64,000 bases of DNA from Klebsiella phage N1M2. The notes under the pieces were generated by a model that was given only the letters and a program-made list of their open reading frames with translations, did no database searches and was not told the origin of the DNA. The stretch lies in the sequence record MN642089.1; one strand, given 5' to 3'. The translations under genes and the position numbers were made by a program. Position 1 is the stretch's first letter, and each line of letters starts with the position of its first letter. Positions 1 to 64,000 of the stretch are shown here, in pieces.

Positions 1-17
1 CGCGTACTGGGGATATC

Positions 18-989
18 ATGTATGCTTTTGGTAACAACCTGGAAGACATCGCTAACTTGAACGCAATGCTTTATTCTTACCTGACTCGCCGCCACGCTAA
101 CCGCGGTCGTAAGGGTTCGGATAACGATATTAAATTTAAGATGAAGTTCACTGAAGGGGCCATCGGTGAATTCTGGGTGAGAAACATTGAGTTCACAGAC
201 AAGATGGTTTCTTTCAAAGTAGGTTGTGAGTTTGAAATTATCCATAATGCATTTAAGAGCATGTATGATTTTGTAATTGTCACGCCTGCTCTGGGTCAGG
301 CAGTTAATCCGATCAAAGCCCTGAAAGAAAAGGAAGTTAAACCTAAGAAGGAAAAGAAAGCTATCAATACTTTTGACGAACTAGTCAATGATATTGCTAA
401 CGAACCTAAATTATGTATTTCTAAATTCTTAGCAGTGAAGATGCTAGAAACTGGAATTAGAAGTTTAGGTAAAACTGAAGGATTAGTTAATGTAGGAAAC
501 GTTAGTCATGCTGGGATTCAATTTGAATTGAGAAAATACGGTCAAGAAGGACCGATGATGCTCTATGTGGAAGTTGATGAGAATCTAGTATTTAGTGCTT
601 CCATTATTAGTTTCAAACGCATCAGCAATGACATGGATAAATCAGTTACAGCAAAACAGATCACTGAGCAATCGATTATTCGTCATGACTTCATGGAATG
701 GCTGGAGGAGTACGTTGGTGATGATTACATCCACAATGTATGTAAATGGCTGGCTGGTAAGGAAAGCGGTGTAGCTGGTGCCGTTAATAGCGAATATCAA
801 TGGGACCAGTACACCTATGGTGACTTCAGTATTTTGATTGAAGTATCTCCTAGTGGTGGGTTTGACGTCACTGTTAAATGTGATGACACTACTGTTGCCT
901 CCCCGTTCCCGTTTGAGATGGAACATGTGGTGGAAACATTAAAGCCTCGTGGTTTCTTAACTCGTCTACTTTCTGTATTCTCCTGGTAA
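18..989 (+). CDS. hypothetical protein (possibly 5'-partial; in-frame with window start)
   Basis: 323-aa ORF with no upstream in-frame stop before window edge. Followed by GNRA-loop terminator hairpin at 997-1024. Confidence 0.5.
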   Translation: MYAFGNNLEDIANLNAMLYSYLTRRHANRGRKGSDNDIKFKMKFTEGAIGEFWVRNIEFTDKMVSFKVGCEFEIIHNAFKSMYDFVIVTPALGQAVNPIKALKEKEVKPKKEKKAINTFDELVNDIANEPKLCISKFLAVKMLETGIRSLGKTEGLVNVGNVSHAGIQFELRKYGQEGPMMLYVEVDENLVFSASIISFKRISNDMDKSVTAKQITEQSIIRHDFMEWLEEYVGDDYIHNVCKWLAGKESGVAGAVNSEYQWDQYTYGDFSILIEVSPSGGFDVTVKCDDTTVASPFPFEMEHVVETLKPRGFLTRLLSVFSW

Positions 990-996
990 TATAATT

Positions 997-1024
997 CCTA
1001 ACACTTCCGCAAGGGAGTGTTAGG
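997..1024 (+). terminator. hairpin CCTAACACTTCC-GCAA-GGGAGTGTTAGG followed by T-rich tract
   Basis: 12-bp stem with one U.G pair and a GNRA tetraloop, then ttattatcttattttttatttt. Confidence 0.6.
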
Positions 1025-1065
1025 GTTATTATCTTATTTTTTATTTTGCATTTGCATATAAGTTT

Positions 1066-1090
1066 AAGCAGATATTATCACAGTGTAGAA
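1066..1090 (+). promoter_or_regulatory. early promoter-like motif (AGCAGATATTATCACAGTGTAG) upstream of GIY-YIG gene
   Basis: Member of a 7-copy motif family CAGAnATATnATCAnnAGTG, about 45-60 bp upstream of start codons. A conserved cttATAGAAGGA RBS region follows. Confidence 0.5.
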
Positions 1091-1131
1091 GTTAGAACAA
1101 TTTTTCATACACTTATAGAAGGAATTAAAAT

Positions 1132-1878
1132 ATGTTTAATCAAGCAACTATCGAACAACTGGGTTACTACGTTTACTCCCTGACTGATCCACGTACCAAT
1201 AAAGTTTTCTACATTGGTAAAGGTTGCGGACAACGTGTTTATATGCACGTTCAGGACGCAGTTAAATCCCCACGTAAATCTGACAAGCTGGACACCATTC
1301 GTGATATTCACGCTGCTGGTTTAGAAGTTGAACATTGTATTATCCGTCACGGTATGTCTGAAGAAGCCGCTTTTGAAGTAGAAGCCGCCATGATCGACAT
1401 GCATCTAGATCTTACTAACATTGTTAAAGGTCATGGTGTTTATCGTGGACCTCAGTCTGCAGAAGAATTAGATATTCGTTATGCGGCTGAAGAAGCCGAC
1501 TTTGGTGATCTGAAAGTCATGATGATTAAGATCAACAATACTTATGGTAAAATGGATACTTGGGACGCTACTCGTTTTGCATGGACTGTTAATCCTAATG
1601 TTGCCATGTGTGCTGATGTAGTTGTTGGTGTAGCCAATGGTATTATCCGTGGCGTGTACATTCCAGAAGGTTGGGTTAAATCCATTATGGAAGAAGAACC
1701 TGAACTGTATGCTTACCACAATCTTACTCAGAAAGACCATAAGAACCGTAAAGTACTGGTTGGTCATCCAGCCCCTGCAGAACTGCAAGAACGTCTGTTA
1801 AACAAACAGATCCCAGCTGAATACTCCATGAAGGGTACTCAAATATCTTTCCGTTACAACTTTGTAAAAAGGAAGTAA
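1132..1878 (+). CDS. GIY-YIG homing endonuclease (Seg/I-TevI-like)
   Basis: N-terminal GYYVYSL...KVFYIGKG.GQRVYMH motif matches the GIY-YIG catalytic module. 248 aa. Free-standing between unrelated genes. Confidence 0.8.
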   Translation: MFNQATIEQLGYYVYSLTDPRTNKVFYIGKGCGQRVYMHVQDAVKSPRKSDKLDTIRDIHAAGLEVEHCIIRHGMSEEAAFEVEAAMIDMHLDLTNIVKGHGVYRGPQSAEELDIRYAAEEADFGDLKVMMIKINNTYGKMDTWDATRFAWTVNPNVAMCADVVVGVANGIIRGVYIPEGWVKSIMEEEPELYAYHNLTQKDHKNRKVLVGHPAPAELQERLLNKQIPAEYSMKGTQISFRYNFVKRK

Positions 1879-2171
1879 TGATTATGTCAATGGCACCAAC
1901 TCACAATGTCGATAAGATATCGAAAGCTTTGCTGCCGGTCGTTATTAAAGAAATTAACAAACGTACCAAAGAAACATCTGGTCGTGAAGTAGCAAAAGAG
2001 TTAGGAATCAGCACCAACACTATTAGTCGACTTAAGAACTACGGCGGGTTAAACATCTCCCTAGATACCATCATTGGCATTTATGTCAAACTAGGCGGAA
2101 CAGTAACCATTTCCGGAACGTTGGGTAATAAGAAAACACAAGCAGAATTTGGAGCGAAACAACATGGCTAA
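1878..2171 (+). CDS. small HTH (XRE/Cro-like) DNA-binding protein
   Basis: Segment SGREVAKELGISTNTISRLKNYG fits a helix-turn-helix. ATGA overlap with the upstream stop. Confidence 0.55.
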   Translation: MIMSMAPTHNVDKISKALLPVVIKEINKRTKETSGREVAKELGISTNTISRLKNYGGLNISLDTIIGIYVKLGGTVTISGTLGNKKTQAEFGAKQHG

Positions 2172-2529
2172 GTATAACAATGCAGCGGTATTGAAAGCTA
2201 AAAACTTATTAGTATGTCGTTTGTCTTACGTAATTCATAGTAAGCTTCAATATACTAGTCAGCGAGTGTTAGCAGAACGCCTTGGGATGTCCGCTAACAT
2301 CATTTCCAAGGTCAAACGTGAAATCCATAAGGGTGTTAGTTTCGATGCCCTGTTGGAGCTTGCACGACGTCTGGACGTCACCATGAAACTTTACATCGAA
2401 GTTAATGGATTGAAAGACAGTTCAGTCGAAATTGAAATGAGTGCTGTTCCACCATTTAAAGCTAATAAAGGTTTAACTGCGTGGGAAGTTCAAACCATCT
2501 ATGAACCATCTTCCCGTTTCAAACACTAA
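2149..2529 (+). CDS. small HTH (XRE/Cro-like) DNA-binding protein, paralog of previous (start may be ATG at 2164)
   Basis: SQRVLAERLGMSANIISKVKRE is an HTH segment that aligns with the upstream ORF's HTH. Tandem duplication. Confidence 0.5.
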   Translation: MERNNMAKYNNAAVLKAKNLLVCRLSYVIHSKLQYTSQRVLAERLGMSANIISKVKREIHKGVSFDALLELARRLDVTMKLYIEVNGLKDSSVEIEMSAVPPFKANKGLTAWEVQTIYEPSSRFKH

Positions 2530-2546
2530 TCTAGAAGGAAATCAAA

Positions 2547-3530
2547 ATGTCTCGTAAAAAGAAACGTAACAGCTTCAACCCTGCAGTAAAGAAAACAGTA
2601 GCTGCTATTCCTCATGATGTTCCAATACAAACTAAAATGGTTGATACCAGCGTCTTTGATTTCTATCAAAATGATGAAGTCCGCGAAGAAGACTACCGTA
2701 TCAACTATTCGCCATTTATCTCTGGTGTTTCAGTTAACTATACTGGATTCCGTTTTAAACAGAATCATGTCATCAAGTTGAAGACTGGCGAAATCACTCG
2801 TGGGCGTCCTAATGCGGATGCGTGGTATCTGGAAGACGGGCGTACAGTTTACGATCCTGAAGTAGAACGTATCTCTTTGATTCCAGATGGGCTCGATCGT
2901 AAATACTCCTTCACTGGTGAAGGTCGTGTAGTTCGTGACATCCAAATGTTCGGAACCAAATATCCCGTTTATTGTGGTGAGACTTTCTATTACCCTTCAC
3001 AGATTCCCGAAGATAAAAAGATTGTCGTATTCGGTGCATTTGCCTATCGTTATCAGAGCGGGGTTAAATTCAAGATCATCCCGGTGACAGGAATGATTGT
3101 TGATAAAGATGATCCTCGTCCTGGGTTAGATGTTCTTCTCAAATATGAAGAAGTTGACATTAACCTGATGTGGGGTGAACACACCGGTCATATCCTGAAT
3201 ACGGAAGAACTCATTAACCGGATCAAGTGGGTTCATCGTATCAAGGAACTGGAAAGAAACCGTCCTGATGACTTTGCAAGGGCTGTTAAGTTGGCTAAAG
3301 AGAATGGAATACCTGAAGCTTCCTATACTCTTTATATCCCGGCACTAATGGACATGCCAGTTGATAAAGTTATGGAAACTTATAACTTAATGAATGCTCC
3401 ACTGGATAAGGGTGCTATCTATCCTACCGATCCCATGGAGGGTGCTAAGCGCGCTAACCGTGGACCTTACACTTTAGGTCAACATGATTACATCGCTGGT
3501 AAAGTATTTGAAGTTATTAAGGAGCAGTGA
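2547..3530 (+). CDS. hypothetical protein
   Basis: 327-aa ORF. RBS-like aggaaatcaaaATG. Lysine-rich N-terminus. Confidence 0.6.
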   Translation: MSRKKKRNSFNPAVKKTVAAIPHDVPIQTKMVDTSVFDFYQNDEVREEDYRINYSPFISGVSVNYTGFRFKQNHVIKLKTGEITRGRPNADAWYLEDGRTVYDPEVERISLIPDGLDRKYSFTGEGRVVRDIQMFGTKYPVYCGETFYYPSQIPEDKKIVVFGAFAYRYQSGVKFKIIPVTGMIVDKDDPRPGLDVLLKYEEVDINLMWGEHTGHILNTEELINRIKWVHRIKELERNRPDDFARAVKLAKENGIPEASYTLYIPALMDMPVDKVMETYNLMNAPLDKGAIYPTDPMEGAKRANRGPYTLGQHDYIAGKVFEVIKEQ

Positions 3531-3889
3531 TGAAAGGTATTACAACCAGAGTTAAATCACATGCTAGTCTGAGCGGAGCTATACAGATCGACATGAGCAA
3601 TAGTTACGCCAAAGGTATAACTATCGAACGTTTACGTAAAGAGTTCTCAGAATGCGATCAGAGAGCTTTTGGAGGTATTGTTGATTGGTTGACTGCAAAT
3701 GAAAGTCAACTGGTTAAACCAGAAGCTTTCAGGGAAGCGGTAAGGGCAGCAATGTATGAAGTAGTCAAATTGATTCACCCAAATACATCGTTAGCTTTAT
3801 CAACTAACTTTAATGTTCTTTATGAACTGGTTATGGATTTCATTAAAGAACGTGACGCCAAAATTGCAGCTTATCAGAGGAACAAGTAA
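3527..3889 (+). CDS. hypothetical protein
   Basis: 120-aa ORF. AAGGAG RBS. ATGA overlap with the upstream gene. Confidence 0.55.
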   Translation: MMKGITTRVKSHASLSGAIQIDMSNSYAKGITIERLRKEFSECDQRAFGGIVDWLTANESQLVKPEAFREAVRAAMYEVVKLIHPNTSLALSTNFNVLYELVMDFIKERDAKIAAYQRNK

Positions 3890-4581
3890 TGAATGACCGC
3901 ATGAAGAAACTGTTTGAAGAATGTAGTCAGCTGGCTAAAGACAAAAACATCAATATCGTCTTACCGACATCGGGTGGTCCATCAAAATTAATGGTTGATG
4001 GAATTGAATATCTTGATGGCGGGACGGTTAAGGCCAATGTCATTAAAGGTCGCACTGTTGGAGGTTCTTTCCAGTTCAAGTTCGAACCTGGTTCGCCGAT
4101 GGCTAAGCTCAAAGAAATGAATGTTCCTCATGAAGCTTTCCAAGAGTTTCGTTTAGGGGCAGTTGCGGGATTGGTTAATCATGGGATCCCTATCGATGAG
4201 CAACTAAAATCATTAGTTGAAAGAATTGAAGCAGCTAACGGAAACTGGACCAAGTTCATCCGTACTCCTTCTGAAATCACTCCGATTTATAATGAGCATT
4301 TTGAACTGACTCTGACTAAGGCGGTTTATAACGCACTGGCTCAGAGCTATTCAGCAACTATGTCATTCAGACTGACAATTGCATCAAAAGAGTTGATTAA
4401 GGAAATCACTGAGCAGTACCTGAAGAAAAATAAAGCGCAAGTCGAAGTGACAGGGTGTGGAGTATATGTCCACTACGATACGGTTAAAGAGCTGGGTAAA
4501 GATATCACTAACGACAAGCCTTTTAATCCTGATGACCTAGTATTTACTATCATCCCTGGATCTACCATCAAACTGTCTTAA
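3889..4581 (+). CDS. hypothetical protein
   Basis: 230-aa ORF. TAATG overlap coupling with the upstream gene. Confidence 0.55.
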   Translation: MNDRMKKLFEECSQLAKDKNINIVLPTSGGPSKLMVDGIEYLDGGTVKANVIKGRTVGGSFQFKFEPGSPMAKLKEMNVPHEAFQEFRLGAVAGLVNHGIPIDEQLKSLVERIEAANGNWTKFIRTPSEITPIYNEHFELTLTKAVYNALAQSYSATMSFRLTIASKELIKEITEQYLKKNKAQVEVTGCGVYVHYDTVKELGKDITNDKPFNPDDLVFTIIPGSTIKLS

Positions 4582-4608
4582 TTAACAAATACTTAACTTT
4601 AGAGAGAA

Positions 4609-5376
4609 ATGAAAATGGATAATGTAAAAGTAACTGGTAATGGCCGTGTATTCCTTAGTGGCGAAGAACTTGATCGTAAGAAGATTATCGACATGATCAC
4701 TTTCAATAGTCGTCATGGTGCGATGTCTTCTTCTGATCTCCGTCCTGAAGGTGAACTTACTGTGGAGCAAATTCTTCAATGGGACGACATGTTCCCTGAA
4801 GTAGAATACAGTGAACAAATATTGGGGAAATATCAGGGTTCTGGTTATCTAACACCAGTCCAGGCTTTCTCAATTGACATCTCTGTTTTCGTCAAAGATA
4901 AAGGTTGGTTGCATCCACGTCACTGGCGTTATAATTATAATACTGGCATCATTGTGTTCCTTTGTCACGATCTGTTGGTTGGTGAAAAGATCATAATGAA
5001 TGTCAGCAGCCGTTCTAGTATCTTAGCCCGCAGATACATGGACAAATTTGAACGTGAAGGTATTGTGGGTGGTATTCGTCGTGGGATCTTTAACATGCTT
5101 GATTCTACAACTGAAACTAATAAGACTAGGATTAGTTTGATAGGTGGGCAACCGATCAAATCTGGCTGTTGGAAAGAAATGCTTGCCGAAATCAAAGGCG
5201 TCGCCATTACTCAGTTCCCTAATGGTTTAGGTTATCCGGCTGGACTCCATTCTGGTTACATGGAGTTGGATGACGATCGTCCTATGACTGTTCGTGGAAA
5301 TGGTCGCCAGAAGTTGATTGATAATGGTAAAGGTAAAATGTGGCCTGAAGCCCGTACTCGTAAAGGACGTAAATAA
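4609..5376 (+). CDS. hypothetical protein
   Basis: 255-aa ORF. RBS agagagaaatgaaaATG. Confidence 0.55.
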   Translation: MKMDNVKVTGNGRVFLSGEELDRKKIIDMITFNSRHGAMSSSDLRPEGELTVEQILQWDDMFPEVEYSEQILGKYQGSGYLTPVQAFSIDISVFVKDKGWLHPRHWRYNYNTGIIVFLCHDLLVGEKIIMNVSSRSSILARRYMDKFEREGIVGGIRRGIFNMLDSTTETNKTRISLIGGQPIKSGCWKEMLAEIKGVAITQFPNGLGYPAGLHSGYMELDDDRPMTVRGNGRQKLIDNGKGKMWPEARTRKGRK

Positions 5377-5663
5377 TGAAATGGTTATCATATCCCTTGG
5401 TGTTTCTCTGCTCTATGCTGCTTAGCTCTTGCTGGGTTCCTGAAACAGTTAATCTTCCAGATGACCAAATTGTAACCGTGCTGGAATTACGCGGTTATCA
5501 TGACATCGTACTGGAGAAAACTGTTAAAAACTTAGGGGAAGGTATCTTTGGTCCTTGCCGAACATTCAGTGCCGTGTCGCCCAATGATGAAATAGTTAAG
5601 GGTGGGTATTGCACTCCGCAGTACATGGACCGGACAATCAACATAACCTATCGGGGTAAATAA
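5376..5663 (+). CDS. putative lipoprotein (signal peptide + lipobox LLSSC)
   Basis: N-terminus MKWLSYPLVFLCSMLLSSCW has a hydrophobic h-region followed by L-S-S-C. 95 aa. Confidence 0.5.
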   Translation: MKWLSYPLVFLCSMLLSSCWVPETVNLPDDQIVTVLELRGYHDIVLEKTVKNLGEGIFGPCRTFSAVSPNDEIVKGGYCTPQYMDRTINITYRGK

Positions 5664-5675
5664 CAGGTTTTTGAT

Positions 5676-5897
5676 ATGACTTCTTTTCTAACCAAATACA
5701 GCTCAGGATTTTTATCCCTAGCTTATTTTATCATGGTTGCTGCAACAGTAACATCCTTGATTATCAATAACGAGATATCCCGATTCGATAGGGTCATCTC
5801 TTTCATCATCGTTGTATGCGCATCAATAGTTAGTTATTGGTTTGCATATGAGCAATGTAAACTTAACCGCCTCCGTAGACAAGGATTGAGTAAATGA
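5676..5897 (+). CDS. small membrane protein
   Basis: 73 aa with two hydrophobic helices. Confidence 0.4.
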   Translation: MTSFLTKYSSGFLSLAYFIMVAATVTSLIINNEISRFDRVISFIIVVCASIVSYWFAYEQCKLNRLRRQGLSK

Positions 5898-6316
5898 ACA
5901 AATTGACATTTCCTAATGAGTTCTCACGCTTCCATGCAACTGGTACTAAACCAGAGGTAGAGATCAAAGGTGTGGAATTGAAAAAGCCCAAAGATACTTC
6001 GCTTATTCCTGGTAAGAGCGTCAAGATCATCAATGAGACAGAAGGACTCATCAGCCGAATCGAGATGCTCTGCGTGTTTGGTAAATTCAACCGCGGTAAG
6101 TTATTATCTCTTTCTAAGCGCCGCAAGAAAATAGCTTTAGTGCGCGGTACGATGTTCTATGAAACAGCTACTGGTAAATTGGTAGATGCCAAGCATCGTT
6201 TTAAACCAGGTATATCTTCCATCCCGGTCATGGTTGAATGGGTAGAAAAAGAAGGACCCTCATTCACTAACTTTATGAACGAATGGGCCAAATACATTGC
6301 TGAAGGGGCGGAATAA
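5894..6316 (+). CDS. hypothetical protein
   Basis: 140-aa ORF. ATGA-type overlap with the upstream gene. Confidence 0.5.
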   Translation: MNKLTFPNEFSRFHATGTKPEVEIKGVELKKPKDTSLIPGKSVKIINETEGLISRIEMLCVFGKFNRGKLLSLSKRRKKIALVRGTMFYETATGKLVDAKHRFKPGISSIPVMVEWVEKEGPSFTNFMNEWAKYIAEGAE

Positions 6317-6543
6317 TGACTATTGATCTAATCGTTAACTTCATCATTATTTCTACTTTATTTATTACCTTCGGATTAATGAGCGTCATTGAAGGAATGA
6401 AAGCCCTTCGTAAATACTGGGACGATAAATCTAAGTTAGACAAAGAACTAACTAAGGTTAAGCGTTCCCTCTGGATAAATGTGTTTGTGTTTATTGGGTT
6501 GGTTATGCTACATCTCTTTATAGCGGATGTTCCCATTTGGTAA
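6316..6543 (+). CDS. small membrane protein
   Basis: 75 aa with two predicted TM helices. Confidence 0.45.
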   Translation: MTIDLIVNFIIISTLFITFGLMSVIEGMKALRKYWDDKSKLDKELTKVKRSLWINVFVFIGLVMLHLFIADVPIW

Positions 6544-6565
6544 TCCTTTGTTAAAGGAGACTACC

Positions 6566-6706
6566 ATGCCAAGTGTATCTGAAAAACAAGCTAAGTTTAT
6601 GCGTGCAGTTGCTCATTCCCCTGAGTTTGCCAAGAAAGTTGGTGTTCCTCAATCTGTGGGTAAAGAGTTTAATGACGCTGACAAAGCAAAAGAAAAGAAA
6701 AAGTAA
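6566..6706 (+). CDS. small highly charged protein (46 aa), not in ORF track
   Basis: Strong RBS AAAGGAGACTACC-ATG. Followed directly by terminator hairpin 6715-6744. Confidence 0.35.
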   Translation: MPSVSEKQAKFMRAVAHSPEFAKKVGVPQSVGKEFNDADKAKEKKK

Positions 6707-6714
6707 ACCATAAT

Positions 6715-6744
6715 AGAGAACCTACCGATTAAGGTAGGTTCTCT
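6715..6744 (+). terminator. hairpin AGAGAACCTACC-GATTAA-GGTAGGTTCTCT
   Basis: Perfect 12-bp stem. Sits between the small ORF and the next gene. Confidence 0.55.
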
Positions 6745-6765
6745 TAAACTATAGAGGGTATCAAC

Positions 6766-7125
6766 ATGAGTAAGAAAAGTTATCTCCCAGAATCAATCAA
6801 CGCCAATGAAATTGATTGGACTGGTGCTAAAAACCTTGATCTGTCTACAGCCACTTTAGAGGTCAGGAATGGTTTAGCTAAACTGACTATCAAAGGTCAT
6901 GCTTTCCATTTTGAAAAGATTCCTATGCCGATTGATTGGGCTGGTTTCCAATACGGTATTAAAGACCGTGAACCACAACCCATTCATCGGGATACCGATT
7001 ATATACGGGAAGGTTATCTGGACACTCGTAGTTTCGGTAATAAGTTCATCATCAACTTCATTACCGATAATCGCAGTGAGCGACCATTTGTTATTCGTGT
7101 AGGAGACGTTAATGCCAAATGTTAA
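6766..7125 (+). CDS. hypothetical protein
   Basis: 119-aa ORF. Confidence 0.5.
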   Translation: MSKKSYLPESINANEIDWTGAKNLDLSTATLEVRNGLAKLTIKGHAFHFEKIPMPIDWAGFQYGIKDREPQPIHRDTDYIREGYLDTRSFGNKFIINFITDNRSERPFVIRVGDVNAKC

Positions 7126-7453
7126 AGAGCTAGATTTCTTTCGCATGAAGTTGCAGAATAATAAAGCTGCAGCTTTCTATGTGCGTGATGGTAAGGCATT
7201 CTATTATGTCGGTCCTGATCGTTTCGATGTTGACTCTGCGGCTAATGCTGTTAATTACGGTAAGAAAGCTCTGGAAGAGAATTTCGATTACGATGAAGAA
7301 TTCAAAACAATGGATCTGTCAAAAGACTTATTGCTTAAAGGCAAAATGAATCTGTTGCAGATTCAAGAATACTTCATATTGATGTTTATCGATTCCAGTA
7401 AACAACATTGTCCTATTGTGATTCGTGCTGGAAATGCTTTGGAGAACTTATGA
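7112..7453 (+). CDS. hypothetical protein
   Basis: 113-aa ORF. Confidence 0.5.
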   Translation: MPNVKELDFFRMKLQNNKAAAFYVRDGKAFYYVGPDRFDVDSAANAVNYGKKALEENFDYDEEFKTMDLSKDLLLKGKMNLLQIQEYFILMFIDSSKQHCPIVIRAGNALENL

Positions 7454-7734
7454 TTAAAAAGTATAAACTTATTTGGGTGTACATTGTAGCCGGGTTATCT
7501 GTGTTAGCTCTCCTGGCAACCACAATGAGTTGGTTAGAAAAAGAACCCAATCGTAAACTGGAGCAATTGGGTTATTCCCAGGTAAAGATCTTAGGAACTA
7601 CACCTGGTTGTAAAGATGGTCGAGGTTATACATTCGTAGCCACTGGTCCTACTGGAGGGTATCGGGTTGGTGTACTGTGTATTTACCAAGATCATTTATC
7701 TGTGACCATTACTGGTCGTCGTAACTTTAATTAA
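7450..7734 (+). CDS. membrane protein (start moved to ATG 7450, RBS GGAGAA)
   Basis: MIKKYKLIWVYIVAGLSVLALLATT is an N-terminal TM segment. The ORF-track start at 7408 lacks an RBS. Confidence 0.45.
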   Translation: MIKKYKLIWVYIVAGLSVLALLATTMSWLEKEPNRKLEQLGYSQVKILGTTPGCKDGRGYTFVATGPTGGYRVGVLCIYQDHLSVTITGRRNFN

Positions 7735-7744
7735 GGAATGAATT

Positions 7745-8203
7745 ATGTTTAAAGCAATCATCAATGGTATCAAATGGTTCTTCGGTCAGCCAGAAGAAGA
7801 GAAACAAAAACTGGCACGTAAACATCGTCACGCTACTTTTAATCCAGCTACTAAAACTGGCCCCGTTAAAGTACGTGGTATTCCAACCATCCCTGATGAA
7901 GGTACTGGGATCAAGGATAGTTACATGAAGTTGGTTGAAATGGCGGGTATTGACGAATCCCTGGTAATCGAAGAAGCTAAGGCTCGTATTCTGATGCCTA
8001 TGGATTTCTCTGATCGCCATATTGAACATGCCCTGCAATGTTGCGGTTTCCAAAAGGAACCTAAACGTTCAGGCGGTATGGCATACGACCCTCGTTTGAT
8101 TCAAGCAGTTAAACTGAGTGTCAATATGTATTCTACCGGTGTTCAGACTCGCATTGAGGAAGTCCAGAAGAGACTGGAAGAAGCTCTCAAAGAAGATGAA
8201 TAA
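7745..8203 (+). CDS. hypothetical protein
   Basis: 152-aa ORF. RBS aaggaatgaattATG. Confidence 0.55.
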   Translation: MFKAIINGIKWFFGQPEEEKQKLARKHRHATFNPATKTGPVKVRGIPTIPDEGTGIKDSYMKLVEMAGIDESLVIEEAKARILMPMDFSDRHIEHALQCCGFQKEPKRSGGMAYDPRLIQAVKLSVNMYSTGVQTRIEEVQKRLEEALKEDE

Positions 8204-8281
8204 CTACCTTCGTTAAACTAAACTAGAAAATGAATCAGGTGTCCAGAAATGGATGCCTGATTTGTTAGGAGTTATTTATTT

Positions 8282-8500
8282 ATGTTGAAAAAGTTGGTTG
8301 TTGGGGAAACCTACCTGAATGAATCGGGTACTCCATTCAAGGTATTTGGTATCGGCTATTACGGTAAGAAATATCGCACGCCAATGGTCCTGCATCAGAA
8401 TCTGGAGATAACTGATGTCTTACCTGAGAAGTTCACTCCTTGTGTACTCACTCAAAAACAATTCATGAAAACTTTTAAAGAGGTTCCAAGCAATGACTAA
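8282..8500 (+). CDS. hypothetical small protein
   Basis: 72 aa. RBS aggagttatttatttATG. Confidence 0.45.
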   Translation: MLKKLVVGETYLNESGTPFKVFGIGYYGKKYRTPMVLHQNLEITDVLPEKFTPCVLTQKQFMKTFKEVPSND

Positions 8501-9872
8501 GAAAGTAAAGAACAATACCCAAGCTGGCACTAAAGTAACTCCTGCTATGAAGAAGGAAGTGGAAATGCCAACTCTGGAACAAATTGAAGCATCTGAGTTG
8601 CCAGCTTCTTATGTAGACTCAGATTCCTTTGAAGTAGCAGAGCCAGATCAAATGGAACCACTGGCTCCAACTAAGTTTGTGATTATGGGTCGCGAAGGTG
8701 AACTGATGCGTCCAGATCGTATTACCGATATGCCTCTGGTCATCATTGCCGGTGATAAGATCGAGCTGAAAGAATGTAAAGATCTTCCTATTGATAAATA
8801 CTGCGTGCCTGTGGGAGTACAGTTAGGTGCTACTCGTGATAGCATGAAACTTTATAAAGACAAAGACCAAGCCCTGTTGTCTAAAATGAAGTGGTATACT
8901 TTCACCACAGCTGGTCTGGAAGTTATTATCAGTAGTGGTTCTACTCTGGTAGTTCGTGAATGTTTGTCTGTTAACGACTACTGGTATGAAGAAGATGAAC
9001 CGCGTGGTAAGTCTAAGCTTATCATGGCTGGTGCGATGCTGGAAACTTCTAACCTGGTAGTTCGCGGTACAGCGACAGTGAATAACAGTTCTCTGATTGC
9101 TCAGAATCACGTAGAGCTGGTTAGTTCCAATATCACTACCACGATGATTAGCTCAGGTAGTAACATTACCGTTCGGGATAGTGTATTAACTGATTGCGGT
9201 TTCCTTAACCACACCCAGTCCTATACTTCACTTATCAAATGTCGTATGACTGGCGCTAAGATTAGCGGTTTTAAACGTGTTAACCTTAACCGTGTGGAAG
9301 CCTACGAACATTCTCGCTTTAATCTGAATGGCTGGGCGCGTGGAAGCGATACAGGTGCTTCTTTGGAAATCAAAGATATCACTTTGAACACCATGAATGG
9401 TCATTTCGGTTCTATTAATGAAGCACTGAGCAATTGGACTGACGTTTCTAATAGCTGGGCCGAACCAACCATTAATATCTCTCGTCGTATTGACTATGGT
9501 CAGTTCTCTAGTCTGGAAATGATTCCATTTGCCCGTGTCGGGAAATTCGACTTGTTGGTTGGTGGTGAAGTATTCCTGGCTACTGATTTCTTCCCTGTTG
9601 ATAAAGGTGAAACATATCCTGTCCCTAGTAAACAAGTACAGGTTCCTGGATTGAGTGGTGATTACACAGCTAACTACGGGATCGGTCTTTTAAATACTGG
9701 TGCCCATTATCGTGGAACTATGGTATGGAACCGCGCAGCTAAAATTATTTTCGGTTACCAATATGGTAAACAACCTATCGGTAAAACTGGCGAAGCAATG
9801 GTCAACACTTTAGTTGAGCAAATCAAATCACGTATCGGTATCTACGTGGAGTTATCAAATCTGTCAATGTAA
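8493..9872 (+). CDS. hypothetical protein with beta-solenoid-like repeats
   Basis: 459 aa. Central region has periodic S/T/N-rich short strands (SSGSTLVVRE, TSNLVVRGTATV, NSSLIAQNHVELVSSNIT, SSGSNITVRDSVLTD). Confidence 0.55.
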   Translation: MTKKVKNNTQAGTKVTPAMKKEVEMPTLEQIEASELPASYVDSDSFEVAEPDQMEPLAPTKFVIMGREGELMRPDRITDMPLVIIAGDKIELKECKDLPIDKYCVPVGVQLGATRDSMKLYKDKDQALLSKMKWYTFTTAGLEVIISSGSTLVVRECLSVNDYWYEEDEPRGKSKLIMAGAMLETSNLVVRGTATVNNSSLIAQNHVELVSSNITTTMISSGSNITVRDSVLTDCGFLNHTQSYTSLIKCRMTGAKISGFKRVNLNRVEAYEHSRFNLNGWARGSDTGASLEIKDITLNTMNGHFGSINEALSNWTDVSNSWAEPTINISRRIDYGQFSSLEMIPFARVGKFDLLVGGEVFLATDFFPVDKGETYPVPSKQVQVPGLSGDYTANYGIGLLNTGAHYRGTMVWNRAAKIIFGYQYGKQPIGKTGEAMVNTLVEQIKSRIGIYVELSNLSM

Positions 9873-9883
9873 TAGGTAAGTGT

Positions 9884-10576
9884 ATGGGAACAACAACTGC
9901 TGTTATAAATGCACATATCAGTGAGCAACTCACTGGGTTGATGCATTCATTCGGTAACTTGTTCGTTCACGTATCGGGGGAAGGGAAGGTTGACTTCCGT
10001 GCCCCTGGTATGGGTTCAGGCTGGTTAGGGATGATCAAAGTTATTCTGTCTGGTGATGTTGGGTGTATGAAACCATATAAAGGTTACGACACTTGTGCAT
10101 TTGACCAAGCGATTGAATACTTGATGGACCTGGATATGGCTCCACATTTGAACAGCTCTATTAACGAAGAGTATCTCGTTGACCGCGAGACTTGGGTTAA
10201 GTTTATCCAAGGTATCAAGGAAGAATGTTCATTTGTGGGTAAGCCATTACCGAAGTATACCTTCGAGCTTAAAACCGCTGATGAGAAACACGTCATTACA
10301 ACTATTGTTCTGGAACCTATGTGCAATGGTTTTGTAGTGGGTGAATACCAAGCTTCTAAAGAAGCTGAGTATATCGGCATTATCGAAGATTACGACCAAC
10401 CTAAAATCGATGCCTGTTTTATTCAGTGTGAAGGCAAAGAGTACGAAATTGAATTGGATAAACTGGTTCACTATCGTCATCGTAAATACCAACCTCGTAA
10501 AGGGGATTACCTGTTGTTTAATAACGACAAAGGTGTTTACGTAATCCTTCCTCAGGAAGACTACTCGATTCATTAA
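9884..10576 (+). CDS. hypothetical protein
   Basis: 230-aa ORF. Followed by terminator 10588-10614. Confidence 0.55.
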   Translation: MGTTTAVINAHISEQLTGLMHSFGNLFVHVSGEGKVDFRAPGMGSGWLGMIKVILSGDVGCMKPYKGYDTCAFDQAIEYLMDLDMAPHLNSSINEEYLVDRETWVKFIQGIKEECSFVGKPLPKYTFELKTADEKHVITTIVLEPMCNGFVVGEYQASKEAEYIGIIEDYDQPKIDACFIQCEGKEYEIELDKLVHYRHRKYQPRKGDYLLFNNDKGVYVILPQEDYSIH

Positions 10577-10587
10577 TAGTTAATGTT

Positions 10588-10614
10588 CCTCTTACTCCTT
10601 AACGGGAGTAAGAG
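10588..10614 (+). terminator. hairpin CCTCTTACTCC-TTAACG-GGAGTAAGAGG + T-tract
   Basis: Perfect 11-bp stem followed by ttcatattcatttgtatttattttt. Confidence 0.65.
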
Positions 10615-10639
10615 GTTCATATTCATTTGTATTTATTTT

Positions 10640-10668
10640 TGGACTTATATTATCTAAGTGTATAAGGA
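10640..10668 (+). promoter_or_regulatory. early promoter-like motif (GGACTTATATTATCTAAGTGTATAAGG)
   Basis: Same motif family as the other six copies. 40 bp upstream of 10704 with a downstream cttGTAGAAGGAG RBS block. Confidence 0.45.
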
Positions 10669-10703
10669 AACAATTTTTAATTAACTTGTAGAAGGAGTAA
10701 TTT

Positions 10704-11018
10704 ATGTCTGGTGATTTCTTACCTACTAAAATGTTTTCCAAACTGGCTGGAGAAGAACAGAAGTTGGGTAGCCATTATCATAATCAAAACAATGTAAGTC
10801 ACCAGCATCGCTTACTGACGATGACTCGTGAAGAACGTATCACCGACCTGGAAGATAAACTGGAAAAAGCCATGAACTATGACTTTGACCTTGTTGAAAC
10901 CATTCAGGAAAAAATCGATCTTTATCAAGGCATGACCGACGAGGAGTACAAGTCTTATATCCGTATCAAGATGTTGTATACTCGTAACGCTATCAAACCA
11001 ATCATCCCAACTAAATAA
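10704..11018 (+). CDS. hypothetical protein
   Basis: 104-aa ORF. Confidence 0.5.
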   Translation: MSGDFLPTKMFSKLAGEEQKLGSHYHNQNNVSHQHRLLTMTREERITDLEDKLEKAMNYDFDLVETIQEKIDLYQGMTDEEYKSYIRIKMLYTRNAIKPIIPTK

Positions 11019-11047
11019 CCAACCCTTTAATTATAGAGAGAAACAAA

Positions 11048-11533
11048 ATGACTAACTCAATCGCTGCAGCTTCTGAATTCCACAACACCATCCCTTTCCA
11101 GCAGATGATGTCGACCAAACATTACATCCCTACTACTAAGGCTAAACCTGAGCGTCGTAAATACAAAGTTCGGGGTGAGGATATCTCATTCAGCATCTCC
11201 GGTGATACACCAGCTCAGATTCGCGATATCGCCTGTCAGTTGCTTCAACGACTGGAAGAAATCAAGGGCTTGAAACTCTATGGTCTTCCTCACCTGATCG
11301 AGTGGGAAACTCATCATGTCAACCTGAAACCGTTGAATGAATATCGTCTGTGTTCTCCGGTTAAGAACATTACTCTGGAAATTGCAGAGTTTAAAGATGG
11401 TGAACGCATTATCATACAGATGTTCGAACACTATGGTCATCGTACCTCATTTACTTTCAAATCTAACGAGCGCAATGTTAGTGCAGTTATCGATACACTG
11501 CGTGGCATTCAACAGCGCCTGGCAGGTAAATGA
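11048..11533 (+). CDS. hypothetical protein
   Basis: 161 aa. RBS tagagagaaacaaaATG. Confidence 0.5.
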   Translation: MTNSIAAASEFHNTIPFQQMMSTKHYIPTTKAKPERRKYKVRGEDISFSISGDTPAQIRDIACQLLQRLEEIKGLKLYGLPHLIEWETHHVNLKPLNEYRLCSPVKNITLEIAEFKDGERIIIQMFEHYGHRTSFTFKSNERNVSAVIDTLRGIQQRLAGK

Positions 11534-11745
11534 TGGGCGAACGTTTAACTAAAACACTTTTTATCATGCAGCTCAGACATGGCATGAGAAAGATGGTCCT
11601 TCCGAAGATGAAGGAAATGATCGAGTTAGAAATTAACAAGATCGAAAAGATGTCTGAAGAAGAATTTGATCAGTACGTTTTAAAGACGGCTGGTAAACCA
11701 AATGAAATCAACCCGAACAAAACCAAGTTCAAAACTCATCGTTAA
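11530..11745 (+). CDS. hypothetical small protein
   Basis: 71 aa. ATGA overlap with the upstream gene. Confidence 0.4.
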   Translation: MMGERLTKTLFIMQLRHGMRKMVLPKMKEMIELEINKIEKMSEEEFDQYVLKTAGKPNEINPNKTKFKTHR

Positions 11746-11755
11746 GGAGAAACAA

Positions 11756-11995
11756 ATGAAAGCGCAATTCCGTATCACTCGTCGTAAACTGATTGAAGAA
11801 ATGAAGAATCTTCGTAAGATGCGTGCTGCCGCCAAAGGTAATCCTGATATGAAAGATCGTTATCGGGAACTGGGTGAGCGCATTGTGGAAACGCAAACTA
11901 AGATCGACCAGTTGAACGTTGCTCTGGGTATTCCGGTAATGACCAATAAAGGTTTTGCCAAACATCACGGCGTAGGTAAAGTAGACCGCAAATAA
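11756..11995 (+). CDS. small basic protein (start moved to ATG 11756, RBS AAGGAGA)
   Basis: MKAQFRITRRKLIEEMKNLRK.. is Lys/Arg-rich. Confidence 0.45.
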   Translation: MKAQFRITRRKLIEEMKNLRKMRAAAKGNPDMKDRYRELGERIVETQTKIDQLNVALGIPVMTNKGFAKHHGVGKVDRK

Positions 11996-12044
11996 CTTAG
12001 CGGTACTACCTCATTTATAAACTATTTGAATAGAGAGAAATAAA

Positions 12045-12674
12045 ATGGCTAGTAAGAAACCTCGTAACAAGAAGTTCAACCCACTCCGTACTCGTACCAA
12101 ACATATCCAGAACGTTTTGAATAACGCGATCAATAAGTTTTACATGATCGGAGATATGAACCACGATCCAATGTCTTTCCATGTTTCTGATATCAAGATG
12201 CAACTGAAAGGTGGTGACCTGGGAATTGCGTTGAGTGAGTTGACTAAATTCTTCTATGGGGAGAAACGCCATTGGGCTATCGGCATTTACCACTTCTTTA
12301 AGATCGATGATAAACTGGAGGTTGTTCCGACTATTGTTAAGTTGGATGAAGTTGATCTTCGTGAAGTTGCAGAAGTTGTTGATGTGAATGTCAAGCTCGC
12401 TAAAGAAGCCATCCTGGATCCAGAGGAAGGCTTTACAGAAGAGAATCATATCTTCTATGGTTATTACATCAACTATGGTAATAACTTATCCTGGGACGCT
12501 ATGGAAGCCGATATCATTAAAGCATTCATGAAAGTCAATCAGGATTTTGAAAACATCAAACCTGAAATCTGCGAATGTACTGCTGAGAAAGTTCTGCAGG
12601 CAATTGCAGGTGAGAAATTCAGCGTAGCTGATTCTAATCGACTGAAAACTTCAATGGTAGAGGAAACTAAATAA
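12045..12674 (+). CDS. hypothetical protein
   Basis: 209 aa. RBS tagagagaaataaaATG. Confidence 0.55.
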   Translation: MASKKPRNKKFNPLRTRTKHIQNVLNNAINKFYMIGDMNHDPMSFHVSDIKMQLKGGDLGIALSELTKFFYGEKRHWAIGIYHFFKIDDKLEVVPTIVKLDEVDLREVAEVVDVNVKLAKEAILDPEEGFTEENHIFYGYYINYGNNLSWDAMEADIIKAFMKVNQDFENIKPEICECTAEKVLQAIAGEKFSVADSNRLKTSMVEETK

Positions 12675-13009
12675 TGTCCAAGATGAAATTAGTATTTACT
12701 GAGTATCAAGAAAACTGGGATGCACACACTGTCCACGTTGTTGTTAAAGCAACATTAAACGGAACTCCATTAGAAGGGATTTCGTTGGACATGTCCCACA
12801 AGCGTGCAACTACTGAAGTAGTTAACCGTGCAGCTGCAAACCAAATCCTGGATGTAGTGGAACAGTCCATTAAACGTCTGGGTATGCAACCAAGTGATTA
12901 CGATCGCGATCTTAAATCCATGTTGAAAGAGTTCGACGTATTCCTGCATCAAACATTCAGAGATCAATGTTCCGAATTTGAAATTCCGTTCAAGCATCTG
13001 ATAAATTAA
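12674..13009 (+). CDS. hypothetical protein
   Basis: 111 aa. ATGA-type overlap with the upstream gene. Confidence 0.5.
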   Translation: MSKMKLVFTEYQENWDAHTVHVVVKATLNGTPLEGISLDMSHKRATTEVVNRAAANQILDVVEQSIKRLGMQPSDYDRDLKSMLKEFDVFLHQTFRDQCSEFEIPFKHLIN

Positions 13010-13039
13010 TCCGATCATTTTAATATAGAGAGAACTATC

Positions 13040-13387
13040 ATGAAACCAGTACTGACCTTTACCGATCTGATCATTAACGACGAAGATGGCAAATACAGCA
13101 TCGAAATGGTTGCCACGATCAATCGTGAGATCGTCAAGAAGATAACTCGCCCGATTATCAACCCTTCTGCTGAAATGCGCCAGAGCGTCTTCCAGAGCGC
13201 TTTAGATGGTATCTGTTTAGCGGCGGCTTGTGTAATGGATAACCGTGTTGAAGGTTTCCACTACCCAGCCGGTATGAACCTGGTAGAAAAGCTGTCTCTG
13301 TTTGATATCAAACAAACAGTTACCATGGCCAACGATCTGCGTGCTGCAGGTTTTGATACCAACATTATCATGGCGGCTATCTGGTAA
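13040..13387 (+). CDS. hypothetical protein
   Basis: 115 aa. RBS tagagagaactatcATG. Confidence 0.5.
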   Translation: MKPVLTFTDLIINDEDGKYSIEMVATINREIVKKITRPIINPSAEMRQSVFQSALDGICLAAACVMDNRVEGFHYPAGMNLVEKLSLFDIKQTVTMANDLRAAGFDTNIIMAAIW

Positions 13388-13713
13388 TGCTTCTAAGCCT
13401 ATTAGAAAGAATCAAGGGTTGGGTAAAACCAACCCCCAAACAACCTACCATTGAGTTTGTTTCACTTACCTCAATTTCTACAACTGAATGTATGGGATGG
13501 GTGAAAGTTTACCATAACAAATTGGTAATCAGGGTCAATGGTGTAACTCGTATTAAACGAACTAAGACGAACTCACAATTAACTTGTCATTCGTTTAGAA
13601 GAATGTTCGAGATGTGTATTGGGACAGGTGAAACATTACACATCGCAAGAAGTAAATACAAAATCGTCCTATCTGCTAAATTCAAAGCAGGTATTGGTAA
13701 AAACTTTATTTAA
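13387..13713 (+). CDS. hypothetical protein
   Basis: 108 aa. TAATG overlap with the upstream gene. Confidence 0.4.
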   Translation: MLLSLLERIKGWVKPTPKQPTIEFVSLTSISTTECMGWVKVYHNKLVIRVNGVTRIKRTKTNSQLTCHSFRRMFEMCIGTGETLHIARSKYKIVLSAKFKAGIGKNFI

Positions 13714-13726
13714 GGAACTTATAGAA

Positions 13727-15034
13727 ATGACTAAATCTAAAGAAGTAGTAATCGCTCGATTCGATGAAGTTGAAGGTACTGAAATTCTGATCACTTCCGT
13801 TGATGGTCATCAGGGTCGTTCACCTAACATGCTGGAAGCCATCCAGAAGTTAGTTTGCGATAAGTATGGGGAGGATTGGAAATCAGTAAATGCCATTTGT
13901 CGTCTTCCTTTCAAGGACCTGGTCAAGCGATATGGTATTGTTCGTAAAGCAGGTGTTCATTTACCTGTTGGTTATCCAGGCGGTGTTTATGAGGAGATCA
14001 AAGAACGCTCTCCGATTATCATCACTTACCACTCCGCAGCACAGGGTTACCCAAGTGGTGCGCTGTACAGTTACACTGCCGTATACGGTGATCAAAAAGT
14101 ATCTGTAACCCGTGGTAGTTCTTATCTGGGTATTCTTGATATCCTTACCGAACTGGGTTTTGAAGTAGAGCGTGGCAGGACCATCGAGTATCTGGTTGCT
14201 GAACATGACATTCGTTTAGAAACCAAACTTGATCCTTCCGCGGTGATCGATAAAGATCTTAAAGAAGTATTAACTCCTATTAACGACAACACTCCTGATG
14301 AGGAACCTAAAGTGACCAAACAAAAAGAACAGCGTATCAAACTGAACATTATCGACATCGAACCTAATGGCGCTGGAGACTGGGTCTTTACCATTGATGG
14401 CGTCGGTACTCGCGGTGAAGTAATTCCGCGTACTAAGTTCATCGTAACTAGCCGTAATAATTCATCCAACTCTCTGCGTACGGATCCTCGTATTGTGATC
14501 GCTGCAGTTCTTCCATCTATCTGCAGTCTGACTGATGATCAACTGATCGCTCTGCGTACCGATGATCCTGCTAAGTTTATTAGCAACATTGATTGGGCCG
14601 TTGGAGATACTCTTAAACGTGGATTCCCTAAAAACAATGCAGGGGCTGCGATCCTGAACTTCCTGGGTGAAATTGAAAAGGCATCCGGTGGTGATATTCT
14701 GGACACTCTGGTTGCATTTATGTTCAACCAAGAACTGAAGTGGGACCCAGATATGCAGATGGTTCGTAACATGTCTGGGGTGACGTCGGAAGGTGCTGAA
14801 ACTCGGTTCCGTGTTGTTCATGCTGTTGGTGGGTTCTTCGCTGAAGGCGCTATTGAAATGCGCAAGATTCGTATCTTCAAAGATCACTCCACTGTACAGA
14901 TCTACACCACTCCACACACGCATAAGTTCGATAAAGAAACTCATTGCAAGACCTTCACCACGAACCACCCAGAGCAGGTTCTGGAGTTCCTGCGTGGTAT
15001 CTCAGAAGTACAAACTCACAAGTTCTCTAAATAA
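13727..15034 (+). CDS. hypothetical protein (436 aa; start moved to ATG 13727, RBS aaggaacttatagaaATG)
   Basis: The ORF-track N-terminal extension from 13619 overlaps the previous gene and lacks an RBS. Confidence 0.55.
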   Translation: MTKSKEVVIARFDEVEGTEILITSVDGHQGRSPNMLEAIQKLVCDKYGEDWKSVNAICRLPFKDLVKRYGIVRKAGVHLPVGYPGGVYEEIKERSPIIITYHSAAQGYPSGALYSYTAVYGDQKVSVTRGSSYLGILDILTELGFEVERGRTIEYLVAEHDIRLETKLDPSAVIDKDLKEVLTPINDNTPDEEPKVTKQKEQRIKLNIIDIEPNGAGDWVFTIDGVGTRGEVIPRTKFIVTSRNNSSNSLRTDPRIVIAAVLPSICSLTDDQLIALRTDDPAKFISNIDWAVGDTLKRGFPKNNAGAAILNFLGEIEKASGGDILDTLVAFMFNQELKWDPDMQMVRNMSGVTSEGAETRFRVVHAVGGFFAEGAIEMRKIRIFKDHSTVQIYTTPHTHKFDKETHCKTFTTNHPEQVLEFLRGISEVQTHKFSK

Positions 15035-15064
15035 CTTTAATTGACACCTACAGAGGTAATATAA

Positions 15065-15412
15065 ATGAAACGCGCTTTAGTTCTTGTATTTGGTCTGGTA
15101 TGTTTGGTTGGTGGTCTGTTGATTGATTCTCCTACTGTTCAGGCTAAGAACTCTGGTGATCATTTTGTAAAAGGGAAGATCGTAGCTTTAGAAGGATGTT
15201 ATTCTAAAGAGACATCGGTTGAATCAATATGCCTTGGGGTTGTTGAAACGGCACTCGGTCATAGATCAGGTAAAATCGTTGGGGATGTTTATATCGGGAA
15301 GAACGTTTATCAGGAATGTGTTAGTAATTCTGTTGAAACTAAATGTTCTAAGGTATGGCGAGCCTCTGTAGGTGAAAGTTATTTAGTTGGTGGTGAACTC
15401 ACTGAGATGTAA
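15065..15412 (+). CDS. secreted protein (cleavable signal peptide, ..TVQA|KN)
   Basis: MKRALVLVFGLVCLVGGLLIDSPTVQA is the predicted signal peptide. Mature part is Cys-containing. Confidence 0.5.
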   Translation: MKRALVLVFGLVCLVGGLLIDSPTVQAKNSGDHFVKGKIVALEGCYSKETSVESICLGVVETALGHRSGKIVGDVYIGKNVYQECVSNSVETKCSKVWRASVGESYLVGGELTEM

Positions 15413-15420
15413 ATGAATAA

Positions 15421-15452
15421 TAGCTACTCTACCCAAACGGGTAGAGTAGCTA
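15421..15452. terminator. bidirectional hairpin TAGCTACTCTACCC-AAAC-GGGTAGAGTAGCTA
   Basis: Perfect 14-bp stem between convergent genes. T-tract on the plus side (tactttatttttttat). Confidence 0.65.
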
Positions 15453-15472
15453 GTTCATATTACTTTATTTTT

Positions 15473-15661
15473 TTATGACTTTATTTTGAAAACAACTGAA
15501 CCCTTATAGATAGTTCCATCTGGGTGTTCAACATAAGTATATTGAACAGAAGGACTTTCTATATTGTTGGTTGTCAAATCTGGTCTAGAGACACCTTCAT
15601 AGAAAGCTTTGAATGGTATCTGTCCAGTTTGACCTTGTAGAATATCTATCTTCTTGGCCAT
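15473..15661 (-). CDS. hypothetical small protein
   Basis: 62 aa. Last gene of the minus-strand structural unit. Confidence 0.35.
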   Translation of the reverse strand: MAKKIDILQGQTGQIPFKAFYEGVSRPDLTTNNIESPSVQYTYVEHPDGTIYKGSVVFKIKS

Positions 15662-15713
15662 TACAATATTACCTTATTATAGTTAGGACATAGAATCCTT
15701 TAAACAAAATAAA

Positions 15714-15743
15714 GAGTATCTACCCCTGGTGGGGTAGATACTC
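15714..15743 (-). terminator. hairpin GAGTATCTACCCC-TGGT-GGGGTAGATACTC
   Basis: Perfect 13-bp stem immediately 3' of the 722-aa gene. T-rich tract on the minus strand (tttattttgttt). Confidence 0.6.
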
Positions 15744-15754
15744 AATGATGAAGT

Positions 15755-17923
15755 TTATAAAATTTCTACTTTAAATCGGTCAGTAGGGATACCTTTACTA
15801 TTAGCTTTTGTTTCTAAATCAACAGAAGCTTTAAGTGCGAAATCTGTTTCATTGTATTTAACATTGAAAGTCAATTCTGCTGTATCTGTGATGACATCTT
15901 TTTCATCAGCAGTCACAGATTTGAATGCCCACTTACCGTCTTCAGTTTGAATAAATTCAAAGTCAGCTTTGATAGCTTCAGCATTATCACAAACTACAGA
16001 AGTTACATTAGCAGTAACATCTTCACCACCTACCTTTATTGTATAAACTAAAGGCGCAACGTCCCAAAGTTCCATTGTGTATTTGGTTGTTAGATCGGTG
16101 ATTCTTGGTTTGGTTGGTGCAGTAACATCAAGCTCTGCGGAGACACCTGTCCAAGACATAGGGAACCCATTATAATCTTCAGTGAGTTCAAACTCTATGC
16201 TGGCTTTGGAGTTCTCTTTATTGGATCTCACCTTACCTTTAAATACCAGACCTGTTTCATCTGTGGCAACAAAGTTATCAATAATGGTAACATCTGTCGG
16301 AGTAGCAGAAGTAATATCAACTTTAATAGCTGATGGTTCTGTTGCACCCAAAGTACGTAATTGAAGGAATCTCAATTCAACATCAGTTTGATCGTAAGGT
16401 TCTAACTTATTAGGAGTTAGTTGTGCAGTAACTGGTGTACCTGGATTACTATACGACTTAACTGGTATTTCAAATAAAGGCTCATCTTTATCTGGATAAC
16501 CCAGAACCATTGTGATATTAAATACACCTTTATTGTAAGAGGTCGTGACAACAACACCATAGTCACCAGGCTCAGCGCCAGGTTGAATATTGTTGCTATA
16601 TCCATTTATGACAGCATTTGGAGCTTTAACCTTAAGGCTCTTGAATACTAATCCAGATACTGGTTGACCAGCGGCATCTTTAACACTGAATGAAATCTCA
16701 TTCCGACCCATTGGGTTGATATCGGAATCCTGAGTTTTCCATTCCACACTGGCTGTTGGTTCAGACATGGAAATGACTTTCTGAACAAACTCCCCAACTT
16801 GTGTTTGATATTTGATATCAACTTGTTGAGTGAGTTCTACATCAGCACCAGTTTTATTTTCTTTAGTGATTTCCCAGGTAATTTCAGTGGCTGTTTTGCC
16901 AACCAACTTAATGATAGACTCGTCAGCAACAGTTACTTCCAAATCTTCATTAGATACTGCAACCCCATCATACTCTACGGACAGTTTAACTGAATGAGTA
17001 GAACCTTGCAGACCTTTTATTTCCTGTGGGATTTCTTTAATGGCAAGACCGCCAATATAAACCGAACCAGGTAAAGTGGTGGTTACTATGTTAACATTCT
17101 CAACAACACCTTCAGTGTCATCACCGATAACTATAGTAACGTCACCAGTGCCAGCCTGAGGCTTACTGTTAAGAACAATAGTTAGTGCATCCACATTGTT
17201 TACGATGCTGTCACCAAATGTGAATGGACCACCATTAGAGGACTCAGAACGCAATTTAAGAGCTTTAGCTGGTTCAGGTAGACCTTTGTACCAAACATTA
17301 AATACGGTGGTGGTAGTGCCTCCTATAGGGGCTTTACACTCGGTAGCTGTGGTTGTTGCTTTAAGAGCTACACCGTCATAAGGTTCGGCGTTAATGGTCC
17401 CTTCAAAAGTTTTAACCGTTTGGTCAGGATCATATTCAGCAGGTAACTTATAAGTCCAGTTTGCTTTGAAAGCTTTGGCTTCAGCAAAGCTAGCATCAGA
17501 CACGATATACCACTTGGTATTATCCCAAGGTCCCAATTGAATATTGGCAGTAGGAGTTAGTTTAACATCTACCAACTGACTAGTGATATCCTGACCATTG
17601 GCCATTACTTTAAATGGCAATGTCGTTCCACTATCCCATACCTTAGAACTAATAGGTGTGTCAACAGTCTCTAGTACCAATTTAGCTTTCTGCTTTAATG
17701 ATAGAGGGACTGTTAACTTGTACTTGTCTTTATATATGAATGTGAGGTTTGGTGTGTGAGTGGTATCCTGGGCAACTTCGCCCAGGAATTTATAGGTAAT
17801 AGAATCAGCGGTCTTACTCTCGATTTCAACTTTAGAAGTATCGTCGAGAGTAATAACCATTTCTGGATCTAAGTTACTCAACACCTCCCCATCAACAGCC
17901 ATTGCGTTTCTAACTGTTGCCAT
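15755..17923 (-). CDS. large beta-rich structural protein (fibre/Ig-like), 722 aa
   Basis: T/V/N/D/G-rich composition with no long hydrophobic segments. Co-oriented with the giant genes. RBS AGGA. Confidence 0.65.
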   Translation of the reverse strand: MATVRNAMAVDGEVLSNLDPEMVITLDDTSKVEIESKTADSITYKFLGEVAQDTTHTPNLTFIYKDKYKLTVPLSLKQKAKLVLETVDTPISSKVWDSGTTLPFKVMANGQDITSQLVDVKLTPTANIQLGPWDNTKWYIVSDASFAEAKAFKANWTYKLPAEYDPDQTVKTFEGTINAEPYDGVALKATTTATECKAPIGGTTTTVFNVWYKGLPEPAKALKLRSESSNGGPFTFGDSIVNNVDALTIVLNSKPQAGTGDVTIVIGDDTEGVVENVNIVTTTLPGSVYIGGLAIKEIPQEIKGLQGSTHSVKLSVEYDGVAVSNEDLEVTVADESIIKLVGKTATEITWEITKENKTGADVELTQQVDIKYQTQVGEFVQKVISMSEPTASVEWKTQDSDINPMGRNEISFSVKDAAGQPVSGLVFKSLKVKAPNAVINGYSNNIQPGAEPGDYGVVVTTSYNKGVFNITMVLGYPDKDEPLFEIPVKSYSNPGTPVTAQLTPNKLEPYDQTDVELRFLQLRTLGATEPSAIKVDITSATPTDVTIIDNFVATDETGLVFKGKVRSNKENSKASIEFELTEDYNGFPMSWTGVSAELDVTAPTKPRITDLTTKYTMELWDVAPLVYTIKVGGEDVTANVTSVVCDNAEAIKADFEFIQTEDGKWAFKSVTADEKDVITDTAELTFNVKYNETDFALKASVDLETKANSKGIPTDRFKVEIL

Positions 17924-17937
17924 GGGTATTTCTATCC

Positions 17938-20900
17938 TTATTTAGTTGGGTTCTTAACTGCTTGAGTTAGTACGATAGTATCGGTACCTTCACCACTAGT
18001 TTGGAATCCATCGACCATTTCTAATTTTTCATAGAAAGGTACGTGTTGGAAACTAAAGCTAGTATTCGCAGTTTGTTTGACATTCTTAGGATCAACATAA
18101 GTGATTGTCAAACCAACATTGTTTCCAATGTAAGTAACATCGGTATCTTCGGTGAATCTCAGTTTCAAACCATTTTTGGTGATTGAACCAGGAACTATTT
18201 CAATACGCGGATCCGTAGGTTTAGAAATAGTCACTTTAGGATCATTCAATGCAACCTGCTTATCATTATAATAAGCAATTATTTCCATTGGCATTTCGTC
18301 ACCAAGCTTACCGGTAACGCGCCCAGGAACTGTATCTGAAACAATGAATGGTTTATTGGAATCAACCAAGGTCAGTCTGAATCTTGCAGGACCACCATTG
18401 ACGTTAGTAATGATCTCGTTATTAGGAGTGCCTTTCAGTTTGAGGTTAACAATGACTTCTGTATAAGCGACACCAACTTTAGCAAAATCAAATCGCATTG
18501 TGCTTCTGCCTGATGCATTATCATAAGTCATAGCACCACTAGGAGTGCAGTAACCACTACCAACTGGCATACTAACGAAATCTAAAGCCCCTACTGGAAC
18601 GCCTCTCAGCTTACCTGAGAATTGCATACTGGAGAACCCGCCAGAATACATGATCCATTCGCCGCTCTCACCTCTGTAGTTAGGAGGGACTTCTGCGGTC
18701 AATACCAGTTCTTTACCATCATACTCATTAATGGTAAATGGAACTTCAACATTAACTTCTGGCGTATCTGCGGCGTACTTATAAGTATAAGAAACATTTT
18801 GTTTAGTTGTAGGGATAGCCTTATCAGAGATAATCTGATAACCGCCCTTAAGACCATTATGTTTAACCAAACTGGTCTCAACAAAACTAATTGCATTTAC
18901 ACTAGAGGTAACGTCTTTATCACCCAACATGAATTTAAGTGGTGGGTTGGCGGTACTGAACCAAACATCAACTTTAGGTTCCAATACTGTTACAACTAAG
19001 GCACCGGTTAAAGTAACATTAATAGTAGTTTCTGTTTTGAGACCTTTGGAACTGACTTGGACCTTAACAGGAACTACCTGGTCATAAGGAACTTCCTTAT
19101 CAATTTGAACGACCATTGTATCTGCAGTTACTGAAACCTTACTAATGGTATCAGCTGGATCGAAGGACCATGCTACAGAACTATCATCAAACTTAAAGTT
19201 AGTTTCACCATTGGTTAGGGAACCAGTTAAGGTAATCCGATCGCCCTTCTTACCAGAGATATCAGTAGGTGTCAAATCAAGTTTGAAATTACTCGAATCT
19301 ATAACACCATAGATAGGTTCCAATGGTACCTGGTTTTCAGTTGTTCCATCAGATAAGAAGAAGGTGACAAAGCCCTTACCTTCATGCCCACCACCGACCA
19401 CCACCACACTATAAACCCCATCACCGATCTCTTTGAAGTCCTTAGCAGACGCGGGGGCACCACCTGTTGCAATTCCGCCTTTAGATACCACAACACCAGT
19501 AACTGGCTTACCGGTTAGGGTAACTTTGAACTTCATCTCAGTTTCAGCACCTTCAACACCATTGAATTCGGTATCGATTGGTTCAGCAATCAATGTGGCT
19601 TTAGGTATTGCCAATCCATCTGCTATTACTGGTATTCCAGTAACTCCCTTAGCTGTTATCCCACCTCTAACATAGACATTTCCACTTACAGTGGTTGCGG
19701 TGAATTTAATTATTAGATATTTATTGTCGTTGGGATCCACGGAAACAGAGAACTCTTTGGTCGTATCGATACAGTTCTCAGGAACTGGGACCAGTTTACC
19801 AGTGAGTAGTTTCATATCCTCTAACAGCGTTCCGTTATTAGATACTCTACATCTGATAGTATTTTCTATACCTGGTTTAACTTCACCAGGTTGGTATAGT
19901 GTTAGCAAAGGAGCTTCGGTGGAGGTTGTTGGGTTTACCCAGAAATTATTTCTAGTTACACATTTATATTGATCATTCACCCCACCTTCTTTATACAACA
20001 TCGCCCATGGTGAGTAGTACTGATGGTTGGTATCAGTGATATTCAATCTTGGTTTAGTGATTCTGACATATAAGGTGGTATCATCTCCACCTATGTAACT
20101 AAAGGCATTTGCTTTAATGGAAGGGCTACTGATATTATTACCATTATCAAGGAAATAAACTGATAAGTTATAGTCATTTAAAGATATTCTTTCACCATTA
20201 ATATAGACATAAACTTCAGCTGTCCCGGAGCTTCCAACAAATGCACCCAATGCCCCATAAGGTCCACCGACTTTTTCTATGGTTCCATAAAGAGCTAAAT
20301 AGTCTCCATTGGAGAATAGCTTGGCATTTAGATGAACTACATCTATATTTTCATTAGCCCCTGGAGAATCCTTAAGTTTATACCCTATCCCATTAACAGT
20401 AGTAATAGGGTTATATACATCTTTAGACCCGTTAACTACAGTTGCCTTGATAGTAATCGTAAGCTCGGTATTATCTTCGGATGGTGTTAACTTAGTTACT
20501 ATAAATCCTGGATTAGTGGGAAGGATAACTTCTATCCTATCTGCAATTGGTTCTTTCTTATATTTAGGTTTAATTACATAAGTGGTTTCTTTTAGAGGGC
20601 TAGCCCCAATGATTCCATCTGTTTCAATTTCTAGGGCTTTACCACTCCAAGCCGCTATTCGATAAGTACCATAGGCTACTTTAGGTTTCCAGTTGCCACC
20701 AACATTAACTTCAAAAGTAAAGAATGTGGATTTACTAGCTCCCGCATTTGGAGCTGTGTCCACAGTCCATTTAGTTGGGTCTTCTGGGTCGACAATGATA
20801 TATTCATTGGGGATCAGTTTAACATTTCTAATCTCACTGGTTACATCTGTCCCGGCCAGAACGACACTAAATGGTACAGCGTCCAGTTGATCCCAGACTT

Positions 20901-22557
20901 TAACATCAATAGTCTTAGGTGTGATTACAACAAGATCATTACCACTAATAAGTAGCTTCTTGTTATATTTGTAAACACGATTCTCAGGAGCAGGTCCCGT
21001 GATATCCGCAGTTACAAGTATCTCACCATTATTACCATTGGTGATGGCATTGATGACAAAACTACCATCGAGATTTTTAGATGGAGCAGAGGCACTAGTT
21101 AATGGTCCAGTTGCTTTAAAGTTAGAAATAGTGTTGCCGGAGAACTTGTTTTCACCTTGTTCCTTGATACCGATGATGACATAGTTATCACCTTTATTAT
21201 TCAACTTCTCAAATGGCATTGCATAAGAATCATAACTACCTTCTGGAACAGGAATAGAGAGTTCTTGGCAAGCGACCGGAGTGACGCCATAGATAGGACC
21301 GTTGTAGTACCTTGGACAACCCAGCACGCCACTGGCTATAACCAATTTTTGTTCAACACCAGTGGTAGTTATTTCCTGGATATATCTATTTAGTTGATCT
21401 GGGGTTAACCCAGTTATATCAATTGTGGTTATTGTAGTGTTATTAGAAGCCACACGTAATGAGGCAAATCCAGAAATAAATTTAGCACCTTCAGTGATCC
21501 AATAAGACCAATTCACCCCAGCTGCAATGGAAGCTGTAAACATGGCCTTTTGTAGAGAATTGGGAACTAGATCTTTGATCGATGTTAACAGAATGGCTTT
21601 GGGTTCCTGACCAACATCCAATAATGCAACCCCACCATAATCGTAAGTCTGACCAGCTCTACCAAATCTCCATGTGAATCCCAATGATTCGTCAGATGCA
21701 ACTGGACTATCATTAGTTATTACATATCCAATGTACTCTGGTGTAACTTCCGTAATTGAAAATTTAGATGCACCCTTTTGCTTTTTAACTGCTATGTTGA
21801 CTGGACTTATTGTTATACCTTGAGTGTTGAGTGGCGTTATAACCCCACTTAAAGTGATAATGGGATATAATCTACCTTTAGCGTCTTTAGGTCCTTTCGG
21901 GTTACTATCAAACCCGGTTGGGAAAGTCACAAAGAACCCACTCTTAAAAGTCATAAGAATATTAATAGCCGCCCAACCATCACCTTCTTTGGTACTGTCA
22001 TCAGCTTCATTTCTCAATATTCTTATTCTGACAGTTTCACCCAGAGCTTCTGCAGTTGGAGTATAGTAGACTCTGACTGTTAAATTATCAGGGAGTTTCT
22101 CTTGTTTATTAAACTCGGCCTTGCCGTTGAACTCATTAGATCCTGACAGGAACTGAAATTTTGTATTACTTAAAGGCTGACCTTGATATTTGGCTTGAAT
22201 ATCAAAGTAGCTTTGCTGGTTGGGAACACCAGTAATAATTCTACCATTATTGGTAATGATTGTTGCTTCTAACGTACCTTTTGGATACGCCTTTATATTG
22301 ACCTTACTCTCTGCTTCCAGGGAGTAGGTCTGTCCTAAGTCTTCGACGTCAAACTTGAATACTGCGTCGACCAAGGTATCTTTATCTTGGTCGGCATTAA
22401 TTACTGTGAAAGTATCGTTATCATTAGCTTTGAAGAAGGGGACCGGAGTCCCCCCTTTTACATCAACTTCTTTTAACTTGATATTCTCAGTAATGTCAGT
22501 ACCAGTTTGGACGCTTCTAACCCTGAATGGAACTACAGCTGACTGTTTGTTATCCAC
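17938..22557 (-). CDS. giant structural fibre-like protein, 1539 aa (GTG start)
   Basis: Uninterrupted 4.6-kb ORF. Start is GTG with an AAGGA RBS 9 nt upstream. 20 nt after the stop of the 3375-aa gene. Confidence 0.7.
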   Translation of the reverse strand: MDNKQSAVVPFRVRSVQTGTDITENIKLKEVDVKGGTPVPFFKANDNDTFTVINADQDKDTLVDAVFKFDVEDLGQTYSLEAESKVNIKAYPKGTLEATIITNNGRIITGVPNQQSYFDIQAKYQGQPLSNTKFQFLSGSNEFNGKAEFNKQEKLPDNLTVRVYYTPTAEALGETVRIRILRNEADDSTKEGDGWAAINILMTFKSGFFVTFPTGFDSNPKGPKDAKGRLYPIITLSGVITPLNTQGITISPVNIAVKKQKGASKFSITEVTPEYIGYVITNDSPVASDESLGFTWRFGRAGQTYDYGGVALLDVGQEPKAILLTSIKDLVPNSLQKAMFTASIAAGVNWSYWITEGAKFISGFASLRVASNNTTITTIDITGLTPDQLNRYIQEITTTGVEQKLVIASGVLGCPRYYNGPIYGVTPVACQELSIPVPEGSYDSYAMPFEKLNNKGDNYVIIGIKEQGENKFSGNTISNFKATGPLTSASAPSKNLDGSFVINAITNGNNGEILVTADITGPAPENRVYKYNKKLLISGNDLVVITPKTIDVKVWDQLDAVPFSVVLAGTDVTSEIRNVKLIPNEYIIVDPEDPTKWTVDTAPNAGASKSTFFTFEVNVGGNWKPKVAYGTYRIAAWSGKALEIETDGIIGASPLKETTYVIKPKYKKEPIADRIEVILPTNPGFIVTKLTPSEDNTELTITIKATVVNGSKDVYNPITTVNGIGYKLKDSPGANENIDVVHLNAKLFSNGDYLALYGTIEKVGGPYGALGAFVGSSGTAEVYVYINGERISLNDYNLSVYFLDNGNNISSPSIKANAFSYIGGDDTTLYVRITKPRLNITDTNHQYYSPWAMLYKEGGVNDQYKCVTRNNFWVNPTTSTEAPLLTLYQPGEVKPGIENTIRCRVSNNGTLLEDMKLLTGKLVPVPENCIDTTKEFSVSVDPNDNKYLIIKFTATTVSGNVYVRGGITAKGVTGIPVIADGLAIPKATLIAEPIDTEFNGVEGAETEMKFKVTLTGKPVTGVVVSKGGIATGGAPASAKDFKEIGDGVYSVVVVGGGHEGKGFVTFFLSDGTTENQVPLEPIYGVIDSSNFKLDLTPTDISGKKGDRITLTGSLTNGETNFKFDDSSVAWSFDPADTISKVSVTADTMVVQIDKEVPYDQVVPVKVQVSSKGLKTETTINVTLTGALVVTVLEPKVDVWFSTANPPLKFMLGDKDVTSSVNAISFVETSLVKHNGLKGGYQIISDKAIPTTKQNVSYTYKYAADTPEVNVEVPFTINEYDGKELVLTAEVPPNYRGESGEWIMYSGGFSSMQFSGKLRGVPVGALDFVSMPVGSGYCTPSGAMTYDNASGRSTMRFDFAKVGVAYTEVIVNLKLKGTPNNEIITNVNGGPARFRLTLVDSNKPFIVSDTVPGRVTGKLGDEMPMEIIAYYNDKQVALNDPKVTISKPTDPRIEIVPGSITKNGLKLRFTEDTDVTYIGNNVGLTITYVDPKNVKQTANTSFSFQHVPFYEKLEMVDGFQTSGEGTDTIVLTQAVKNPTK

Positions 22558-22578
22558 GGTTATTGGTCCTTATCAGTA

Positions 22579-25500
22579 TTAACGAGGAGAAATGACTTTG
22601 AATGGTGCAGCGTAAGACTTGCTGTATTCAACGTCTATCTGTGTGATATCGGTCACATATGGCGTAGTCGGAGAAGCTGACTGCGTTAACGTGATGTCTA
22701 CAATATATTCACTTCTTCCTTTATAAGTGAACTTCAACTTGAACTTATGAATAACTTCTTCAGTAGAGTCGTTAGTGAATTTGTATCCGATAGTCTTATC
22801 ACTGAGAGTCCCGATGGTAACTGCTGGGTAATCAACGATTTGAATAATCAAATTCTCATCGGTGTTAGCCAATGCGGTCGAACCAAGGAGCACACTCTGA
22901 ATAAGAGTAGGTAACTCATAGTAGTTACCAGTTCCAGTAGTTTGGAAACCACTAGCCGGAGTGAGTTCCGTAGGTAGGATTTCAACCTTAGGTCTCAGGT
23001 CAATATAGTCAGAACCAATGTTACCGTTACCAGTATCATGGACAGACTTCAATCTGATCTTCAGGTCTCCATTACCAACATTCCCACCTGTTACTTTAAT
23101 TACTAAAGTCCCATCGCTACCTGGGCTCATGTTACCAAAGGTAATCAATCCAGCAGGAATAGAAATACTGCTTGACTTATCGAAAGTAACATTACCAACT
23201 AAAGGCTCGCCAGAGTAATCGCCTTTGATAGTGATGAATCCTTGTTCACCTGTCATCAGGATTACGTCATCAGCCGTTGCATTAATCTCTTTTCCGTTAT
23301 AACCATAAACAGTGAAAGTAACTTCTTGTTTGATGGTAAATGTAACGTTGTCCAGAGTAATATCAACTTCGAAGGTAGGCATTACTTTAGTAGTCTGAAC
23401 ATCAGCGTGACTAATTACCCATCCTTTATCTTTGATGCTCACGTATGAGTTATCAGAGATTCTCACGGCAGAAATCTGATCAGTTACATCATTACCTTTC
23501 CAATCCAATTTGAATGGCAGAGGTCCGCTCTCATTAATATGAGCAGTGATTTCTGATGTCAGATTAGTTACAGTTGGTTTAGGAACCGTAGATACCTGAG
23601 TAACTTTGAATGGTATTTTCAACTGACGGTCTGGCGGAATGTTAGTATCTTTATTCCAAGCCGCTACCACATCTGAGGTAAGTTCCCCAACATCAATGTC
23701 ATTAGCGAACTTAAACTGGAAGTATCCACCTGCGATGTAAGTTGTCGTCACAACGTTAGGTGTAAATACTGCCCTGTTAAAGTCTGTGGATAGGATACGA
23801 GCTTCATCAATGCCTTTCCTGTACTTGACATCCATTCTCATCACAGGCCCGCCAAACTGACCAGTAAACTCTTCTGGGTCGGCAGAGATCAGATAATAGC
23901 CATCGACATAGTACGTTTGAACTGGAACTTTCACATAAGTGAAATCCACGCCTTCCACTGCATCAGGGAGATACATTCTGGATTTAAGACCAACACAGAG
24001 GTAACCTTCTTGAGGTTCCTTCATATCAGTCGCTAGCGCTTGCCAGTTAAAGTAAATGTTTTTGGAGTTATTATCAGGACCTTGGTTATAGATGTTTTCA
24101 GCAAACCCTGGGAGCTTAGAACGAGCGGAGTCTATTTCAAATAGGCTATAATCGCTAATAGCTACTTTACGATATTCGCCTGAAACAGTACCGCGGAATA
24201 TAGCATTCGTTTGACCCATTATCCCGTTATTAAACTGGCTAGGGTTATTAAACTTAAAGCTCAGGGCTTGACCATCATACCCTTCGATGTTGAATACAAC
24301 ATCCTGTTCAATTTCCCAAACACGAGGACCCTGAACGACCGTAACAATAAATGTACCAGTCTTGGTAGTTGCTTCAGGTTCACCATCAATAACAGTATAG
24401 CCATCAGTGAGTTTAGGACCCATCTCCAACCAATCTTTATCTTTATCAGCTGCTTTGATATTAGTAACTGAAGAAGTATCGGCCGGATAATCCACACCAT
24501 CAATAGCTAGTTTAAATGGCAGACCTGTGTTCTTTTTCCAAACGCTCGTGTTAACTTCTTGAACATCTGTAACTGTAAGAACTGGATCTGTCGCACCTTC
24601 TTTAGCTTTGAAGATGATAGGTTGATCGTAACTAAAGGTATACTCTTTATTGTTGTTAGGGTTTTTGAATCTGATATTAAAAGTGAAGTAACTTGTAACA
24701 TCAGTAGCGCCAGGTTTAACAGCAGCTGGACTAATTTTGTAAGACTTAGCGGTCCAGTTGAATCGATTAGTCCCCTGAACATTAGATGCCCCAAAGAGTG
24801 TTGCGATACCTAGGTCGTGTGTTAGACCAACCGAGATAACTTCATTGGTTAGGTTGAGATTAACAGCAAGAGCACCCCAAACTAAATCGCACGGGACATC
24901 GACCACTGTCGTACTTCCGGCAGGGACAATGATAGGCTCAGGTACGAATCCTTCCCTGAAGGTAATTTTATCTTCGAACATATTCCAGATAACTGGCATG
25001 TTATCGAAGTTTTTACCAGGAGTGCCGGCAGGGTAACCGTTAGGTCCATTAGCCTCAGTACCATTATACTGTAATGGGACTTTACCTTTGTATTTACCCA
25101 ACTTGTCAGGTATCACCCTAACACTCACCTCATTGGCATTACTACCACCGCCAGAAGTCCAATGTATGGCTGTTGGATCTTCCGACTCAATACGGTTGAT
25201 TGTTGAATATCCAGACCGGTTTGTTCCAATAGGGTATGTTTTATTTTTCAACATTGCCCTAAAGAAGAAAGTGTAGAAGTTATTAGTGAAAGGTATGTTG
25301 ATAACGAAGCCATCACCTTCTTCCGTAATAACTGGTGCACTAACACCATTCTTGTTTACCGGTTCGCCCCAGAACTCAATCCCATCCCAAGCTGAGATAT
25401 TAACAGTTATCTTACCAGTAAGAACAACATTACCAGTAGATGCAGGAGTCGAGTATGTGAATTCTACTTCTACCGTCTTAGGTGTTGGGTCCGCATTTAT

Positions 25501-28500
25501 ACACTGTACAGTTGCACTTGGACCAGCTTCAAAGTAATTTGAACTGATCGCAGTGATACTACATTGTGTAGTAATATCGGTTTCACCACTAAAGACTTTG
25601 AATGGAGTGAATTTACCCCAAATATCGACATCCACAGGGTCGGTATTAGGTTCTAATCTCGGACCTTGGAAAGCCTTAAGTTGAACCTTACCACGTTGGT
25701 GCAGGTCATTGGTTCCATCATAACCCACGACATCCCAGACAAAGTTAAATACAGCAAAGAACGAATTAAGCCCTTTGTATTTAACCACCAGTTCATCTCC
25801 ATCAGGTTCGACAGAAAGAACTTCGAAGAAGGCGCTATTCTGAGTTTGTTCTTGATTCAATGTCAGAGCCGTAGTAGGTAAACCGCGGTTAGTCATTTTG
25901 AATCTCAACTCACCTTCTTTATCTTTGGTAAGTTCAAATGGATTCGGCGCGCCGGTACCTTGGATCCATCCAGCATGAGTAGGTCTAGAAGCTACTAGTG
26001 TTGTTAATTCTACATCAGGTATCTGTATCGTGGACCCTCTAAATGGAACCTCAATAACCCATGAAGTTCTAACATTATGGTTTCCGGTATTCCCGATGTA
26101 GTTATCAATACACCACATCCAGTCCTTGTTAGGATTTTCATCATCAGGAATGATGAGAATGCCTTGGGCGTCAGCATCCAATGTTTCCATACTCACTGGA
26201 GTACATTGAGTAGTTAGATCGGTACCGCCAACCATCACTTTAAAGATCTGAGGACCTCTAACCCTGTTGAATGGTTCAACACTAACTCTGATTGGTGTGA
26301 TTACCGGATAATCCGCAGGGACGACAATCTCAAATGGCTGAGTGTATTCACCAGTATGGGTTGTTCCAGTATTTGGGTCTGTATAACTCAAGGAAACTTT
26401 AATTTCCCGTTTACCCAATTCAGCATCGATAGGTGCGATGACCTCATACTGATACTGAGTTTGGTTAGATCCAGTGATCTTAATAATATCATCAGGATCA
26501 AGAGTTATTTTCAAGTCAGGGTTATCAAGTAGTATATTACGACCTCTGAGAGTGACTCTTAAAGGCATGTTACCTTTATCACCATTCCCGCCCTTAAGAC
26601 CAGCATTCCAACCAGTTACCAATAATGGAGGTTGTTTGAAATCCGCACCAATAACCAGACTACACCAATCCAGGAACTCAACACCAGGTTTAGCTCCACC
26701 AGGTCTTCTCAAGATGAGTTTGATATCACCTTTAAATTCCTTAGTAGGAGTTACACTATATCTGGCTCGCGCCTCAGACCCACCACCGATTGGACCAGTG
26801 AACTCAATATCCATCGCGTCACGGAAATCAGTTTCCAAATAGTCAATTATGTCAGTGTTGTTAAAGTTAGGGATTAACTTGTAAACAGTCTGCATATCAA
26901 CAGTTGTTACATCTCCCACTTCCATTACTAGAGGGTAGGTGTTATCAGGATAATGTTCAGGTGGATTTCTGTGCATCCAGAAGGACTCTAAAGTTCTCTG
27001 GTTCCAGGCTGCAATGTTGAACACCACATCAGCTTCACCTTTCCATGTCCAGTTACGGTAGATACCGTTATAGATCATTTTCAGTGTGAGTGACTTATTG
27101 GTCTCATCTGCTTTCACTACCGTAAAGCTACGGAGAGAAACAGTGATGTATCCATTAGGTTGTTCTTCATCTAATTCACAGTTCATCCAACCACTTTCAG
27201 CAGGAGCTGGAAGACTAGATGCTGTCAGTGAGACATCTCCACAAGTCGCCGATCCGATACCGAGGGATTGGGTATCAAACATCTTACATGCAACTGGAGA
27301 ACGAGGAACAACTACTACTGGTGCGGAAGTATACAGTTCAGGTATTTCTACTCTTCTGCTGTAATTATTTCCACCATAAGTATATGTGATGTTAATGAAG
27401 TCAGAAACTGTGATTTCACGTCCTGGGGCCACAACGCCTGCAAGAGAGTAATTGAATGATTCAGATTCCCAACTACCGATGCTGAGAACACCAGCGTTAG
27501 GAGAAGCACCTTCACCTTTCTCTACAGTTACCCGCAGACTACCATTAGCCATTTCCTGTTTAGCATCGATAGGAATCCCACCAAACAGAATCTGGAGTTT
27601 GTACTCTCCAGTGTCTCCGTCCTTACCAGTCAGCAGGTTATCACGATCACCGATCTCAACACCCAACTCACCCATAACTTTAGTCGGAACTTTACCAGTC
27701 CAAACGTCATAAGGAGCTGGATCTGTACCAGCAGCAGGAGACCAGAACACCAGGTCCATTTCCCCAAGCCCGGCTTCAACACCTTCAAAGGTCAATACGA
27801 AATCAACTCCATCCATCGAGCTACTAACGTATTTAACAGATTTAGGGAAAGTACTCAATTCAGGTTTGAATGTCGCACTTGCACCTACTTCCTTATCTTT
27901 GTAAATTGGGCGAACCTTCAGGGTATTTTGTTCACCAACAGCTGTTTCCAATTTATTAGGCGTGACGGTACATTTGAATCTAGTTGTATCCTGAGCACCT
28001 TGGATTCGGAATGTCGCATCAAACTCAAGTGACTGAACTTCTGGAACTTCATCTACCTTATACAGAACCTGCATCTTGATAGTCTTATCGCTCTGAACTT
28101 TCTCAGCGCCGATAATTTCCCAGCCACGTGGTGCGATGAACTCGACCCATTGGTTGTCCGGTTCGTTGGTCTTATAACCCTGAACAGTATTTAAAGGGTT
28201 ATCGCCCATTTTAATACCTTGAGTAAATGACCCACGATCCCAAATCTTACCGTTGATTGGATCGTTGTTCGTGATCTCTACTTTACCCATCTGGATACTA
28301 ACCTGGGTAGAAATCGTTCCTTCTTTAGGCGCAGGAGCACCAACTTCATAGGTGACTTTAATATCTTCAGGATAAACAGTCAAGGCTTCACTGACGTTAG
28401 AACGAATGGCCTGAATAACAACACCATTGCTAACTCCACCCACGATACGAATCGAGTGTGCTTTGCCATTATCTACCAGTTCATATTTCAGCCCTGGTGT

Positions 28501-31500
28501 ATTACCAGGAATTCCATATTCCCCATATTTAAGGGCCAGTACGATGGTTGCTGTTTCCATCCAAGGAATCGTAATCGCTGGGGTTTTGGATTCAACAGTA
28601 AAGACTTCATCAGAAGACTGAGTGATAACTTTAACTACGGCAACTGCATAGTCATCATTGACAACTGGCGGATTGGTAGCATTCTCTCTCACGAATACTA
28701 ATCTGAGAGTGTCTTCTGCTTGACCCAACAATGTGTAAGGTACATCACCATCTGGAGTGATCTCACCCAGTACGATGTTTTTAGGTATAGTACTCTTACC
28801 TAAATCAATACTTACATTCTTGGCAACATCACCGGCATACTTAAAGCGGAACTTCATTGTTCCAGGTGTACCAGCTTTACCTTCAACTTCTTCTGGACCT
28901 TCAGTGATAACGAATTTCTTACCGTCATATTTGGCGATATTGAAATCGGTTTCAGTATCCATCTGGTAGGTATTCCCACCCATGGAGTATTGAGCAGAAA
29001 GTCTCAGAGTGGTAGTAATGGAAGTAGATTGGCTACCGCCAGTAACGTACCATTTATTTGGTTCAGTGAAAGTGATATACGGGTTAGTTCCACGAGGAGT
29101 CAGACTTTCGATTGGAACAGGTCGACCTTGATCATCAACCAAAGTAATTCCAACGACGCCGCGATCCCATACGTTAACGTTAAATGAAGGGTTAGCTCCA
29201 ATTCTAACATCAGGAATATGGATGACTACCGGTACGGTATTTTCATTGGTCCAGGTTTTTCCATTAGGGTCAACGTACTCGACATTGATTTTGAAATCAT
29301 AGTCGTAGTCTTCGCCTTTCTCCCCACCTTTAGCAAGTTTAACAGTCAAGGACTCGTCATTGATCTTAACAAGTTCTACTGGCTCGCCATCACCTGAAGT
29401 GGCAGTGAGTTTTAACTTAGGATCATTCAGGGTTAATGGAATACCATCCCAGTTATAGACTAACTCGATAGTTGCTTCGGCATTCCAGATGCCTTTAACA
29501 GAAGGAGTGATCTTAACTAGGTTCAGTTCATGGGGCCATGCAATCTCAGTCGGAATATCAGCCTGGATCGTTCTACCACTTGGTGTGTGGCGATAGATCA
29601 GGGTCATTAAGTAATCACCACCACGAGTGGTTTCGTACCCAATAACTACACCTTCACCATCCACGTTAGAACTTACACCCATGATGAAAGTTTCTGGGAT
29701 AGTGGAAGCAGCTTTATCCACAACTACATCAGCGTTAGCCGGTTTACCTTTATAAACAAAGTTACCCGTTATTGTACCATTAGTTCTGGAATCTGCTTTG
29801 ATAGACTTAGGTTCCCAATCACCGCCGAAAGTGATCTGGTCCCAAGGCTCCAAATTAAAGACAACTTCAGTAATGAACTTGCGATCTTTAGCTTTGCCTA
29901 CGGTCCATTTAATTTCTAACGGAATCGTAATGGTGGTTGCTTCTTTCTCAGCCCAAATCACTTCCCAGTTAAGTTTATTGAAAGCAATATACTCATTATC
30001 CTGGATAGATTTGACGCTAGTAATCGCACCAGTCCAGTTGGTATTACCAGCCATGAGAGTGAAAGGCAATAGTCCAGTATCCCAAATAGCTGCATCGATA
30101 GGTGCGGCTGGGGTACCTTCTAAACGCATTTCTGGATATACAGTGAAGACAGGTAAAGTGAACTTAACGTTAGTTTGTTTACCGTCTCTTGGGTCTGTAT
30201 AGATGTACTCTAATTCCAAACCAGATTGACGAGTCTCACCGATGTATTCCCAAACGTTGTCAACAACCTCGACACCATTGTCTTTAACGTCAACGATACG
30301 GACGTTAGATTTGTCAGTACGCTTATACGTTAAGTTAGGATCGGTCAGTGGAACGACTTTACCAGCAAAGGTCAGAGTGATCTTAGCTAATGCTGAAGAA
30401 CCACCTACTTCAACTGTGGTTTCTTTATCGTAATCCTTAAGTACCAGTACACGAGACTGTTTAACGTCAGTGCTAACGTGAACAAGTGCGATATCTTCAG
30501 GTTTAGGATCTTCGATACCAGGGCGTTGAATATAAACTTTACCAGGCTCAGTAGTAGGTTGAAGTTTACTGTAGTTGGCACGAATAACATTTCGTTCTTC
30601 TATATAAACGAAAGAGTTGAAAGTAATCCCTGCTGGGGTTACTAACTTATCTTTCATTATTTCTGCTGTGGCGGTAATGTCTTCTGACAAGTGGTATACT
30701 TGGAATTCAAAGTAACCTGTTTCATCAGACAGACCGTCGATCAGTGCAGAAGAAGGAACGGCTACAGTTTTGGTGTTAATCCCAGGTTCTGTTGTACCAG
30801 GATCTTGTTCCCAAGCATTAACATTGAAAGTTTGATCGTAAGTAAACTGACGCCAAACACCATCAATAGTGTAACGGAACTTAAATGGAACTGTGGTGCT
30901 TTCTGCCGGAGCAGGAACATCTGGAGCATTACCAACGAACCATTGATCCGCATTACCTTTCTTAGGAATGATGAAACCTTTCTCATCTTCAAAAGTATAA
31001 TCACTAATTTTCTTAGTGACATCAACGCCGTTCACAATCAGTTTAAATGGATAGTCACCAAACTGATACTTATTAACCACGAGAGGGTTAGAGAGAACAG
31101 GAACCAGTTCAACTGTGGAGACCTGCGCTACAATTACACGGACCTTACGAGTGATGACGTATCTTACACCAGTTGGCGCAATCCAACGGAATACTTGATC
31201 ATAGTCATCTTCAATTTCTTCGCCGGGTTTGTTGGCGTCTTTGATGATGGTGTAATTAACACCTAACTGATCAACTGAATTATATTCGATCAGTTCTTTC
31301 TCACCTTTCTTACCTGTGCGGATATCAAGATCGGTAGGAGAAATAGGTTCATCATTATAAAAAGCACCAACAGTCAAAAGACCTTTATCGCCTTTATGAC
31401 CACGGATAACAGCTGGGAAACTACGAATCTCAAACTTAGGACCGGTATCTGGACGAGTAAGAACTACGTTCACATACGCCGGAGCTTTAGAAGTAATATC

Positions 31501-32706
31501 ACCTTCGTTATATACAAACTCAGCGGTATAGAGCCCACCGACTTGTTCAACGGTGTTCGGGAAGTTAGTGCTTAAATGACCTTCATAGATCATCGCGTCA
31601 TTTTCATCCCAGGTAGTAAACTTCATTGCACCGAAGTTACCTTGCTGGAGTAACGCAGATGGAGGAGCACTAATTCTTACCTTATTGCCTTTATAGAAAG
31701 CAGTGATCTTAACCTGTACATCTGAACCTGATGGCGCGGTAACGGTTTCTGGATCAATTACGAAAGTAAGATCGAAACTGTTATCCTTTTCGATAACCAC
31801 ATTGATTCTGAACGTTTTCTTAACAGGTCGACCTTGCCACATATAAGTGACACGCACGATGATCTCATCACGGACTTCTTTTTCAGAAGAACCATAAATG
31901 GTTTCACCAATGATGAAGTTTCCGTCTTCAGAACGTTTAGGAATGGTGTAACCAGAACCAGTACTGATTTCGATCAAAGCTTCATGTGTGATGTCAATAG
32001 TGGTGTTGAACCAATAGGTATTTGGAATACTGAAGTCTTTACCACGCTGGGTCGTAATGGACTCAGGAAGGTTAGAAGTAATTCCAGGAACATTGGCTTC
32101 ATCCAGAACTAATTCATAAATGAATAGTGGATAGGTTCCAGTACCAAATGAAGCATCAGTGATTTTAACTGTACCTGATTCGAGAGTATCGTAATCAATG
32201 AAAGTTAAAGATTCACGAGAGGTAACGTATTCATTAAAGAACAAATCACCAAAGGCAGCCATTGGACCACTGATGGTTTTTGCTTCTTCTTGAGAAAGCA
32301 GAACACCATAGTTATTAAGCCACTTACACCACAGTAAACCGTGATCTACTTTGTTGGCTTTAACGTAAGCTTTCAAGTTATCCAGGTCTTCGATCTCGAT
32401 CAATGGAACGGCGAAGTCTTCCAGGATATCTTTCATTTGTACACGAGTGATGTCGACGTCAACACGTGCAAAACCGGTTTTGCGCGCTGTAAAGCAAACG
32501 CGAGTAATACCATCAGGGAAAGCAACTGGGTTCTCAATAACTAAGTCACCAGCAACCAAACCTGTGTAACGTTCTTTAGCTAACGCCAACTCATCTTCAG
32601 GTCCTTCAACCTCAAGACGTTTTATACGTTCTTTCAAGAAACGTTCTACTGGTGTGTATAACGGATCGTTAATACACTTTTTGTTAATCTTAATTTGCTC
32701 TGCCAT
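22579..32706 (-). CDS. giant structural fibre/adhesin-like protein with tandem Ig-like domains, 3375 aa
   Basis: 10.1-kb uninterrupted ORF. AAGAGG RBS. Many ~90-110 aa beta-rich repeats. The N-terminal ~200 aa has a standalone paralog at 44725..45330. Confidence 0.75.
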   Translation of the reverse strand: MAEQIKINKKCINDPLYTPVERFLKERIKRLEVEGPEDELALAKERYTGLVAGDLVIENPVAFPDGITRVCFTARKTGFARVDVDITRVQMKDILEDFAVPLIEIEDLDNLKAYVKANKVDHGLLWCKWLNNYGVLLSQEEAKTISGPMAAFGDLFFNEYVTSRESLTFIDYDTLESGTVKITDASFGTGTYPLFIYELVLDEANVPGITSNLPESITTQRGKDFSIPNTYWFNTTIDITHEALIEISTGSGYTIPKRSEDGNFIIGETIYGSSEKEVRDEIIVRVTYMWQGRPVKKTFRINVVIEKDNSFDLTFVIDPETVTAPSGSDVQVKITAFYKGNKVRISAPPSALLQQGNFGAMKFTTWDENDAMIYEGHLSTNFPNTVEQVGGLYTAEFVYNEGDITSKAPAYVNVVLTRPDTGPKFEIRSFPAVIRGHKGDKGLLTVGAFYNDEPISPTDLDIRTGKKGEKELIEYNSVDQLGVNYTIIKDANKPGEEIEDDYDQVFRWIAPTGVRYVITRKVRVIVAQVSTVELVPVLSNPLVVNKYQFGDYPFKLIVNGVDVTKKISDYTFEDEKGFIIPKKGNADQWFVGNAPDVPAPAESTTVPFKFRYTIDGVWRQFTYDQTFNVNAWEQDPGTTEPGINTKTVAVPSSALIDGLSDETGYFEFQVYHLSEDITATAEIMKDKLVTPAGITFNSFVYIEERNVIRANYSKLQPTTEPGKVYIQRPGIEDPKPEDIALVHVSTDVKQSRVLVLKDYDKETTVEVGGSSALAKITLTFAGKVVPLTDPNLTYKRTDKSNVRIVDVKDNGVEVVDNVWEYIGETRQSGLELEYIYTDPRDGKQTNVKFTLPVFTVYPEMRLEGTPAAPIDAAIWDTGLLPFTLMAGNTNWTGAITSVKSIQDNEYIAFNKLNWEVIWAEKEATTITIPLEIKWTVGKAKDRKFITEVVFNLEPWDQITFGGDWEPKSIKADSRTNGTITGNFVYKGKPANADVVVDKAASTIPETFIMGVSSNVDGEGVVIGYETTRGGDYLMTLIYRHTPSGRTIQADIPTEIAWPHELNLVKITPSVKGIWNAEATIELVYNWDGIPLTLNDPKLKLTATSGDGEPVELVKINDESLTVKLAKGGEKGEDYDYDFKINVEYVDPNGKTWTNENTVPVVIHIPDVRIGANPSFNVNVWDRGVVGITLVDDQGRPVPIESLTPRGTNPYITFTEPNKWYVTGGSQSTSITTTLRLSAQYSMGGNTYQMDTETDFNIAKYDGKKFVITEGPEEVEGKAGTPGTMKFRFKYAGDVAKNVSIDLGKSTIPKNIVLGEITPDGDVPYTLLGQAEDTLRLVFVRENATNPPVVNDDYAVAVVKVITQSSDEVFTVESKTPAITIPWMETATIVLALKYGEYGIPGNTPGLKYELVDNGKAHSIRIVGGVSNGVVIQAIRSNVSEALTVYPEDIKVTYEVGAPAPKEGTISTQVSIQMGKVEITNNDPINGKIWDRGSFTQGIKMGDNPLNTVQGYKTNEPDNQWVEFIAPRGWEIIGAEKVQSDKTIKMQVLYKVDEVPEVQSLEFDATFRIQGAQDTTRFKCTVTPNKLETAVGEQNTLKVRPIYKDKEVGASATFKPELSTFPKSVKYVSSSMDGVDFVLTFEGVEAGLGEMDLVFWSPAAGTDPAPYDVWTGKVPTKVMGELGVEIGDRDNLLTGKDGDTGEYKLQILFGGIPIDAKQEMANGSLRVTVEKGEGASPNAGVLSIGSWESESFNYSLAGVVAPGREITVSDFINITYTYGGNNYSRRVEIPELYTSAPVVVVPRSPVACKMFDTQSLGIGSATCGDVSLTASSLPAPAESGWMNCELDEEQPNGYITVSLRSFTVVKADETNKSLTLKMIYNGIYRNWTWKGEADVVFNIAAWNQRTLESFWMHRNPPEHYPDNTYPLVMEVGDVTTVDMQTVYKLIPNFNNTDIIDYLETDFRDAMDIEFTGPIGGGSEARARYSVTPTKEFKGDIKLILRRPGGAKPGVEFLDWCSLVIGADFKQPPLLVTGWNAGLKGGNGDKGNMPLRVTLRGRNILLDNPDLKITLDPDDIIKITGSNQTQYQYEVIAPIDAELGKREIKVSLSYTDPNTGTTHTGEYTQPFEIVVPADYPVITPIRVSVEPFNRVRGPQIFKVMVGGTDLTTQCTPVSMETLDADAQGILIIPDDENPNKDWMWCIDNYIGNTGNHNVRTSWVIEVPFRGSTIQIPDVELTTLVASRPTHAGWIQGTGAPNPFELTKDKEGELRFKMTNRGLPTTALTLNQEQTQNSAFFEVLSVEPDGDELVVKYKGLNSFFAVFNFVWDVVGYDGTNDLHQRGKVQLKAFQGPRLEPNTDPVDVDIWGKFTPFKVFSGETDITTQCSITAISSNYFEAGPSATVQCINADPTPKTVEVEFTYSTPASTGNVVLTGKITVNISAWDGIEFWGEPVNKNGVSAPVITEEGDGFVINIPFTNNFYTFFFRAMLKNKTYPIGTNRSGYSTINRIESEDPTAIHWTSGGGSNANEVSVRVIPDKLGKYKGKVPLQYNGTEANGPNGYPAGTPGKNFDNMPVIWNMFEDKITFREGFVPEPIIVPAGSTTVVDVPCDLVWGALAVNLNLTNEVISVGLTHDLGIATLFGASNVQGTNRFNWTAKSYKISPAAVKPGATDVTSYFTFNIRFKNPNNNKEYTFSYDQPIIFKAKEGATDPVLTVTDVQEVNTSVWKKNTGLPFKLAIDGVDYPADTSSVTNIKAADKDKDWLEMGPKLTDGYTVIDGEPEATTKTGTFIVTVVQGPRVWEIEQDVVFNIEGYDGQALSFKFNNPSQFNNGIMGQTNAIFRGTVSGEYRKVAISDYSLFEIDSARSKLPGFAENIYNQGPDNNSKNIYFNWQALATDMKEPQEGYLCVGLKSRMYLPDAVEGVDFTYVKVPVQTYYVDGYYLISADPEEFTGQFGGPVMRMDVKYRKGIDEARILSTDFNRAVFTPNVVTTTYIAGGYFQFKFANDIDVGELTSDVVAAWNKDTNIPPDRQLKIPFKVTQVSTVPKPTVTNLTSEITAHINESGPLPFKLDWKGNDVTDQISAVRISDNSYVSIKDKGWVISHADVQTTKVMPTFEVDITLDNVTFTIKQEVTFTVYGYNGKEINATADDVILMTGEQGFITIKGDYSGEPLVGNVTFDKSSSISIPAGLITFGNMSPGSDGTLVIKVTGGNVGNGDLKIRLKSVHDTGNGNIGSDYIDLRPKVEILPTELTPASGFQTTGTGNYYELPTLIQSVLLGSTALANTDENLIIQIVDYPAVTIGTLSDKTIGYKFTNDSTEEVIHKFKLKFTYKGRSEYIVDITLTQSASPTTPYVTDITQIDVEYSKSYAAPFKVISPR

Positions 32707-32819
32707 CAGCAGGGTCCTCTTTTATATGAAAAATCTATACTTTACATTTTAGAAGCAAATGATTCTAAGCCTCATACCATAATAATGAGAGCCCAGGTTA
32801 CCCCAGACTCTCATTCATT

Positions 32820-35636
32820 TTATTTAGTTTTCAAATCAATAACTAATGGATAGTAAAGTGGGTCAGGTGAAGGGAATCTGAATTTAGCATCTGCATAATA
32901 AGAAGTTCTTCTTTTCTTATCTGCAATAACCTCAACATATCCAATACCTGTTTGACGGTCATAAATAAGATCGATTGTTCTTACTTTCGTGTTGATATTG
33001 TTCTTGAAGAAATCATCAATACGAATGAACTTAGGATTCTTACCACTGGCATCTTTAAACTGCCACTTGTAAACTAATGTTCCCGACTTGGTAAACTCAT
33101 GACCTAAATAAGAAGCTGTTGCTGCAGGAGCATAATACTGCTGTCCTGTTTTAGCTTCGACAGTTAGCGAAGTACCAATCACTCTCACTTCAAAATTCAC
33201 ATCGAAAGGCATAACACCATTAACATCTTTCAATGGGAGTGTGTGGGTAATGATACCAGTTTTATCATTATAAATGAAGTTACTGGCTTCTTTGGTAAGA
33301 TTGTTTATTTTAACACCGGCACTAGAAGGTCGAGTCGATCTCAGTTGGTAACTAAGAACTAAGTCGCCATTCTTAAGTTCATAACCTAAGTACTCAACGT
33401 TAACTTTCAGTTTAGGTTCTTCAGTGTGAAGTAATTTGAACCATTGATCGTGAACACCATCCTCAGTTTCTATTCTGAGTTTAATATCCAGTCCGTAGTT
33501 TAGCTTGGCGTCCTGGTTATATTCACAATCAACGGCAAAGTTGAGATTACCAGTTTCTGGATCATAGCTTTCAGAACGACGGAGGTTTGAGATCCCCTTT
33601 ACATTCTCACCCAAAACAACAGAAGTTATTTTAACAGAAGGTGGGATTTCCCCGTTCTTAAGTATGACACCTAAGTTAAAGTTAAGTGAGTTCTTAATCA
33701 CACTAATGGCGTTAGTTTTCAATGAAACCGGAAATGAATCAGACCCGAATGTAGTAGACGATTCGAAATCGTATTCTGGGTTATCTCTGTAACCAGCCAG
33801 GTAGACCTTTCCTTTAAGGGTATGGGTTTCTTTGAAGCCGGTGGTTTCTACTTTGGTCAATATAGTCAATCGACCATTATGATAACCAGATTTAATGATT
33901 CCAGTGGATTTACCATTAACTTCAACTTTATTACTAACCATTACCATATTGGCAGGCGATGAGCCATCTTCAAACTTAGGTTCGAATACAGCCTTTTCAA
34001 TACCACCAATGACGGTATGTTCAATCACAGTAAAATCAATCTTACCTTCATCGGTAGGGATATTAATGTAATCCACAGTCTTGATATGAAGTGGTATTTT
34101 TCTTAGCACATTAGTTTTCACTAAAGCAGTACCAATCAACTCTACTTCTACAGCTTCTTCTTTCTGTTCATTCAGAATAAAGAATCCATTAACAATGTTG
34201 GGGTTCGTATCGTGTTTTTGAACGACATTGTTACTAGAAGGAATACGGTTGATCAACAAGCACAGTGAAGTGGCATCGATAGACACTATCTTCTCATTAG
34301 AAACCAGTGAGAAACTATAATCCATTCTGTCGGATTCATTTCTTATAATCGCCTCATTAAAGATGGCAATTGGTTTAGCCGTAGCTTCAACAAACCAAGG
34401 AACCATTTTATTATCGATAATGAAATGACCACGAAGGTTATAATGAAGTTCTCTACTGTTATCCACTACGACTTCCCAGGTAGCGATAAATTCATTACTA
34501 CCTTCAATCCAATTCAATCTTGGAGCAGCTGACCCGATTAAATGACTAACGAAGTCTGCTGGAGGAACGTGTAGATTCTGGAGAAGATAATTGGAATCTT
34601 CCTTTGAGGTTACCTTAAACCGAGCTTGAAGTGTATTATCTCCTAAGGTGGTAGAGATTAATTCTGCCTTATATGTAGATTGATGGTCATAATCCACAGA
34701 CAGATTAAAATCGATAGGTGGATAATTTTCACCTTTGGCTTTGGTAATAAAATTGTAATTCAACGTACCTTCTGGGATAACCCCCACCACTATATCGAAC
34801 TCGTATAGACCAGTGCGAGGATCGTAATTGATACTGTTAGGTTTTACAATACCAGTTGGAACATTATTGCCATATAGGAAAGGTGTCTCAAGAGAGAATG
34901 AACTCGGTGGTAGATTGGTATCAGCCCACTTAACTTCCATCATTACACGCAATGTTCTTTCTTTGAGAACTTTACTAATAACTTTATAGTTGATTGTTTT
35001 AGTTCTTTCTAGTCGACCATTGAAAGAAACTACAGTTCCAGGTTGGTCAGGTAAGGATCTTACTTCCGAACTATATTCCATATCAGCATACATAGCTCTG
35101 CTCTTAGCCTGGTAGGTCGCCACCAATATACCATCGATAGGATTATAAGTTTGCGTTAGTACTTTGTTACTAATCAGGTTACCTGTTGGCTTAGCTTCAT
35201 TATCCAAGCAGGCGAACTCAGGGATCTTCCCATTGGTTCTTTCTACTTTTAATGTCACTATCAGTTTATCGTCATGGAATCTAAATGAGGACGACTTGAT
35301 TAGTAAAGCCGGTTCTGGGATTCTGAGTTCTTCAGAATGTTCAAAAGGTGTTGAATATTTCTCACCTTCTATGATGTAACTTCCTTTGACTTTAAAAGGA
35401 ACATCCACATCTGGGTTTGTTTCCGGTTCTACTTTGAACACTGTTCTGTAAGTACCGGTATTTAAATCGTAACCTTGAGAAACCGGATCACCATCTAAAC
35501 CAATTACATTATTAAGGAAAACCCGTTTAGGATAACCACCCCTTGTATAACGAACAACGTGTTCTATAACTAGGTGATCAAACCCTTCTCTTTTTATTCC
35601 TCCACTAAGATATATAGTGGTTGGGTGATCGATCAT
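32820..35636 (-). CDS. large structural protein, 938 aa
   Basis: GGAGG RBS. Beta-rich. Upstream of the giant gene on the same strand. Confidence 0.65.
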   Translation of the reverse strand: MIDHPTTIYLSGGIKREGFDHLVIEHVVRYTRGGYPKRVFLNNVIGLDGDPVSQGYDLNTGTYRTVFKVEPETNPDVDVPFKVKGSYIIEGEKYSTPFEHSEELRIPEPALLIKSSSFRFHDDKLIVTLKVERTNGKIPEFACLDNEAKPTGNLISNKVLTQTYNPIDGILVATYQAKSRAMYADMEYSSEVRSLPDQPGTVVSFNGRLERTKTINYKVISKVLKERTLRVMMEVKWADTNLPPSSFSLETPFLYGNNVPTGIVKPNSINYDPRTGLYEFDIVVGVIPEGTLNYNFITKAKGENYPPIDFNLSVDYDHQSTYKAELISTTLGDNTLQARFKVTSKEDSNYLLQNLHVPPADFVSHLIGSAAPRLNWIEGSNEFIATWEVVVDNSRELHYNLRGHFIIDNKMVPWFVEATAKPIAIFNEAIIRNESDRMDYSFSLVSNEKIVSIDATSLCLLINRIPSSNNVVQKHDTNPNIVNGFFILNEQKEEAVEVELIGTALVKTNVLRKIPLHIKTVDYINIPTDEGKIDFTVIEHTVIGGIEKAVFEPKFEDGSSPANMVMVSNKVEVNGKSTGIIKSGYHNGRLTILTKVETTGFKETHTLKGKVYLAGYRDNPEYDFESSTTFGSDSFPVSLKTNAISVIKNSLNFNLGVILKNGEIPPSVKITSVVLGENVKGISNLRRSESYDPETGNLNFAVDCEYNQDAKLNYGLDIKLRIETEDGVHDQWFKLLHTEEPKLKVNVEYLGYELKNGDLVLSYQLRSTRPSSAGVKINNLTKEASNFIYNDKTGIITHTLPLKDVNGVMPFDVNFEVRVIGTSLTVEAKTGQQYYAPAATASYLGHEFTKSGTLVYKWQFKDASGKNPKFIRIDDFFKNNINTKVRTIDLIYDRQTGIGYVEVIADKKRRTSYYADAKFRFPSPDPLYYPLVIDLKTK

Positions 35637-35670
35637 ACTTCCTCCGATATCGATACTGTTTGGACATAGA

Positions 35671-35696
35671 ATCTGATAAAGAGTCCCTGGACGAAC
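35671..35696 (-). terminator. hairpin GAGTCCCTGG-ACGAAC-CCAGGGACTC (attenuator/terminator between structural genes)
   Basis: Perfect 10-bp stem in the 78-bp gap between the 245-aa and 938-aa genes. Confidence 0.45.
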
Positions 35697-35714
35697 CCAG
35701 GGACTCTAATATCA

Positions 35715-36452
35715 TTAAGGTTCTATAACTAACGTGGTTCTGACACTACGTGAGCTGCATTTAACATCGGCATTACTAAACCATACTTCATAGTTAGTGC
35801 TGCTTTTGTTAGCAACATATGTGGTAAAGGTCACTGTTTTCTCATCAATGATCTTAGCGTCTCTGATCCAGTTAAATGTATTGGATCTCCCAGCAGCCTC
35901 ACTATACGTATAGTCTCGTTGTACAACCAACTTGTCTGATGTTATACCATCCTCAGGAAGTTTGACTGTCCACACCCCCAGGTTTCTTTCTTTGTCATAG
36001 ACAACTGAAACTTCGCCTGGGCCAACAGGAATATAATCGAATTCTGTTCTAGACGTATACTCAACACCGTCAGCTAATATAACTATATTAGTGGCCGCGC
36101 TATCTGGCTTATTGACGATATTTATATGAGCACGCAGACTGGTTTCTCCAAAGAGACCGTTTTCTCTCTTCCTTATTTTTAACGGACCAGTACCGCCCCA
36201 GATACCGGGCTCAAATCCTTTTACTTCCCACTCATTAATATAGGTAGTATTCCCTTTCTCATCAATGACTCTGAATGTTCCAAGTACTGAAGATTTGACC
36301 ATGTTATCCCATTCGGTAACTAGTTGGTTACCTCCTGTATACCCATAGCGCTGTTCAAATAAGATTGCAGGTCTACCCATATAACCATTGACCGCTCCAA
36401 ATGAAAATAATAACTGTTTTAAGTCAACAATGTGACCATAGGATCCGAACAT
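35715..36452 (-). CDS. structural-module protein, 245 aa
   Basis: First gene of the minus-strand structural run. Preceded by a UUCG hairpin. Confidence 0.55.
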   Translation of the reverse strand: MFGSYGHIVDLKQLLFSFGAVNGYMGRPAILFEQRYGYTGGNQLVTEWDNMVKSSVLGTFRVIDEKGNTTYINEWEVKGFEPGIWGGTGPLKIRKRENGLFGETSLRAHINIVNKPDSAATNIVILADGVEYTSRTEFDYIPVGPGEVSVVYDKERNLGVWTVKLPEDGITSDKLVVQRDYTYSEAAGRSNTFNWIRDAKIIDEKTVTFTTYVANKSSTNYEVWFSNADVKCSSRSVRTTLVIEP

Positions 36453-36453
36453 A

Positions 36454-36481
36454 GAGTAGGGTGGCTTCGGCCACCCTACTC
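36454..36481 (-). terminator. hairpin GAGTAGGGTGGC-TTCG-GCCACCCTACTC (UUCG tetraloop)
   Basis: Perfect 12-bp stem between the HNH stop (36495) and the 245-aa gene start (36452). Confidence 0.55.
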
Positions 36482-36494
36482 ATTATGATCTTAA

Positions 36495-37310
36495 TTAAAG
36501 TTCGAAGTCATTGAATGCGCCTTCTGCAACATTGGAATCGATTTGACCTACCAGGTAAGAACTAACCAAAGATTGTTTATCATGGGAGAAAGCCCAGCCA
36601 TTAACAATCTTCTTTCCATTAGATTTTAGAGCACGCCCTATCGATCTCCTAGATATTCCCAAGATTCCAGCACATTCATGGCTCGATTTGAATAACACGA
36701 GTTCAGTCCTGTCACTTATCTCAAGACCATAGAACATTTTACTTGTTCTGGTTCCGCTGTTATTAACTGAAAGTCCCTCTAATGTTATTTTCCATGTGTG
36801 GTCTAATAAAGTATCTTTATATTTATTGACAATCATTGTGCCTGAGACATTGGGAGTTCCAGCCCATCTTGATAGTTCTCGCAGAGAGTGTAGAGTGATG
36901 ACTTTTCCTGTCTTTACATTCTCTATCTTTATATGTTGGCTTGCTTTATTAAGTCCTGTCTTATATGCATGGAAGATGTTATCTGAATTGGTAGTCCATT
37001 CAAGATTGCTCTTAGTGCAGTCTAATTTATTACCATTAATGTGATTACAAGTTATTAGTTTGCAACCTTCTGGAAGATCTGGCCTTGGGCCATTAAATAT
37101 GGAACACACGGTGACATGAATAGTTATATAAGCCTGAACACCATAATCAGAGACGAGATTAACTGAACGATATCCATTACGGAGAAGGTCTTTCATTTTA
37201 AATTGGTCTTTCTTTCTCCTAACATCACCATTTTCATTTATCTCATAATTAGAGAACCCAGGTATGATTATCCAATTATCTTTATTATCCATGAATACCT
37301 CATGCCCCAT
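36495..37310 (-). CDS. HNH homing endonuclease (NUMOD4-like N-term) with C-terminal NrdB-tail duplication
   Basis: WIIIPGFSNYEINENGDVRR is the NUMOD4-like segment. CNHINGNKLDCTKSNLEWTTNSDN is the HNH motif. The last 26 aa ([22 protein letters not shown]) mirror the NrdB C-terminus. Confidence 0.8.
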   Translation of the reverse strand: MGHEVFMDNKDNWIIIPGFSNYEINENGDVRRKKDQFKMKDLLRNGYRSVNLVSDYGVQAYITIHVTVCSIFNGPRPDLPEGCKLITCNHINGNKLDCTKSNLEWTTNSDNIFHAYKTGLNKASQHIKIENVKTGKVITLHSLRELSRWAGTPNVSGTMIVNKYKDTLLDHTWKITLEGLSVNNSGTRTSKMFYGLEISDRTELVLFKSSHECAGILGISRRSIGRALKSNGKKIVNGWAFSHDKQSLVSSYLVGQIDSNVAEGAFNDFEL

Positions 37311-37332
37311 TTACCCAATTGGGTAAATGGGG
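37305..37332 (-). promoter_or_regulatory. 28-nt perfect palindrome CCCCATTTACCCAATTGGGTAAATGGGG enclosing the HNH start codon (translational sequestration hairpin)
   Basis: Read directly from the sequence. AUG lies in the 3' arm of a 12-bp stem with an AAUU loop. Confidence 0.6.
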
Positions 37333-37343
37333 ATGTTGTTTAT

Positions 37344-38489
37344 TTACAGACTAAAATCCGCAAAGTCATCAGTGTCGACTGTTGAATCAATTTGCCCCAC
37401 AAGATAGGAGCTGATCTCAGCCTCCTGTGGGGCCACCTGAACGTTGTCAGACACCAACCAGGAGTTAATCCATGGGATTGGGTTAGTGGTAGTTGTAAAT
37501 GGCATACCGAGCCCGATAGCGTTCATACGGATGTTCGCAATGTATTCAACATACTGGCACAGGATCGGCTCTGACAGACCAATCATAGAACCATCTTTAA
37601 ACAGGTATGCTGCCCATTCTTTTTCTTGCTGTACAACTTCCAAGAACATGTCGATTGATTCTTGTTTGCATTCTTCAGCAATTTCAGCCATCTCTGGATC
37701 ATCAGCACCATTTGCAAACAGATTCAGGATATGCTGAGTGCCAGTAAGGTGGAGAGCCTCATCACGTGCGATGAGTTTGATGATCTTAGCATTACCTTCC
37801 ATCAGCTTACGTTCTGCGAATGCAAACGAGCAAGCGAATGATACATAGAAACGAATAGCTTCCAGGGCGTTAACTGATTGAATACACAGATAAAGCGCTT
37901 TCTTAATCTCACGCAGGGTAACGACAACACGTTTACCATTAACAGTGTGAGTACCTTCACCCAGGTAATAATACTGCTGGGTTAAAGCAATCAGTTTATC
38001 GTAGTAACGGGACACCGCACCAGCACGACGGGTGATGTGTTCGTTATCCACAACATCTTCAAACACGATAGAAGGATCGTTAACGATGTTACGGATGATG
38101 TGGGTATAGGAACGAGAGTGAATCGTTTCTGAGAAGCCCCAGGTCTCTGCCCATGTTTCCAGTTCTGGAATACTGATAATCGGAAGGAAGGCTACGTTAG
38201 GCCCACGACCCTGTACGGAATCCAGAAGCGTCTGATATTTGAGGTTACTGATGAAGATATGCTTTTCATGTTCCGGAAGGTTCATGTAGTCAATACGGTC
38301 ACGAGTAACGTCAACTTCTTCAGGACGCCAGAAGAAAGACAGTTGCTTTTCAATAAGCTTTTCAAAGATACCGTGCTTTTGTTGGTCATAACGAGAAACG
38401 TTAACGTTCTGACCCATGAACATGTGTTCTAACAGTTGGTTGTTTTTATTTTGGTTAAAAGTTGAATAGCCGGACATGTTTAACTCCAA
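37344..38489 (-). CDS. nrdB: ribonucleotide reductase class Ia beta subunit
   Basis: 381 aa. Near-colinear high identity to enterobacterial NrdB, recalled from memory ([54 protein letters not shown]-terminal [20 protein letters not shown]). Confidence 0.9.
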
Positions 38490-38700
38490 GTAAGATTTGT
38501 TTAAGATGTTTGCACTTAGCTAATAATTATTACTCGGATAAAAGATTAAAGTTAGGCTAAAATAAATTCTTAATGAAAGACACTATCATACGTTAACTTA
38601 AACATGTTTTCACCGAAAGGTGGGAGGGAAAGGGTGGATATGTTTATATAGCGATTACGTAGTAATCATCCTTTAAAGTCTTTGGCCTTTGGTTCCAAAT

Positions 38701-38730
38701 CTTTTCAGGTAGATATTATTAAAGTGAAGT
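38701..38730 (+). promoter_or_regulatory. early promoter-like motif (CTTTTCAGGTAGATATTATTAAAGTGAAG)
   Basis: Near-identical to the copy at 49691-49720. 50 bp upstream of 38781. Confidence 0.5.
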
Positions 38731-38780
38731 TAGTACCTTAATTTAAATTTGTTGTGTGTTAAACTTTTGAAGGATTTAAA

Positions 38781-39635
38781 ATGAAAACTATTTTAGCTAT
38801 TGTAATTATGCTGTTTTCTCTTTCTTCTTTTGCTGAGGTTGATTACAGTAAAGAAGCGATGGATGCTCGTTGTGGTGATGGCCAGGAAATGATCTATTGG
38901 AATAAGATCGCTAAGACAGGTGCCGAAGTTAAAGTGTGCTTGAATGGGGATATGGTTTCTGGTGGCTTCTATATGCCTGATGGTGATGATATGGTTTACA
39001 CCTCACCATTGATACTAACCCATGTTCAAGTAACCAAAGACTATGAAGCAGTGATCGTTCAGAACTTACCTATGGCTTTCCGCTTCCAGCATAAGTATGA
39101 TGGTCGTGCTGATTATGCATACTTATTCGACATGGGTACAGAATCTGAAAACTCCCGACCTGTTGCTCTGGATCCTACCTTAGCGTATTCTAATATCATT
39201 GGACTGCGTGAAGCTAAACGTGGAACCTTCAGTATCGACCCTGTAAAGCCTGTAGAGAAGAAAGTTAAGACTACCCAGGAGAATACTCAGATCAAAACTT
39301 CTGATGCGGTAGGTGATCGCTGTGCTCCTGGTGATATCGTATTCTACGGTAAAACTGTGAAGGGTAATAAAGAAGTACTGGTTTGTCGTTGGAATGATAA
39401 TGTCTTTTATCGCTTTGGTAAAATCGGTAAGAAACCAGATATGGATTTAAAAGAAGACATTTCTAATATTGGTGTTGCTAACGAACTGGTCAGCATTCCA
39501 AATGGAGATGTTTATTATCACACTGGTTATGAGGATGGGCGTGAAGTTCTGATTGTTTCCCGCGGTAAAGACACATTAGCAACGATCGATCTTGATCAAC
39601 GCAGTGTTGTAAATAATATCAAAGCTTTATTCTAA
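38781..39635 (+). CDS. secreted protein with internal two-fold repeat
   Basis: MKTILAIVIMLFSLSSFA is the signal peptide. Repeats DARCGDGQEMIYWNK..EVKVC and GDRCAPGDIVFYGK..EVLVC. Confidence 0.55.
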   Translation: MKTILAIVIMLFSLSSFAEVDYSKEAMDARCGDGQEMIYWNKIAKTGAEVKVCLNGDMVSGGFYMPDGDDMVYTSPLILTHVQVTKDYEAVIVQNLPMAFRFQHKYDGRADYAYLFDMGTESENSRPVALDPTLAYSNIIGLREAKRGTFSIDPVKPVEKKVKTTQENTQIKTSDAVGDRCAPGDIVFYGKTVKGNKEVLVCRWNDNVFYRFGKIGKKPDMDLKEDISNIGVANELVSIPNGDVYYHTGYEDGREVLIVSRGKDTLATIDLDQRSVVNNIKALF

Positions 39636-39643
39636 CATACTGA

Positions 39644-39672
39644 CTGAGTGTACCCTTAAAGGGTACACTCAG
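39644..39672 (+). terminator. hairpin CTGAGTGTACCC-TTAAA-GGGTACACTCAG + T-tract
   Basis: Perfect 12-bp stem followed by ctttatattctattttcttttttg. Confidence 0.7.
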
Positions 39673-39789
39673 CTTTATATTCTATTTTCTTTTTTGTTTC
39701 TGAGTTCATCTGCATTTCATTTTAAACCGATATTATTAACGTGAGTACTACGAGTACAATTTTTATAATACTTATAGGGGATTATAACG

Positions 39790-40416
39790 ATGGATCGAAA
39801 GCAAGTTTTAGTTAATATGCTCAACAAAGATCGTGCAGAAACAGTTAAACTCCTTAAAGAAAGGAAAGCTTCCGGGAATCTAATTGTTAATCCAAAGAAA
39901 GACAATTTAGGTAATGGGAAGTGGAAACGTATCGGCATCGTTACAGCAATTGCTGGGATCGTCTTTTGTGTGGGTGCCATACTTTATAAGAAAAATCAGT
40001 TTGATGGGATCGTTTCCGATATCACCAAGTCTCGTCAAGACAGGGGTGAGGGGACTGGCGGTTCAGTTATTACTGAATCTTTAAATACCTTATCTGAAGG
40101 CGAAGGTATGAAAGCCGGGATAGATGATATAGTTTATTCCGGGATAAAGGGTTTAGCTGTAGGCTCTGCCGTTGGCCTGAGCGCTGCGCTAGCAAGCGAT
40201 GGTGTTCGTGAATTAATGGGTGATGTAAAGAATATTACCTATTCTGATATTAAAGACATCAATATTGAAATTGTGGAGCGTGAATTCAGTAAATACCGCA
40301 CTTACATTATCAATAAGTATCGTCAGTTATGTAAAGAAGATTTACCTACGTTTACCGAACTAGAAGAAGGTATTAAGAAGCTTTCTTCTAAACCTATCTT
40401 ATTCACTAATTTATAA
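39790..40416 (+). CDS. membrane protein
   Basis: 208 aa with one TM (IGIVTAIAGIVFCVGAILY) and a Gly-rich segment. Confidence 0.5.
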   Translation: MDRKQVLVNMLNKDRAETVKLLKERKASGNLIVNPKKDNLGNGKWKRIGIVTAIAGIVFCVGAILYKKNQFDGIVSDITKSRQDRGEGTGGSVITESLNTLSEGEGMKAGIDDIVYSGIKGLAVGSAVGLSAALASDGVRELMGDVKNITYSDIKDINIEIVEREFSKYRTYIINKYRQLCKEDLPTFTELEEGIKKLSSKPILFTNL

Positions 40417-40431
40417 TAGAGAGATTCAATT

Positions 40432-40827
40432 ATGTTTAAATCTATTTGGAAAACTATTGTTAATGCAATCAAGGTTGCTAAAGCATTCATTACTGGCAAT
40501 GTCTGTAAAAACATGTCTAGCCCAGTAGTTAACTCTCGCGAAGATATGATTGTTGTCAATAAAGGCGACAAGCTTAAACTTCTGCCATGGTTATTAGGTC
40601 TGTATCGTAATAATGATTTTGATTCTAGCTATGCGTATGGCAAAGAGTTGAAAAAGAGAATGAGCATCGATATTGCTAGTTGCATGGCCACTGGTGTAAT
40701 CTGGTTCGCTGGGATGATGTTTAACCTCCCATTTAATACTGTTATCTTTATCATCATTTATGCTGCTAACTTGGCAAGATTGATGGTTCGTAATATGAAA
40801 TTGGCTCAAGCTGCTATTGATGCTTAA
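40432..40827 (+). CDS. membrane protein
   Basis: 131 aa. Hydrophobic C-terminal half. RBS tagagagattcaattATG. Confidence 0.45.
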   Translation: MFKSIWKTIVNAIKVAKAFITGNVCKNMSSPVVNSREDMIVVNKGDKLKLLPWLLGLYRNNDFDSSYAYGKELKKRMSIDIASCMATGVIWFAGMMFNLPFNTVIFIIIYAANLARLMVRNMKLAQAAIDA

Positions 40828-41055
40828 TTTCTATATTACACTAGGTACATGTAGTACAAGAAGGAAAGTTATATGAAGTATTAAAGTCCGCTATCACTAG
40901 ACGATAGCACAAACTAATATTATCAAACTTATTGAGGAATCTAGAACCGGTTTACTAACTGGTAGAATATTTTATCTTTTTCTTATTTAGTATTTATGGA
41001 TTAATATCCATAAGGGTGTTAAGCTTTAAATATTAACCACTATCAAGGATCTTAA

Positions 41056-41331
41056 ATGAAAGCATTATCTTACATTATACTTATCGGGATTATTGTCCTC
41101 CTTTATTCCGTTATGTGGAACCCAGGAGAAAGTGAGACCAGGGTACTTGAAGATCAAGGTTTGACTGAGGTACATGTTGATACCTTGAGTTTCTTTGGTT
41201 GTCCTGATGATCAGTATGGTTACAAGTTCGAAGCCACCAACCAAGCCGGTAAGAATGTGAAAGGGGTGATGTGTAAAAAACGGTGTATTCTTCGGTTCTT
41301 GGAATATCCGTTACTTCTAACGATCCTTTGA
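41056..41331 (+). CDS. small protein with N-terminal TM/signal segment
   Basis: MKALSYIILIGIIVLLYSV at the N-terminus. Confidence 0.35.
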   Translation: MKALSYIILIGIIVLLYSVMWNPGESETRVLEDQGLTEVHVDTLSFFGCPDDQYGYKFEATNQAGKNVKGVMCKKRCILRFLEYPLLLTIL

Positions 41332-41351
41332 CCCAAACAAAGGAGTTTATA

Positions 41352-41639
41352 ATGAAAAGATTAGGAGCACTTGCATTTGTAATAGCATTAACTTTACCTA
41401 CCGCAGCCATTGCTGAATTACACGGTTCTATCTTCTTTAGAGGAGAGATCGTAGAAGTCCCATGCTCTGGTGTCAATAATAACACCTCTGCATTGGTACA
41501 ATGTAATCGAAAAGGCGAAAGTCCTAAAACCTTGAATATCAATCTTACTTCTACCAAAGATCAGTATATCGATGGTGTTAAAGTAAATTCTGATAACATC
41601 GGTAAGGGACTGTATACTGTAACTTTAACCATCGCATAA
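41352..41639 (+). CDS. small secreted protein (start moved to ATG 41352, RBS AAGGAG)
   Basis: MKRLGALAFVIALTLPTAAIA|E is the predicted signal peptide. 95 aa. Confidence 0.5.
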   Translation: MKRLGALAFVIALTLPTAAIAELHGSIFFRGEIVEVPCSGVNNNTSALVQCNRKGESPKTLNINLTSTKDQYIDGVKVNSDNIGKGLYTVTLTIA

Positions 41640-41642
41640 ATC

Positions 41643-41676
41643 AAAGAGAGGCTTCCGAAAGGAGGTCTCTCTCTTT
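41643..41676 (+). terminator. hairpin AAAGAGAGGCTTCC-GAAA-GGAGGTCTCTCTTT + TTTT
   Basis: Imperfect 14-bp stem with a GNRA-like loop followed by a T-run. Confidence 0.6.
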
Positions 41677-41722
41677 TTGTACCTGAACATAAATAAATTG
41701 AAATCACTTAAGGAGTATAGAA

Positions 41723-42124
41723 ATGAAAGTAACTGTAGATTTAACCGCACCTGAATCTCACCCTACCTCTAAATTACCTAAAGCTTTGCGTGAGTTCTGG
41801 TATTTCAAAGATGGTGAAGAACTTCGCCGTTTGATCGACTATACTGGTTGCCCTAATACCGGTTGCCAACATGCACTCCGTGTTTGGGGCGAGCGCGCTG
41901 ATGTTACTGCATGGTTGGATTTGTTCCAAGAAACCTATCCCGAAACAGAGCCAGAGATCATGCTGATTAAAAGTAAGATTCGTCTAGCTTTCGTGCACGG
42001 CACTGGTTTGAATAAGCTGGGTGGGTTGACTGTTGATCTTAAAACCATTACCCGTCAGGTTGGGTATAATGGCGAGATCCTGACCCGCCCTTACTTCTGG
42101 GCCCCATTCTGGGAAGAACGTTAA
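41723..42124 (+). CDS. hypothetical protein
   Basis: 133 aa. RBS aaggagtatagaaATG. Confidence 0.5.
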   Translation: MKVTVDLTAPESHPTSKLPKALREFWYFKDGEELRRLIDYTGCPNTGCQHALRVWGERADVTAWLDLFQETYPETEPEIMLIKSKIRLAFVHGTGLNKLGGLTVDLKTITRQVGYNGEILTRPYFWAPFWEER

Positions 42125-42125
42125 T

Positions 42126-42410
42126 ATGGAATTCTTAAAAGACTTCTGTAGTCTTCGCCATGGCGATATAATGGATAAAGGTATGTTCTACCTTATCGTG
42201 ATCGTATTTTTACTTATATTGGCATTACCATTTATTATCATACATGATAAGATGGAAATGACTGATGCAAATTGTATTAAGACCACTCAATCCAGAGAAA
42301 ACTCTCATATTCAGTTTATCTATGGTGACAAAGGTCAGATCATAAGTGCATACCCTGTCACCACAACTGAATATCTATATACCTGCGACGATTACCCAAG
42401 GTGGCGTTAA
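42126..42410 (+). CDS. small membrane protein
   Basis: 94 aa with one TM (FYLIVIVFLLILALPFIIIH). Confidence 0.4.
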   Translation: MEFLKDFCSLRHGDIMDKGMFYLIVIVFLLILALPFIIIHDKMEMTDANCIKTTQSRENSHIQFIYGDKGQIISAYPVTTTEYLYTCDDYPRWR

Positions 42411-42411
42411 A

Positions 42412-42831
42412 GTGAAAAAGCAATTACATGTTAATGAAGTCATTGACAGACTTCGTGGTCCTGATGAGATTGTACCTGTTTCTATTAACTTTGAGGACGT
42501 CCTTAGTTATAAGGATTGTACTTATGGTGATGAAACTTCCATTGGTAAAACTTACATTAGGGTAATCAGCAGTGAACGTGGTTACTTAGTAACTGAAAAC
42601 TATAATACCGTAAGAAAGATGATGGAAGATCTTCGTTTAGAAGATCTGCGTCCTTGTTACCGTGTTAAGATCGGCTACCAGGTTCATTACGTTCCTAAGA
42701 ACGAAGTTGAACATATTGCCATTGATGAAGAGAACTCACATACAACTTTGATTCTCAAATCTGGCGATAAGATCAAGACTAATCAGACCATGATCGAACT
42801 TCGTGAATCCGCAATTGAAATCCCATTTTAA
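42412..42831 (+). CDS. hypothetical protein (GTG start with AAGGTGG RBS; ORF-track start 42346 overlaps the previous gene)
   Basis: The reading frame continues the ORF-track ORF 42346..42831. Coupled with the upstream stop. Confidence 0.4.
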   Translation: MKKQLHVNEVIDRLRGPDEIVPVSINFEDVLSYKDCTYGDETSIGKTYIRVISSERGYLVTENYNTVRKMMEDLRLEDLRPCYRVKIGYQVHYVPKNEVEHIAIDEENSHTTLILKSGDKIKTNQTMIELRESAIEIPF

Positions 42832-42995
42832 AGGTTAAGAAATGAAACAGACTAAAGGTGTTACTCGCCGAGATCTTATTGCTTTCTTCGCAGGTAGTGC
42901 CTTTAGTCCAAAGGCAAAGATCGAAGATTTAATAATTGATACCGTATTAGGTAAACAAGCTAGCACATTAATCAACTTTAGAAAGAGGTTCTTAA

Positions 42996-43766
42996 ATGGA
43001 AAGTAAAAACAAAGACTGGTTCAAATACGATACTTACTGGCGCCAATGGTCCCGTGTAATTTGTCGTGGTGGTGGAAACTATGATCACGAGATCAGTATT
43101 CCGCTGACCCCTATTAATGATGAAGCAAGTGAATGGTCTCAACTGTCAGAGATCCGCATACACCGCTTCGATGTTCGTTATGCTGCATTCCGCGATAAGA
43201 ATAAGTACACTCACGTACTTCCTGATTCGGTGGTGGAGAAAATGAAGGCTAACTTATCTGCTAATAAAATAGAAGTCCTTCTTCATTCAAACATCCTTCC
43301 GTTAATCGATTGGGATAAGTACATCGAACTGGGTGATTCTGAAATGTCGATAATCCATTGTTCTATGGAACAGACAGGTTTCTTTAACCAGTTGTATGCT
43401 GGAAGTAATTCGAAGGAAACCTTCCCAACTGCGGAACAGTTTAAACGTGAGTATGGAATCCATATTCCGGAAGACCACATTCTCTTAGGTGGGATTTATC
43501 ACCAACATGGTGATGATCATGTACGTTGTCATGGTGTTCATGATCTAGCCAATAACACTATTTCTTTTGAAGTATTGTTGGATGGTAAAGATTATACTAT
43601 AGCAACTCGTTTCTCAGGTCGTTTGGGCGATATCGAATCAACCTGGGATATGAAGTTATTGAACTTTATGCAATCATCCCCCTATATCAAAATAGAAACT
43701 TTTGATGCAGTATTGCAGATGGTTGCTAAAACAAATAACAATCTCAACGTTTTCAAAAAGAACTAA
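42996..43766 (+). CDS. hypothetical protein
   Basis: 256-aa ORF. Confidence 0.5.
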   Translation: MESKNKDWFKYDTYWRQWSRVICRGGGNYDHEISIPLTPINDEASEWSQLSEIRIHRFDVRYAAFRDKNKYTHVLPDSVVEKMKANLSANKIEVLLHSNILPLIDWDKYIELGDSEMSIIHCSMEQTGFFNQLYAGSNSKETFPTAEQFKREYGIHIPEDHILLGGIYHQHGDDHVRCHGVHDLANNTISFEVLLDGKDYTIATRFSGRLGDIESTWDMKLLNFMQSSPYIKIETFDAVLQMVAKTNNNLNVFKKN

Positions 43767-43776
43767 GGAATTTAGA

Positions 43777-44196
43777 ATGCAACATTATTTCATGTCCTAC
43801 GGTATTCTGGTTAACTTTGGTGAAGACCACTTTATTCATCAGGCCGCTATCTTCCATAATAGCACCATCACCACTGATGAAATGGATCTGGGTTTCAACC
43901 TGAATACCAATCGTGTCTCACCTATGGAAGTTGAACATCAGATCAAAGAGATCTCTGAAGTAGTTGGTGATCGTAAACGTTCATCGATCTTTGATCCTGA
44001 GTCATGTGTCCGTAATCTGGACAACCTGAACTGGGCTGGGTTCACTTATATTCATAAAGAGCACGATCAAGATCAACCAGTCATCATGTTTATCAATGAT
44101 GATAAATACGTTGATCTCAGTAAGTGGAAAGAGATTTCTACTGAACGTGCTTTGGCAACCATTAACAAATTTGCAGAACCAAAGGAAGAAGAATAA
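43777..44196 (+). CDS. hypothetical protein (start moved to ATG 43777, RBS AAGGAA)
   Basis: 139 aa. Confidence 0.45.
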   Translation: MQHYFMSYGILVNFGEDHFIHQAAIFHNSTITTDEMDLGFNLNTNRVSPMEVEHQIKEISEVVGDRKRSSIFDPESCVRNLDNLNWAGFTYIHKEHDQDQPVIMFINDDKYVDLSKWKEISTERALATINKFAEPKEEE

Positions 44197-44654
44197 TGGA
44201 ACTCAAATTCTTATTCGGTAATACACACTTAGTTAAAATCAATCATGACGATGTCAAAGAGAATGCTGAAATAAAACCAGCTATTCTTTTAACCCGTAAG
44301 GTTGATATTGTTCAACACTCTGATATGGCTAACCGTACTCAGTTCATGGGTGTGACTAATGGTGGATTCGTTCGTCGTTTCCGTAAACCATCTGGTTCTA
44401 TCTGGTATGGTGAATCAGTGTCATGCCGTGTCAGCACTGATGAATCCATGGAAAAGGTTTACCGTGCTTTGGTTGAGCAGAACAACTACTGGTATTTCGA
44501 ATTCGAAATGTACGGTGAAAAACACGCTATCTTTATGGCTTGTCCAGAAGGTTATTATCCATGCTCTATCATCTCTGGTATTGAATGGAAACCGTGTGAT
44601 CATAAAGAAATGTATGACATCATTTCAGTAGAAGACGAAGCCAACTGCTGGTAA
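44196..44654 (+). CDS. hypothetical protein
   Basis: 152 aa. TAATG overlap with the upstream gene. Confidence 0.5.
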   Translation: MELKFLFGNTHLVKINHDDVKENAEIKPAILLTRKVDIVQHSDMANRTQFMGVTNGGFVRRFRKPSGSIWYGESVSCRVSTDESMEKVYRALVEQNNYWYFEFEMYGEKHAIFMACPEGYYPCSIISGIEWKPCDHKEMYDIISVEDEANCW

Positions 44655-44674
44655 AAATTAAATACATGCATAAT

Positions 44675-44704
44675 CCCTACCTAGCCTTTGCGGGCTAGGT
44701 AGGG
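44675..44704. terminator. bidirectional hairpin CCCTACCTAGCC-TTTGCG-GGCTAGGTAGGG
   Basis: Perfect 12-bp stem between convergent genes. Confidence 0.65.
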
Positions 44705-44724
44705 TTAATAATGTTTAATTATTT

Positions 44725-45330
44725 TTATGCTATCGCTTTCAAATCTTCAATGAAGAACATCAAGCCCTGGGTTGGATCGATGTTTATTGCTTCAACAGTA
44801 AACGTGCCTGAATGTTTACCAGTTGGATCAATGGCGTCTAGTTTATTGGTAACGATCTTATCCCAATAAATATTACCCATTATTTTCATTACACCATCTG
44901 GATTACCTTGCTCCGCTTCTGAAACAACACCATACTTATTGCTATCAGTTAACAGTACAATACCGGCTTGTTGTGTTCCGGCTTTAACTGCTGCGATCAG
45001 ATCGTCTACTTTAGCATACTCAGTGACAGTTACTGAGAATTCTTCTAAGATAGGTTTGATGGTTACTTTTTCAACTTCGATATCTGCACGGAAGAAACCA
45101 GTCTTACGAGAAAGGAAGCAACAACGGACAATGCCACTGTTGAAAGAAACCGGAGGTTCGATCATCACATCTTCGTGACGTAAACCATCATAACGTTGTT
45201 TGGCTAAGTCTAACTCTGCGCTTGGACCCGCTGCCTCTAGTTTAGCGATACGATCAACCATAAACTTTCGGGCAGACAGGAACACAGGGTCATTTATCTT
45301 TTTGCTATTGATACCTGAAACAGTGATCAT
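44725..45330 (-). CDS. standalone paralog of the N-terminal ~200-aa domain of the 3375-aa giant protein
   Basis: INSKKINDPVFLSARKFMVDRIAKLEAAGPSAELDLAKQRYDGL...RKTGFFRADIEVEKV aligns with INKKCINDPLYTPVERFLKERIKRLEVEGPEDELALAKERYTGL...RKTGFARVDVDITRV. Confidence 0.6.
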   Translation of the reverse strand: MITVSGINSKKINDPVFLSARKFMVDRIAKLEAAGPSAELDLAKQRYDGLRHEDVMIEPPVSFNSGIVRCCFLSRKTGFFRADIEVEKVTIKPILEEFSVTVTEYAKVDDLIAAVKAGTQQAGIVLLTDSNKYGVVSEAEQGNPDGVMKIMGNIYWDKIVTNKLDAIDPTGKHSGTFTVEAINIDPTQGLMFFIEDLKAIA

Positions 45331-45396
45331 AATTGACTACCTATAAGGGGGAAAGTGTTAGAGTAATTACTCATTCCAAAAGATTCAAATAAAAAT

Positions 45397-45425
45397 AGAC
45401 AGATATTATCATTATGTACAGTTAA
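45397..45425 (+). promoter_or_regulatory. early promoter-like motif (AGACAGATATTATCATTATGTACAG)
   Basis: Motif-family member 25 bp upstream of 45450. Confidence 0.45.
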
Positions 45426-45449
45426 TAGTAATGTTAATAAGGAATCATT

Positions 45450-45905
45450 ATGACCCCACATGTTGGACCAGCCAGTATGCAAGAACATGAAACCGTAATA
45501 AAGGCTCTGTACGGTTCTATTGAAAAGATGCGTGAACATCCAACCTATCTGGAAGTTGTCAATCGCATTGAGTATTTAGAACGACTTAAAATCGATCTCT
45601 TTAACTTACTAGAGGAAGAAAAAGGTAATGTCCGTTGGTATAAACCTATCTCCTATTTGTCTTCTAAAATAGCAGACTTTGCTTATAAGTATACCGTGGA
45701 TAAACCTATCTCTGAAATCATCCATAAACTTAAAGCTCAGAAAGGGTTACCTGTGGGATTCGTAGTCGGTGAGCTTATTGAAGAAATGAATAAAGCTTTG
45801 TGCGTTATTCAGGACATGATCAAACACCGCAATAAACAATACTTCATTAACGACGACGTATATTTAAAAGAGGCTATTAAATGGAAAGAATCACAAAAAC
45901 GCTAA
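45450..45905 (+). CDS. hypothetical protein
   Basis: 151-aa ORF. Confidence 0.5.
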   Translation: MTPHVGPASMQEHETVIKALYGSIEKMREHPTYLEVVNRIEYLERLKIDLFNLLEEEKGNVRWYKPISYLSSKIADFAYKYTVDKPISEIIHKLKAQKGLPVGFVVGELIEEMNKALCVIQDMIKHRNKQYFINDDVYLKEAIKWKESQKR

Positions 45906-46285
45906 ATCATGGTCAGTATTACTATGAGTTAGCCAATGAATCATTTAAAGGTCTATCCAAAGAAATCGAAGATGGGTATGCTTACCTTTCTCGTTTATTT
46001 GGGTGGAAACTTTATCTCACCTGGAATGGCGTTAAGACTGCATTGATCCTAGCAAGGGTTAAAGGTTTTATCACCGAAGCAGGTAAGATGTTTGATGATC
46101 CAGAATCTGTAGTGGAGTATTCTTATTATGAAGACATGATCGAAATGGTGCGTGAGTACGACGATCTGTTAAATGAATACAAATCTGACATCATCAAACT
46201 TTTCGACATGGCTTACGATGATCGCAATGTTGATTCTGAAACCCGCTTTAAAGCACATACCTGGGGCGGTCGTGTCCTTAACTAA
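45881..46285 (+). CDS. hypothetical protein
   Basis: 134 aa. Overlaps the upstream gene by 25 nt. Confidence 0.45.
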   Translation: MERITKTLNHGQYYYELANESFKGLSKEIEDGYAYLSRLFGWKLYLTWNGVKTALILARVKGFITEAGKMFDDPESVVEYSYYEDMIEMVREYDDLLNEYKSDIIKLFDMAYDDRNVDSETRFKAHTWGGRVLN

Positions 46286-46296
46286 TAGGTGTAAAT

Positions 46297-46824
46297 ATGA
46301 ATACAGTATTCTGGTCCGATGGTCACGTGGATCACCTTCCTGCGGTTAAACAACGTGGCTTTGAAACTATCGAAGCATTTCAAGAGTATTACGCTGATAC
46401 TTGGTGTTCAACTGTCACTAAACGCACTAAGATTTTCTGCGTTGGTGATATGGCATTGACCCATCAAGGTTTGGTGTTCCTTAAGAAGCTTCCTGGTTAT
46501 AAACACCTTATCCTGGGGAACCATGATAAAGAACGTCAAAATGATATTCGGGATCTGATGGAAGTATTTGATGATATCGATGGTTTCTATAAACATAAGA
46601 AATCTCCGTTATACATCGCACACTGCCCTTCACACCCGTCCCAGTTACGTGGTCGTTTGATGGTACATGGACATACCCACATGCAAGTAATTCCTGACGA
46701 ACGTTACATTAACGTGTGTTTTGATTTGCTTCCTAACGGTCCTGTATCTATTGAAGATATTGTATCTGGTAAATATCGTTCATATAGGAAACCTGAAAAT
46801 GTTATCCAAACTGCAACGGCTTGA
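46297..46824 (+). CDS. calcineurin-like metallophosphoesterase
   Basis: Motifs GDMALTH, GNHDK and HGHTH typical of the metallophosphatase fold. 175 aa. Confidence 0.7.
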   Translation: MNTVFWSDGHVDHLPAVKQRGFETIEAFQEYYADTWCSTVTKRTKIFCVGDMALTHQGLVFLKKLPGYKHLILGNHDKERQNDIRDLMEVFDDIDGFYKHKKSPLYIAHCPSHPSQLRGRLMVHGHTHMQVIPDERYINVCFDLLPNGPVSIEDIVSGKYRSYRKPENVIQTATA

Positions 46825-47026
46825 TAAGTTTCTGGATACCGCATTTAAAATTATCTTTACAGTCAATGTAGTGCTGCTCGGGCTAAATTTATTTTGGCCC
46901 AAGGAAACTGCTCGCAATACCATCTTAATACTTTTACCAACTCTCGTGATCATCATGACGATACAAGCTGTATTAGGCTTTATCATCTCCAAGAAGAAGC
47001 GGAGGAGAACTTGGAAAGAACGTTAA
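46799..47026 (+). CDS. small membrane protein (start moved to ATG 46799)
   Basis: Two TM helices (FKIIFTVNVVLLGLNLFW, ILILLPTLVIIMTIQAVLGFII). RBS AGGAAA. Confidence 0.35.
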   Translation: MLSKLQRLDKFLDTAFKIIFTVNVVLLGLNLFWPKETARNTILILLPTLVIIMTIQAVLGFIISKKKRRRTWKER

Positions 47027-47247
47027 AGTTAACCTTCTTCATCATCTTGCTGATATTAACATTCGTTATCTTTAACGGTGTTGTCTTGCATTGTTATGGT
47101 GAAGAGTTTGACAAAGACTTATATAACTTCATTTGGAAGTTTAATCTTTGTTTGTCTTTATTCTTGGCGTACATCACGTACGCCTTCTTTAATATGTTAA
47201 TCGACTATCGTTACCCAACTGGAACTGAAGATGAAGACTTTGAATAA
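47011..47247 (+). CDS. small membrane protein (putative TTG start after GGAGGAG)
   Basis: Hydrophobic LKLTFFIILLILTFVIFNGVV segment. ORF-track N-terminal extension has no RBS. Confidence 0.3.
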   Translation: MERTLKLTFFIILLILTFVIFNGVVLHCYGEEFDKDLYNFIWKFNLCLSLFLAYITYAFFNMLIDYRYPTGTEDEDFE

Positions 47248-48421
47248 ATATGAAGCCTGGTATATGGAACAGCTCAATAACATTATTGAGAACGGTCAGC
47301 GTCGTGGAGACCGTACAGGTACTGGTGTTATTTCATTACCTGATTTGGAATATCGTCATGATCTCCGTGAATCCTATCCGGTAACTTTCTCTCGTTGGTT
47401 TAACCTGCAGTTCCCTATCATCGAGATTCTCTGGATGATGTCTGGTGAATCAAACATCCAACGTCTGAAAGAAAATGGCTGTCCATTCTGGAATGGCTTT
47501 GCGGTTAAAGGTGACAAGATCGCACCAACCGAGCTTTCCATTACTGAGCGTCTGAAACTGCTGGCTAAAAAGCAGGGTGTCCCTTATGGTAAGGTTCTTC
47601 AAATCTTCGGTAGTGAGCGTCCTGAAGATATTACCATCGAACTGGACAAACAGCAGATTCCTAACACCCAGGATATGCTGATTGCTAAAGACGGTGATCT
47701 TGGTCCGGTGTACGGTGTTCAATGGCGACATTGGCCTAATCCGGATGGGACTACTTTCGATCAGCTGGTTTATGTATTGGAAACCCTCCGTAAAGATCCT
47801 GACAGCCGTCGTGTGGTCGTTGACTGTTGGAACCCAAGCTATCTACCTGATCCTAAGAAGAGTCCTGCAGAGAACGCTGTAGACGGTAAAATGGCATTGA
47901 CTCCTTGTCACTTCACTTTCGGTTTCTATACTTGGGAAATTCCTTTCCATGAACGTGTAGAAGAACTGAAGAAAGTTTGTAGTCGTCAGGAATGGATGTC
48001 AGTTTATCCAATCTATAAAGGTAGTGAGACAATGTTGAAGATCGATCACTTGATCGAGAAATACAATGTCCCTAAATACTATCTGGACCTTAAATACGTC
48101 ATGCGTAGTAATGACTGGATCTTGGGTCAACCGGCTAACATGAACATGTACTCTGCCATGTTGATGATGTTTGCGAAAGAACTGAATATGGTTCCTCGCT
48201 ATGTCAAATACACTGGTTGGGATGCGCATGTTTATACCAACCACCTGGAAGGCGCTGAAGAACTGAATAAACGTTGGGCTGAGAAGACTCACAAGTTCTC
48301 AACAATCAAGATGGATCTGGATACAGAACCAAAAGGTTTGTTCGGTTACCACCAAGATGACTTTAAGATCATCGGTAAGTATGAACCTATGGATCGTATT
48401 AAGTTCCCTATCGCCATCTAA
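47231..48421 (+). CDS. td: thymidylate synthase (ThyA family) with two large insertions, 396 aa
   Basis: DRTGTG, DLGPVYGVQWRHWPNPDG, DPDSRRVVV..WNP, ALTPCHFTFGFY (catalytic Cys), GWDAHVYTNH (Asn means dUMP-specific), C-terminal IKFPIAI. A ~60-aa insert lies in the small domain. A ~45-aa insert lies between FY and the Y.RS.D motif. Confidence 0.85.
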   Translation: MKTLNKYEAWYMEQLNNIIENGQRRGDRTGTGVISLPDLEYRHDLRESYPVTFSRWFNLQFPIIEILWMMSGESNIQRLKENGCPFWNGFAVKGDKIAPTELSITERLKLLAKKQGVPYGKVLQIFGSERPEDITIELDKQQIPNTQDMLIAKDGDLGPVYGVQWRHWPNPDGTTFDQLVYVLETLRKDPDSRRVVVDCWNPSYLPDPKKSPAENAVDGKMALTPCHFTFGFYTWEIPFHERVEELKKVCSRQEWMSVYPIYKGSETMLKIDHLIEKYNVPKYYLDLKYVMRSNDWILGQPANMNMYSAMLMMFAKELNMVPRYVKYTGWDAHVYTNHLEGAEELNKRWAEKTHKFSTIKMDLDTEPKGLFGYHQDDFKIIGKYEPMDRIKFPIAI

Positions 48422-48430
48422 ATAAACCAA

Positions 48431-48460
48431 GCTAGGGGCTCTTAGGAGCCTTTAGCTTTT
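48431..48460 (+). terminator. imperfect hairpin AAGCTAGGGGCTC-TTAG-GAGCCTTTAGCTT
   Basis: Sits after the td stop. Stem has an internal mismatch. Confidence 0.35.
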
Positions 48461-48500
48461 CAAGGTATACGTTTACCTACCCTACAAATAGGAAATCGTT

Positions 48501-48725
48501 ATGAACTTACCACAATGGGTTATAGAGGTTAATCAACATGCATTCCTGATAATGATCAGTTTCTCTTTCGCATTATCGTTCTTCTTCTGTTTTTCTGATC
48601 TCCATAAGTACACCAAGTTGAAATACATTGTTATCGACTTCGTGGGTTATGGGGTAATCTCAATCGGATCTATTATTGTCGTCTACACTCTGGTGATGAC
48701 CACTTTAATGAATCATTATTTATAA
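48501..48725 (+). CDS. small membrane protein
   Basis: 74 aa with two TM helices. Confidence 0.4.
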   Translation: MNLPQWVIEVNQHAFLIMISFSFALSFFFCFSDLHKYTKLKYIVIDFVGYGVISIGSIIVVYTLVMTTLMNHYL

Positions 48726-48735
48726 GGAATCAAAA

Positions 48736-49635
48736 ATGAAAAACGTTAACATTCAAATCAATTCTTTCGTTGGCGTAGCATCAATCCAAACCATGATCCG
48801 CCATGTAGGTACTGTAACTAAACAAAAGGTTCTTGAAGATTGTATTATCGATGGGATGGTCGGAACCAATACCTTTAATGCCCTTAACTTCATTGCTGGT
48901 TATGTGTTCGGCACTCGCCCGCATGTTCCACAAGGCATCGTTGGATTGGAAGATGGCATTCTCTCCGTCCAACGTTGGTATGAGGGAGTTAGAACTTCAA
49001 TGCCGCCACATCGCCAATCAGTATGGCCTCGTTTGGAATGTGATGGTGTTTGGGGAACCGATACATATATCGCATTTTCCAATATGGCCAATTTATATTG
49101 CGAATTGTTCATTGCTGCAAAATCTAAATCTGAAGGATTCGGATTAAGACGTCGTGATCCTTCCCGTCCATTTATTGATGGTCGTCCTATTGACTTAAAA
49201 CCTACCCAGCCAGAAATCTCTCTATCTCCAAGAGAGACAGTTCAGATGACCGGTCAGGAAGATGACCCAGAAACTCTCCAGGCTCTTGCTAACGCTATGG
49301 GTTGGGATAATCCAGTGATTACCCCTGCTCAACTGTTAGCTTCTCAGAATGGGTTTGAGGCGTTAATCACACGTCATGCTGGGACTAAAGAAACCCTGGG
49401 TATTCTTGTATACATGAAGCCTAGTCGTTTATCTCGTTTATATGACTTCAATATTGTTGGGTTATATGTGCGTGAAGGTTGTCGTGATGCCAGTATCGGA
49501 ACTTCTTTAGTTGGTCGTCTTAAAACAATTGCCGCCAATCAAGATAGTGATGTGAGTTTTACCCTTGCGAGTGTAGCAAGTAAATCTTCTCGCGTTGCTC
49601 AGTTCTTGAGCGGTATGAAGATCAATATGAAGTAA
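48736..49635 (+). CDS. protein with two peptidoglycan-binding-like repeats (DGxxGxxT) and an uncharacterised C-terminal domain
   Basis: IDGMVGTNTFNALNF and CDGVWGTDTYIAFSNM resemble PG_binding_1 cores. Confidence 0.5.
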   Translation: MKNVNIQINSFVGVASIQTMIRHVGTVTKQKVLEDCIIDGMVGTNTFNALNFIAGYVFGTRPHVPQGIVGLEDGILSVQRWYEGVRTSMPPHRQSVWPRLECDGVWGTDTYIAFSNMANLYCELFIAAKSKSEGFGLRRRDPSRPFIDGRPIDLKPTQPEISLSPRETVQMTGQEDDPETLQALANAMGWDNPVITPAQLLASQNGFEALITRHAGTKETLGILVYMKPSRLSRLYDFNIVGLYVREGCRDASIGTSLVGRLKTIAANQDSDVSFTLASVASKSSRVAQFLSGMKINMK

Positions 49636-49643
49636 ACCAATAA

Positions 49644-49671
49644 CCCTCTATTCCTTAACGGGAATAGAGGG
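49644..49671 (+). terminator. hairpin CCCTCTATTCC-TTAACG-GGAATAGAGGG
   Basis: Perfect 11-bp stem. Same TTAACGG loop as the hairpin at 10588. Confidence 0.6.
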
Positions 49672-49690
49672 GTTGGATTTCAGTTGTATT

Positions 49691-49720
49691 TCTTTTCAGA
49701 CATATATAATTAAAGTGTAT
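49691..49720 (+). promoter_or_regulatory. early promoter-like motif (TCTTTTCAGACATATATAATTAAAGTGTAT) with TTGTAT -35-like element
   Basis: TTGTAT, then 15 nt, then TATAAT. Motif family. Confidence 0.55.
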
Positions 49721-49775
49721 AAGACAATAAAGTTTTATACAACTTACACTAATCAACTTATAGAGAGATACAATC

Positions 49776-50126
49776 ATGGCTAACAACTTCGCAAACGTAG
49801 AACACTTCGCTGACCGTAACGTAGATGGTCTGGCATACATGAAAGATGTACTGGCTAACGTTATGGGTGCTAACACCAAATCTGAGAAAGCTGAAGAATT
49901 CGGTAGCTTCTCTATGGCTGCTATCAAAGCTATCGGCCGTAAAGCTTTTGGTGCTATCCCACTGTTCCGTACCAAACCACAGGTTAATGGCATCATGACC
50001 TTCCAGGTTTTCTTCAACGACTTCGCTGAAGCTAACAACCTGAACATCCGTCTGCGCACTACCGGTGTATGGGACGAAGCAACTCTCAATGCCTTCACCA
50101 TGATGGTAGAGAAATACAAAGCGTAA
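49776..50126 (+). CDS. hypothetical protein with C-terminal PG-binding-like TGVWDEATLNAF motif
   Basis: 116 aa. Confidence 0.5.
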   Translation: MANNFANVEHFADRNVDGLAYMKDVLANVMGANTKSEKAEEFGSFSMAAIKAIGRKAFGAIPLFRTKPQVNGIMTFQVFFNDFAEANNLNIRLRTTGVWDEATLNAFTMMVEKYKA

Positions 50127-50212
50127 TAATCGGCATCAACAGTATGGGGAATTTATCCTTGTACTGTTGATGCTATATTTAGTTAAACACTTTATTTTTG
50201 TCTGGAGAAATA

Positions 50213-50860
50213 ATGTCACCTAAATTAGTATTGGCGTTCGACATGGACGACACTCTTGTAGATACTTATGGTTTTATTTACAACCACATGTTGCAGTTCT
50301 ATACTGACCGTGGTATGGAAACCGAATTAAATTATATCATGGATATGCACGCCAAAGGTTTTAGTAGCTTAAGCTGGCGTAAAGATGAATCTGACGATGT
50401 GTTCTATCAGATCATCAAGAAACATACTTATATGGTTGATGCTAAACCAACCATGTTGCTCTCCAATGACTTCATCTCTATCTGTAATCGACTGATTGAA
50501 AGATATAAAGATGACGTTCAGTTTGTTATTTGTACACATCGTGGTTTTACAAGCCATGGGCAACCATTAACTGAAGAGTGGTTAGAGAAGTTTGAAGTCG
50601 ATCATATCTTCAAAACTGTTCATGCCCTGGATCGTAAAGAACATGCTAACAAAGTAGCGTTCTTGAAAGAACAATATCCTGGGTCTGAAATCCGTTTAGT
50701 TGACGATAACCCAATGCATGATGGTGAAACTGTTCATCCTTATATGCCTGAGTTAGTTATCTATGATAAGATTACTGCGTTACCGGGTTATGCTAATCAG
50801 CGTAAGTGGACCGGTAATCTTTCTTTCTTTAATATGTGCTACCAAATCCTTAAGGACTAA
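50213..50860 (+). CDS. HAD-superfamily hydrolase, 5'(3')-deoxyribonucleotidase-like (start moved to ATG 50213)
   Basis: Motif I FDMDDTL (DxDxT), motif II ICTHRG, C-terminal VDDNP acidic motif. RBS GGAGAAATAATG. Confidence 0.65.
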   Translation: MSPKLVLAFDMDDTLVDTYGFIYNHMLQFYTDRGMETELNYIMDMHAKGFSSLSWRKDESDDVFYQIIKKHTYMVDAKPTMLLSNDFISICNRLIERYKDDVQFVICTHRGFTSHGQPLTEEWLEKFEVDHIFKTVHALDRKEHANKVAFLKEQYPGSEIRLVDDNPMHDGETVHPYMPELVIYDKITALPGYANQRKWTGNLSFFNMCYQILKD

Positions 50861-50862
50861 TC

Positions 50863-51486
50863 ATGAATATTTCTACTACTTCTAAACTTTCTTCATTCAT
50901 CCACTATACCACTTACTCTATGATCGTTGCTGTTGACGAAGCGGGTGGTATCGGCATTGATAATAAATTACCTTGGCCTAAGTGCAAGGAAGATATGCAG
51001 TGGTTCCGTTCTCAGACTTTGGGTAAAATCATCGTCATGGGTCGTAAGACTTTTGAATCGATCGGATCCAAACCTCTCCCTGGTCGTATCAACATTGTTA
51101 TTGGTTCCAAACTGGAACCAGAAGTAGCTCGTACTTTTAATAAAGAAAATGAAGGTAACAAAGACGCAGGGTATCTGATGTTTGTTCCTTCTGTTTCTAA
51201 AGCTAAAGAAATGATTTCAATGACCGCTGGTACACTTCACAATGGTGGTGAAGTAATGGTCATCGGTGGTGCTTCCATTTATGAGGCATTCTGGAACGAC
51301 ATTGGTCGAGTCTACCTTACTACTTTCAAGGATACCTTTAATACTGACGTTAAGATCCACATGAATCTAAATCAATTTGAATTGGTTTATCGAGATGACC
51401 GTTCAGTGTTGGGTCCTAAGTTTGAAATCTATGATGCTCAACAAACCTTCCGTGTTGAACGTAAAGACACTTCCCGTTTTGCTTAA
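50863..51486 (+). CDS. frd: dihydrofolate reductase
   Basis: MIVAVDEAGGIGIDNKLPWP...VMGRKTFESIG...LPGRINIVI...VIGGASIYEAF. All are canonical DHFR motifs. Confidence 0.85.
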   Translation: MNISTTSKLSSFIHYTTYSMIVAVDEAGGIGIDNKLPWPKCKEDMQWFRSQTLGKIIVMGRKTFESIGSKPLPGRINIVIGSKLEPEVARTFNKENEGNKDAGYLMFVPSVSKAKEMISMTAGTLHNGGEVMVIGGASIYEAFWNDIGRVYLTTFKDTFNTDVKIHMNLNQFELVYRDDRSVLGPKFEIYDAQQTFRVERKDTSRFA

Positions 51487-51502
51487 TTGAGAGATAAAGT
51501 AA

Positions 51503-51757
51503 ATGTTTAAGATTCCGGCTGATATGATCGGTAAAGTTCGTGTTGGTGAAACTTTGGTTATTACCAAAATTGGTCATGGTAAAGCTTCTATCTGTGGAGA
51601 ACATGTGGTAGTTGAAGTTCCATCCAAAGATCGTAAATTGGGTGAACGGTTCTTTGCTACTGGTGATAACCGTTTAGTTAAACGACTAAGTTTGACTAAT
51701 GTCGTTTCAACCTGTAAAGAAACTCAGATTGTCTTTAAAGGCAAACGTATACAATAA
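51503..51757 (+). CDS. hypothetical small protein
   Basis: 84 aa. Confidence 0.45.
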   Translation: MFKIPADMIGKVRVGETLVITKIGHGKASICGEHVVVEVPSKDRKLGERFFATGDNRLVKRLSLTNVVSTCKETQIVFKGKRIQ

Positions 51758-51766
51758 CAACTAATA

Positions 51767-51790
51767 AAGGGGATGGGTAACTATCCCCTT
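51767..51790 (+). terminator. hairpin AAGGGGAT-GGGTAACT-ATCCCCTT
   Basis: 8-bp stem with an 8-nt loop. Weak. Confidence 0.3.
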
Positions 51791-51958
51791 AGGAGTAATG
51801 TCGTGCATTTCTTATTAGAGCTATTAGCACTATTCGTAGGTGCTATCGTTATGGGGTTCGTATCTTTCTTAGGGTATGAAGCATTTAAGTACTTGAAAAC
51901 CCGTGCGGTAAAATTTTTCAAACAGATATTATCTAAGTAGTAAAGTAGAAATAATAAA

Positions 51959-52618
51959 TTGGAGATGATGATGTCTGAACAAATAACTGCGTTAGATTCT
52001 AGAGAAGTTTATCCAATGGAAATCATTGGGGTGATCTCAGAACAATCTAATCCAGCAATCATGGCTAAGATTCGTGGGAACACTAAACGCTTACCGTATC
52101 ACATCTATACCAGTGGTCCAGGTGGTAATGTGGCAGCTGGGTTCGCGATAATGGACATATTAGGATCCATGGATGTGAATGTAGTTTATTTCATCCAGGG
52201 TTTCTGCGCATCGATGAATGCGTGCTTTGTTCAGGATCGTGATTTCCTGAGATTGTGCTATCCGCATACTCGATTCATGTTCCACAGTTCGATGTTGAAG
52301 TTAGAGGGGAATGAGGAAACTATCGATAACCTCTACAAGAACCTTAAGCTTTATGATTCTGAAATTATTCAGGTCGTGGCTGATGGTGTCGGAATGGAAT
52401 TCAAAGAAGCTAAACGGAAACTGTTCACCTATGATAAATTCTTTATGGGTAAGGATTTATTAAAGCTGGGCGAAAACGGTGCTGTAGATGGCATCATTCA
52501 AACTGATCTGGGTGACCATAAATATCTGTGTGAAACTCGCGATGGATTGAAAGTGATCGATACTTACATTCATCAACGTTCAGACATTAAAGAACTTCCA
52601 CTGTGGGTGAAATCGTGA
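51959..52618 (+). CDS. ClpP-like serine protease (S14 family homolog)
   Basis: HIYTSGPGGNVAAGFAIMDIL...IQGFCASMNACF...RFMFHSS aligns to ClpP YINSPGGVITAGMSIYDTM...MGQAASMGAFL...RVMIHQP (catalytic Ser and His conserved). Confidence 0.7.
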   Translation: MEMMMSEQITALDSREVYPMEIIGVISEQSNPAIMAKIRGNTKRLPYHIYTSGPGGNVAAGFAIMDILGSMDVNVVYFIQGFCASMNACFVQDRDFLRLCYPHTRFMFHSSMLKLEGNEETIDNLYKNLKLYDSEIIQVVADGVGMEFKEAKRKLFTYDKFFMGKDLLKLGENGAVDGIIQTDLGDHKYLCETRDGLKVIDTYIHQRSDIKELPLWVKS

Positions 52619-53037
52619 ATCAGTTACTATGGATATTCTTGGGTATGGGTTGTGGGATCTATATCTTAATAGGTCTCTGGGTATTAGGTAATTACTTCTG
52701 GTGCTTCGGGACGGCACAGAGTAATCCAACCACTAAAATTAAATTCATTAACACCCTTATCTCCATTGGTCTAATTCTGCTATGGCCATTCTTTTATCTG
52801 TGGTTAGGGTGTGTGATCATTTATGACTATATCCAACACCTCAAGACTAAGAAAAAGAAAGTTCGTCTTTATACTTGCATAGGTAAGGGCGGTCGTTATA
52901 AATGTTACGGAGAAACTATTGGAGCAGGTACATCCAAAGGTGAGTCCGTGGTTATCTATCAAGACATAGATAGCAAGAAACTATTCCATCGTACCAGAGA
53001 TGACTTTGATAAACGCATGAAGCTGCTTGATAAGTAA
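52603..53037 (+). CDS. membrane protein with 2 TM helices and a Cys-containing cytosolic tail
   Basis: LLWIFLGMGCGIYILIGLWVLG and LISIGLILLWPFFYLWLGCVII are the two TM segments. Confidence 0.4.
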   Translation: MGEIVNQLLWIFLGMGCGIYILIGLWVLGNYFWCFGTAQSNPTTKIKFINTLISIGLILLWPFFYLWLGCVIIYDYIQHLKTKKKKVRLYTCIGKGGRYKCYGETIGAGTSKGESVVIYQDIDSKKLFHRTRDDFDKRMKLLDK

Positions 53038-53085
53038 TCTGTAATAAACCAACCTCACTAACTTTAGAAAATAGGAATCAAGAAT

Positions 53086-54645
53086 ATGTCTTCCATCCTG
53101 ACTGAACAAACCTTCACCAATGCATCTGAAACTCGCCAGATCGTAGACGAAGTAATGAACAATGCATTTGAATCTGTATGTTCTACCATGGGACCGAATG
53201 GTCGTTATGTTGTAATCAATCAGCTGAATAAACCGAAGGTCACCAAAGATGGCGTGAGTGTAGCGAAAGCTCTGGATTTCGGTGAAGCTCGTCGTAACCT
53301 GATCGCTCAGATCATCACGGAGCCGTCAATCAAAACCGATAACGAAGTTGGTGATGGCACAACTACAACTGTGTTTATGACCAACCACCTGTATCGTGCA
53401 TTTGGTTCGCGCATGACTTTCCGTAATGTTCGTTATGTTGATAGCCTGATTCAACAAGTCCATGATTATATCGGGACATTGATTATCCCTGGTAATCTTC
53501 ACAGTGAAGAATTCCGTAACATGTTGATGACTTCTTCGAACTATGAAGAAGAGATTGTCGATAAAGTTCTGGAGATCTTCAAGTCTAACCAGAATCCAAA
53601 TATCACGCTGCAAAATACTCCGGCGCTTCCTAAGGATGAGATCGAGTTCACTAAAGAAATTAAATTCGATGGTGAATATGGTCAGAACAGTTATGCTCCG
53701 GCAAGTGGCGTTACTGTGGTCCCTACCGATAAAGCATATGTGGTGGTGGTTGATGGTAATGTACGCAGTATCCCTGCAGAGTTCCTTAGTCGTATGGCCT
53801 TTAAAGCTACTCAACATGCGGTCATTCTGATTGCTCGTAACTTTGATCCATCGGCAATGGCACAGATCAATAACGAGAACCAACGACTGGGTATTATGAA
53901 GTTCATCCCATATAAGGTTGCAGCGGCAGGTTCTTTGGGTACTGATACCATGAATGACCTGGGTAAGATTCTGGGACTGAGTCCAGTATTTGAACTGGGA
54001 AGTTATGATTATGATCGTGCTGTTACCAACCAGTTCGATATGTATCTGACAACCTCTGGTCTGCAGTTCGATAAAGACAATGCTGAGATGGAAGCCATCA
54101 CTGACGAGATCTTAGAAGGTCTGGATGTTCGTTGGGAAGCGCTCTCTATCGTAGAACGTCAAACTCCTGTCGGTCTGGCATTGGCACGTCGTATTGCTCG
54201 ACTGCGTGCAAACAACATTATCCTGAAAGTAACTGGGGTAACTCCAAGTGATGCAACTGAACGTTATTATCGCTATGAAGACGTTGTTAAAGCAGCGAAG
54301 ACTGGTTTGCAGTTTGGTGTGATTCCTGGTATTGGTTATGGCTATCTGATGGCATCTAACGTCATTGCTGCCTTGCCTGAACAATCTGATGAGGAGCTTG
54401 AGATCTGTCGTAAGAACTTGATCCAGGTATTATGTGCTCAATATGAACACTTAACTGGTCATGATTATACTGGCGGAACTCCTACCTTTATCGATCTGGT
54501 AACTGGGGAAGAATCTGATACACCTATGAATGTATTTGATAATGCCGCGGCTACTATGATTGCTCTTAAAGGTGCTTGGCAAACTGCCAAGACTTTGGGC
54601 AAGATCAGTAATGTAATGGGCCGTTCTAATAAGTCTTATGCATAA
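53086..54645 (+). CDS. GroEL-like chaperonin (Cpn60 family), 519 aa
   Basis: MGPNGRYVVI..KPKVTKDGVSVAKALDF..VGDGTTTTVF aligns to GroEL LGPKGRNVVL..APTITKDGVSVAREIEL..AGDGTTTATVL. Confidence 0.8.
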   Translation: MSSILTEQTFTNASETRQIVDEVMNNAFESVCSTMGPNGRYVVINQLNKPKVTKDGVSVAKALDFGEARRNLIAQIITEPSIKTDNEVGDGTTTTVFMTNHLYRAFGSRMTFRNVRYVDSLIQQVHDYIGTLIIPGNLHSEEFRNMLMTSSNYEEEIVDKVLEIFKSNQNPNITLQNTPALPKDEIEFTKEIKFDGEYGQNSYAPASGVTVVPTDKAYVVVVDGNVRSIPAEFLSRMAFKATQHAVILIARNFDPSAMAQINNENQRLGIMKFIPYKVAAAGSLGTDTMNDLGKILGLSPVFELGSYDYDRAVTNQFDMYLTTSGLQFDKDNAEMEAITDEILEGLDVRWEALSIVERQTPVGLALARRIARLRANNIILKVTGVTPSDATERYYRYEDVVKAAKTGLQFGVIPGIGYGYLMASNVIAALPEQSDEELEICRKNLIQVLCAQYEHLTGHDYTGGTPTFIDLVTGEESDTPMNVFDNAAATMIALKGAWQTAKTLGKISNVMGRSNKSYA

Positions 54646-54652
54646 CTAAGAT

Positions 54653-54677
54653 CGAGCTGAGGGTAACACCTCAGCTC
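54653..54677 (+). terminator. hairpin GAGCTGAGG-GTAACA-CCTCAGCTC followed by T9 run
   Basis: Perfect 9-10-bp stem, then cttatttttttttc. Confidence 0.7.
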
Positions 54678-54709
54678 GCTTAGACTCATTCTCCTTATTT
54701 TTTTTTCTT

Positions 54710-54955
54710 ATGAACAAATTAATTAAAGAAGAGTTAAAGAAACATTTAGAAAGTGGTGATTTCTGTGTAACCGTTTGTATTGGTGAAACGACCTTTCTAT
54801 GTTTTCCTTTATTACACTCTGTAGATATCTATAGGCTAGAAGGGAATCATCTAACCCACCATGAAAAGGAAATCAGCCCTGATCTCGATATAGATGAGAT
54901 AGAAACTTATTGCATCTATATAGAAGAACGGTGTCTAGCTGATAACAATAAGTAG
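54710..54955 (+). CDS. hypothetical small protein
   Basis: 81 aa. Confidence 0.4.
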   Translation: MNKLIKEELKKHLESGDFCVTVCIGETTFLCFPLLHSVDIYRLEGNHLTHHEKEISPDLDIDEIETYCIYIEERCLADNNK

Positions 54956-55005
54956 GAGATTTATCTCCCCTATAGTGGCTCTTTGATTTTCAGGAAGTAT
55001 GGAAT

Positions 55006-55287
55006 ATGATACTGAAAAGAATTACCACTGCGAAGGGCGAAGGTAGAAAACAATTAGTTAATTTAGACAACATGCTTGCAATTGCCTTTATGATAATTGT
55101 TTTAACTTATGCGCTATGCATTGACTATTATGTCTTTGCCTACTTTACTATGGGTTTGGTTGTGGGTCGCGTCGGAGAAATAATTTTTGAAGTGAAGCAC
55201 AATTTATTTGATAAACCTTTTTTACATTGCCTAGTACTTTTAGGGATTCCGGTTCAGTTAGCTTGGAATCACTTTATGCATAGTTAA
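55006..55287 (+). CDS. small membrane protein
   Basis: 93 aa with two TM helices. Confidence 0.4.
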   Translation: MILKRITTAKGEGRKQLVNLDNMLAIAFMIIVLTYALCIDYYVFAYFTMGLVVGRVGEIIFEVKHNLFDKPFLHCLVLLGIPVQLAWNHFMHS

Positions 55288-55303
55288 CGGAGTTAAAAAC
55301 ACA

Positions 55304-55888
55304 ATGTCCAGTTTGTACTTTTACCACAGTTCAATGAATGCGGGTAAATCAACAACATTGCTACAAGCCAACTACAACTATCATGAGCGCGGGATGAAGA
55401 CTCTTGTTCTTAAGCCAGCTATTGATACTCGTGAAGGCAAAGCTGTAATACGTTCACGTATCGGGCTTGAAGCTGAATGTGTCATGTTCGAAAAACATGA
55501 TAACCTATTCTGGGTCATCCAAAGCCTGATTGGATTAAAACCAAATCCACATTGCATTCTTATTGATGAAGCACAATTCCTAACCAAAGAGCAGGTCATT
55601 CAACTTTCAGAGATTGTTGATCAACTCGATGTTCCGGTATTGTGTTATGGGCTGCGGTCTGATTTCCAAGGGAACTTATTCCCAGGGTCGGCTGCGTTGT
55701 TTGCTTTAGCTGATAAACTCGAACGTGTCAAAACGATTTGTTGGTGTGGTAGAAGTGCTCACATGGTTTTGCGTCTTGACTCTGAAGGGAAAGTGGTACG
55801 TGAAGGTCAGCAAGTGGATGTAGGTGGGAATGATAAATACATTTCGGTTTGCCGCAAACACTTTAAGTCTGGTCAAACTCACGCTTGA
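55304..55888 (+). CDS. tk: thymidine kinase
   Basis: MSSLYFYHSSMNAGKSTTLLQ (P-loop), VLKPAIDTR, IDEAQFL, CWCGRSA...VCRKH (zinc ribbon). High similarity to T4 and E. coli Tdk. Confidence 0.9.
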   Translation: MSSLYFYHSSMNAGKSTTLLQANYNYHERGMKTLVLKPAIDTREGKAVIRSRIGLEAECVMFEKHDNLFWVIQSLIGLKPNPHCILIDEAQFLTKEQVIQLSEIVDQLDVPVLCYGLRSDFQGNLFPGSAALFALADKLERVKTICWCGRSAHMVLRLDSEGKVVREGQQVDVGGNDKYISVCRKHFKSGQTHA

Positions 55889-55900
55889 TTTTAGTTGTAT

Positions 55901-55930
55901 CTTATTTCAGACATATATCATTTAAGTGAA
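55901..55930 (+). promoter_or_regulatory. early promoter-like motif (CTTATTTCAGACATATATCATTTAAGTGAA) with TTGTAT -35-like element
   Basis: Motif family. Confidence 0.55.
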
Positions 55931-55978
55931 TATGAACAATAAAGTTCTTATACCTTAACTAATATAGAGAGAAATATC

Positions 55979-56326
55979 ATGACTACTATCAACGAAAACA
56001 TCATCAAACAAATGGACGCCATCCTGGACAATAAAGATCTGCCTAAAGAAGGTGATTACGTTAATCGTCATCGTAACATGATCGGTGCTTTGGCTGGCGC
56101 AGCAGTTGCTGTAGGTTTGGAAGTGGTTAGTCCAACTGGTTCTAAAACTTCTGCAGTAGTTGCAGCAGCGGTAAGCCTTGGTGCTACCTATGCAGCACGC
56201 AACATCATTGAGGCAGCTCCTCAGTCTAACATTACTGCAGCAACTGTAGCTGCCGGTACTTGTTATGCAGGGATGGTTGGTGGTCGTATTGCCGCTTGTT
56301 ATTTCCCAGGTAATGTAGGCGAATAA
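55979..56326 (+). CDS. Gly/Ala-rich glycine-zipper membrane protein
   Basis: GALAGAAVAVGLEVV...AAAVSLGATYAA...AATVAAGTCYAGMVGG. Confidence 0.5.
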   Translation: MTTINENIIKQMDAILDNKDLPKEGDYVNRHRNMIGALAGAAVAVGLEVVSPTGSKTSAVVAAAVSLGATYAARNIIEAAPQSNITAATVAAGTCYAGMVGGRIAACYFPGNVGE

Positions 56327-56333
56327 GTAAACT

Positions 56334-56355
56334 CAGGCTACCTTCGGGTAGCCTG
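56334..56355 (+). terminator. hairpin CAGGCTACC-TTCG-GGTAGCCTG + T-tract
   Basis: UUCG tetraloop. Followed by ttattcggttcttattttttttgg. Confidence 0.7.
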
Positions 56356-56386
56356 TTATTCGGTTCTTATTTTTTTTGGTGAGAAT

Positions 56387-56677
56387 ATGATATCTTGTCG
56401 AAAATGCCTAGCATTAGCACTATTGTTTTCTATTGGGTTCTGTGCCATCGTTGTAGCTTGTTTGGCTAAAACACAATACTCGGCAACAGACCTTCTTATT
56501 CATTGCACCAATATTAACAAAGGAAATATACTTCCGTATCCCTCTGGTTGTGCGAGGCCCGTAGAGGTCATCGATAATGTTTTTACTTTTGTTAATGCTC
56601 AGGGTGCTTTAGAAACTTACGTTATAATAAGTAAGCGGGATGGGACATTTCAGTATTATGAAGTCAACCATTCTTGA
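56387..56677 (+). CDS. small secreted/membrane-anchored protein
   Basis: MISCRKCLALALLFSIGFCAIVVACLA at the N-terminus. Confidence 0.4.
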   Translation: MISCRKCLALALLFSIGFCAIVVACLAKTQYSATDLLIHCTNINKGNILPYPSGCARPVEVIDNVFTFVNAQGALETYVIISKRDGTFQYYEVNHS

Positions 56678-56763
56678 TATCCTATGAAAGTAATTGACTA
56701 AACTCTCACTTCACTATGAAGATGAGAGAATGGTTTTGTTTCATCAACATGGAATTTAAATAA

Positions 56764-57486
56764 ATGCAACAGACTCCTAGCCCTTGGCAGTACCTGCTCG
56801 ATATCGTTATCAAATCCAAACTGGCAGCTGCTGCCGCCAGCAAAGATCCTGCTTTCCGTGCACGCCAAGAAAAATACTATACCGATCTTAAAGAAGATCA
56901 GTGTGAGTTTTCTACCCCTGTACGTAAAGGCGATAATTGGTACGTTACCATCACTTGTCGTGAACGCGGTTTCCAGTTGGTAGACCTGCCTTATAAAACT
57001 GGCGCATTGTTCCCTATGGTCAAACCAATGGCCAACTATGTCCTGGAACCATCGTCTATCGCTATCAACACCATGACCGGTCTGTACTACGTCATGTCTA
57101 ACGAGCACCTGCATCTGCAAGTTCACCCTCAGTCTAATATCTGGGAAGCTCTCAAGATGACTGGTTATGAGTTTGCTCCTAAGCACTTTGTTACCAATAT
57201 GTATGAGCAGCGTAATGAAGAATTGGCAGCAGATGGTCATATCGACATTAACCATAGTGTTGTCACTGGTCGTATCTATATCTCTTATCTGCAGAAGCAA
57301 GCAGAAAAGGTAGAAGATCCTAAAACTGAAATCCCGGTAGAACCTCCGGTTGAAACTGTAGAAAAAGATCTTCCTCCAGTTGAAGAAACTGAGAAAGAAA
57401 CTGCCGGTGAAGTTGAAGAAGAAAAACAGGAAGAAGTTGCCAAGCCTGTAACTTTTAATAAACAGCAGAACTTCAAAAAGAAATAA
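56764..57486 (+). CDS. hypothetical protein with acidic/lysine-rich C-terminal tail
   Basis: 240 aa. C-terminal EVEEEKQEEVAKPV. Confidence 0.5.
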   Translation: MQQTPSPWQYLLDIVIKSKLAAAAASKDPAFRARQEKYYTDLKEDQCEFSTPVRKGDNWYVTITCRERGFQLVDLPYKTGALFPMVKPMANYVLEPSSIAINTMTGLYYVMSNEHLHLQVHPQSNIWEALKMTGYEFAPKHFVTNMYEQRNEELAADGHIDINHSVVTGRIYISYLQKQAEKVEDPKTEIPVEPPVETVEKDLPPVEETEKETAGEVEEEKQEEVAKPVTFNKQQNFKKK

Positions 57487-57499
57487 TCTAAAATAATTT

Positions 57500-57528
57500 A
57501 TCTAGAGCGGGGGAAACCCTGCTCTAGA
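57500..57528 (+). terminator. hairpin TCTAGAGCGGG-GGAAACC-CTGCTCTAGA + T-rich
   Basis: About 11-bp stem with one G.U pair. Confidence 0.55.
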
Positions 57529-57544
57529 TTTATGCTCTATTTTA

Positions 57545-57570
57545 AAACAGATAGATATTATCATAGTGTA
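57545..57570 (+). promoter_or_regulatory. early promoter-like motif (AAACAGATAGATATTATCATAGTGTA)
   Basis: Motif family. Downstream atctATAGAAGGAaattaaatATG. Confidence 0.5.
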
Positions 57571-57616
57571 AAGGCTTAAATATATTTTTTTACTAATCTA
57601 TAGAAGGAAATTAAAT

Positions 57617-58108
57617 ATGTTCTCTCTGATTAATGCTTGTGGATCTGATATCGAGTACGTTGAAGAATTGATCAAAGCAGTTCGAAAAGAACAACGTGAA
57701 GCCCAGTCGGCTATTCAGTATGAAACCAAATCAGTTTCTGTTAAACTGGTTCATGAATATCAAGTAACCAAAAAGCCACGTTCAGTTGCAAACATTCGTT
57801 ATAACACAGAAGAACGTTTGAGCAATGGTAAAGTGAGTTGTGATTCTTACTTGATTAAATTGGAGGAAGGTGAAACTTATAGCATGGATCCTATCAACGG
57901 TTTGATTGAAGGTATCCTTGAAGCAGTTAATAATGATATCGATATGGCGGCAATGTGCGGCTCTGTATTGGAAGCTGAGGATATCTCTGATCGAGTCCAA
58001 CGCTATATGACATCTGCTTTAGAAGGTGCTTACATCTTTGATGGTGTAAGTGTATCCACTGTGGTTGTTGCTAATCAACCATCTGAAATTATTGTAACGG
58101 TGTGTTAA
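57617..58108 (+). CDS. hypothetical protein
   Basis: 163 aa. Confidence 0.5.
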   Translation: MFSLINACGSDIEYVEELIKAVRKEQREAQSAIQYETKSVSVKLVHEYQVTKKPRSVANIRYNTEERLSNGKVSCDSYLIKLEEGETYSMDPINGLIEGILEAVNNDIDMAAMCGSVLEAEDISDRVQRYMTSALEGAYIFDGVSVSTVVVANQPSEIIVTVC

Positions 58109-58599
58109 TGCAAATATGGTTAAACCGAGATGGTAAACTCGTTTCAAAACCAACTGTTGCTGGTATCCCTATTCCTAAAGATAAATTACAGGAACCGGTG
58201 AATATCACTAAATTAGGTAACTTGGTTTATGTCTTACGCTTTGACGAGGAGACGGATGCTTATCTCACTATCTTCAGAAAGGACATAAGTCTAACACCAA
58301 GACTCCTTAAACTTCATGGTGTTCAACAACGTGAAGATCCTCAGAAACTCGCTGAGATCGTATTCAGTAAACTACTGTCGTTTGATAACAATCGCTTAGG
58401 TAACCGTGATCGCAATATCGCACTACCTATTGTCAGACCTCTGTGTAGTGAATTCTTCCGCGGTCATATTCAGACCCCTACAAAAATGCTGAACTATTCA
58501 GCTTATAAAACAATGCTGACCTTATTTGACCAAGATGGTAAAGGTGTGCTTCGTGTCAGCTATGTAAAACTTTCTCGTTCAATAAAGGATAGCCTGTAA
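58102..58599 (+). CDS. hypothetical protein
   Basis: 165 aa. Overlap coupling with the upstream gene. Confidence 0.5.
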   Translation: MLMQIWLNRDGKLVSKPTVAGIPIPKDKLQEPVNITKLGNLVYVLRFDEETDAYLTIFRKDISLTPRLLKLHGVQQREDPQKLAEIVFSKLLSFDNNRLGNRDRNIALPIVRPLCSEFFRGHIQTPTKMLNYSAYKTMLTLFDQDGKGVLRVSYVKLSRSIKDSL

Positions 58600-59303
58600 T
58601 GATTGATATACTCGGTAACGCATTAAAATCTTCTTTGATGGAATGTAACAAAATCGAAAACCCTAATGACTATGCAAAAGAGTTATTAGAAACGATTAAC
58701 CGTTATAAAACCAACATGTTTAAAATGTTGGCTGTAGATACCAAACTGGTTTATGATCCTAAAGAACTGGTACAGATTCGTATCTGTGGTTCTTGGCGTA
58801 TCAGACCTGGGATGGATCGTAAACCTCAATTCCTCGAATCGTCTCCATTCATTCTTCATCTGAATGGTGTGATCCCAGCTATTGGTGAACGTAAGAACCG
58901 GGAATCTTCTTATAACTTGGGTATTGATATCAGTGATATTATTGATGTCGAGAAACTCAACATGCTTAAAACTGATTGGTATACTGGAAGCGTACAGGAA
59001 AACGAAGATGATGAAACTTCTGCTTTTGATATGCCTGGCGTCTATATGTTTGGCGATCGTCAGGCGACTGAGGTAATTGATATTACCCTTCAGTTCAGCG
59101 CTCATGTTTACCATCACGTTGTTTCTGAGTACGAACGTAAATCAGCAGAACGTATGGCTAACGACCCTAAACTGTCTAATGAAGTCCTTCGTAAACGTGC
59201 TGAGCAAAAGGAACGTGCGATGGGTTATGATTTGACTGATGTCTTTAATAAACGTGTTGGGGTAAGTAAGCCGCAATTAAGCGCTGCACAAATGCGTCGT
59301 TAA
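58599..59303 (+). CDS. hypothetical protein
   Basis: 234 aa. TAATG overlap with the upstream gene. Confidence 0.5.
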   Translation: MIDILGNALKSSLMECNKIENPNDYAKELLETINRYKTNMFKMLAVDTKLVYDPKELVQIRICGSWRIRPGMDRKPQFLESSPFILHLNGVIPAIGERKNRESSYNLGIDISDIIDVEKLNMLKTDWYTGSVQENEDDETSAFDMPGVYMFGDRQATEVIDITLQFSAHVYHHVVSEYERKSAERMANDPKLSNEVLRKRAEQKERAMGYDLTDVFNKRVGVSKPQLSAAQMRR

Positions 59304-59330
59304 CTTTCAGCATAGCTGATAGGAATAGAA

Positions 59331-59906
59331 ATGAAAATCATTGAACGTATCAATCAAAGAGAATTGATAAAGTTAGACTCTGCACAAGGCTTTTATAATC
59401 TCTTACCTAATCCCCAAATTAATGCAACGTTAGATTTGCACTTGGATGATTACAACAGGTATCTTGGTGTTGAAGCCACAGACAAGTGGGGAATACATCT
59501 TTATGTTAGGAAACTTTCGGTAGTTTGGTTTTATACCGATAAACGCGGTGTGTATCTGGAATACTGGTCTCCAATTGGCGGTACAGATTTCACGCTTCAC
59601 ATTCAGTGGAAAGAGTTAGGCTTGCGAGTCGAACATATTCCAGAAAGCGTTGTGGAGAACTATCTCCCAATGATTAAGAACAAAATGATGACTACATACT
59701 TCCAGTTTATCATTACCCGTGGAAGTAAATGTAGAAAAGCCATTCTTGAAGCCCTACGATCTATTGAGACAGTTGAACGTATGTGGCATATCAATAATGA
59801 GTTTTCAATCATTCAGGAAGGTGGTCTGTACCATCTATATCGGGGTCGTACTTTACGTCGTGGCTATATTCCTCTCGAAGCTATTACCCCTCATCTTTTA
59901 ACCTAA
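59331..59906 (+). CDS. hypothetical protein
   Basis: 191 aa. Confidence 0.5.
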   Translation: MKIIERINQRELIKLDSAQGFYNLLPNPQINATLDLHLDDYNRYLGVEATDKWGIHLYVRKLSVVWFYTDKRGVYLEYWSPIGGTDFTLHIQWKELGLRVEHIPESVVENYLPMIKNKMMTTYFQFIITRGSKCRKAILEALRSIETVERMWHINNEFSIIQEGGLYHLYRGRTLRRGYIPLEAITPHLLT

Positions 59907-59916
59907 CGACAAAATA

Positions 59917-59945
59917 CCCCTACCCCTCCGTAAGGAAGGGTAGGG
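59917..59945. terminator. bidirectional hairpin CCCCTACCCCTCC-GTAA-GGAAGGGTAGGG (GNRA loop)
   Basis: Sits between convergent genes. T-run on the plus side (aattaaatttttta). Confidence 0.6.
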
Positions 59946-59963
59946 AGTATACAATTAAATTTT

Positions 59964-60602
59964 TTATGGGTTTCTTGCTTTCAACTGATCTTCTAACTGT
60001 TTGATGTAAGCATACAGTTGTTGATTCTCAGTTGTCAGTTCTTCAATGCGAACTACGTCTGAAGGATTGCTAGTGATTGCTTGCTGACGTGTGTTTTCCC
60101 ATGCATCTGCCTGTTCTTTAGAAACATAACCACGAGTGGGCATTGTTCCTATAACAGTTCTCGGATCTTGGATACCAACAGAATTTTTGATGTACTCATT
60201 AAAATGAGCAATTACTGAATTGATACGATCTTTGAAAGCAGGTGGACACGCACCCAAATCAGAGATAATACAAACACGTTCATAGATCACACCATCAACT
60301 AGAGGGAATGATTTAAGATACGTCGATAAAAGATACGTATCAGGTCTTCCACGACTAGTCAGTACAATGACTACAGCTTCAGCTGCGATAGCTTGGTCCA
60401 GATAAGTTTGATACTGGTCTTGAGTAATACCAACCGGTTCAAACACGAGTTTGTAAATATCTTCTTTATCAGCTTGCATCTCAGGAATAGTGCGCACAGC
60501 TTCGACAGTATAGTAAATCTTTGGATCGACTACATTACTGAAAGGATTTTCAGCTTCGAAGGAACCTGCAGCCCAAATTGCTGGAATTAAGTTCTGACTC
60601 AT
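59964..60602 (-). CDS. hypothetical protein
   Basis: 212 aa. Translationally coupled to the upstream 443-aa gene (ATGA overlap). Confidence 0.5.
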   Translation of the reverse strand: MSQNLIPAIWAAGSFEAENPFSNVVDPKIYYTVEAVRTIPEMQADKEDIYKLVFEPVGITQDQYQTYLDQAIAAEAVVIVLTSRGRPDTYLLSTYLKSFPLVDGVIYERVCIISDLGACPPAFKDRINSVIAHFNEYIKNSVGIQDPRTVIGTMPTRGYVSKEQADAWENTRQQAITSNPSDVVRIEELTTENQQLYAYIKQLEDQLKARNP

Positions 60603-61930
60603 TCAGGAATTACCTTATCTTTGACAAATTGATAACGGGAGATCATCGTAAGCTTAACTTTAGATGAACGTCTCGTAATATACAGTTTGCCATCTTTGAT
60701 AACACGCTGAATACCTTTTGGAGGCATACCATCTGGAGTAACAATCTCACCAGCTGCGAGCATCTCTTCTAAGTCGAAGATAAACTTAACAGTGTCTTTA
60801 GACATCATACCTGCCTGAGAGTCAGTAGAAGGAATCAACTGGTAGTCAGGGAAGATGTCGCGGATCTTATCACGACCTGCATGGTTCTTAGGTTTCCCTA
60901 CGAAAGCCATGTGAGCCGACTTGTACAGATGAGGTACAATCTGAGTCGATTCTATGACGCTGTTCTCACCCCAAAGGCTTGCGTACTTCTTAGGTAAGTC
61001 TAAACCACCTTTAACGGTGTAGATTGGGGTAAACGTTGAACCAGCGATGGTTTCATTCTCAAGACCGATTTCATTCCAATAAGGAACAATCGCAAACTCA
61101 AGCGGGTTGAACAAGTCTGGGATAATATCAGCCCAGTCAGTTTCAGGATGCTTGGAGTGAGTGAGAATACACTCTTTGATCTTCTCGTACGTTTCTTCTT
61201 CTGCGTCATTAGGGTTGCCATAGTAAATGACAGTCCAATCTCCGCGGTTATAATGAGGAACGTTGATCAGGTCATAGATGTCAAAGGACATTACAATACG
61301 TGCAGTATACGGATTGGTATTATCACCAACTAGTTTCTGCACACGATCTTCGATCATCGCTGTGGTTTCATCAGCTAAGCGCTGAGCAACTTGTTTATAG
61401 TTCTTATCAGCAAGGAAATCGATATCGTCGATCGGGATAGGGTGAATAACATAGATTTCACGATATGGGAATTCGACACGGAAATATTCGTTAGCGAACC
61501 AGATCTTGAATTCTGATGTTACCTTACCTACAGTTAAAGTGAAGGAAATACTAGACGGCAACCAAATTGCGTTGTTGGTGACCATCACACTAACATCTTT
61601 CCATTCCCACCCTTTAGTGTAGGTTGCTTTAAGTAATTGGAGACAACCCTGAGAAGATTCGGTTGTTTTGTTTTGAGTAGCTTGGTCGTATAACCACTTA
61701 CACATGTTGAGAACTGGTGTTGCAAATTCCTGAGGAACTTTCTCATACATGGAAGTTTCAGAGACACCACGGAACACATGGAGATCTACTGGGTTATCGG
61801 GACCGAAATAAATATCAGGTTCTTTGGAGTAGGTCATCGTACTGTTGGTTAATTCACCAATGGGGGAAGTTGACCCATTGATCACCAAGTCATGAACCAC
61901 AGCAAAGCAACTATACAGAGTTGTTGACAT
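60599..61930 (-). CDS. hypothetical protein, 443 aa
   Basis: Long uninterrupted ORF. Confidence 0.55.
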   Translation of the reverse strand: MSTTLYSCFAVVHDLVINGSTSPIGELTNSTMTYSKEPDIYFGPDNPVDLHVFRGVSETSMYEKVPQEFATPVLNMCKWLYDQATQNKTTESSQGCLQLLKATYTKGWEWKDVSVMVTNNAIWLPSSISFTLTVGKVTSEFKIWFANEYFRVEFPYREIYVIHPIPIDDIDFLADKNYKQVAQRLADETTAMIEDRVQKLVGDNTNPYTARIVMSFDIYDLINVPHYNRGDWTVIYYGNPNDAEEETYEKIKECILTHSKHPETDWADIIPDLFNPLEFAIVPYWNEIGLENETIAGSTFTPIYTVKGGLDLPKKYASLWGENSVIESTQIVPHLYKSAHMAFVGKPKNHAGRDKIRDIFPDYQLIPSTDSQAGMMSKDTVKFIFDLEEMLAAGEIVTPDGMPPKGIQRVIKDGKLYITRRSSKVKLTMISRYQFVKDKVIPE

Positions 61931-61963
61931 ATTGCAACCTTTTAGCTATAATGAAACATATTT

Positions 61964-62389
61964 TTGAAAAGTGGTGGACACAGCATGAACTTCTTTCTGA
62001 GGGAACTAATCAATAGGATAATTAGTTACTTTATCCGAGTATCCAAAGGTGACTCATATGAAGACAAGATAGAACACTTGTTACGTAAGTCACTCTTATT
62101 CACATTTATGGCTTTGATTTTTGCTCTCACCATGACCTCTAAATATTTGGTAGCCAACTGGTACCTAGAAGATTTAGAGAAGAGTCTAAATAAAGTTGAC
62201 ACCTTCATGGTTGAGCAGCAAGATAACATGAACAGTCTTTTCCGTATTAACGGTGATCAGTTGAAACAGATCGATAAACTCACTCATGAGAATAACGACT
62301 TGGAGACTGATATCCGTACGTTACTCCACAACCAAGCTATCTTGGAAAAGGAGAACAAGGATCTACGGAAAAAGCTGGGTAAGAAATAG
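61964..62389 (+). CDS. membrane-anchored coiled-coil protein
   Basis: N-terminal TM (LLFTFMALIFALTMT) then a heptad-like region with a KENKDLRKKLGKK tail. Confidence 0.45.
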   Translation: MKSGGHSMNFFLRELINRIISYFIRVSKGDSYEDKIEHLLRKSLLFTFMALIFALTMTSKYLVANWYLEDLEKSLNKVDTFMVEQQDNMNSLFRINGDQLKQIDKLTHENNDLETDIRTLLHNQAILEKENKDLRKKLGKK

Positions 62390-62449
62390 TAAATTAAGAC
62401 AAGGATGTCCATTAGTTGTTACATCACAAATTGGCAGGTATAACTAACA

Positions 62450-63871
62450 ATGAACATTGTCTACTATATCGTAAGTTCTTTTATCAAAGATAAAAATGTC
62501 GGACTATCTGGCGGTCATGGCTATTCTTACGATCCCGGTAATGAGAGCAAGCGTAAGTTACAGAAAGACGTACCAACAGTTTATGGATACTACGTTAATG
62601 GTAACTATCAAAATATCGCAGTGGATCAGATCGATATTTATAATGGTCGTATCCTAAACCAACCAAATGAAGTTGACGCTTATCTCACTCATCTGGAACT
62701 GATCATTAATAAATGGTTAGAAGAGAAGAAAGATGGCAACAAACTTTTGGTAATTAGTAACTGTGTCAAAGCGCACAAGATGCTTGAGAAAAACAAGTGT
62801 CCTGATCAGTACAATGCAGAACTGTTCAAACGTGTTTATGCTTTGATTCAGGAACATAAGAAAGATATCATCCACGATATCGAGTATTATGCAAAAGGTG
62901 GTGAAGGTCCTAAGACAGCTCATAAACAATTGGAACTCGCAATTGCGTTGGCAGATTTACCCAATCCAGATGCTGTCACTCTTGACAAAATGGATGTTAA
63001 AGAGTATAAGAACCCAGAGATCGATTTCAATAAGTTGGTTACCGCAACTCGCTGGTATTTCAATACTGGTGATAAATCAACTTTCCATGATGTCGATGAA
63101 CAAGGGTATCGTCACTATACCTTTGGTCGGGTTGACCCGGATAAGAACTATTATGGTAAGGCAACACCAGATGTGTACTATTCTGCATTGTACACTAAAA
63201 CACCTATTAAGGTTTTGGATAAACTGTTCGCTTTCTGTCAGAAGAACAAGCCAAACCCTTACAACATCATGGCAGCCGGTAACTTGAACCACATCAAATC
63301 AAAAGAGATCGCTCGCGTTATCGATACGATCCCTGGAACATTTGGTAAGAAAGAGTTAGTTGCCCCAATGACGTTAGGTAATAATGAAGGTGCTAATCTG
63401 GTTGAATTCATTGACCCACCTGGATTATCTTACCGCATTCGTGATTTCCATGCCAAGCTGGATGCTATCTTCCGTTTCTGGAGAAAGCGTGATGAGAACG
63501 GGTGTTATCAGAAACATAAGTTTATTGATATCACTGAGTTGTTCTTTGTCAAGGATCCTAAAGGCAAATGGAAAATCCATCCGGACTTCACTAACAACAC
63601 TTTGAAAATGCCGGTGTCTATTGAAGCTCCTGGTTGTATTAAACCAGTTACGATCAATTTGAGTATGAAGTTCGATACTCCTGAACGTAATGCTTTAAAC
63701 AGTTTGATTGTGAATAAAGTAGAAGATATTAAAGTCTTCCTTGCTTTAGATTTCAGTGACGACTCTGGTGTTAGTTATTGCACCATTGTACATACTCCTG
63801 AATTTGATTACATTCATTCTAATAGCATCGCTAACCTTCGGGTTTACAGTTTGAAAGAGCTGGGCAAATAA
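62450..63871 (+). CDS. hypothetical protein, 473 aa
   Basis: Long ORF. RBS not obvious. Confidence 0.55.
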   Translation: MNIVYYIVSSFIKDKNVGLSGGHGYSYDPGNESKRKLQKDVPTVYGYYVNGNYQNIAVDQIDIYNGRILNQPNEVDAYLTHLELIINKWLEEKKDGNKLLVISNCVKAHKMLEKNKCPDQYNAELFKRVYALIQEHKKDIIHDIEYYAKGGEGPKTAHKQLELAIALADLPNPDAVTLDKMDVKEYKNPEIDFNKLVTATRWYFNTGDKSTFHDVDEQGYRHYTFGRVDPDKNYYGKATPDVYYSALYTKTPIKVLDKLFAFCQKNKPNPYNIMAAGNLNHIKSKEIARVIDTIPGTFGKKELVAPMTLGNNEGANLVEFIDPPGLSYRIRDFHAKLDAIFRFWRKRDENGCYQKHKFIDITELFFVKDPKGKWKIHPDFTNNTLKMPVSIEAPGCIKPVTINLSMKFDTPERNALNSLIVNKVEDIKVFLALDFSDDSGVSYCTIVHTPEFDYIHSNSIANLRVYSLKELGK

Positions 63872-63878
63872 AGCATAC

Positions 63879-63909
63879 TCCCTTACCCTCCGCAAGGAAG
63901 GGTAAGGGT
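63879..63909. terminator. bidirectional hairpin CCCTTACCCTCC-GCAA-GGAAGGGTAAGGG (GNRA loop)
   Basis: Same family as 997 and 59917. Between convergent genes. Confidence 0.6.
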
Positions 63910-63927
63910 TATATGTTTGTTTCTTTT

Positions 63928-64000
63928 TTAGTTCATGAATTCATCTGCTAATTGAGCAAGATACTTACCTGCTTCTTCAGAGACTTCTTCTTTCGCTAAT
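63928..64000 (-). CDS. 3' end of a minus-strand gene running off the window (…LAQLADEFMN*)
   Basis: Open frame to the window edge with TAA at 63928-63930 (complement). Confidence 0.35.
   Translation of the reverse strand, partial: LAKEEVSEEAGKYLAQLADEFMN

Follow-up and report, generated by a model that had tools for sequence, protein, structure and literature searches.

The closest described systems to the locus reported here are the GroEL-like chaperonins of jumbo phages. The chaperonin gp246 of OBP, a phage of Pseudomonas fluorescens, is an ATP-dependent, co-chaperonin-free, single-ring heptamer that is active alone in vitro (PMC9598537, PMC5934643); it lacks the R197-E386 pair, and the substrates named for it are phage endolysins (PMC9598537). 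Both papers cite the studies of gp246, by Semenyuk et al. in 2016 and in a later cryo-EM structure. The Pseudomonas phage EL, likewise a nucleus-forming jumbo phage, encodes the GroEL-like, co-chaperonin-independent gp146 (PDB 6tmt-6tmx), which alternates between a double-ring and a single-ring form, has no binding to GroES, and keeps proteins from aggregating without encapsulating them; for phage chaperonins, Bracher et al. left open “an unrelated co-factor” (PMC7185714). ClpP in jumbo phages was discussed by Iyer et al. in 2021 (PMC7824862). Rak2/121Q-like jumbo phages also have accessory ClpP-family genes, patchily distributed and outside capsid modules, but these phages carry GroES instead of GroEL, and their ClpP gene does not adjoin GroES. 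The text on the virion proteome of phAPEC6 names a T4-type prohead protease as a separate protein and contains no mention of Clp.

Genomic context of the locus

The 64,000-nt stretch of DNA analyzed here (the window) is 79% identical at the nucleotide level to the Serratia phages Yubaba and Sureiya, with identical gene order. Its source is an OBP-like nucleus-forming jumbo phage of the Chimalliviridae with an enterobacterial host, of a species other than OBP and related to Serratia phage. An earlier note on this DNA had described three consecutive genes within a nucleotide-metabolism block; the ORF list confirmed all three on the plus strand at the positions given below, and the thymidylate synthase, HAD-like, DHFR, and thymidine kinase (TK) genes around them confirmed the placement. 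All three genes point the same way, and their products are a ClpP-family serine peptidase, a protein with two transmembrane (2-TM) segments, and a GroEL-like chaperonin; they are orthologues of phage OBP gp244, gp245, and gp246, and the order of OBP_244/245/246 matches that of the trio. As in the window, the OBP locus runs from the ClpP-like gene through a small ORF, the chaperonin, and further small ORFs to TK. The thymidylate synthase (47231-48421) and HAD-like (50198-50860) genes precede DHFR (50863-51486), and DHFR and TK (55304-55888) bracket the trio, with no virion block there. The order DHFR, ClpP, (middle gene), Cpn60, TK was kept in all four of the independent metagenomic or bacterial-assembly contigs, as well as in SXP01, AH04, Kc263, LAh10, AhC3_1, and ACP1. 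Word-indexed homologue searches yielded close relatives only.

Directly 5′ of the ClpP-like gene, the ORF list and hydropathy revealed a plus-strand, 55-aa, single-TM ORF (51773..51940) with homologues in Yubaba, SXP01, and one metagenomic relative (jackhmmer); it may open the transcription unit of the trio. A scan for terminator-like structures found a GC-rich hairpin 5′ of the unit (51767..51790, no strand assigned; AAGGGGAT-GGGTAACT-ATCCCCTT), whose function is presumptive, and a strong GC-rich hairpin (54653..54678, no strand assigned) of 10 pairs, 7 of them GC, lies 8 nt past the GroEL stop codon and is likely a transcript end or an RNA-stabilizing element. Since hairpins flank the unit, the three genes may well be cotranscribed. 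A sigma-70 promoter scan gave 11 sites where 18.3 were expected and was uninformative; OBP-like jumbo phages transcribe with their own RNA polymerases. The interval between GroEL and TK holds two small plus-strand ORFs (54710..55287), one of 81 aa with no Pfam or PHROG match (54710-54955) and one encoding a 93-aa membrane protein (55006-55287), and conservation of both is confined to the OBP-like clade. The idea of a universal small neighbor of phage GroEL was rejected, as the small flanking ORFs are kept within that clade only.

ClpP-like protein

The first gene of the trio (51959..52618, plus strand) is a 219-aa ORF for a ClpP-family (peptidase S14; Pfam PF00574) serine peptidase orthologous to OBP gp244. 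Translation probably starts at ATG 51971, giving 215 aa, because GGAG lies 6 nt upstream of this codon and homologues begin with MSEQ. The earlier note had recognized ClpP from its catalytic Ser and His motifs, and this identity held up: the protein matched Pfam CLP_protease with 47.7 bits (cutoff, 20.2; E, 2e-12), a single-sequence search matched many solved ClpPs in the PDB (best E, 9e-10), and a profile of 12 homologues matched 105 PDB ClpP sequences (best E, 7e-16). With E. coli ClpP S97/H122/D171 and oxyanion Gly68 as the reference, the catalytic residues are Ser85 (codon 52211-52213), His109 (52283-52285), and Asp159 (52433-52435), in the numbering of the 219-aa ORF. This triad and the oxyanion glycine, G56, are invariant across 12 clade members, down to 24% identity; in the distant member ACP1, Glu replaces the triad Asp. 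The fold family is shared with E. coli ClpP (PDB 1tyf, S14), to which the triad, the oxyanion Gly, and the handle region all aligned without gaps. The AlphaFold2 (AF2) monomer was of low confidence (pLDDT, 52.6), and its top Foldseek matches were all ClpP at a TM score of 0.31; this model and that of the middle protein were built with 6 or 7 close homologues only, and we treated Foldseek as uninformative. Its sequence marks the protein as a serine peptidase of the ClpP fold whose Ser-His-Asp triad is intact. It nevertheless falls under the NCBIfam cutoffs for true ClpP (36.1 versus 308.6 bits for TIGR00493 and 42 versus 249 for PRK00277; over the ClpP equivalog set, scores of 36 to 42 bits against cutoffs of 249 to 361).

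The regions through which bacterial ClpP meets its unfoldase are altered. In ClpP, gating of the pore and coupling to ClpX/ClpA depend on the N-terminal axial loop together with helix A. Aligned to E. coli ClpP, the phage protein lacks a VPMVIE-type axial-loop motif at its N terminus and has a deletion of ~7 aa in helix A, over residues 20 to 27. We compared the IGF/IGL-loop pocket at 11 positions (L23, L48, F49, Y60, Y62, F82, I90, M92, F112, L114, and L189) in a sequence alignment that, here and at the N terminus, covers the least conserved part of the protein, at ~20% identity: L23 and L48 are deleted; the changes F49K, Y60H, F82S, and M92Q give polar, charged, or otherwise nonequivalent residues; and a hydrophobic state is retained only at Y62, I90, F112, L114, and L189. 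These differences make canonical docking of the phage protein to host ClpX/ClpA appear unlikely, and no cognate ClpX or ClpA gene was seen in the window. A further difference from bacterial ClpP, besides the helix A deletion and the degenerate IGF pocket, is a clade-specific C-terminal extension of ~40 aa (about residues 180 to 219), whose conservation exceeds that of the catalytic core. The ClpP-family protein of phage 121Q, gp464, is ~29% identical to the window protein; its N-terminal region is of the canonical kind, and of the C-terminal extension it has just the first part.

Small membrane protein

The middle gene is a 144-aa ORF on the plus strand (52603..53037) for a small membrane protein orthologous to OBP gp245. 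Its start is probably GTG 52615 (140 aa), which overlaps the stop codon of the ClpP-like gene as GTGA. This overlap joins the stop of one gene to the start of the next and therefore suggests that the two genes are translationally coupled; an equal 4-nt overlap is present at four compared loci (L001, L017, L018, and L020). Hydropathy gave two hydrophobic segments at the N terminus, with an FWCFGT motif in the TM region, and the AF2 model, of low confidence (pLDDT, 67.5), has helices at residues 2 to 37 and 44 to 82. The 2-TM description given in the earlier note was thus upheld. Its “CxxK..KC” tail was upheld in part: the literal string C-IGK-GGRYK-C is present, but only the first Cys is conserved across the wider domain family, and the string is not a conserved motif.

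The cytoplasmic C-terminal domain (~55 aa; nt 52846-53034) is of the phrog_12584 type. The middle protein matched phrog_12584 at an E value of 4.5e-19 and phrog_9878 at 2.5e-11, and 10 further members matched phrog_12584 at 1e-13 to 1e-19. This phage family of unknown function has 337 representatives at E values of ≤1e-3 and is widespread in phages in settings unrelated to one another, some of them fusions with Lar, DUF551, and DUF5983. Identity with DUF1653 (Pfam PF07866) was considered and rejected (15.8 bits versus a threshold of 23.5; E, 0.018); weak DUF1653 matches were found in 4 of 57 representatives of the phrog_12584-type family (best E, 0.0014), and the domain is possibly a distant relative, rather than a member, of DUF1653. 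A PDB search with the domain found no relative. We also rejected the idea that it is a GroES-like, chaperonin-specific cofactor, given the lack of a PDB relative and its wide occurrence in unrelated phage contexts.

GroEL-like chaperonin

The third gene (53086..54645, plus strand) encodes a 519-aa chaperonin, the orthologue of OBP gp246. The Cpn60/GroEL identity assigned to it in the earlier note, with the GDGTTT signature, was confirmed by matches to Pfam Cpn60_TCP1 (55.6 bits; threshold, 34.3), to PHROG 5725, “chaperonin groEL” (phrog_5725; E, 6e-122), and to PDB 6hdd (E, 4e-214), which comprises residues 6 to 520 of OBP gp246. The GDGTTT ATP-site motif lies at residues 89 to 94 (nt 53350-53367). 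The protein is 63.8% identical to gp246 and 20.9% identical to Salmonella GroEL, and it scored 101.6 bits against the bacterial GroEL equivalog TIGR02348, under the cutoff of 582.1.

All of the ATP-site residues (D52, D87-GTTT-91, D398, and D495) are kept. Other positions depart from bacterial GroEL as they do in gp246. The R197/E386 positions are G and P, and the salt bridge is gone, as in gp246; the inter-ring residues at the SR1 positions are altered (E461Y, S463H, and V464L), with identical or near-identical states in gp246; the GGM tail is absent, the C terminus reading ...GRSNKSYA; and several of the apical residues that contact GroES are changed (Y203S, L234A, V263N, and V264E). The window chaperonin thus resembles gp246 over its full length, in its ATP-site residues, and in the loss of the R197-E386, GGM, and inter-ring residues. 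By homology to gp246, from which ~36% of its residues differ, it would be a heptameric single ring that is active without a co-chaperonin. No GroES-like ORF was found in the window (best score, 10.4 bits). Among the displayed GroES tblastn matches in a phage database there was no OBP-like phage; GroES does occur there in Rak2/121Q-like and other phages. EL gp146 also matched the window chaperonin (E, 2e-49), at only 27.5% identity; unlike in the window phage, neither a ClpP-like nor a gp245-like gene precedes the chaperonin of EL.

Presence and loss in related phages

Within the clade, the ClpP-like gene lies directly 5′ of GroEL in every case sampled, which amounts to ~17 genomes or contigs with GroEL identities of 42 to 81%. 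No ClpP-like gene was found within 4 kb of GroEL in pEt-SU, Survivor, pAEv1810, Miami, RisingSun, EL, or pTD1. In pAEv1810, a 33-aa deletion remnant of the gene persists, and the comparison of these loci indicates that the gene has been lost in three related phages, pEt-SU, Survivor, and pAEv1810. Because all three retain GroEL, we infer that the ClpP-like gene is dispensable, that is, accessory, in the sense that isolated phages lack it; fitness is a separate matter.

Discussion

We interpret the locus as the counterpart of OBP 244/245/246, a chaperonin of known type together with an accessory peptidase, whose adjacency reflects inherited synteny; we give this reading a probability of about 0.72. 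Powered by ATP and with no GroES-type lid, the chaperonin ring would bind phage proteins prone to aggregation and so hold them in solution. The peptidase would be a self-compartmentalized, nonessential enzyme that degrades unfolded or unwanted polypeptides during infection, working with no unfoldase at all or relying on a noncanonical partner recruited through its C-terminal extension, and it may be active near the membrane. The adjacency of the two would then be a matter of inheritance within the conserved DHFR-to-TK block rather than the sign of an obligate chaperonin-protease machine. The earlier note had proposed more than this. Its suggestion of a novel, integrated proteostasis module was not borne out: gp246 had already been purified, assayed, and solved, and GroEL persists in phages without the ClpP-like gene. 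We found no support for the proposal that the chaperonin folds giant phage proteins; endolysins are the substrates named (PMC9598537). As for its statement that the pairing is uncharacterized, a ClpP-like gene has been annotated beside the OBP chaperonin since 2012, but our literature search found no functional study of a ClpP-chaperonin pairing, so the statement holds for function and not for the arrangement itself.

Many phages rely on a ClpP-related enzyme for maturation, and the peptidase could formally be a second protease of this class, acting on the head or virion. It matched PHROG “head maturation protease” families (best E, 1.5e-10), some of its orthologues carry this label in RefSeq, and its score against the NCBIfam model Clp_rel_HeadMat (NF045542), 41.5 bits, about equals its scores against true ClpP. 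That score is far under the cutoff of 120, however, and the gene sits amid nucleotide-metabolism genes (DHFR, TK, and thymidylate synthase) rather than beside portal, scaffold, or capsid genes. The lineage, moreover, already has a canonical prohead protease of the phiKZ gp175 type, in phiKZ-like synteny: Yubaba encodes one as YUBABA_01460 (BLASTP E, 2e-31) and OBP encodes one at 267478-268095 (E, 1e-24), each ~42 kb away, and the ClpP-like protein is additional to it in both phages. In this phage family, head maturation is the task of the serine protease represented by phiKZ gp175 and SPN3US gp245, which belongs to a fold family unrelated to that of the ClpP-like protein. The finding that the earlier note said would reduce its ClpP homologue to a prohead protease was accordingly not made. 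In the window itself, tblastn with phiKZ gp175, gp176, gp177, gp178, and gp180 gave no match, and PHROG scans of the ORFs of the virion block found no protease; a 271-aa ORF of that block, considered as a candidate, proved to be an HNH endonuclease. Relatives without the ClpP-like gene are viable, and, judged by the OBP record, which does not tag gp244 as a “virion structural protein,” the protein is presumably absent from virions. Taken together, these observations make a role in head maturation very improbable.

An anti-host role is the least strained of the other readings, yet we regard it as unlikely. The protein would co-opt host ClpX/ClpA, or mix into host ClpP rings, and degrade host proteins or defense factors. 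For the ClpP of jumbo phages in groups 1 and 2.2, Iyer et al. (2021; PMC7824862) proposed such a role from its patchy distribution, and the intact triad and handle region, as well as the patchy gain and loss of the gene, would fit it. Two of the 11 IGF-pocket positions are deleted and four more are nonequivalent, however; the protein lacks the axial-loop motif and a portion of helix A; and its scores against the ClpP equivalogs are far under their cutoffs. The same poorly conserved docking features weaken the idea, raised in the earlier note, that the phage remodels host protein quality control through the Clp ATPases. We consider it somewhat less likely again that the single-ring chaperonin has the ClpP-like ring as its own partner, docked through the C-terminal extension and serving as a lid-like cofactor or as a chamber for degradation, so that the two together would decide whether a phage or host protein is folded or destroyed. 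Every sampled clade ClpP-like gene adjoins GroEL, directly on its 5′ side, and functional coupling of the two is possible; the ClpX/ClpA docking regions have degenerated while no other part of the protein is as well conserved as the new extension. ClpP and gp246 each form heptameric rings, and a partnership could draw on this shared 7-fold symmetry. It could also supply the “unrelated co-factor” left open by Bracher et al. (PMC7185714). Against it, gp246 is active in vitro unaided (PMC9598537, PMC5934643), and GroEL is kept without the ClpP-like gene in pEt-SU, Survivor, pAEv1810, and all of the more distant GroEL-bearing clades. The linkage may, furthermore, be purely historical, since the flanking DHFR and TK genes are equally syntenic. 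The most specific form of this proposal, a 7-fold triage machine in which a ClpP-like heptamer docks on the lidless chaperonin via the extension, maybe with the gp245-like protein, is a longer shot still.

We therefore return to a chaperonin of known type beside an accessory peptidase. The chaperonin part of the locus is already known, and the locus adds one genome to the known set of jumbo phages that have their own co-chaperonin-independent chaperonin and an accessory ClpP-like peptidase. What should be useful to those who work on phage chaperonins is the character of that peptidase as it emerges here: probably not a head protease, with features for unfoldase docking lost and a tail gained, apparently coupled to a membrane protein, and repeatedly lost from relatives. 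If the tail does bind the chaperonin, this would answer the cofactor question for phage chaperonins and establish a novel type of machine for both folding and degradation.

Locus organization and relatives

The ClpP-like ORF (51959-52618, + strand, 219 aa), the middle ORF (52603-53037, +, 144 aa), and the chaperonin ORF (53086-54645, +, 519 aa) are co-oriented and lie where the earlier note had placed them. Its description of the surroundings as a nucleotide-metabolism block is correct, as the trio is flanked by genes for thymidylate synthase, a HAD-like phosphatase, DHFR, and thymidine kinase (TK). Over this region, the phage shares 79% nucleotide identity with the Serratia phages vB_SmaM-Yubaba and Sureiya, which are classified in Petsuvirus (Chimalliviridae, nucleus-forming jumbo phages). 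The gene order in Pseudomonas phage OBP is identical: OBP_244 (“putative ATP-dependent Clp protease subunit”), OBP_245 (hypothetical), OBP_246 (“chaperonin GroEL”), two small ORFs, and thymidine kinase. Given this matching arrangement, the trio is orthologous to OBP gp244, gp245, and gp246. A block of DHFR, ClpP-like, middle, Cpn60, and TK genes is also carried by a 267-kb contig (AAHPQS010000007.1) in a Salmonella enterica serovar Saintpaul assembly (GCA_007314255.1; locus L018), which presumably stems from an OBP-like jumbo phage that was assembled together with its host.

Two start codons probably differ from those of the ORFs given above. For the ClpP-like gene, ATG 51971 is the likelier start, given a GGAG 6 nt before it and homologues that begin with MSEQ. 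For the middle gene it is GTG 52615, which overlaps the stop codon of the ClpP-like gene in the sequence GTGA; Yubaba and three metagenomic contigs show the same translational-coupling junction. Two GC-rich hairpins with GGTAAC-containing loops (51767-51790 and 54653-54678) bracket the ClpP-to-GroEL unit; other intergenic GC-rich hairpins lie at 50132-50174 and 56334-56355, and terminator-like sites number 9 in 6.5 kb versus 4.2 ± 2.2 expected. Since hairpins bracket the unit and its first two genes are translationally coupled, co-expression of the trio is plausible.

Several other features of the window were recorded. The thymidylate synthase ORF (47231-48421, 396 aa) matches its Pfam model in two stretches, as would be expected if it carried an insertion that typical ThyA lacks; the homologous gene of phage RisingSun is interrupted by a GIY-YIG endonuclease. 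An HNH homing-endonuclease-like ORF (36495-37310, − strand; phrog_59, E 7e-35) adjoins the ribonucleotide reductase small subunit gene (37344-38489, −; phrog_86, E 4e-154). Very large minus-strand ORFs of 3375 aa (22579-32706), 1539 aa (17938-22557), and 938 aa (32820-35636), none with a Pfam or PHROG match, form one run with an ORF of 722 aa (15755-17923) that has no match in PHROGs, the one collection scanned for it.

The chaperonin is of the OBP gp246 type

The GroEL-like identity proposed for the 519-aa protein was borne out by matches to Pfam Cpn60_TCP1 (55.6 bits; cutoff, 34.3), phrog_5725 “chaperonin groEL” (E 6e-122), and PDB 6hdd (E 4e-214), which comprises residues 6-520 of OBP gp246. 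The protein is 63.8% identical to OBP gp246, 27.5% to EL gp146, and 20.9% to Salmonella GroEL. All nucleotide-site residues are kept (GroEL numbering: G32-P33, D52, D87-G-T-T-T91, D398, G416, and D495). With G and P in place of R197 and E386, the salt bridge between them is gone. Of the four SR1 inter-ring positions, three differ from GroEL (E461Y, S463H, and V464L), several apical GroES/substrate-contact residues are altered (Y203S, L234A, V263N, and V264E), and there is no GGM tail; OBP gp246 has matching states at all of these sites and likewise lacks the tail. Because it scores 101.6 bits against the bacterial GroEL equivalog (cutoff, 582), the protein is, judged by sequence, not a bacterial-type GroEL.

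According to two published accounts, OBP gp246 forms a single-ring heptamer and needs no co-chaperonin for its ATP-dependent suppression of aggregation and refolding of endolysin (PMC9598537, PMC5934643). EL gp146 likewise does without GroES, which it does not bind; it lacks a built-in lid and keeps proteins from aggregating without encapsulating them (PMC7185714). We found no GroES-like ORF across the window, where the best score was 10.4 bits (E 0.02 against ~1000 ORFs). That score belonged to a 255-aa ORF (4609-5376, +), which we judged to be noise. When E. coli GroES was used as a tblastn query, phage co-chaperonins were found mainly in Rak2/121Q-like and other phages, and no OBP-like phage was among the matches listed. 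By homology, the chaperonin would be lidless and would use ATP to hold or fold phage proteins, a biology that is already known.

The middle protein carries a widespread domain

As first read, the middle protein has two TM helices; these bear a conserved FWCFGT motif and are followed by a cytoplasmic domain of ~55 aa. A Pfam scan returned no family, and two PHROGs without assigned function cover the protein: its hydrophobic N-terminal half matches phrog_9878, and its C-terminal part (52846-53034, +) matches phrog_12584. The string described as a “CxxK..KC” tail does occur, although conservation across the family is limited to its first Cys. The middle gene is a steadier neighbor of GroEL than the ClpP-like gene is: pEt-SU and Survivor, which lack ClpP, still have it immediately before GroEL. 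In AH04 its TM and soluble parts are separate genes, in Kc263 only the soluble domain is left, and one metagenomic contig has no middle gene.

Using HMMER in a full scan of 1.84 billion representatives, we found 337 proteins that match the middle protein at E <= 1e-3, nearly all through the C-terminal domain only. This domain either makes up a whole protein of 58-100 aa or forms the C terminus of a larger one, and fusions to Lar, DUF551, and DUF5983 occur. The domain (consensus YTCIGKGG.YELLG..GAG.SRG...VYRD..TG.LFHRT..DF..RM) has no Pfam model, only weak DUF1653 matches, and no solved relative was found. Its wide occurrence and its fusions therefore identify it, at the level of sequence, as a general phage accessory domain, and we rejected the idea that it is a chaperonin-specific cofactor.

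The ClpP-like protein is a non-canonical peptidase

The ClpP-like protein matches Pfam CLP_protease (47.7 bits; cutoff, 20.2; E 2e-12) and dozens of solved ClpPs (best E, 9e-10 with a single sequence and 7e-16 with a profile). The catalytic Ser and His reported earlier belong to a full triad, S85/H109/D159, equivalent to S97/H122/D171 of E. coli ClpP; neither the triad nor the oxyanion glycine varies among 12 homologues with identities as low as 24%. A divergent orthologue in phage ACP1 (L023:2199-2945) has Glu at the triad Asp position. An AF2 monomer was poor (pLDDT 52.6); its Foldseek matches were all ClpP but at a TM of 0.31, too low for structural conclusions.

We aligned the protein to E. 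coli ClpP, whose sequence was verified from its length and from where S97, H122, and D171 fall. The handle region aligned without gaps, helix A is shorter by ~7 residues, and the axial-loop motif is absent; of 11 IGF-pocket residues, 2 fall in deletions and 4 are replaced (F49K, Y60H, F82S, and M92Q). The ATPase-coupling features of ClpP thus appear not to be conserved. A C-terminal extension of ~40 aa (residues ~180-219; 52498-52618) with the motif TR.G.K.ID..H.R.D..LP is absent from canonical ClpP and, across the clade, is the best-conserved part of the protein, above the catalytic core; a profile of the extension alone recovered every clade member in the loci examined and nothing else in those loci. 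Because canonical docking features are lost and a new tail is conserved, substrate capture would be unfoldase independent or would involve a non-canonical partner. That the peptidase, with its triad and handle region intact, uses host ClpX or ClpA is unlikely in view of the same losses.

By NCBIfam scores, the protein is equally distant from true ClpP (36 to 42 bits; cutoffs, 249 to 361) and from the ClpP-related head maturation protease (41.5 bits; cutoff, 120). The earlier note had named a prohead protease as the alternative reading, and we rejected it on comparative grounds, since a separate homologue of the phiKZ morphogenetic protease gp175 is apparent in both OBP (267478-268095, E 1e-24) and Yubaba (YUBABA_01460, “prohead core protein protease,” BLASTP E 2e-31). 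YUBABA_01460 lies ~42 kb from the Yubaba ClpP-like gene in a phiKZ-like order, in which the protease gene follows those for virion RNA polymerase subunits and two head genes. The window does not extend into the gp175-type protease region, and phiKZ gp175, gp176, gp177, gp178, and gp180 had no tblastn match anywhere in it. The OBP record labels other proteins “virion structural protein” but not gp244, gp245, or gp246. It is extremely unlikely that the ClpP-like protein is a second maturation protease alongside the gp175-type enzyme.

Linkage of the ClpP-like and chaperonin genes

Every ClpP-like gene of this clade that was examined sits immediately upstream of the chaperonin gene, both in phage genomes (Yubaba, Sureiya, OBP, SXP01, AH04, Kc263, LAh10/D3/D6/D9, AhC3_1, ZPAH34, ACP1, AVP1, and AerS_266) and in four independent metagenomic or bacterial-assembly contigs. 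The entire DHFR-to-TK block is syntenic in these genomes, so this adjacency is also predicted by vertical inheritance. GroEL is kept in pEt-SU, Survivor, and pAEv1810 with no ClpP-like gene <=4 kb away, and the same is true of Miami, RisingSun, EL, and pTD1, which represent clades that also have GroEL but are more distant; the chaperonin does not need the ClpP-like protease. Between DHFR and GroEL, pAEv1810 has a 33-aa ORF (L008:3844-3945), MSEDNKVEEECKEFGLKQHVPVPVGLKFPKAFA, made up of the N terminus and C terminus of the ClpP of its congener ACP1, an in-frame deletion remnant left by recent gene loss within the genus Ferozepurvirus. Conversely, 121Q-like phages have ClpP-like genes and no GroEL. 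Phage 121Q has a different proteostasis-type cluster, with DnaJ-like gp457, ClpP-like gp464 and gp473, and ClpYQ-like gp475 in <=10 kb (L024, 209583-220047); the GroES of 121Q-like phages is encoded elsewhere. A true chaperonin-protease complex, which the conserved adjacency could reflect, is quite improbable beside this synteny and these separate occurrences.

We consider it about 90% probable that the trio encodes a gp246-type chaperonin, a catalytically competent, non-canonical accessory ClpP-family peptidase that is not the head protease, and a phrog_12584 membrane protein. The pairing had been put forward as uncharacterised, and our literature search found no paper testing it. The chaperonin itself is known biology, and earlier work has both annotated and commented on the ClpP-like gene: Iyer et al. 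(2021) described ClpP as a patchily distributed jumbo-phage peptidase, probably aimed at host proteins (PMC7824862), and for an Aeromonas phage, a 2025 paper simply lists ORFs for a Clp protease and GroEL that are next to each other (PMC12837969). Docking of the peptidase ring onto the lidless chaperonin ring by the C-terminal tail is very unlikely and, if true, would be the sole reading of high interest. What the locus otherwise contributes to this phage family is a set of small additions: degenerate docking features, a conserved tail, GTGA coupling, a deletion remnant, and the breadth of phrog_12584.
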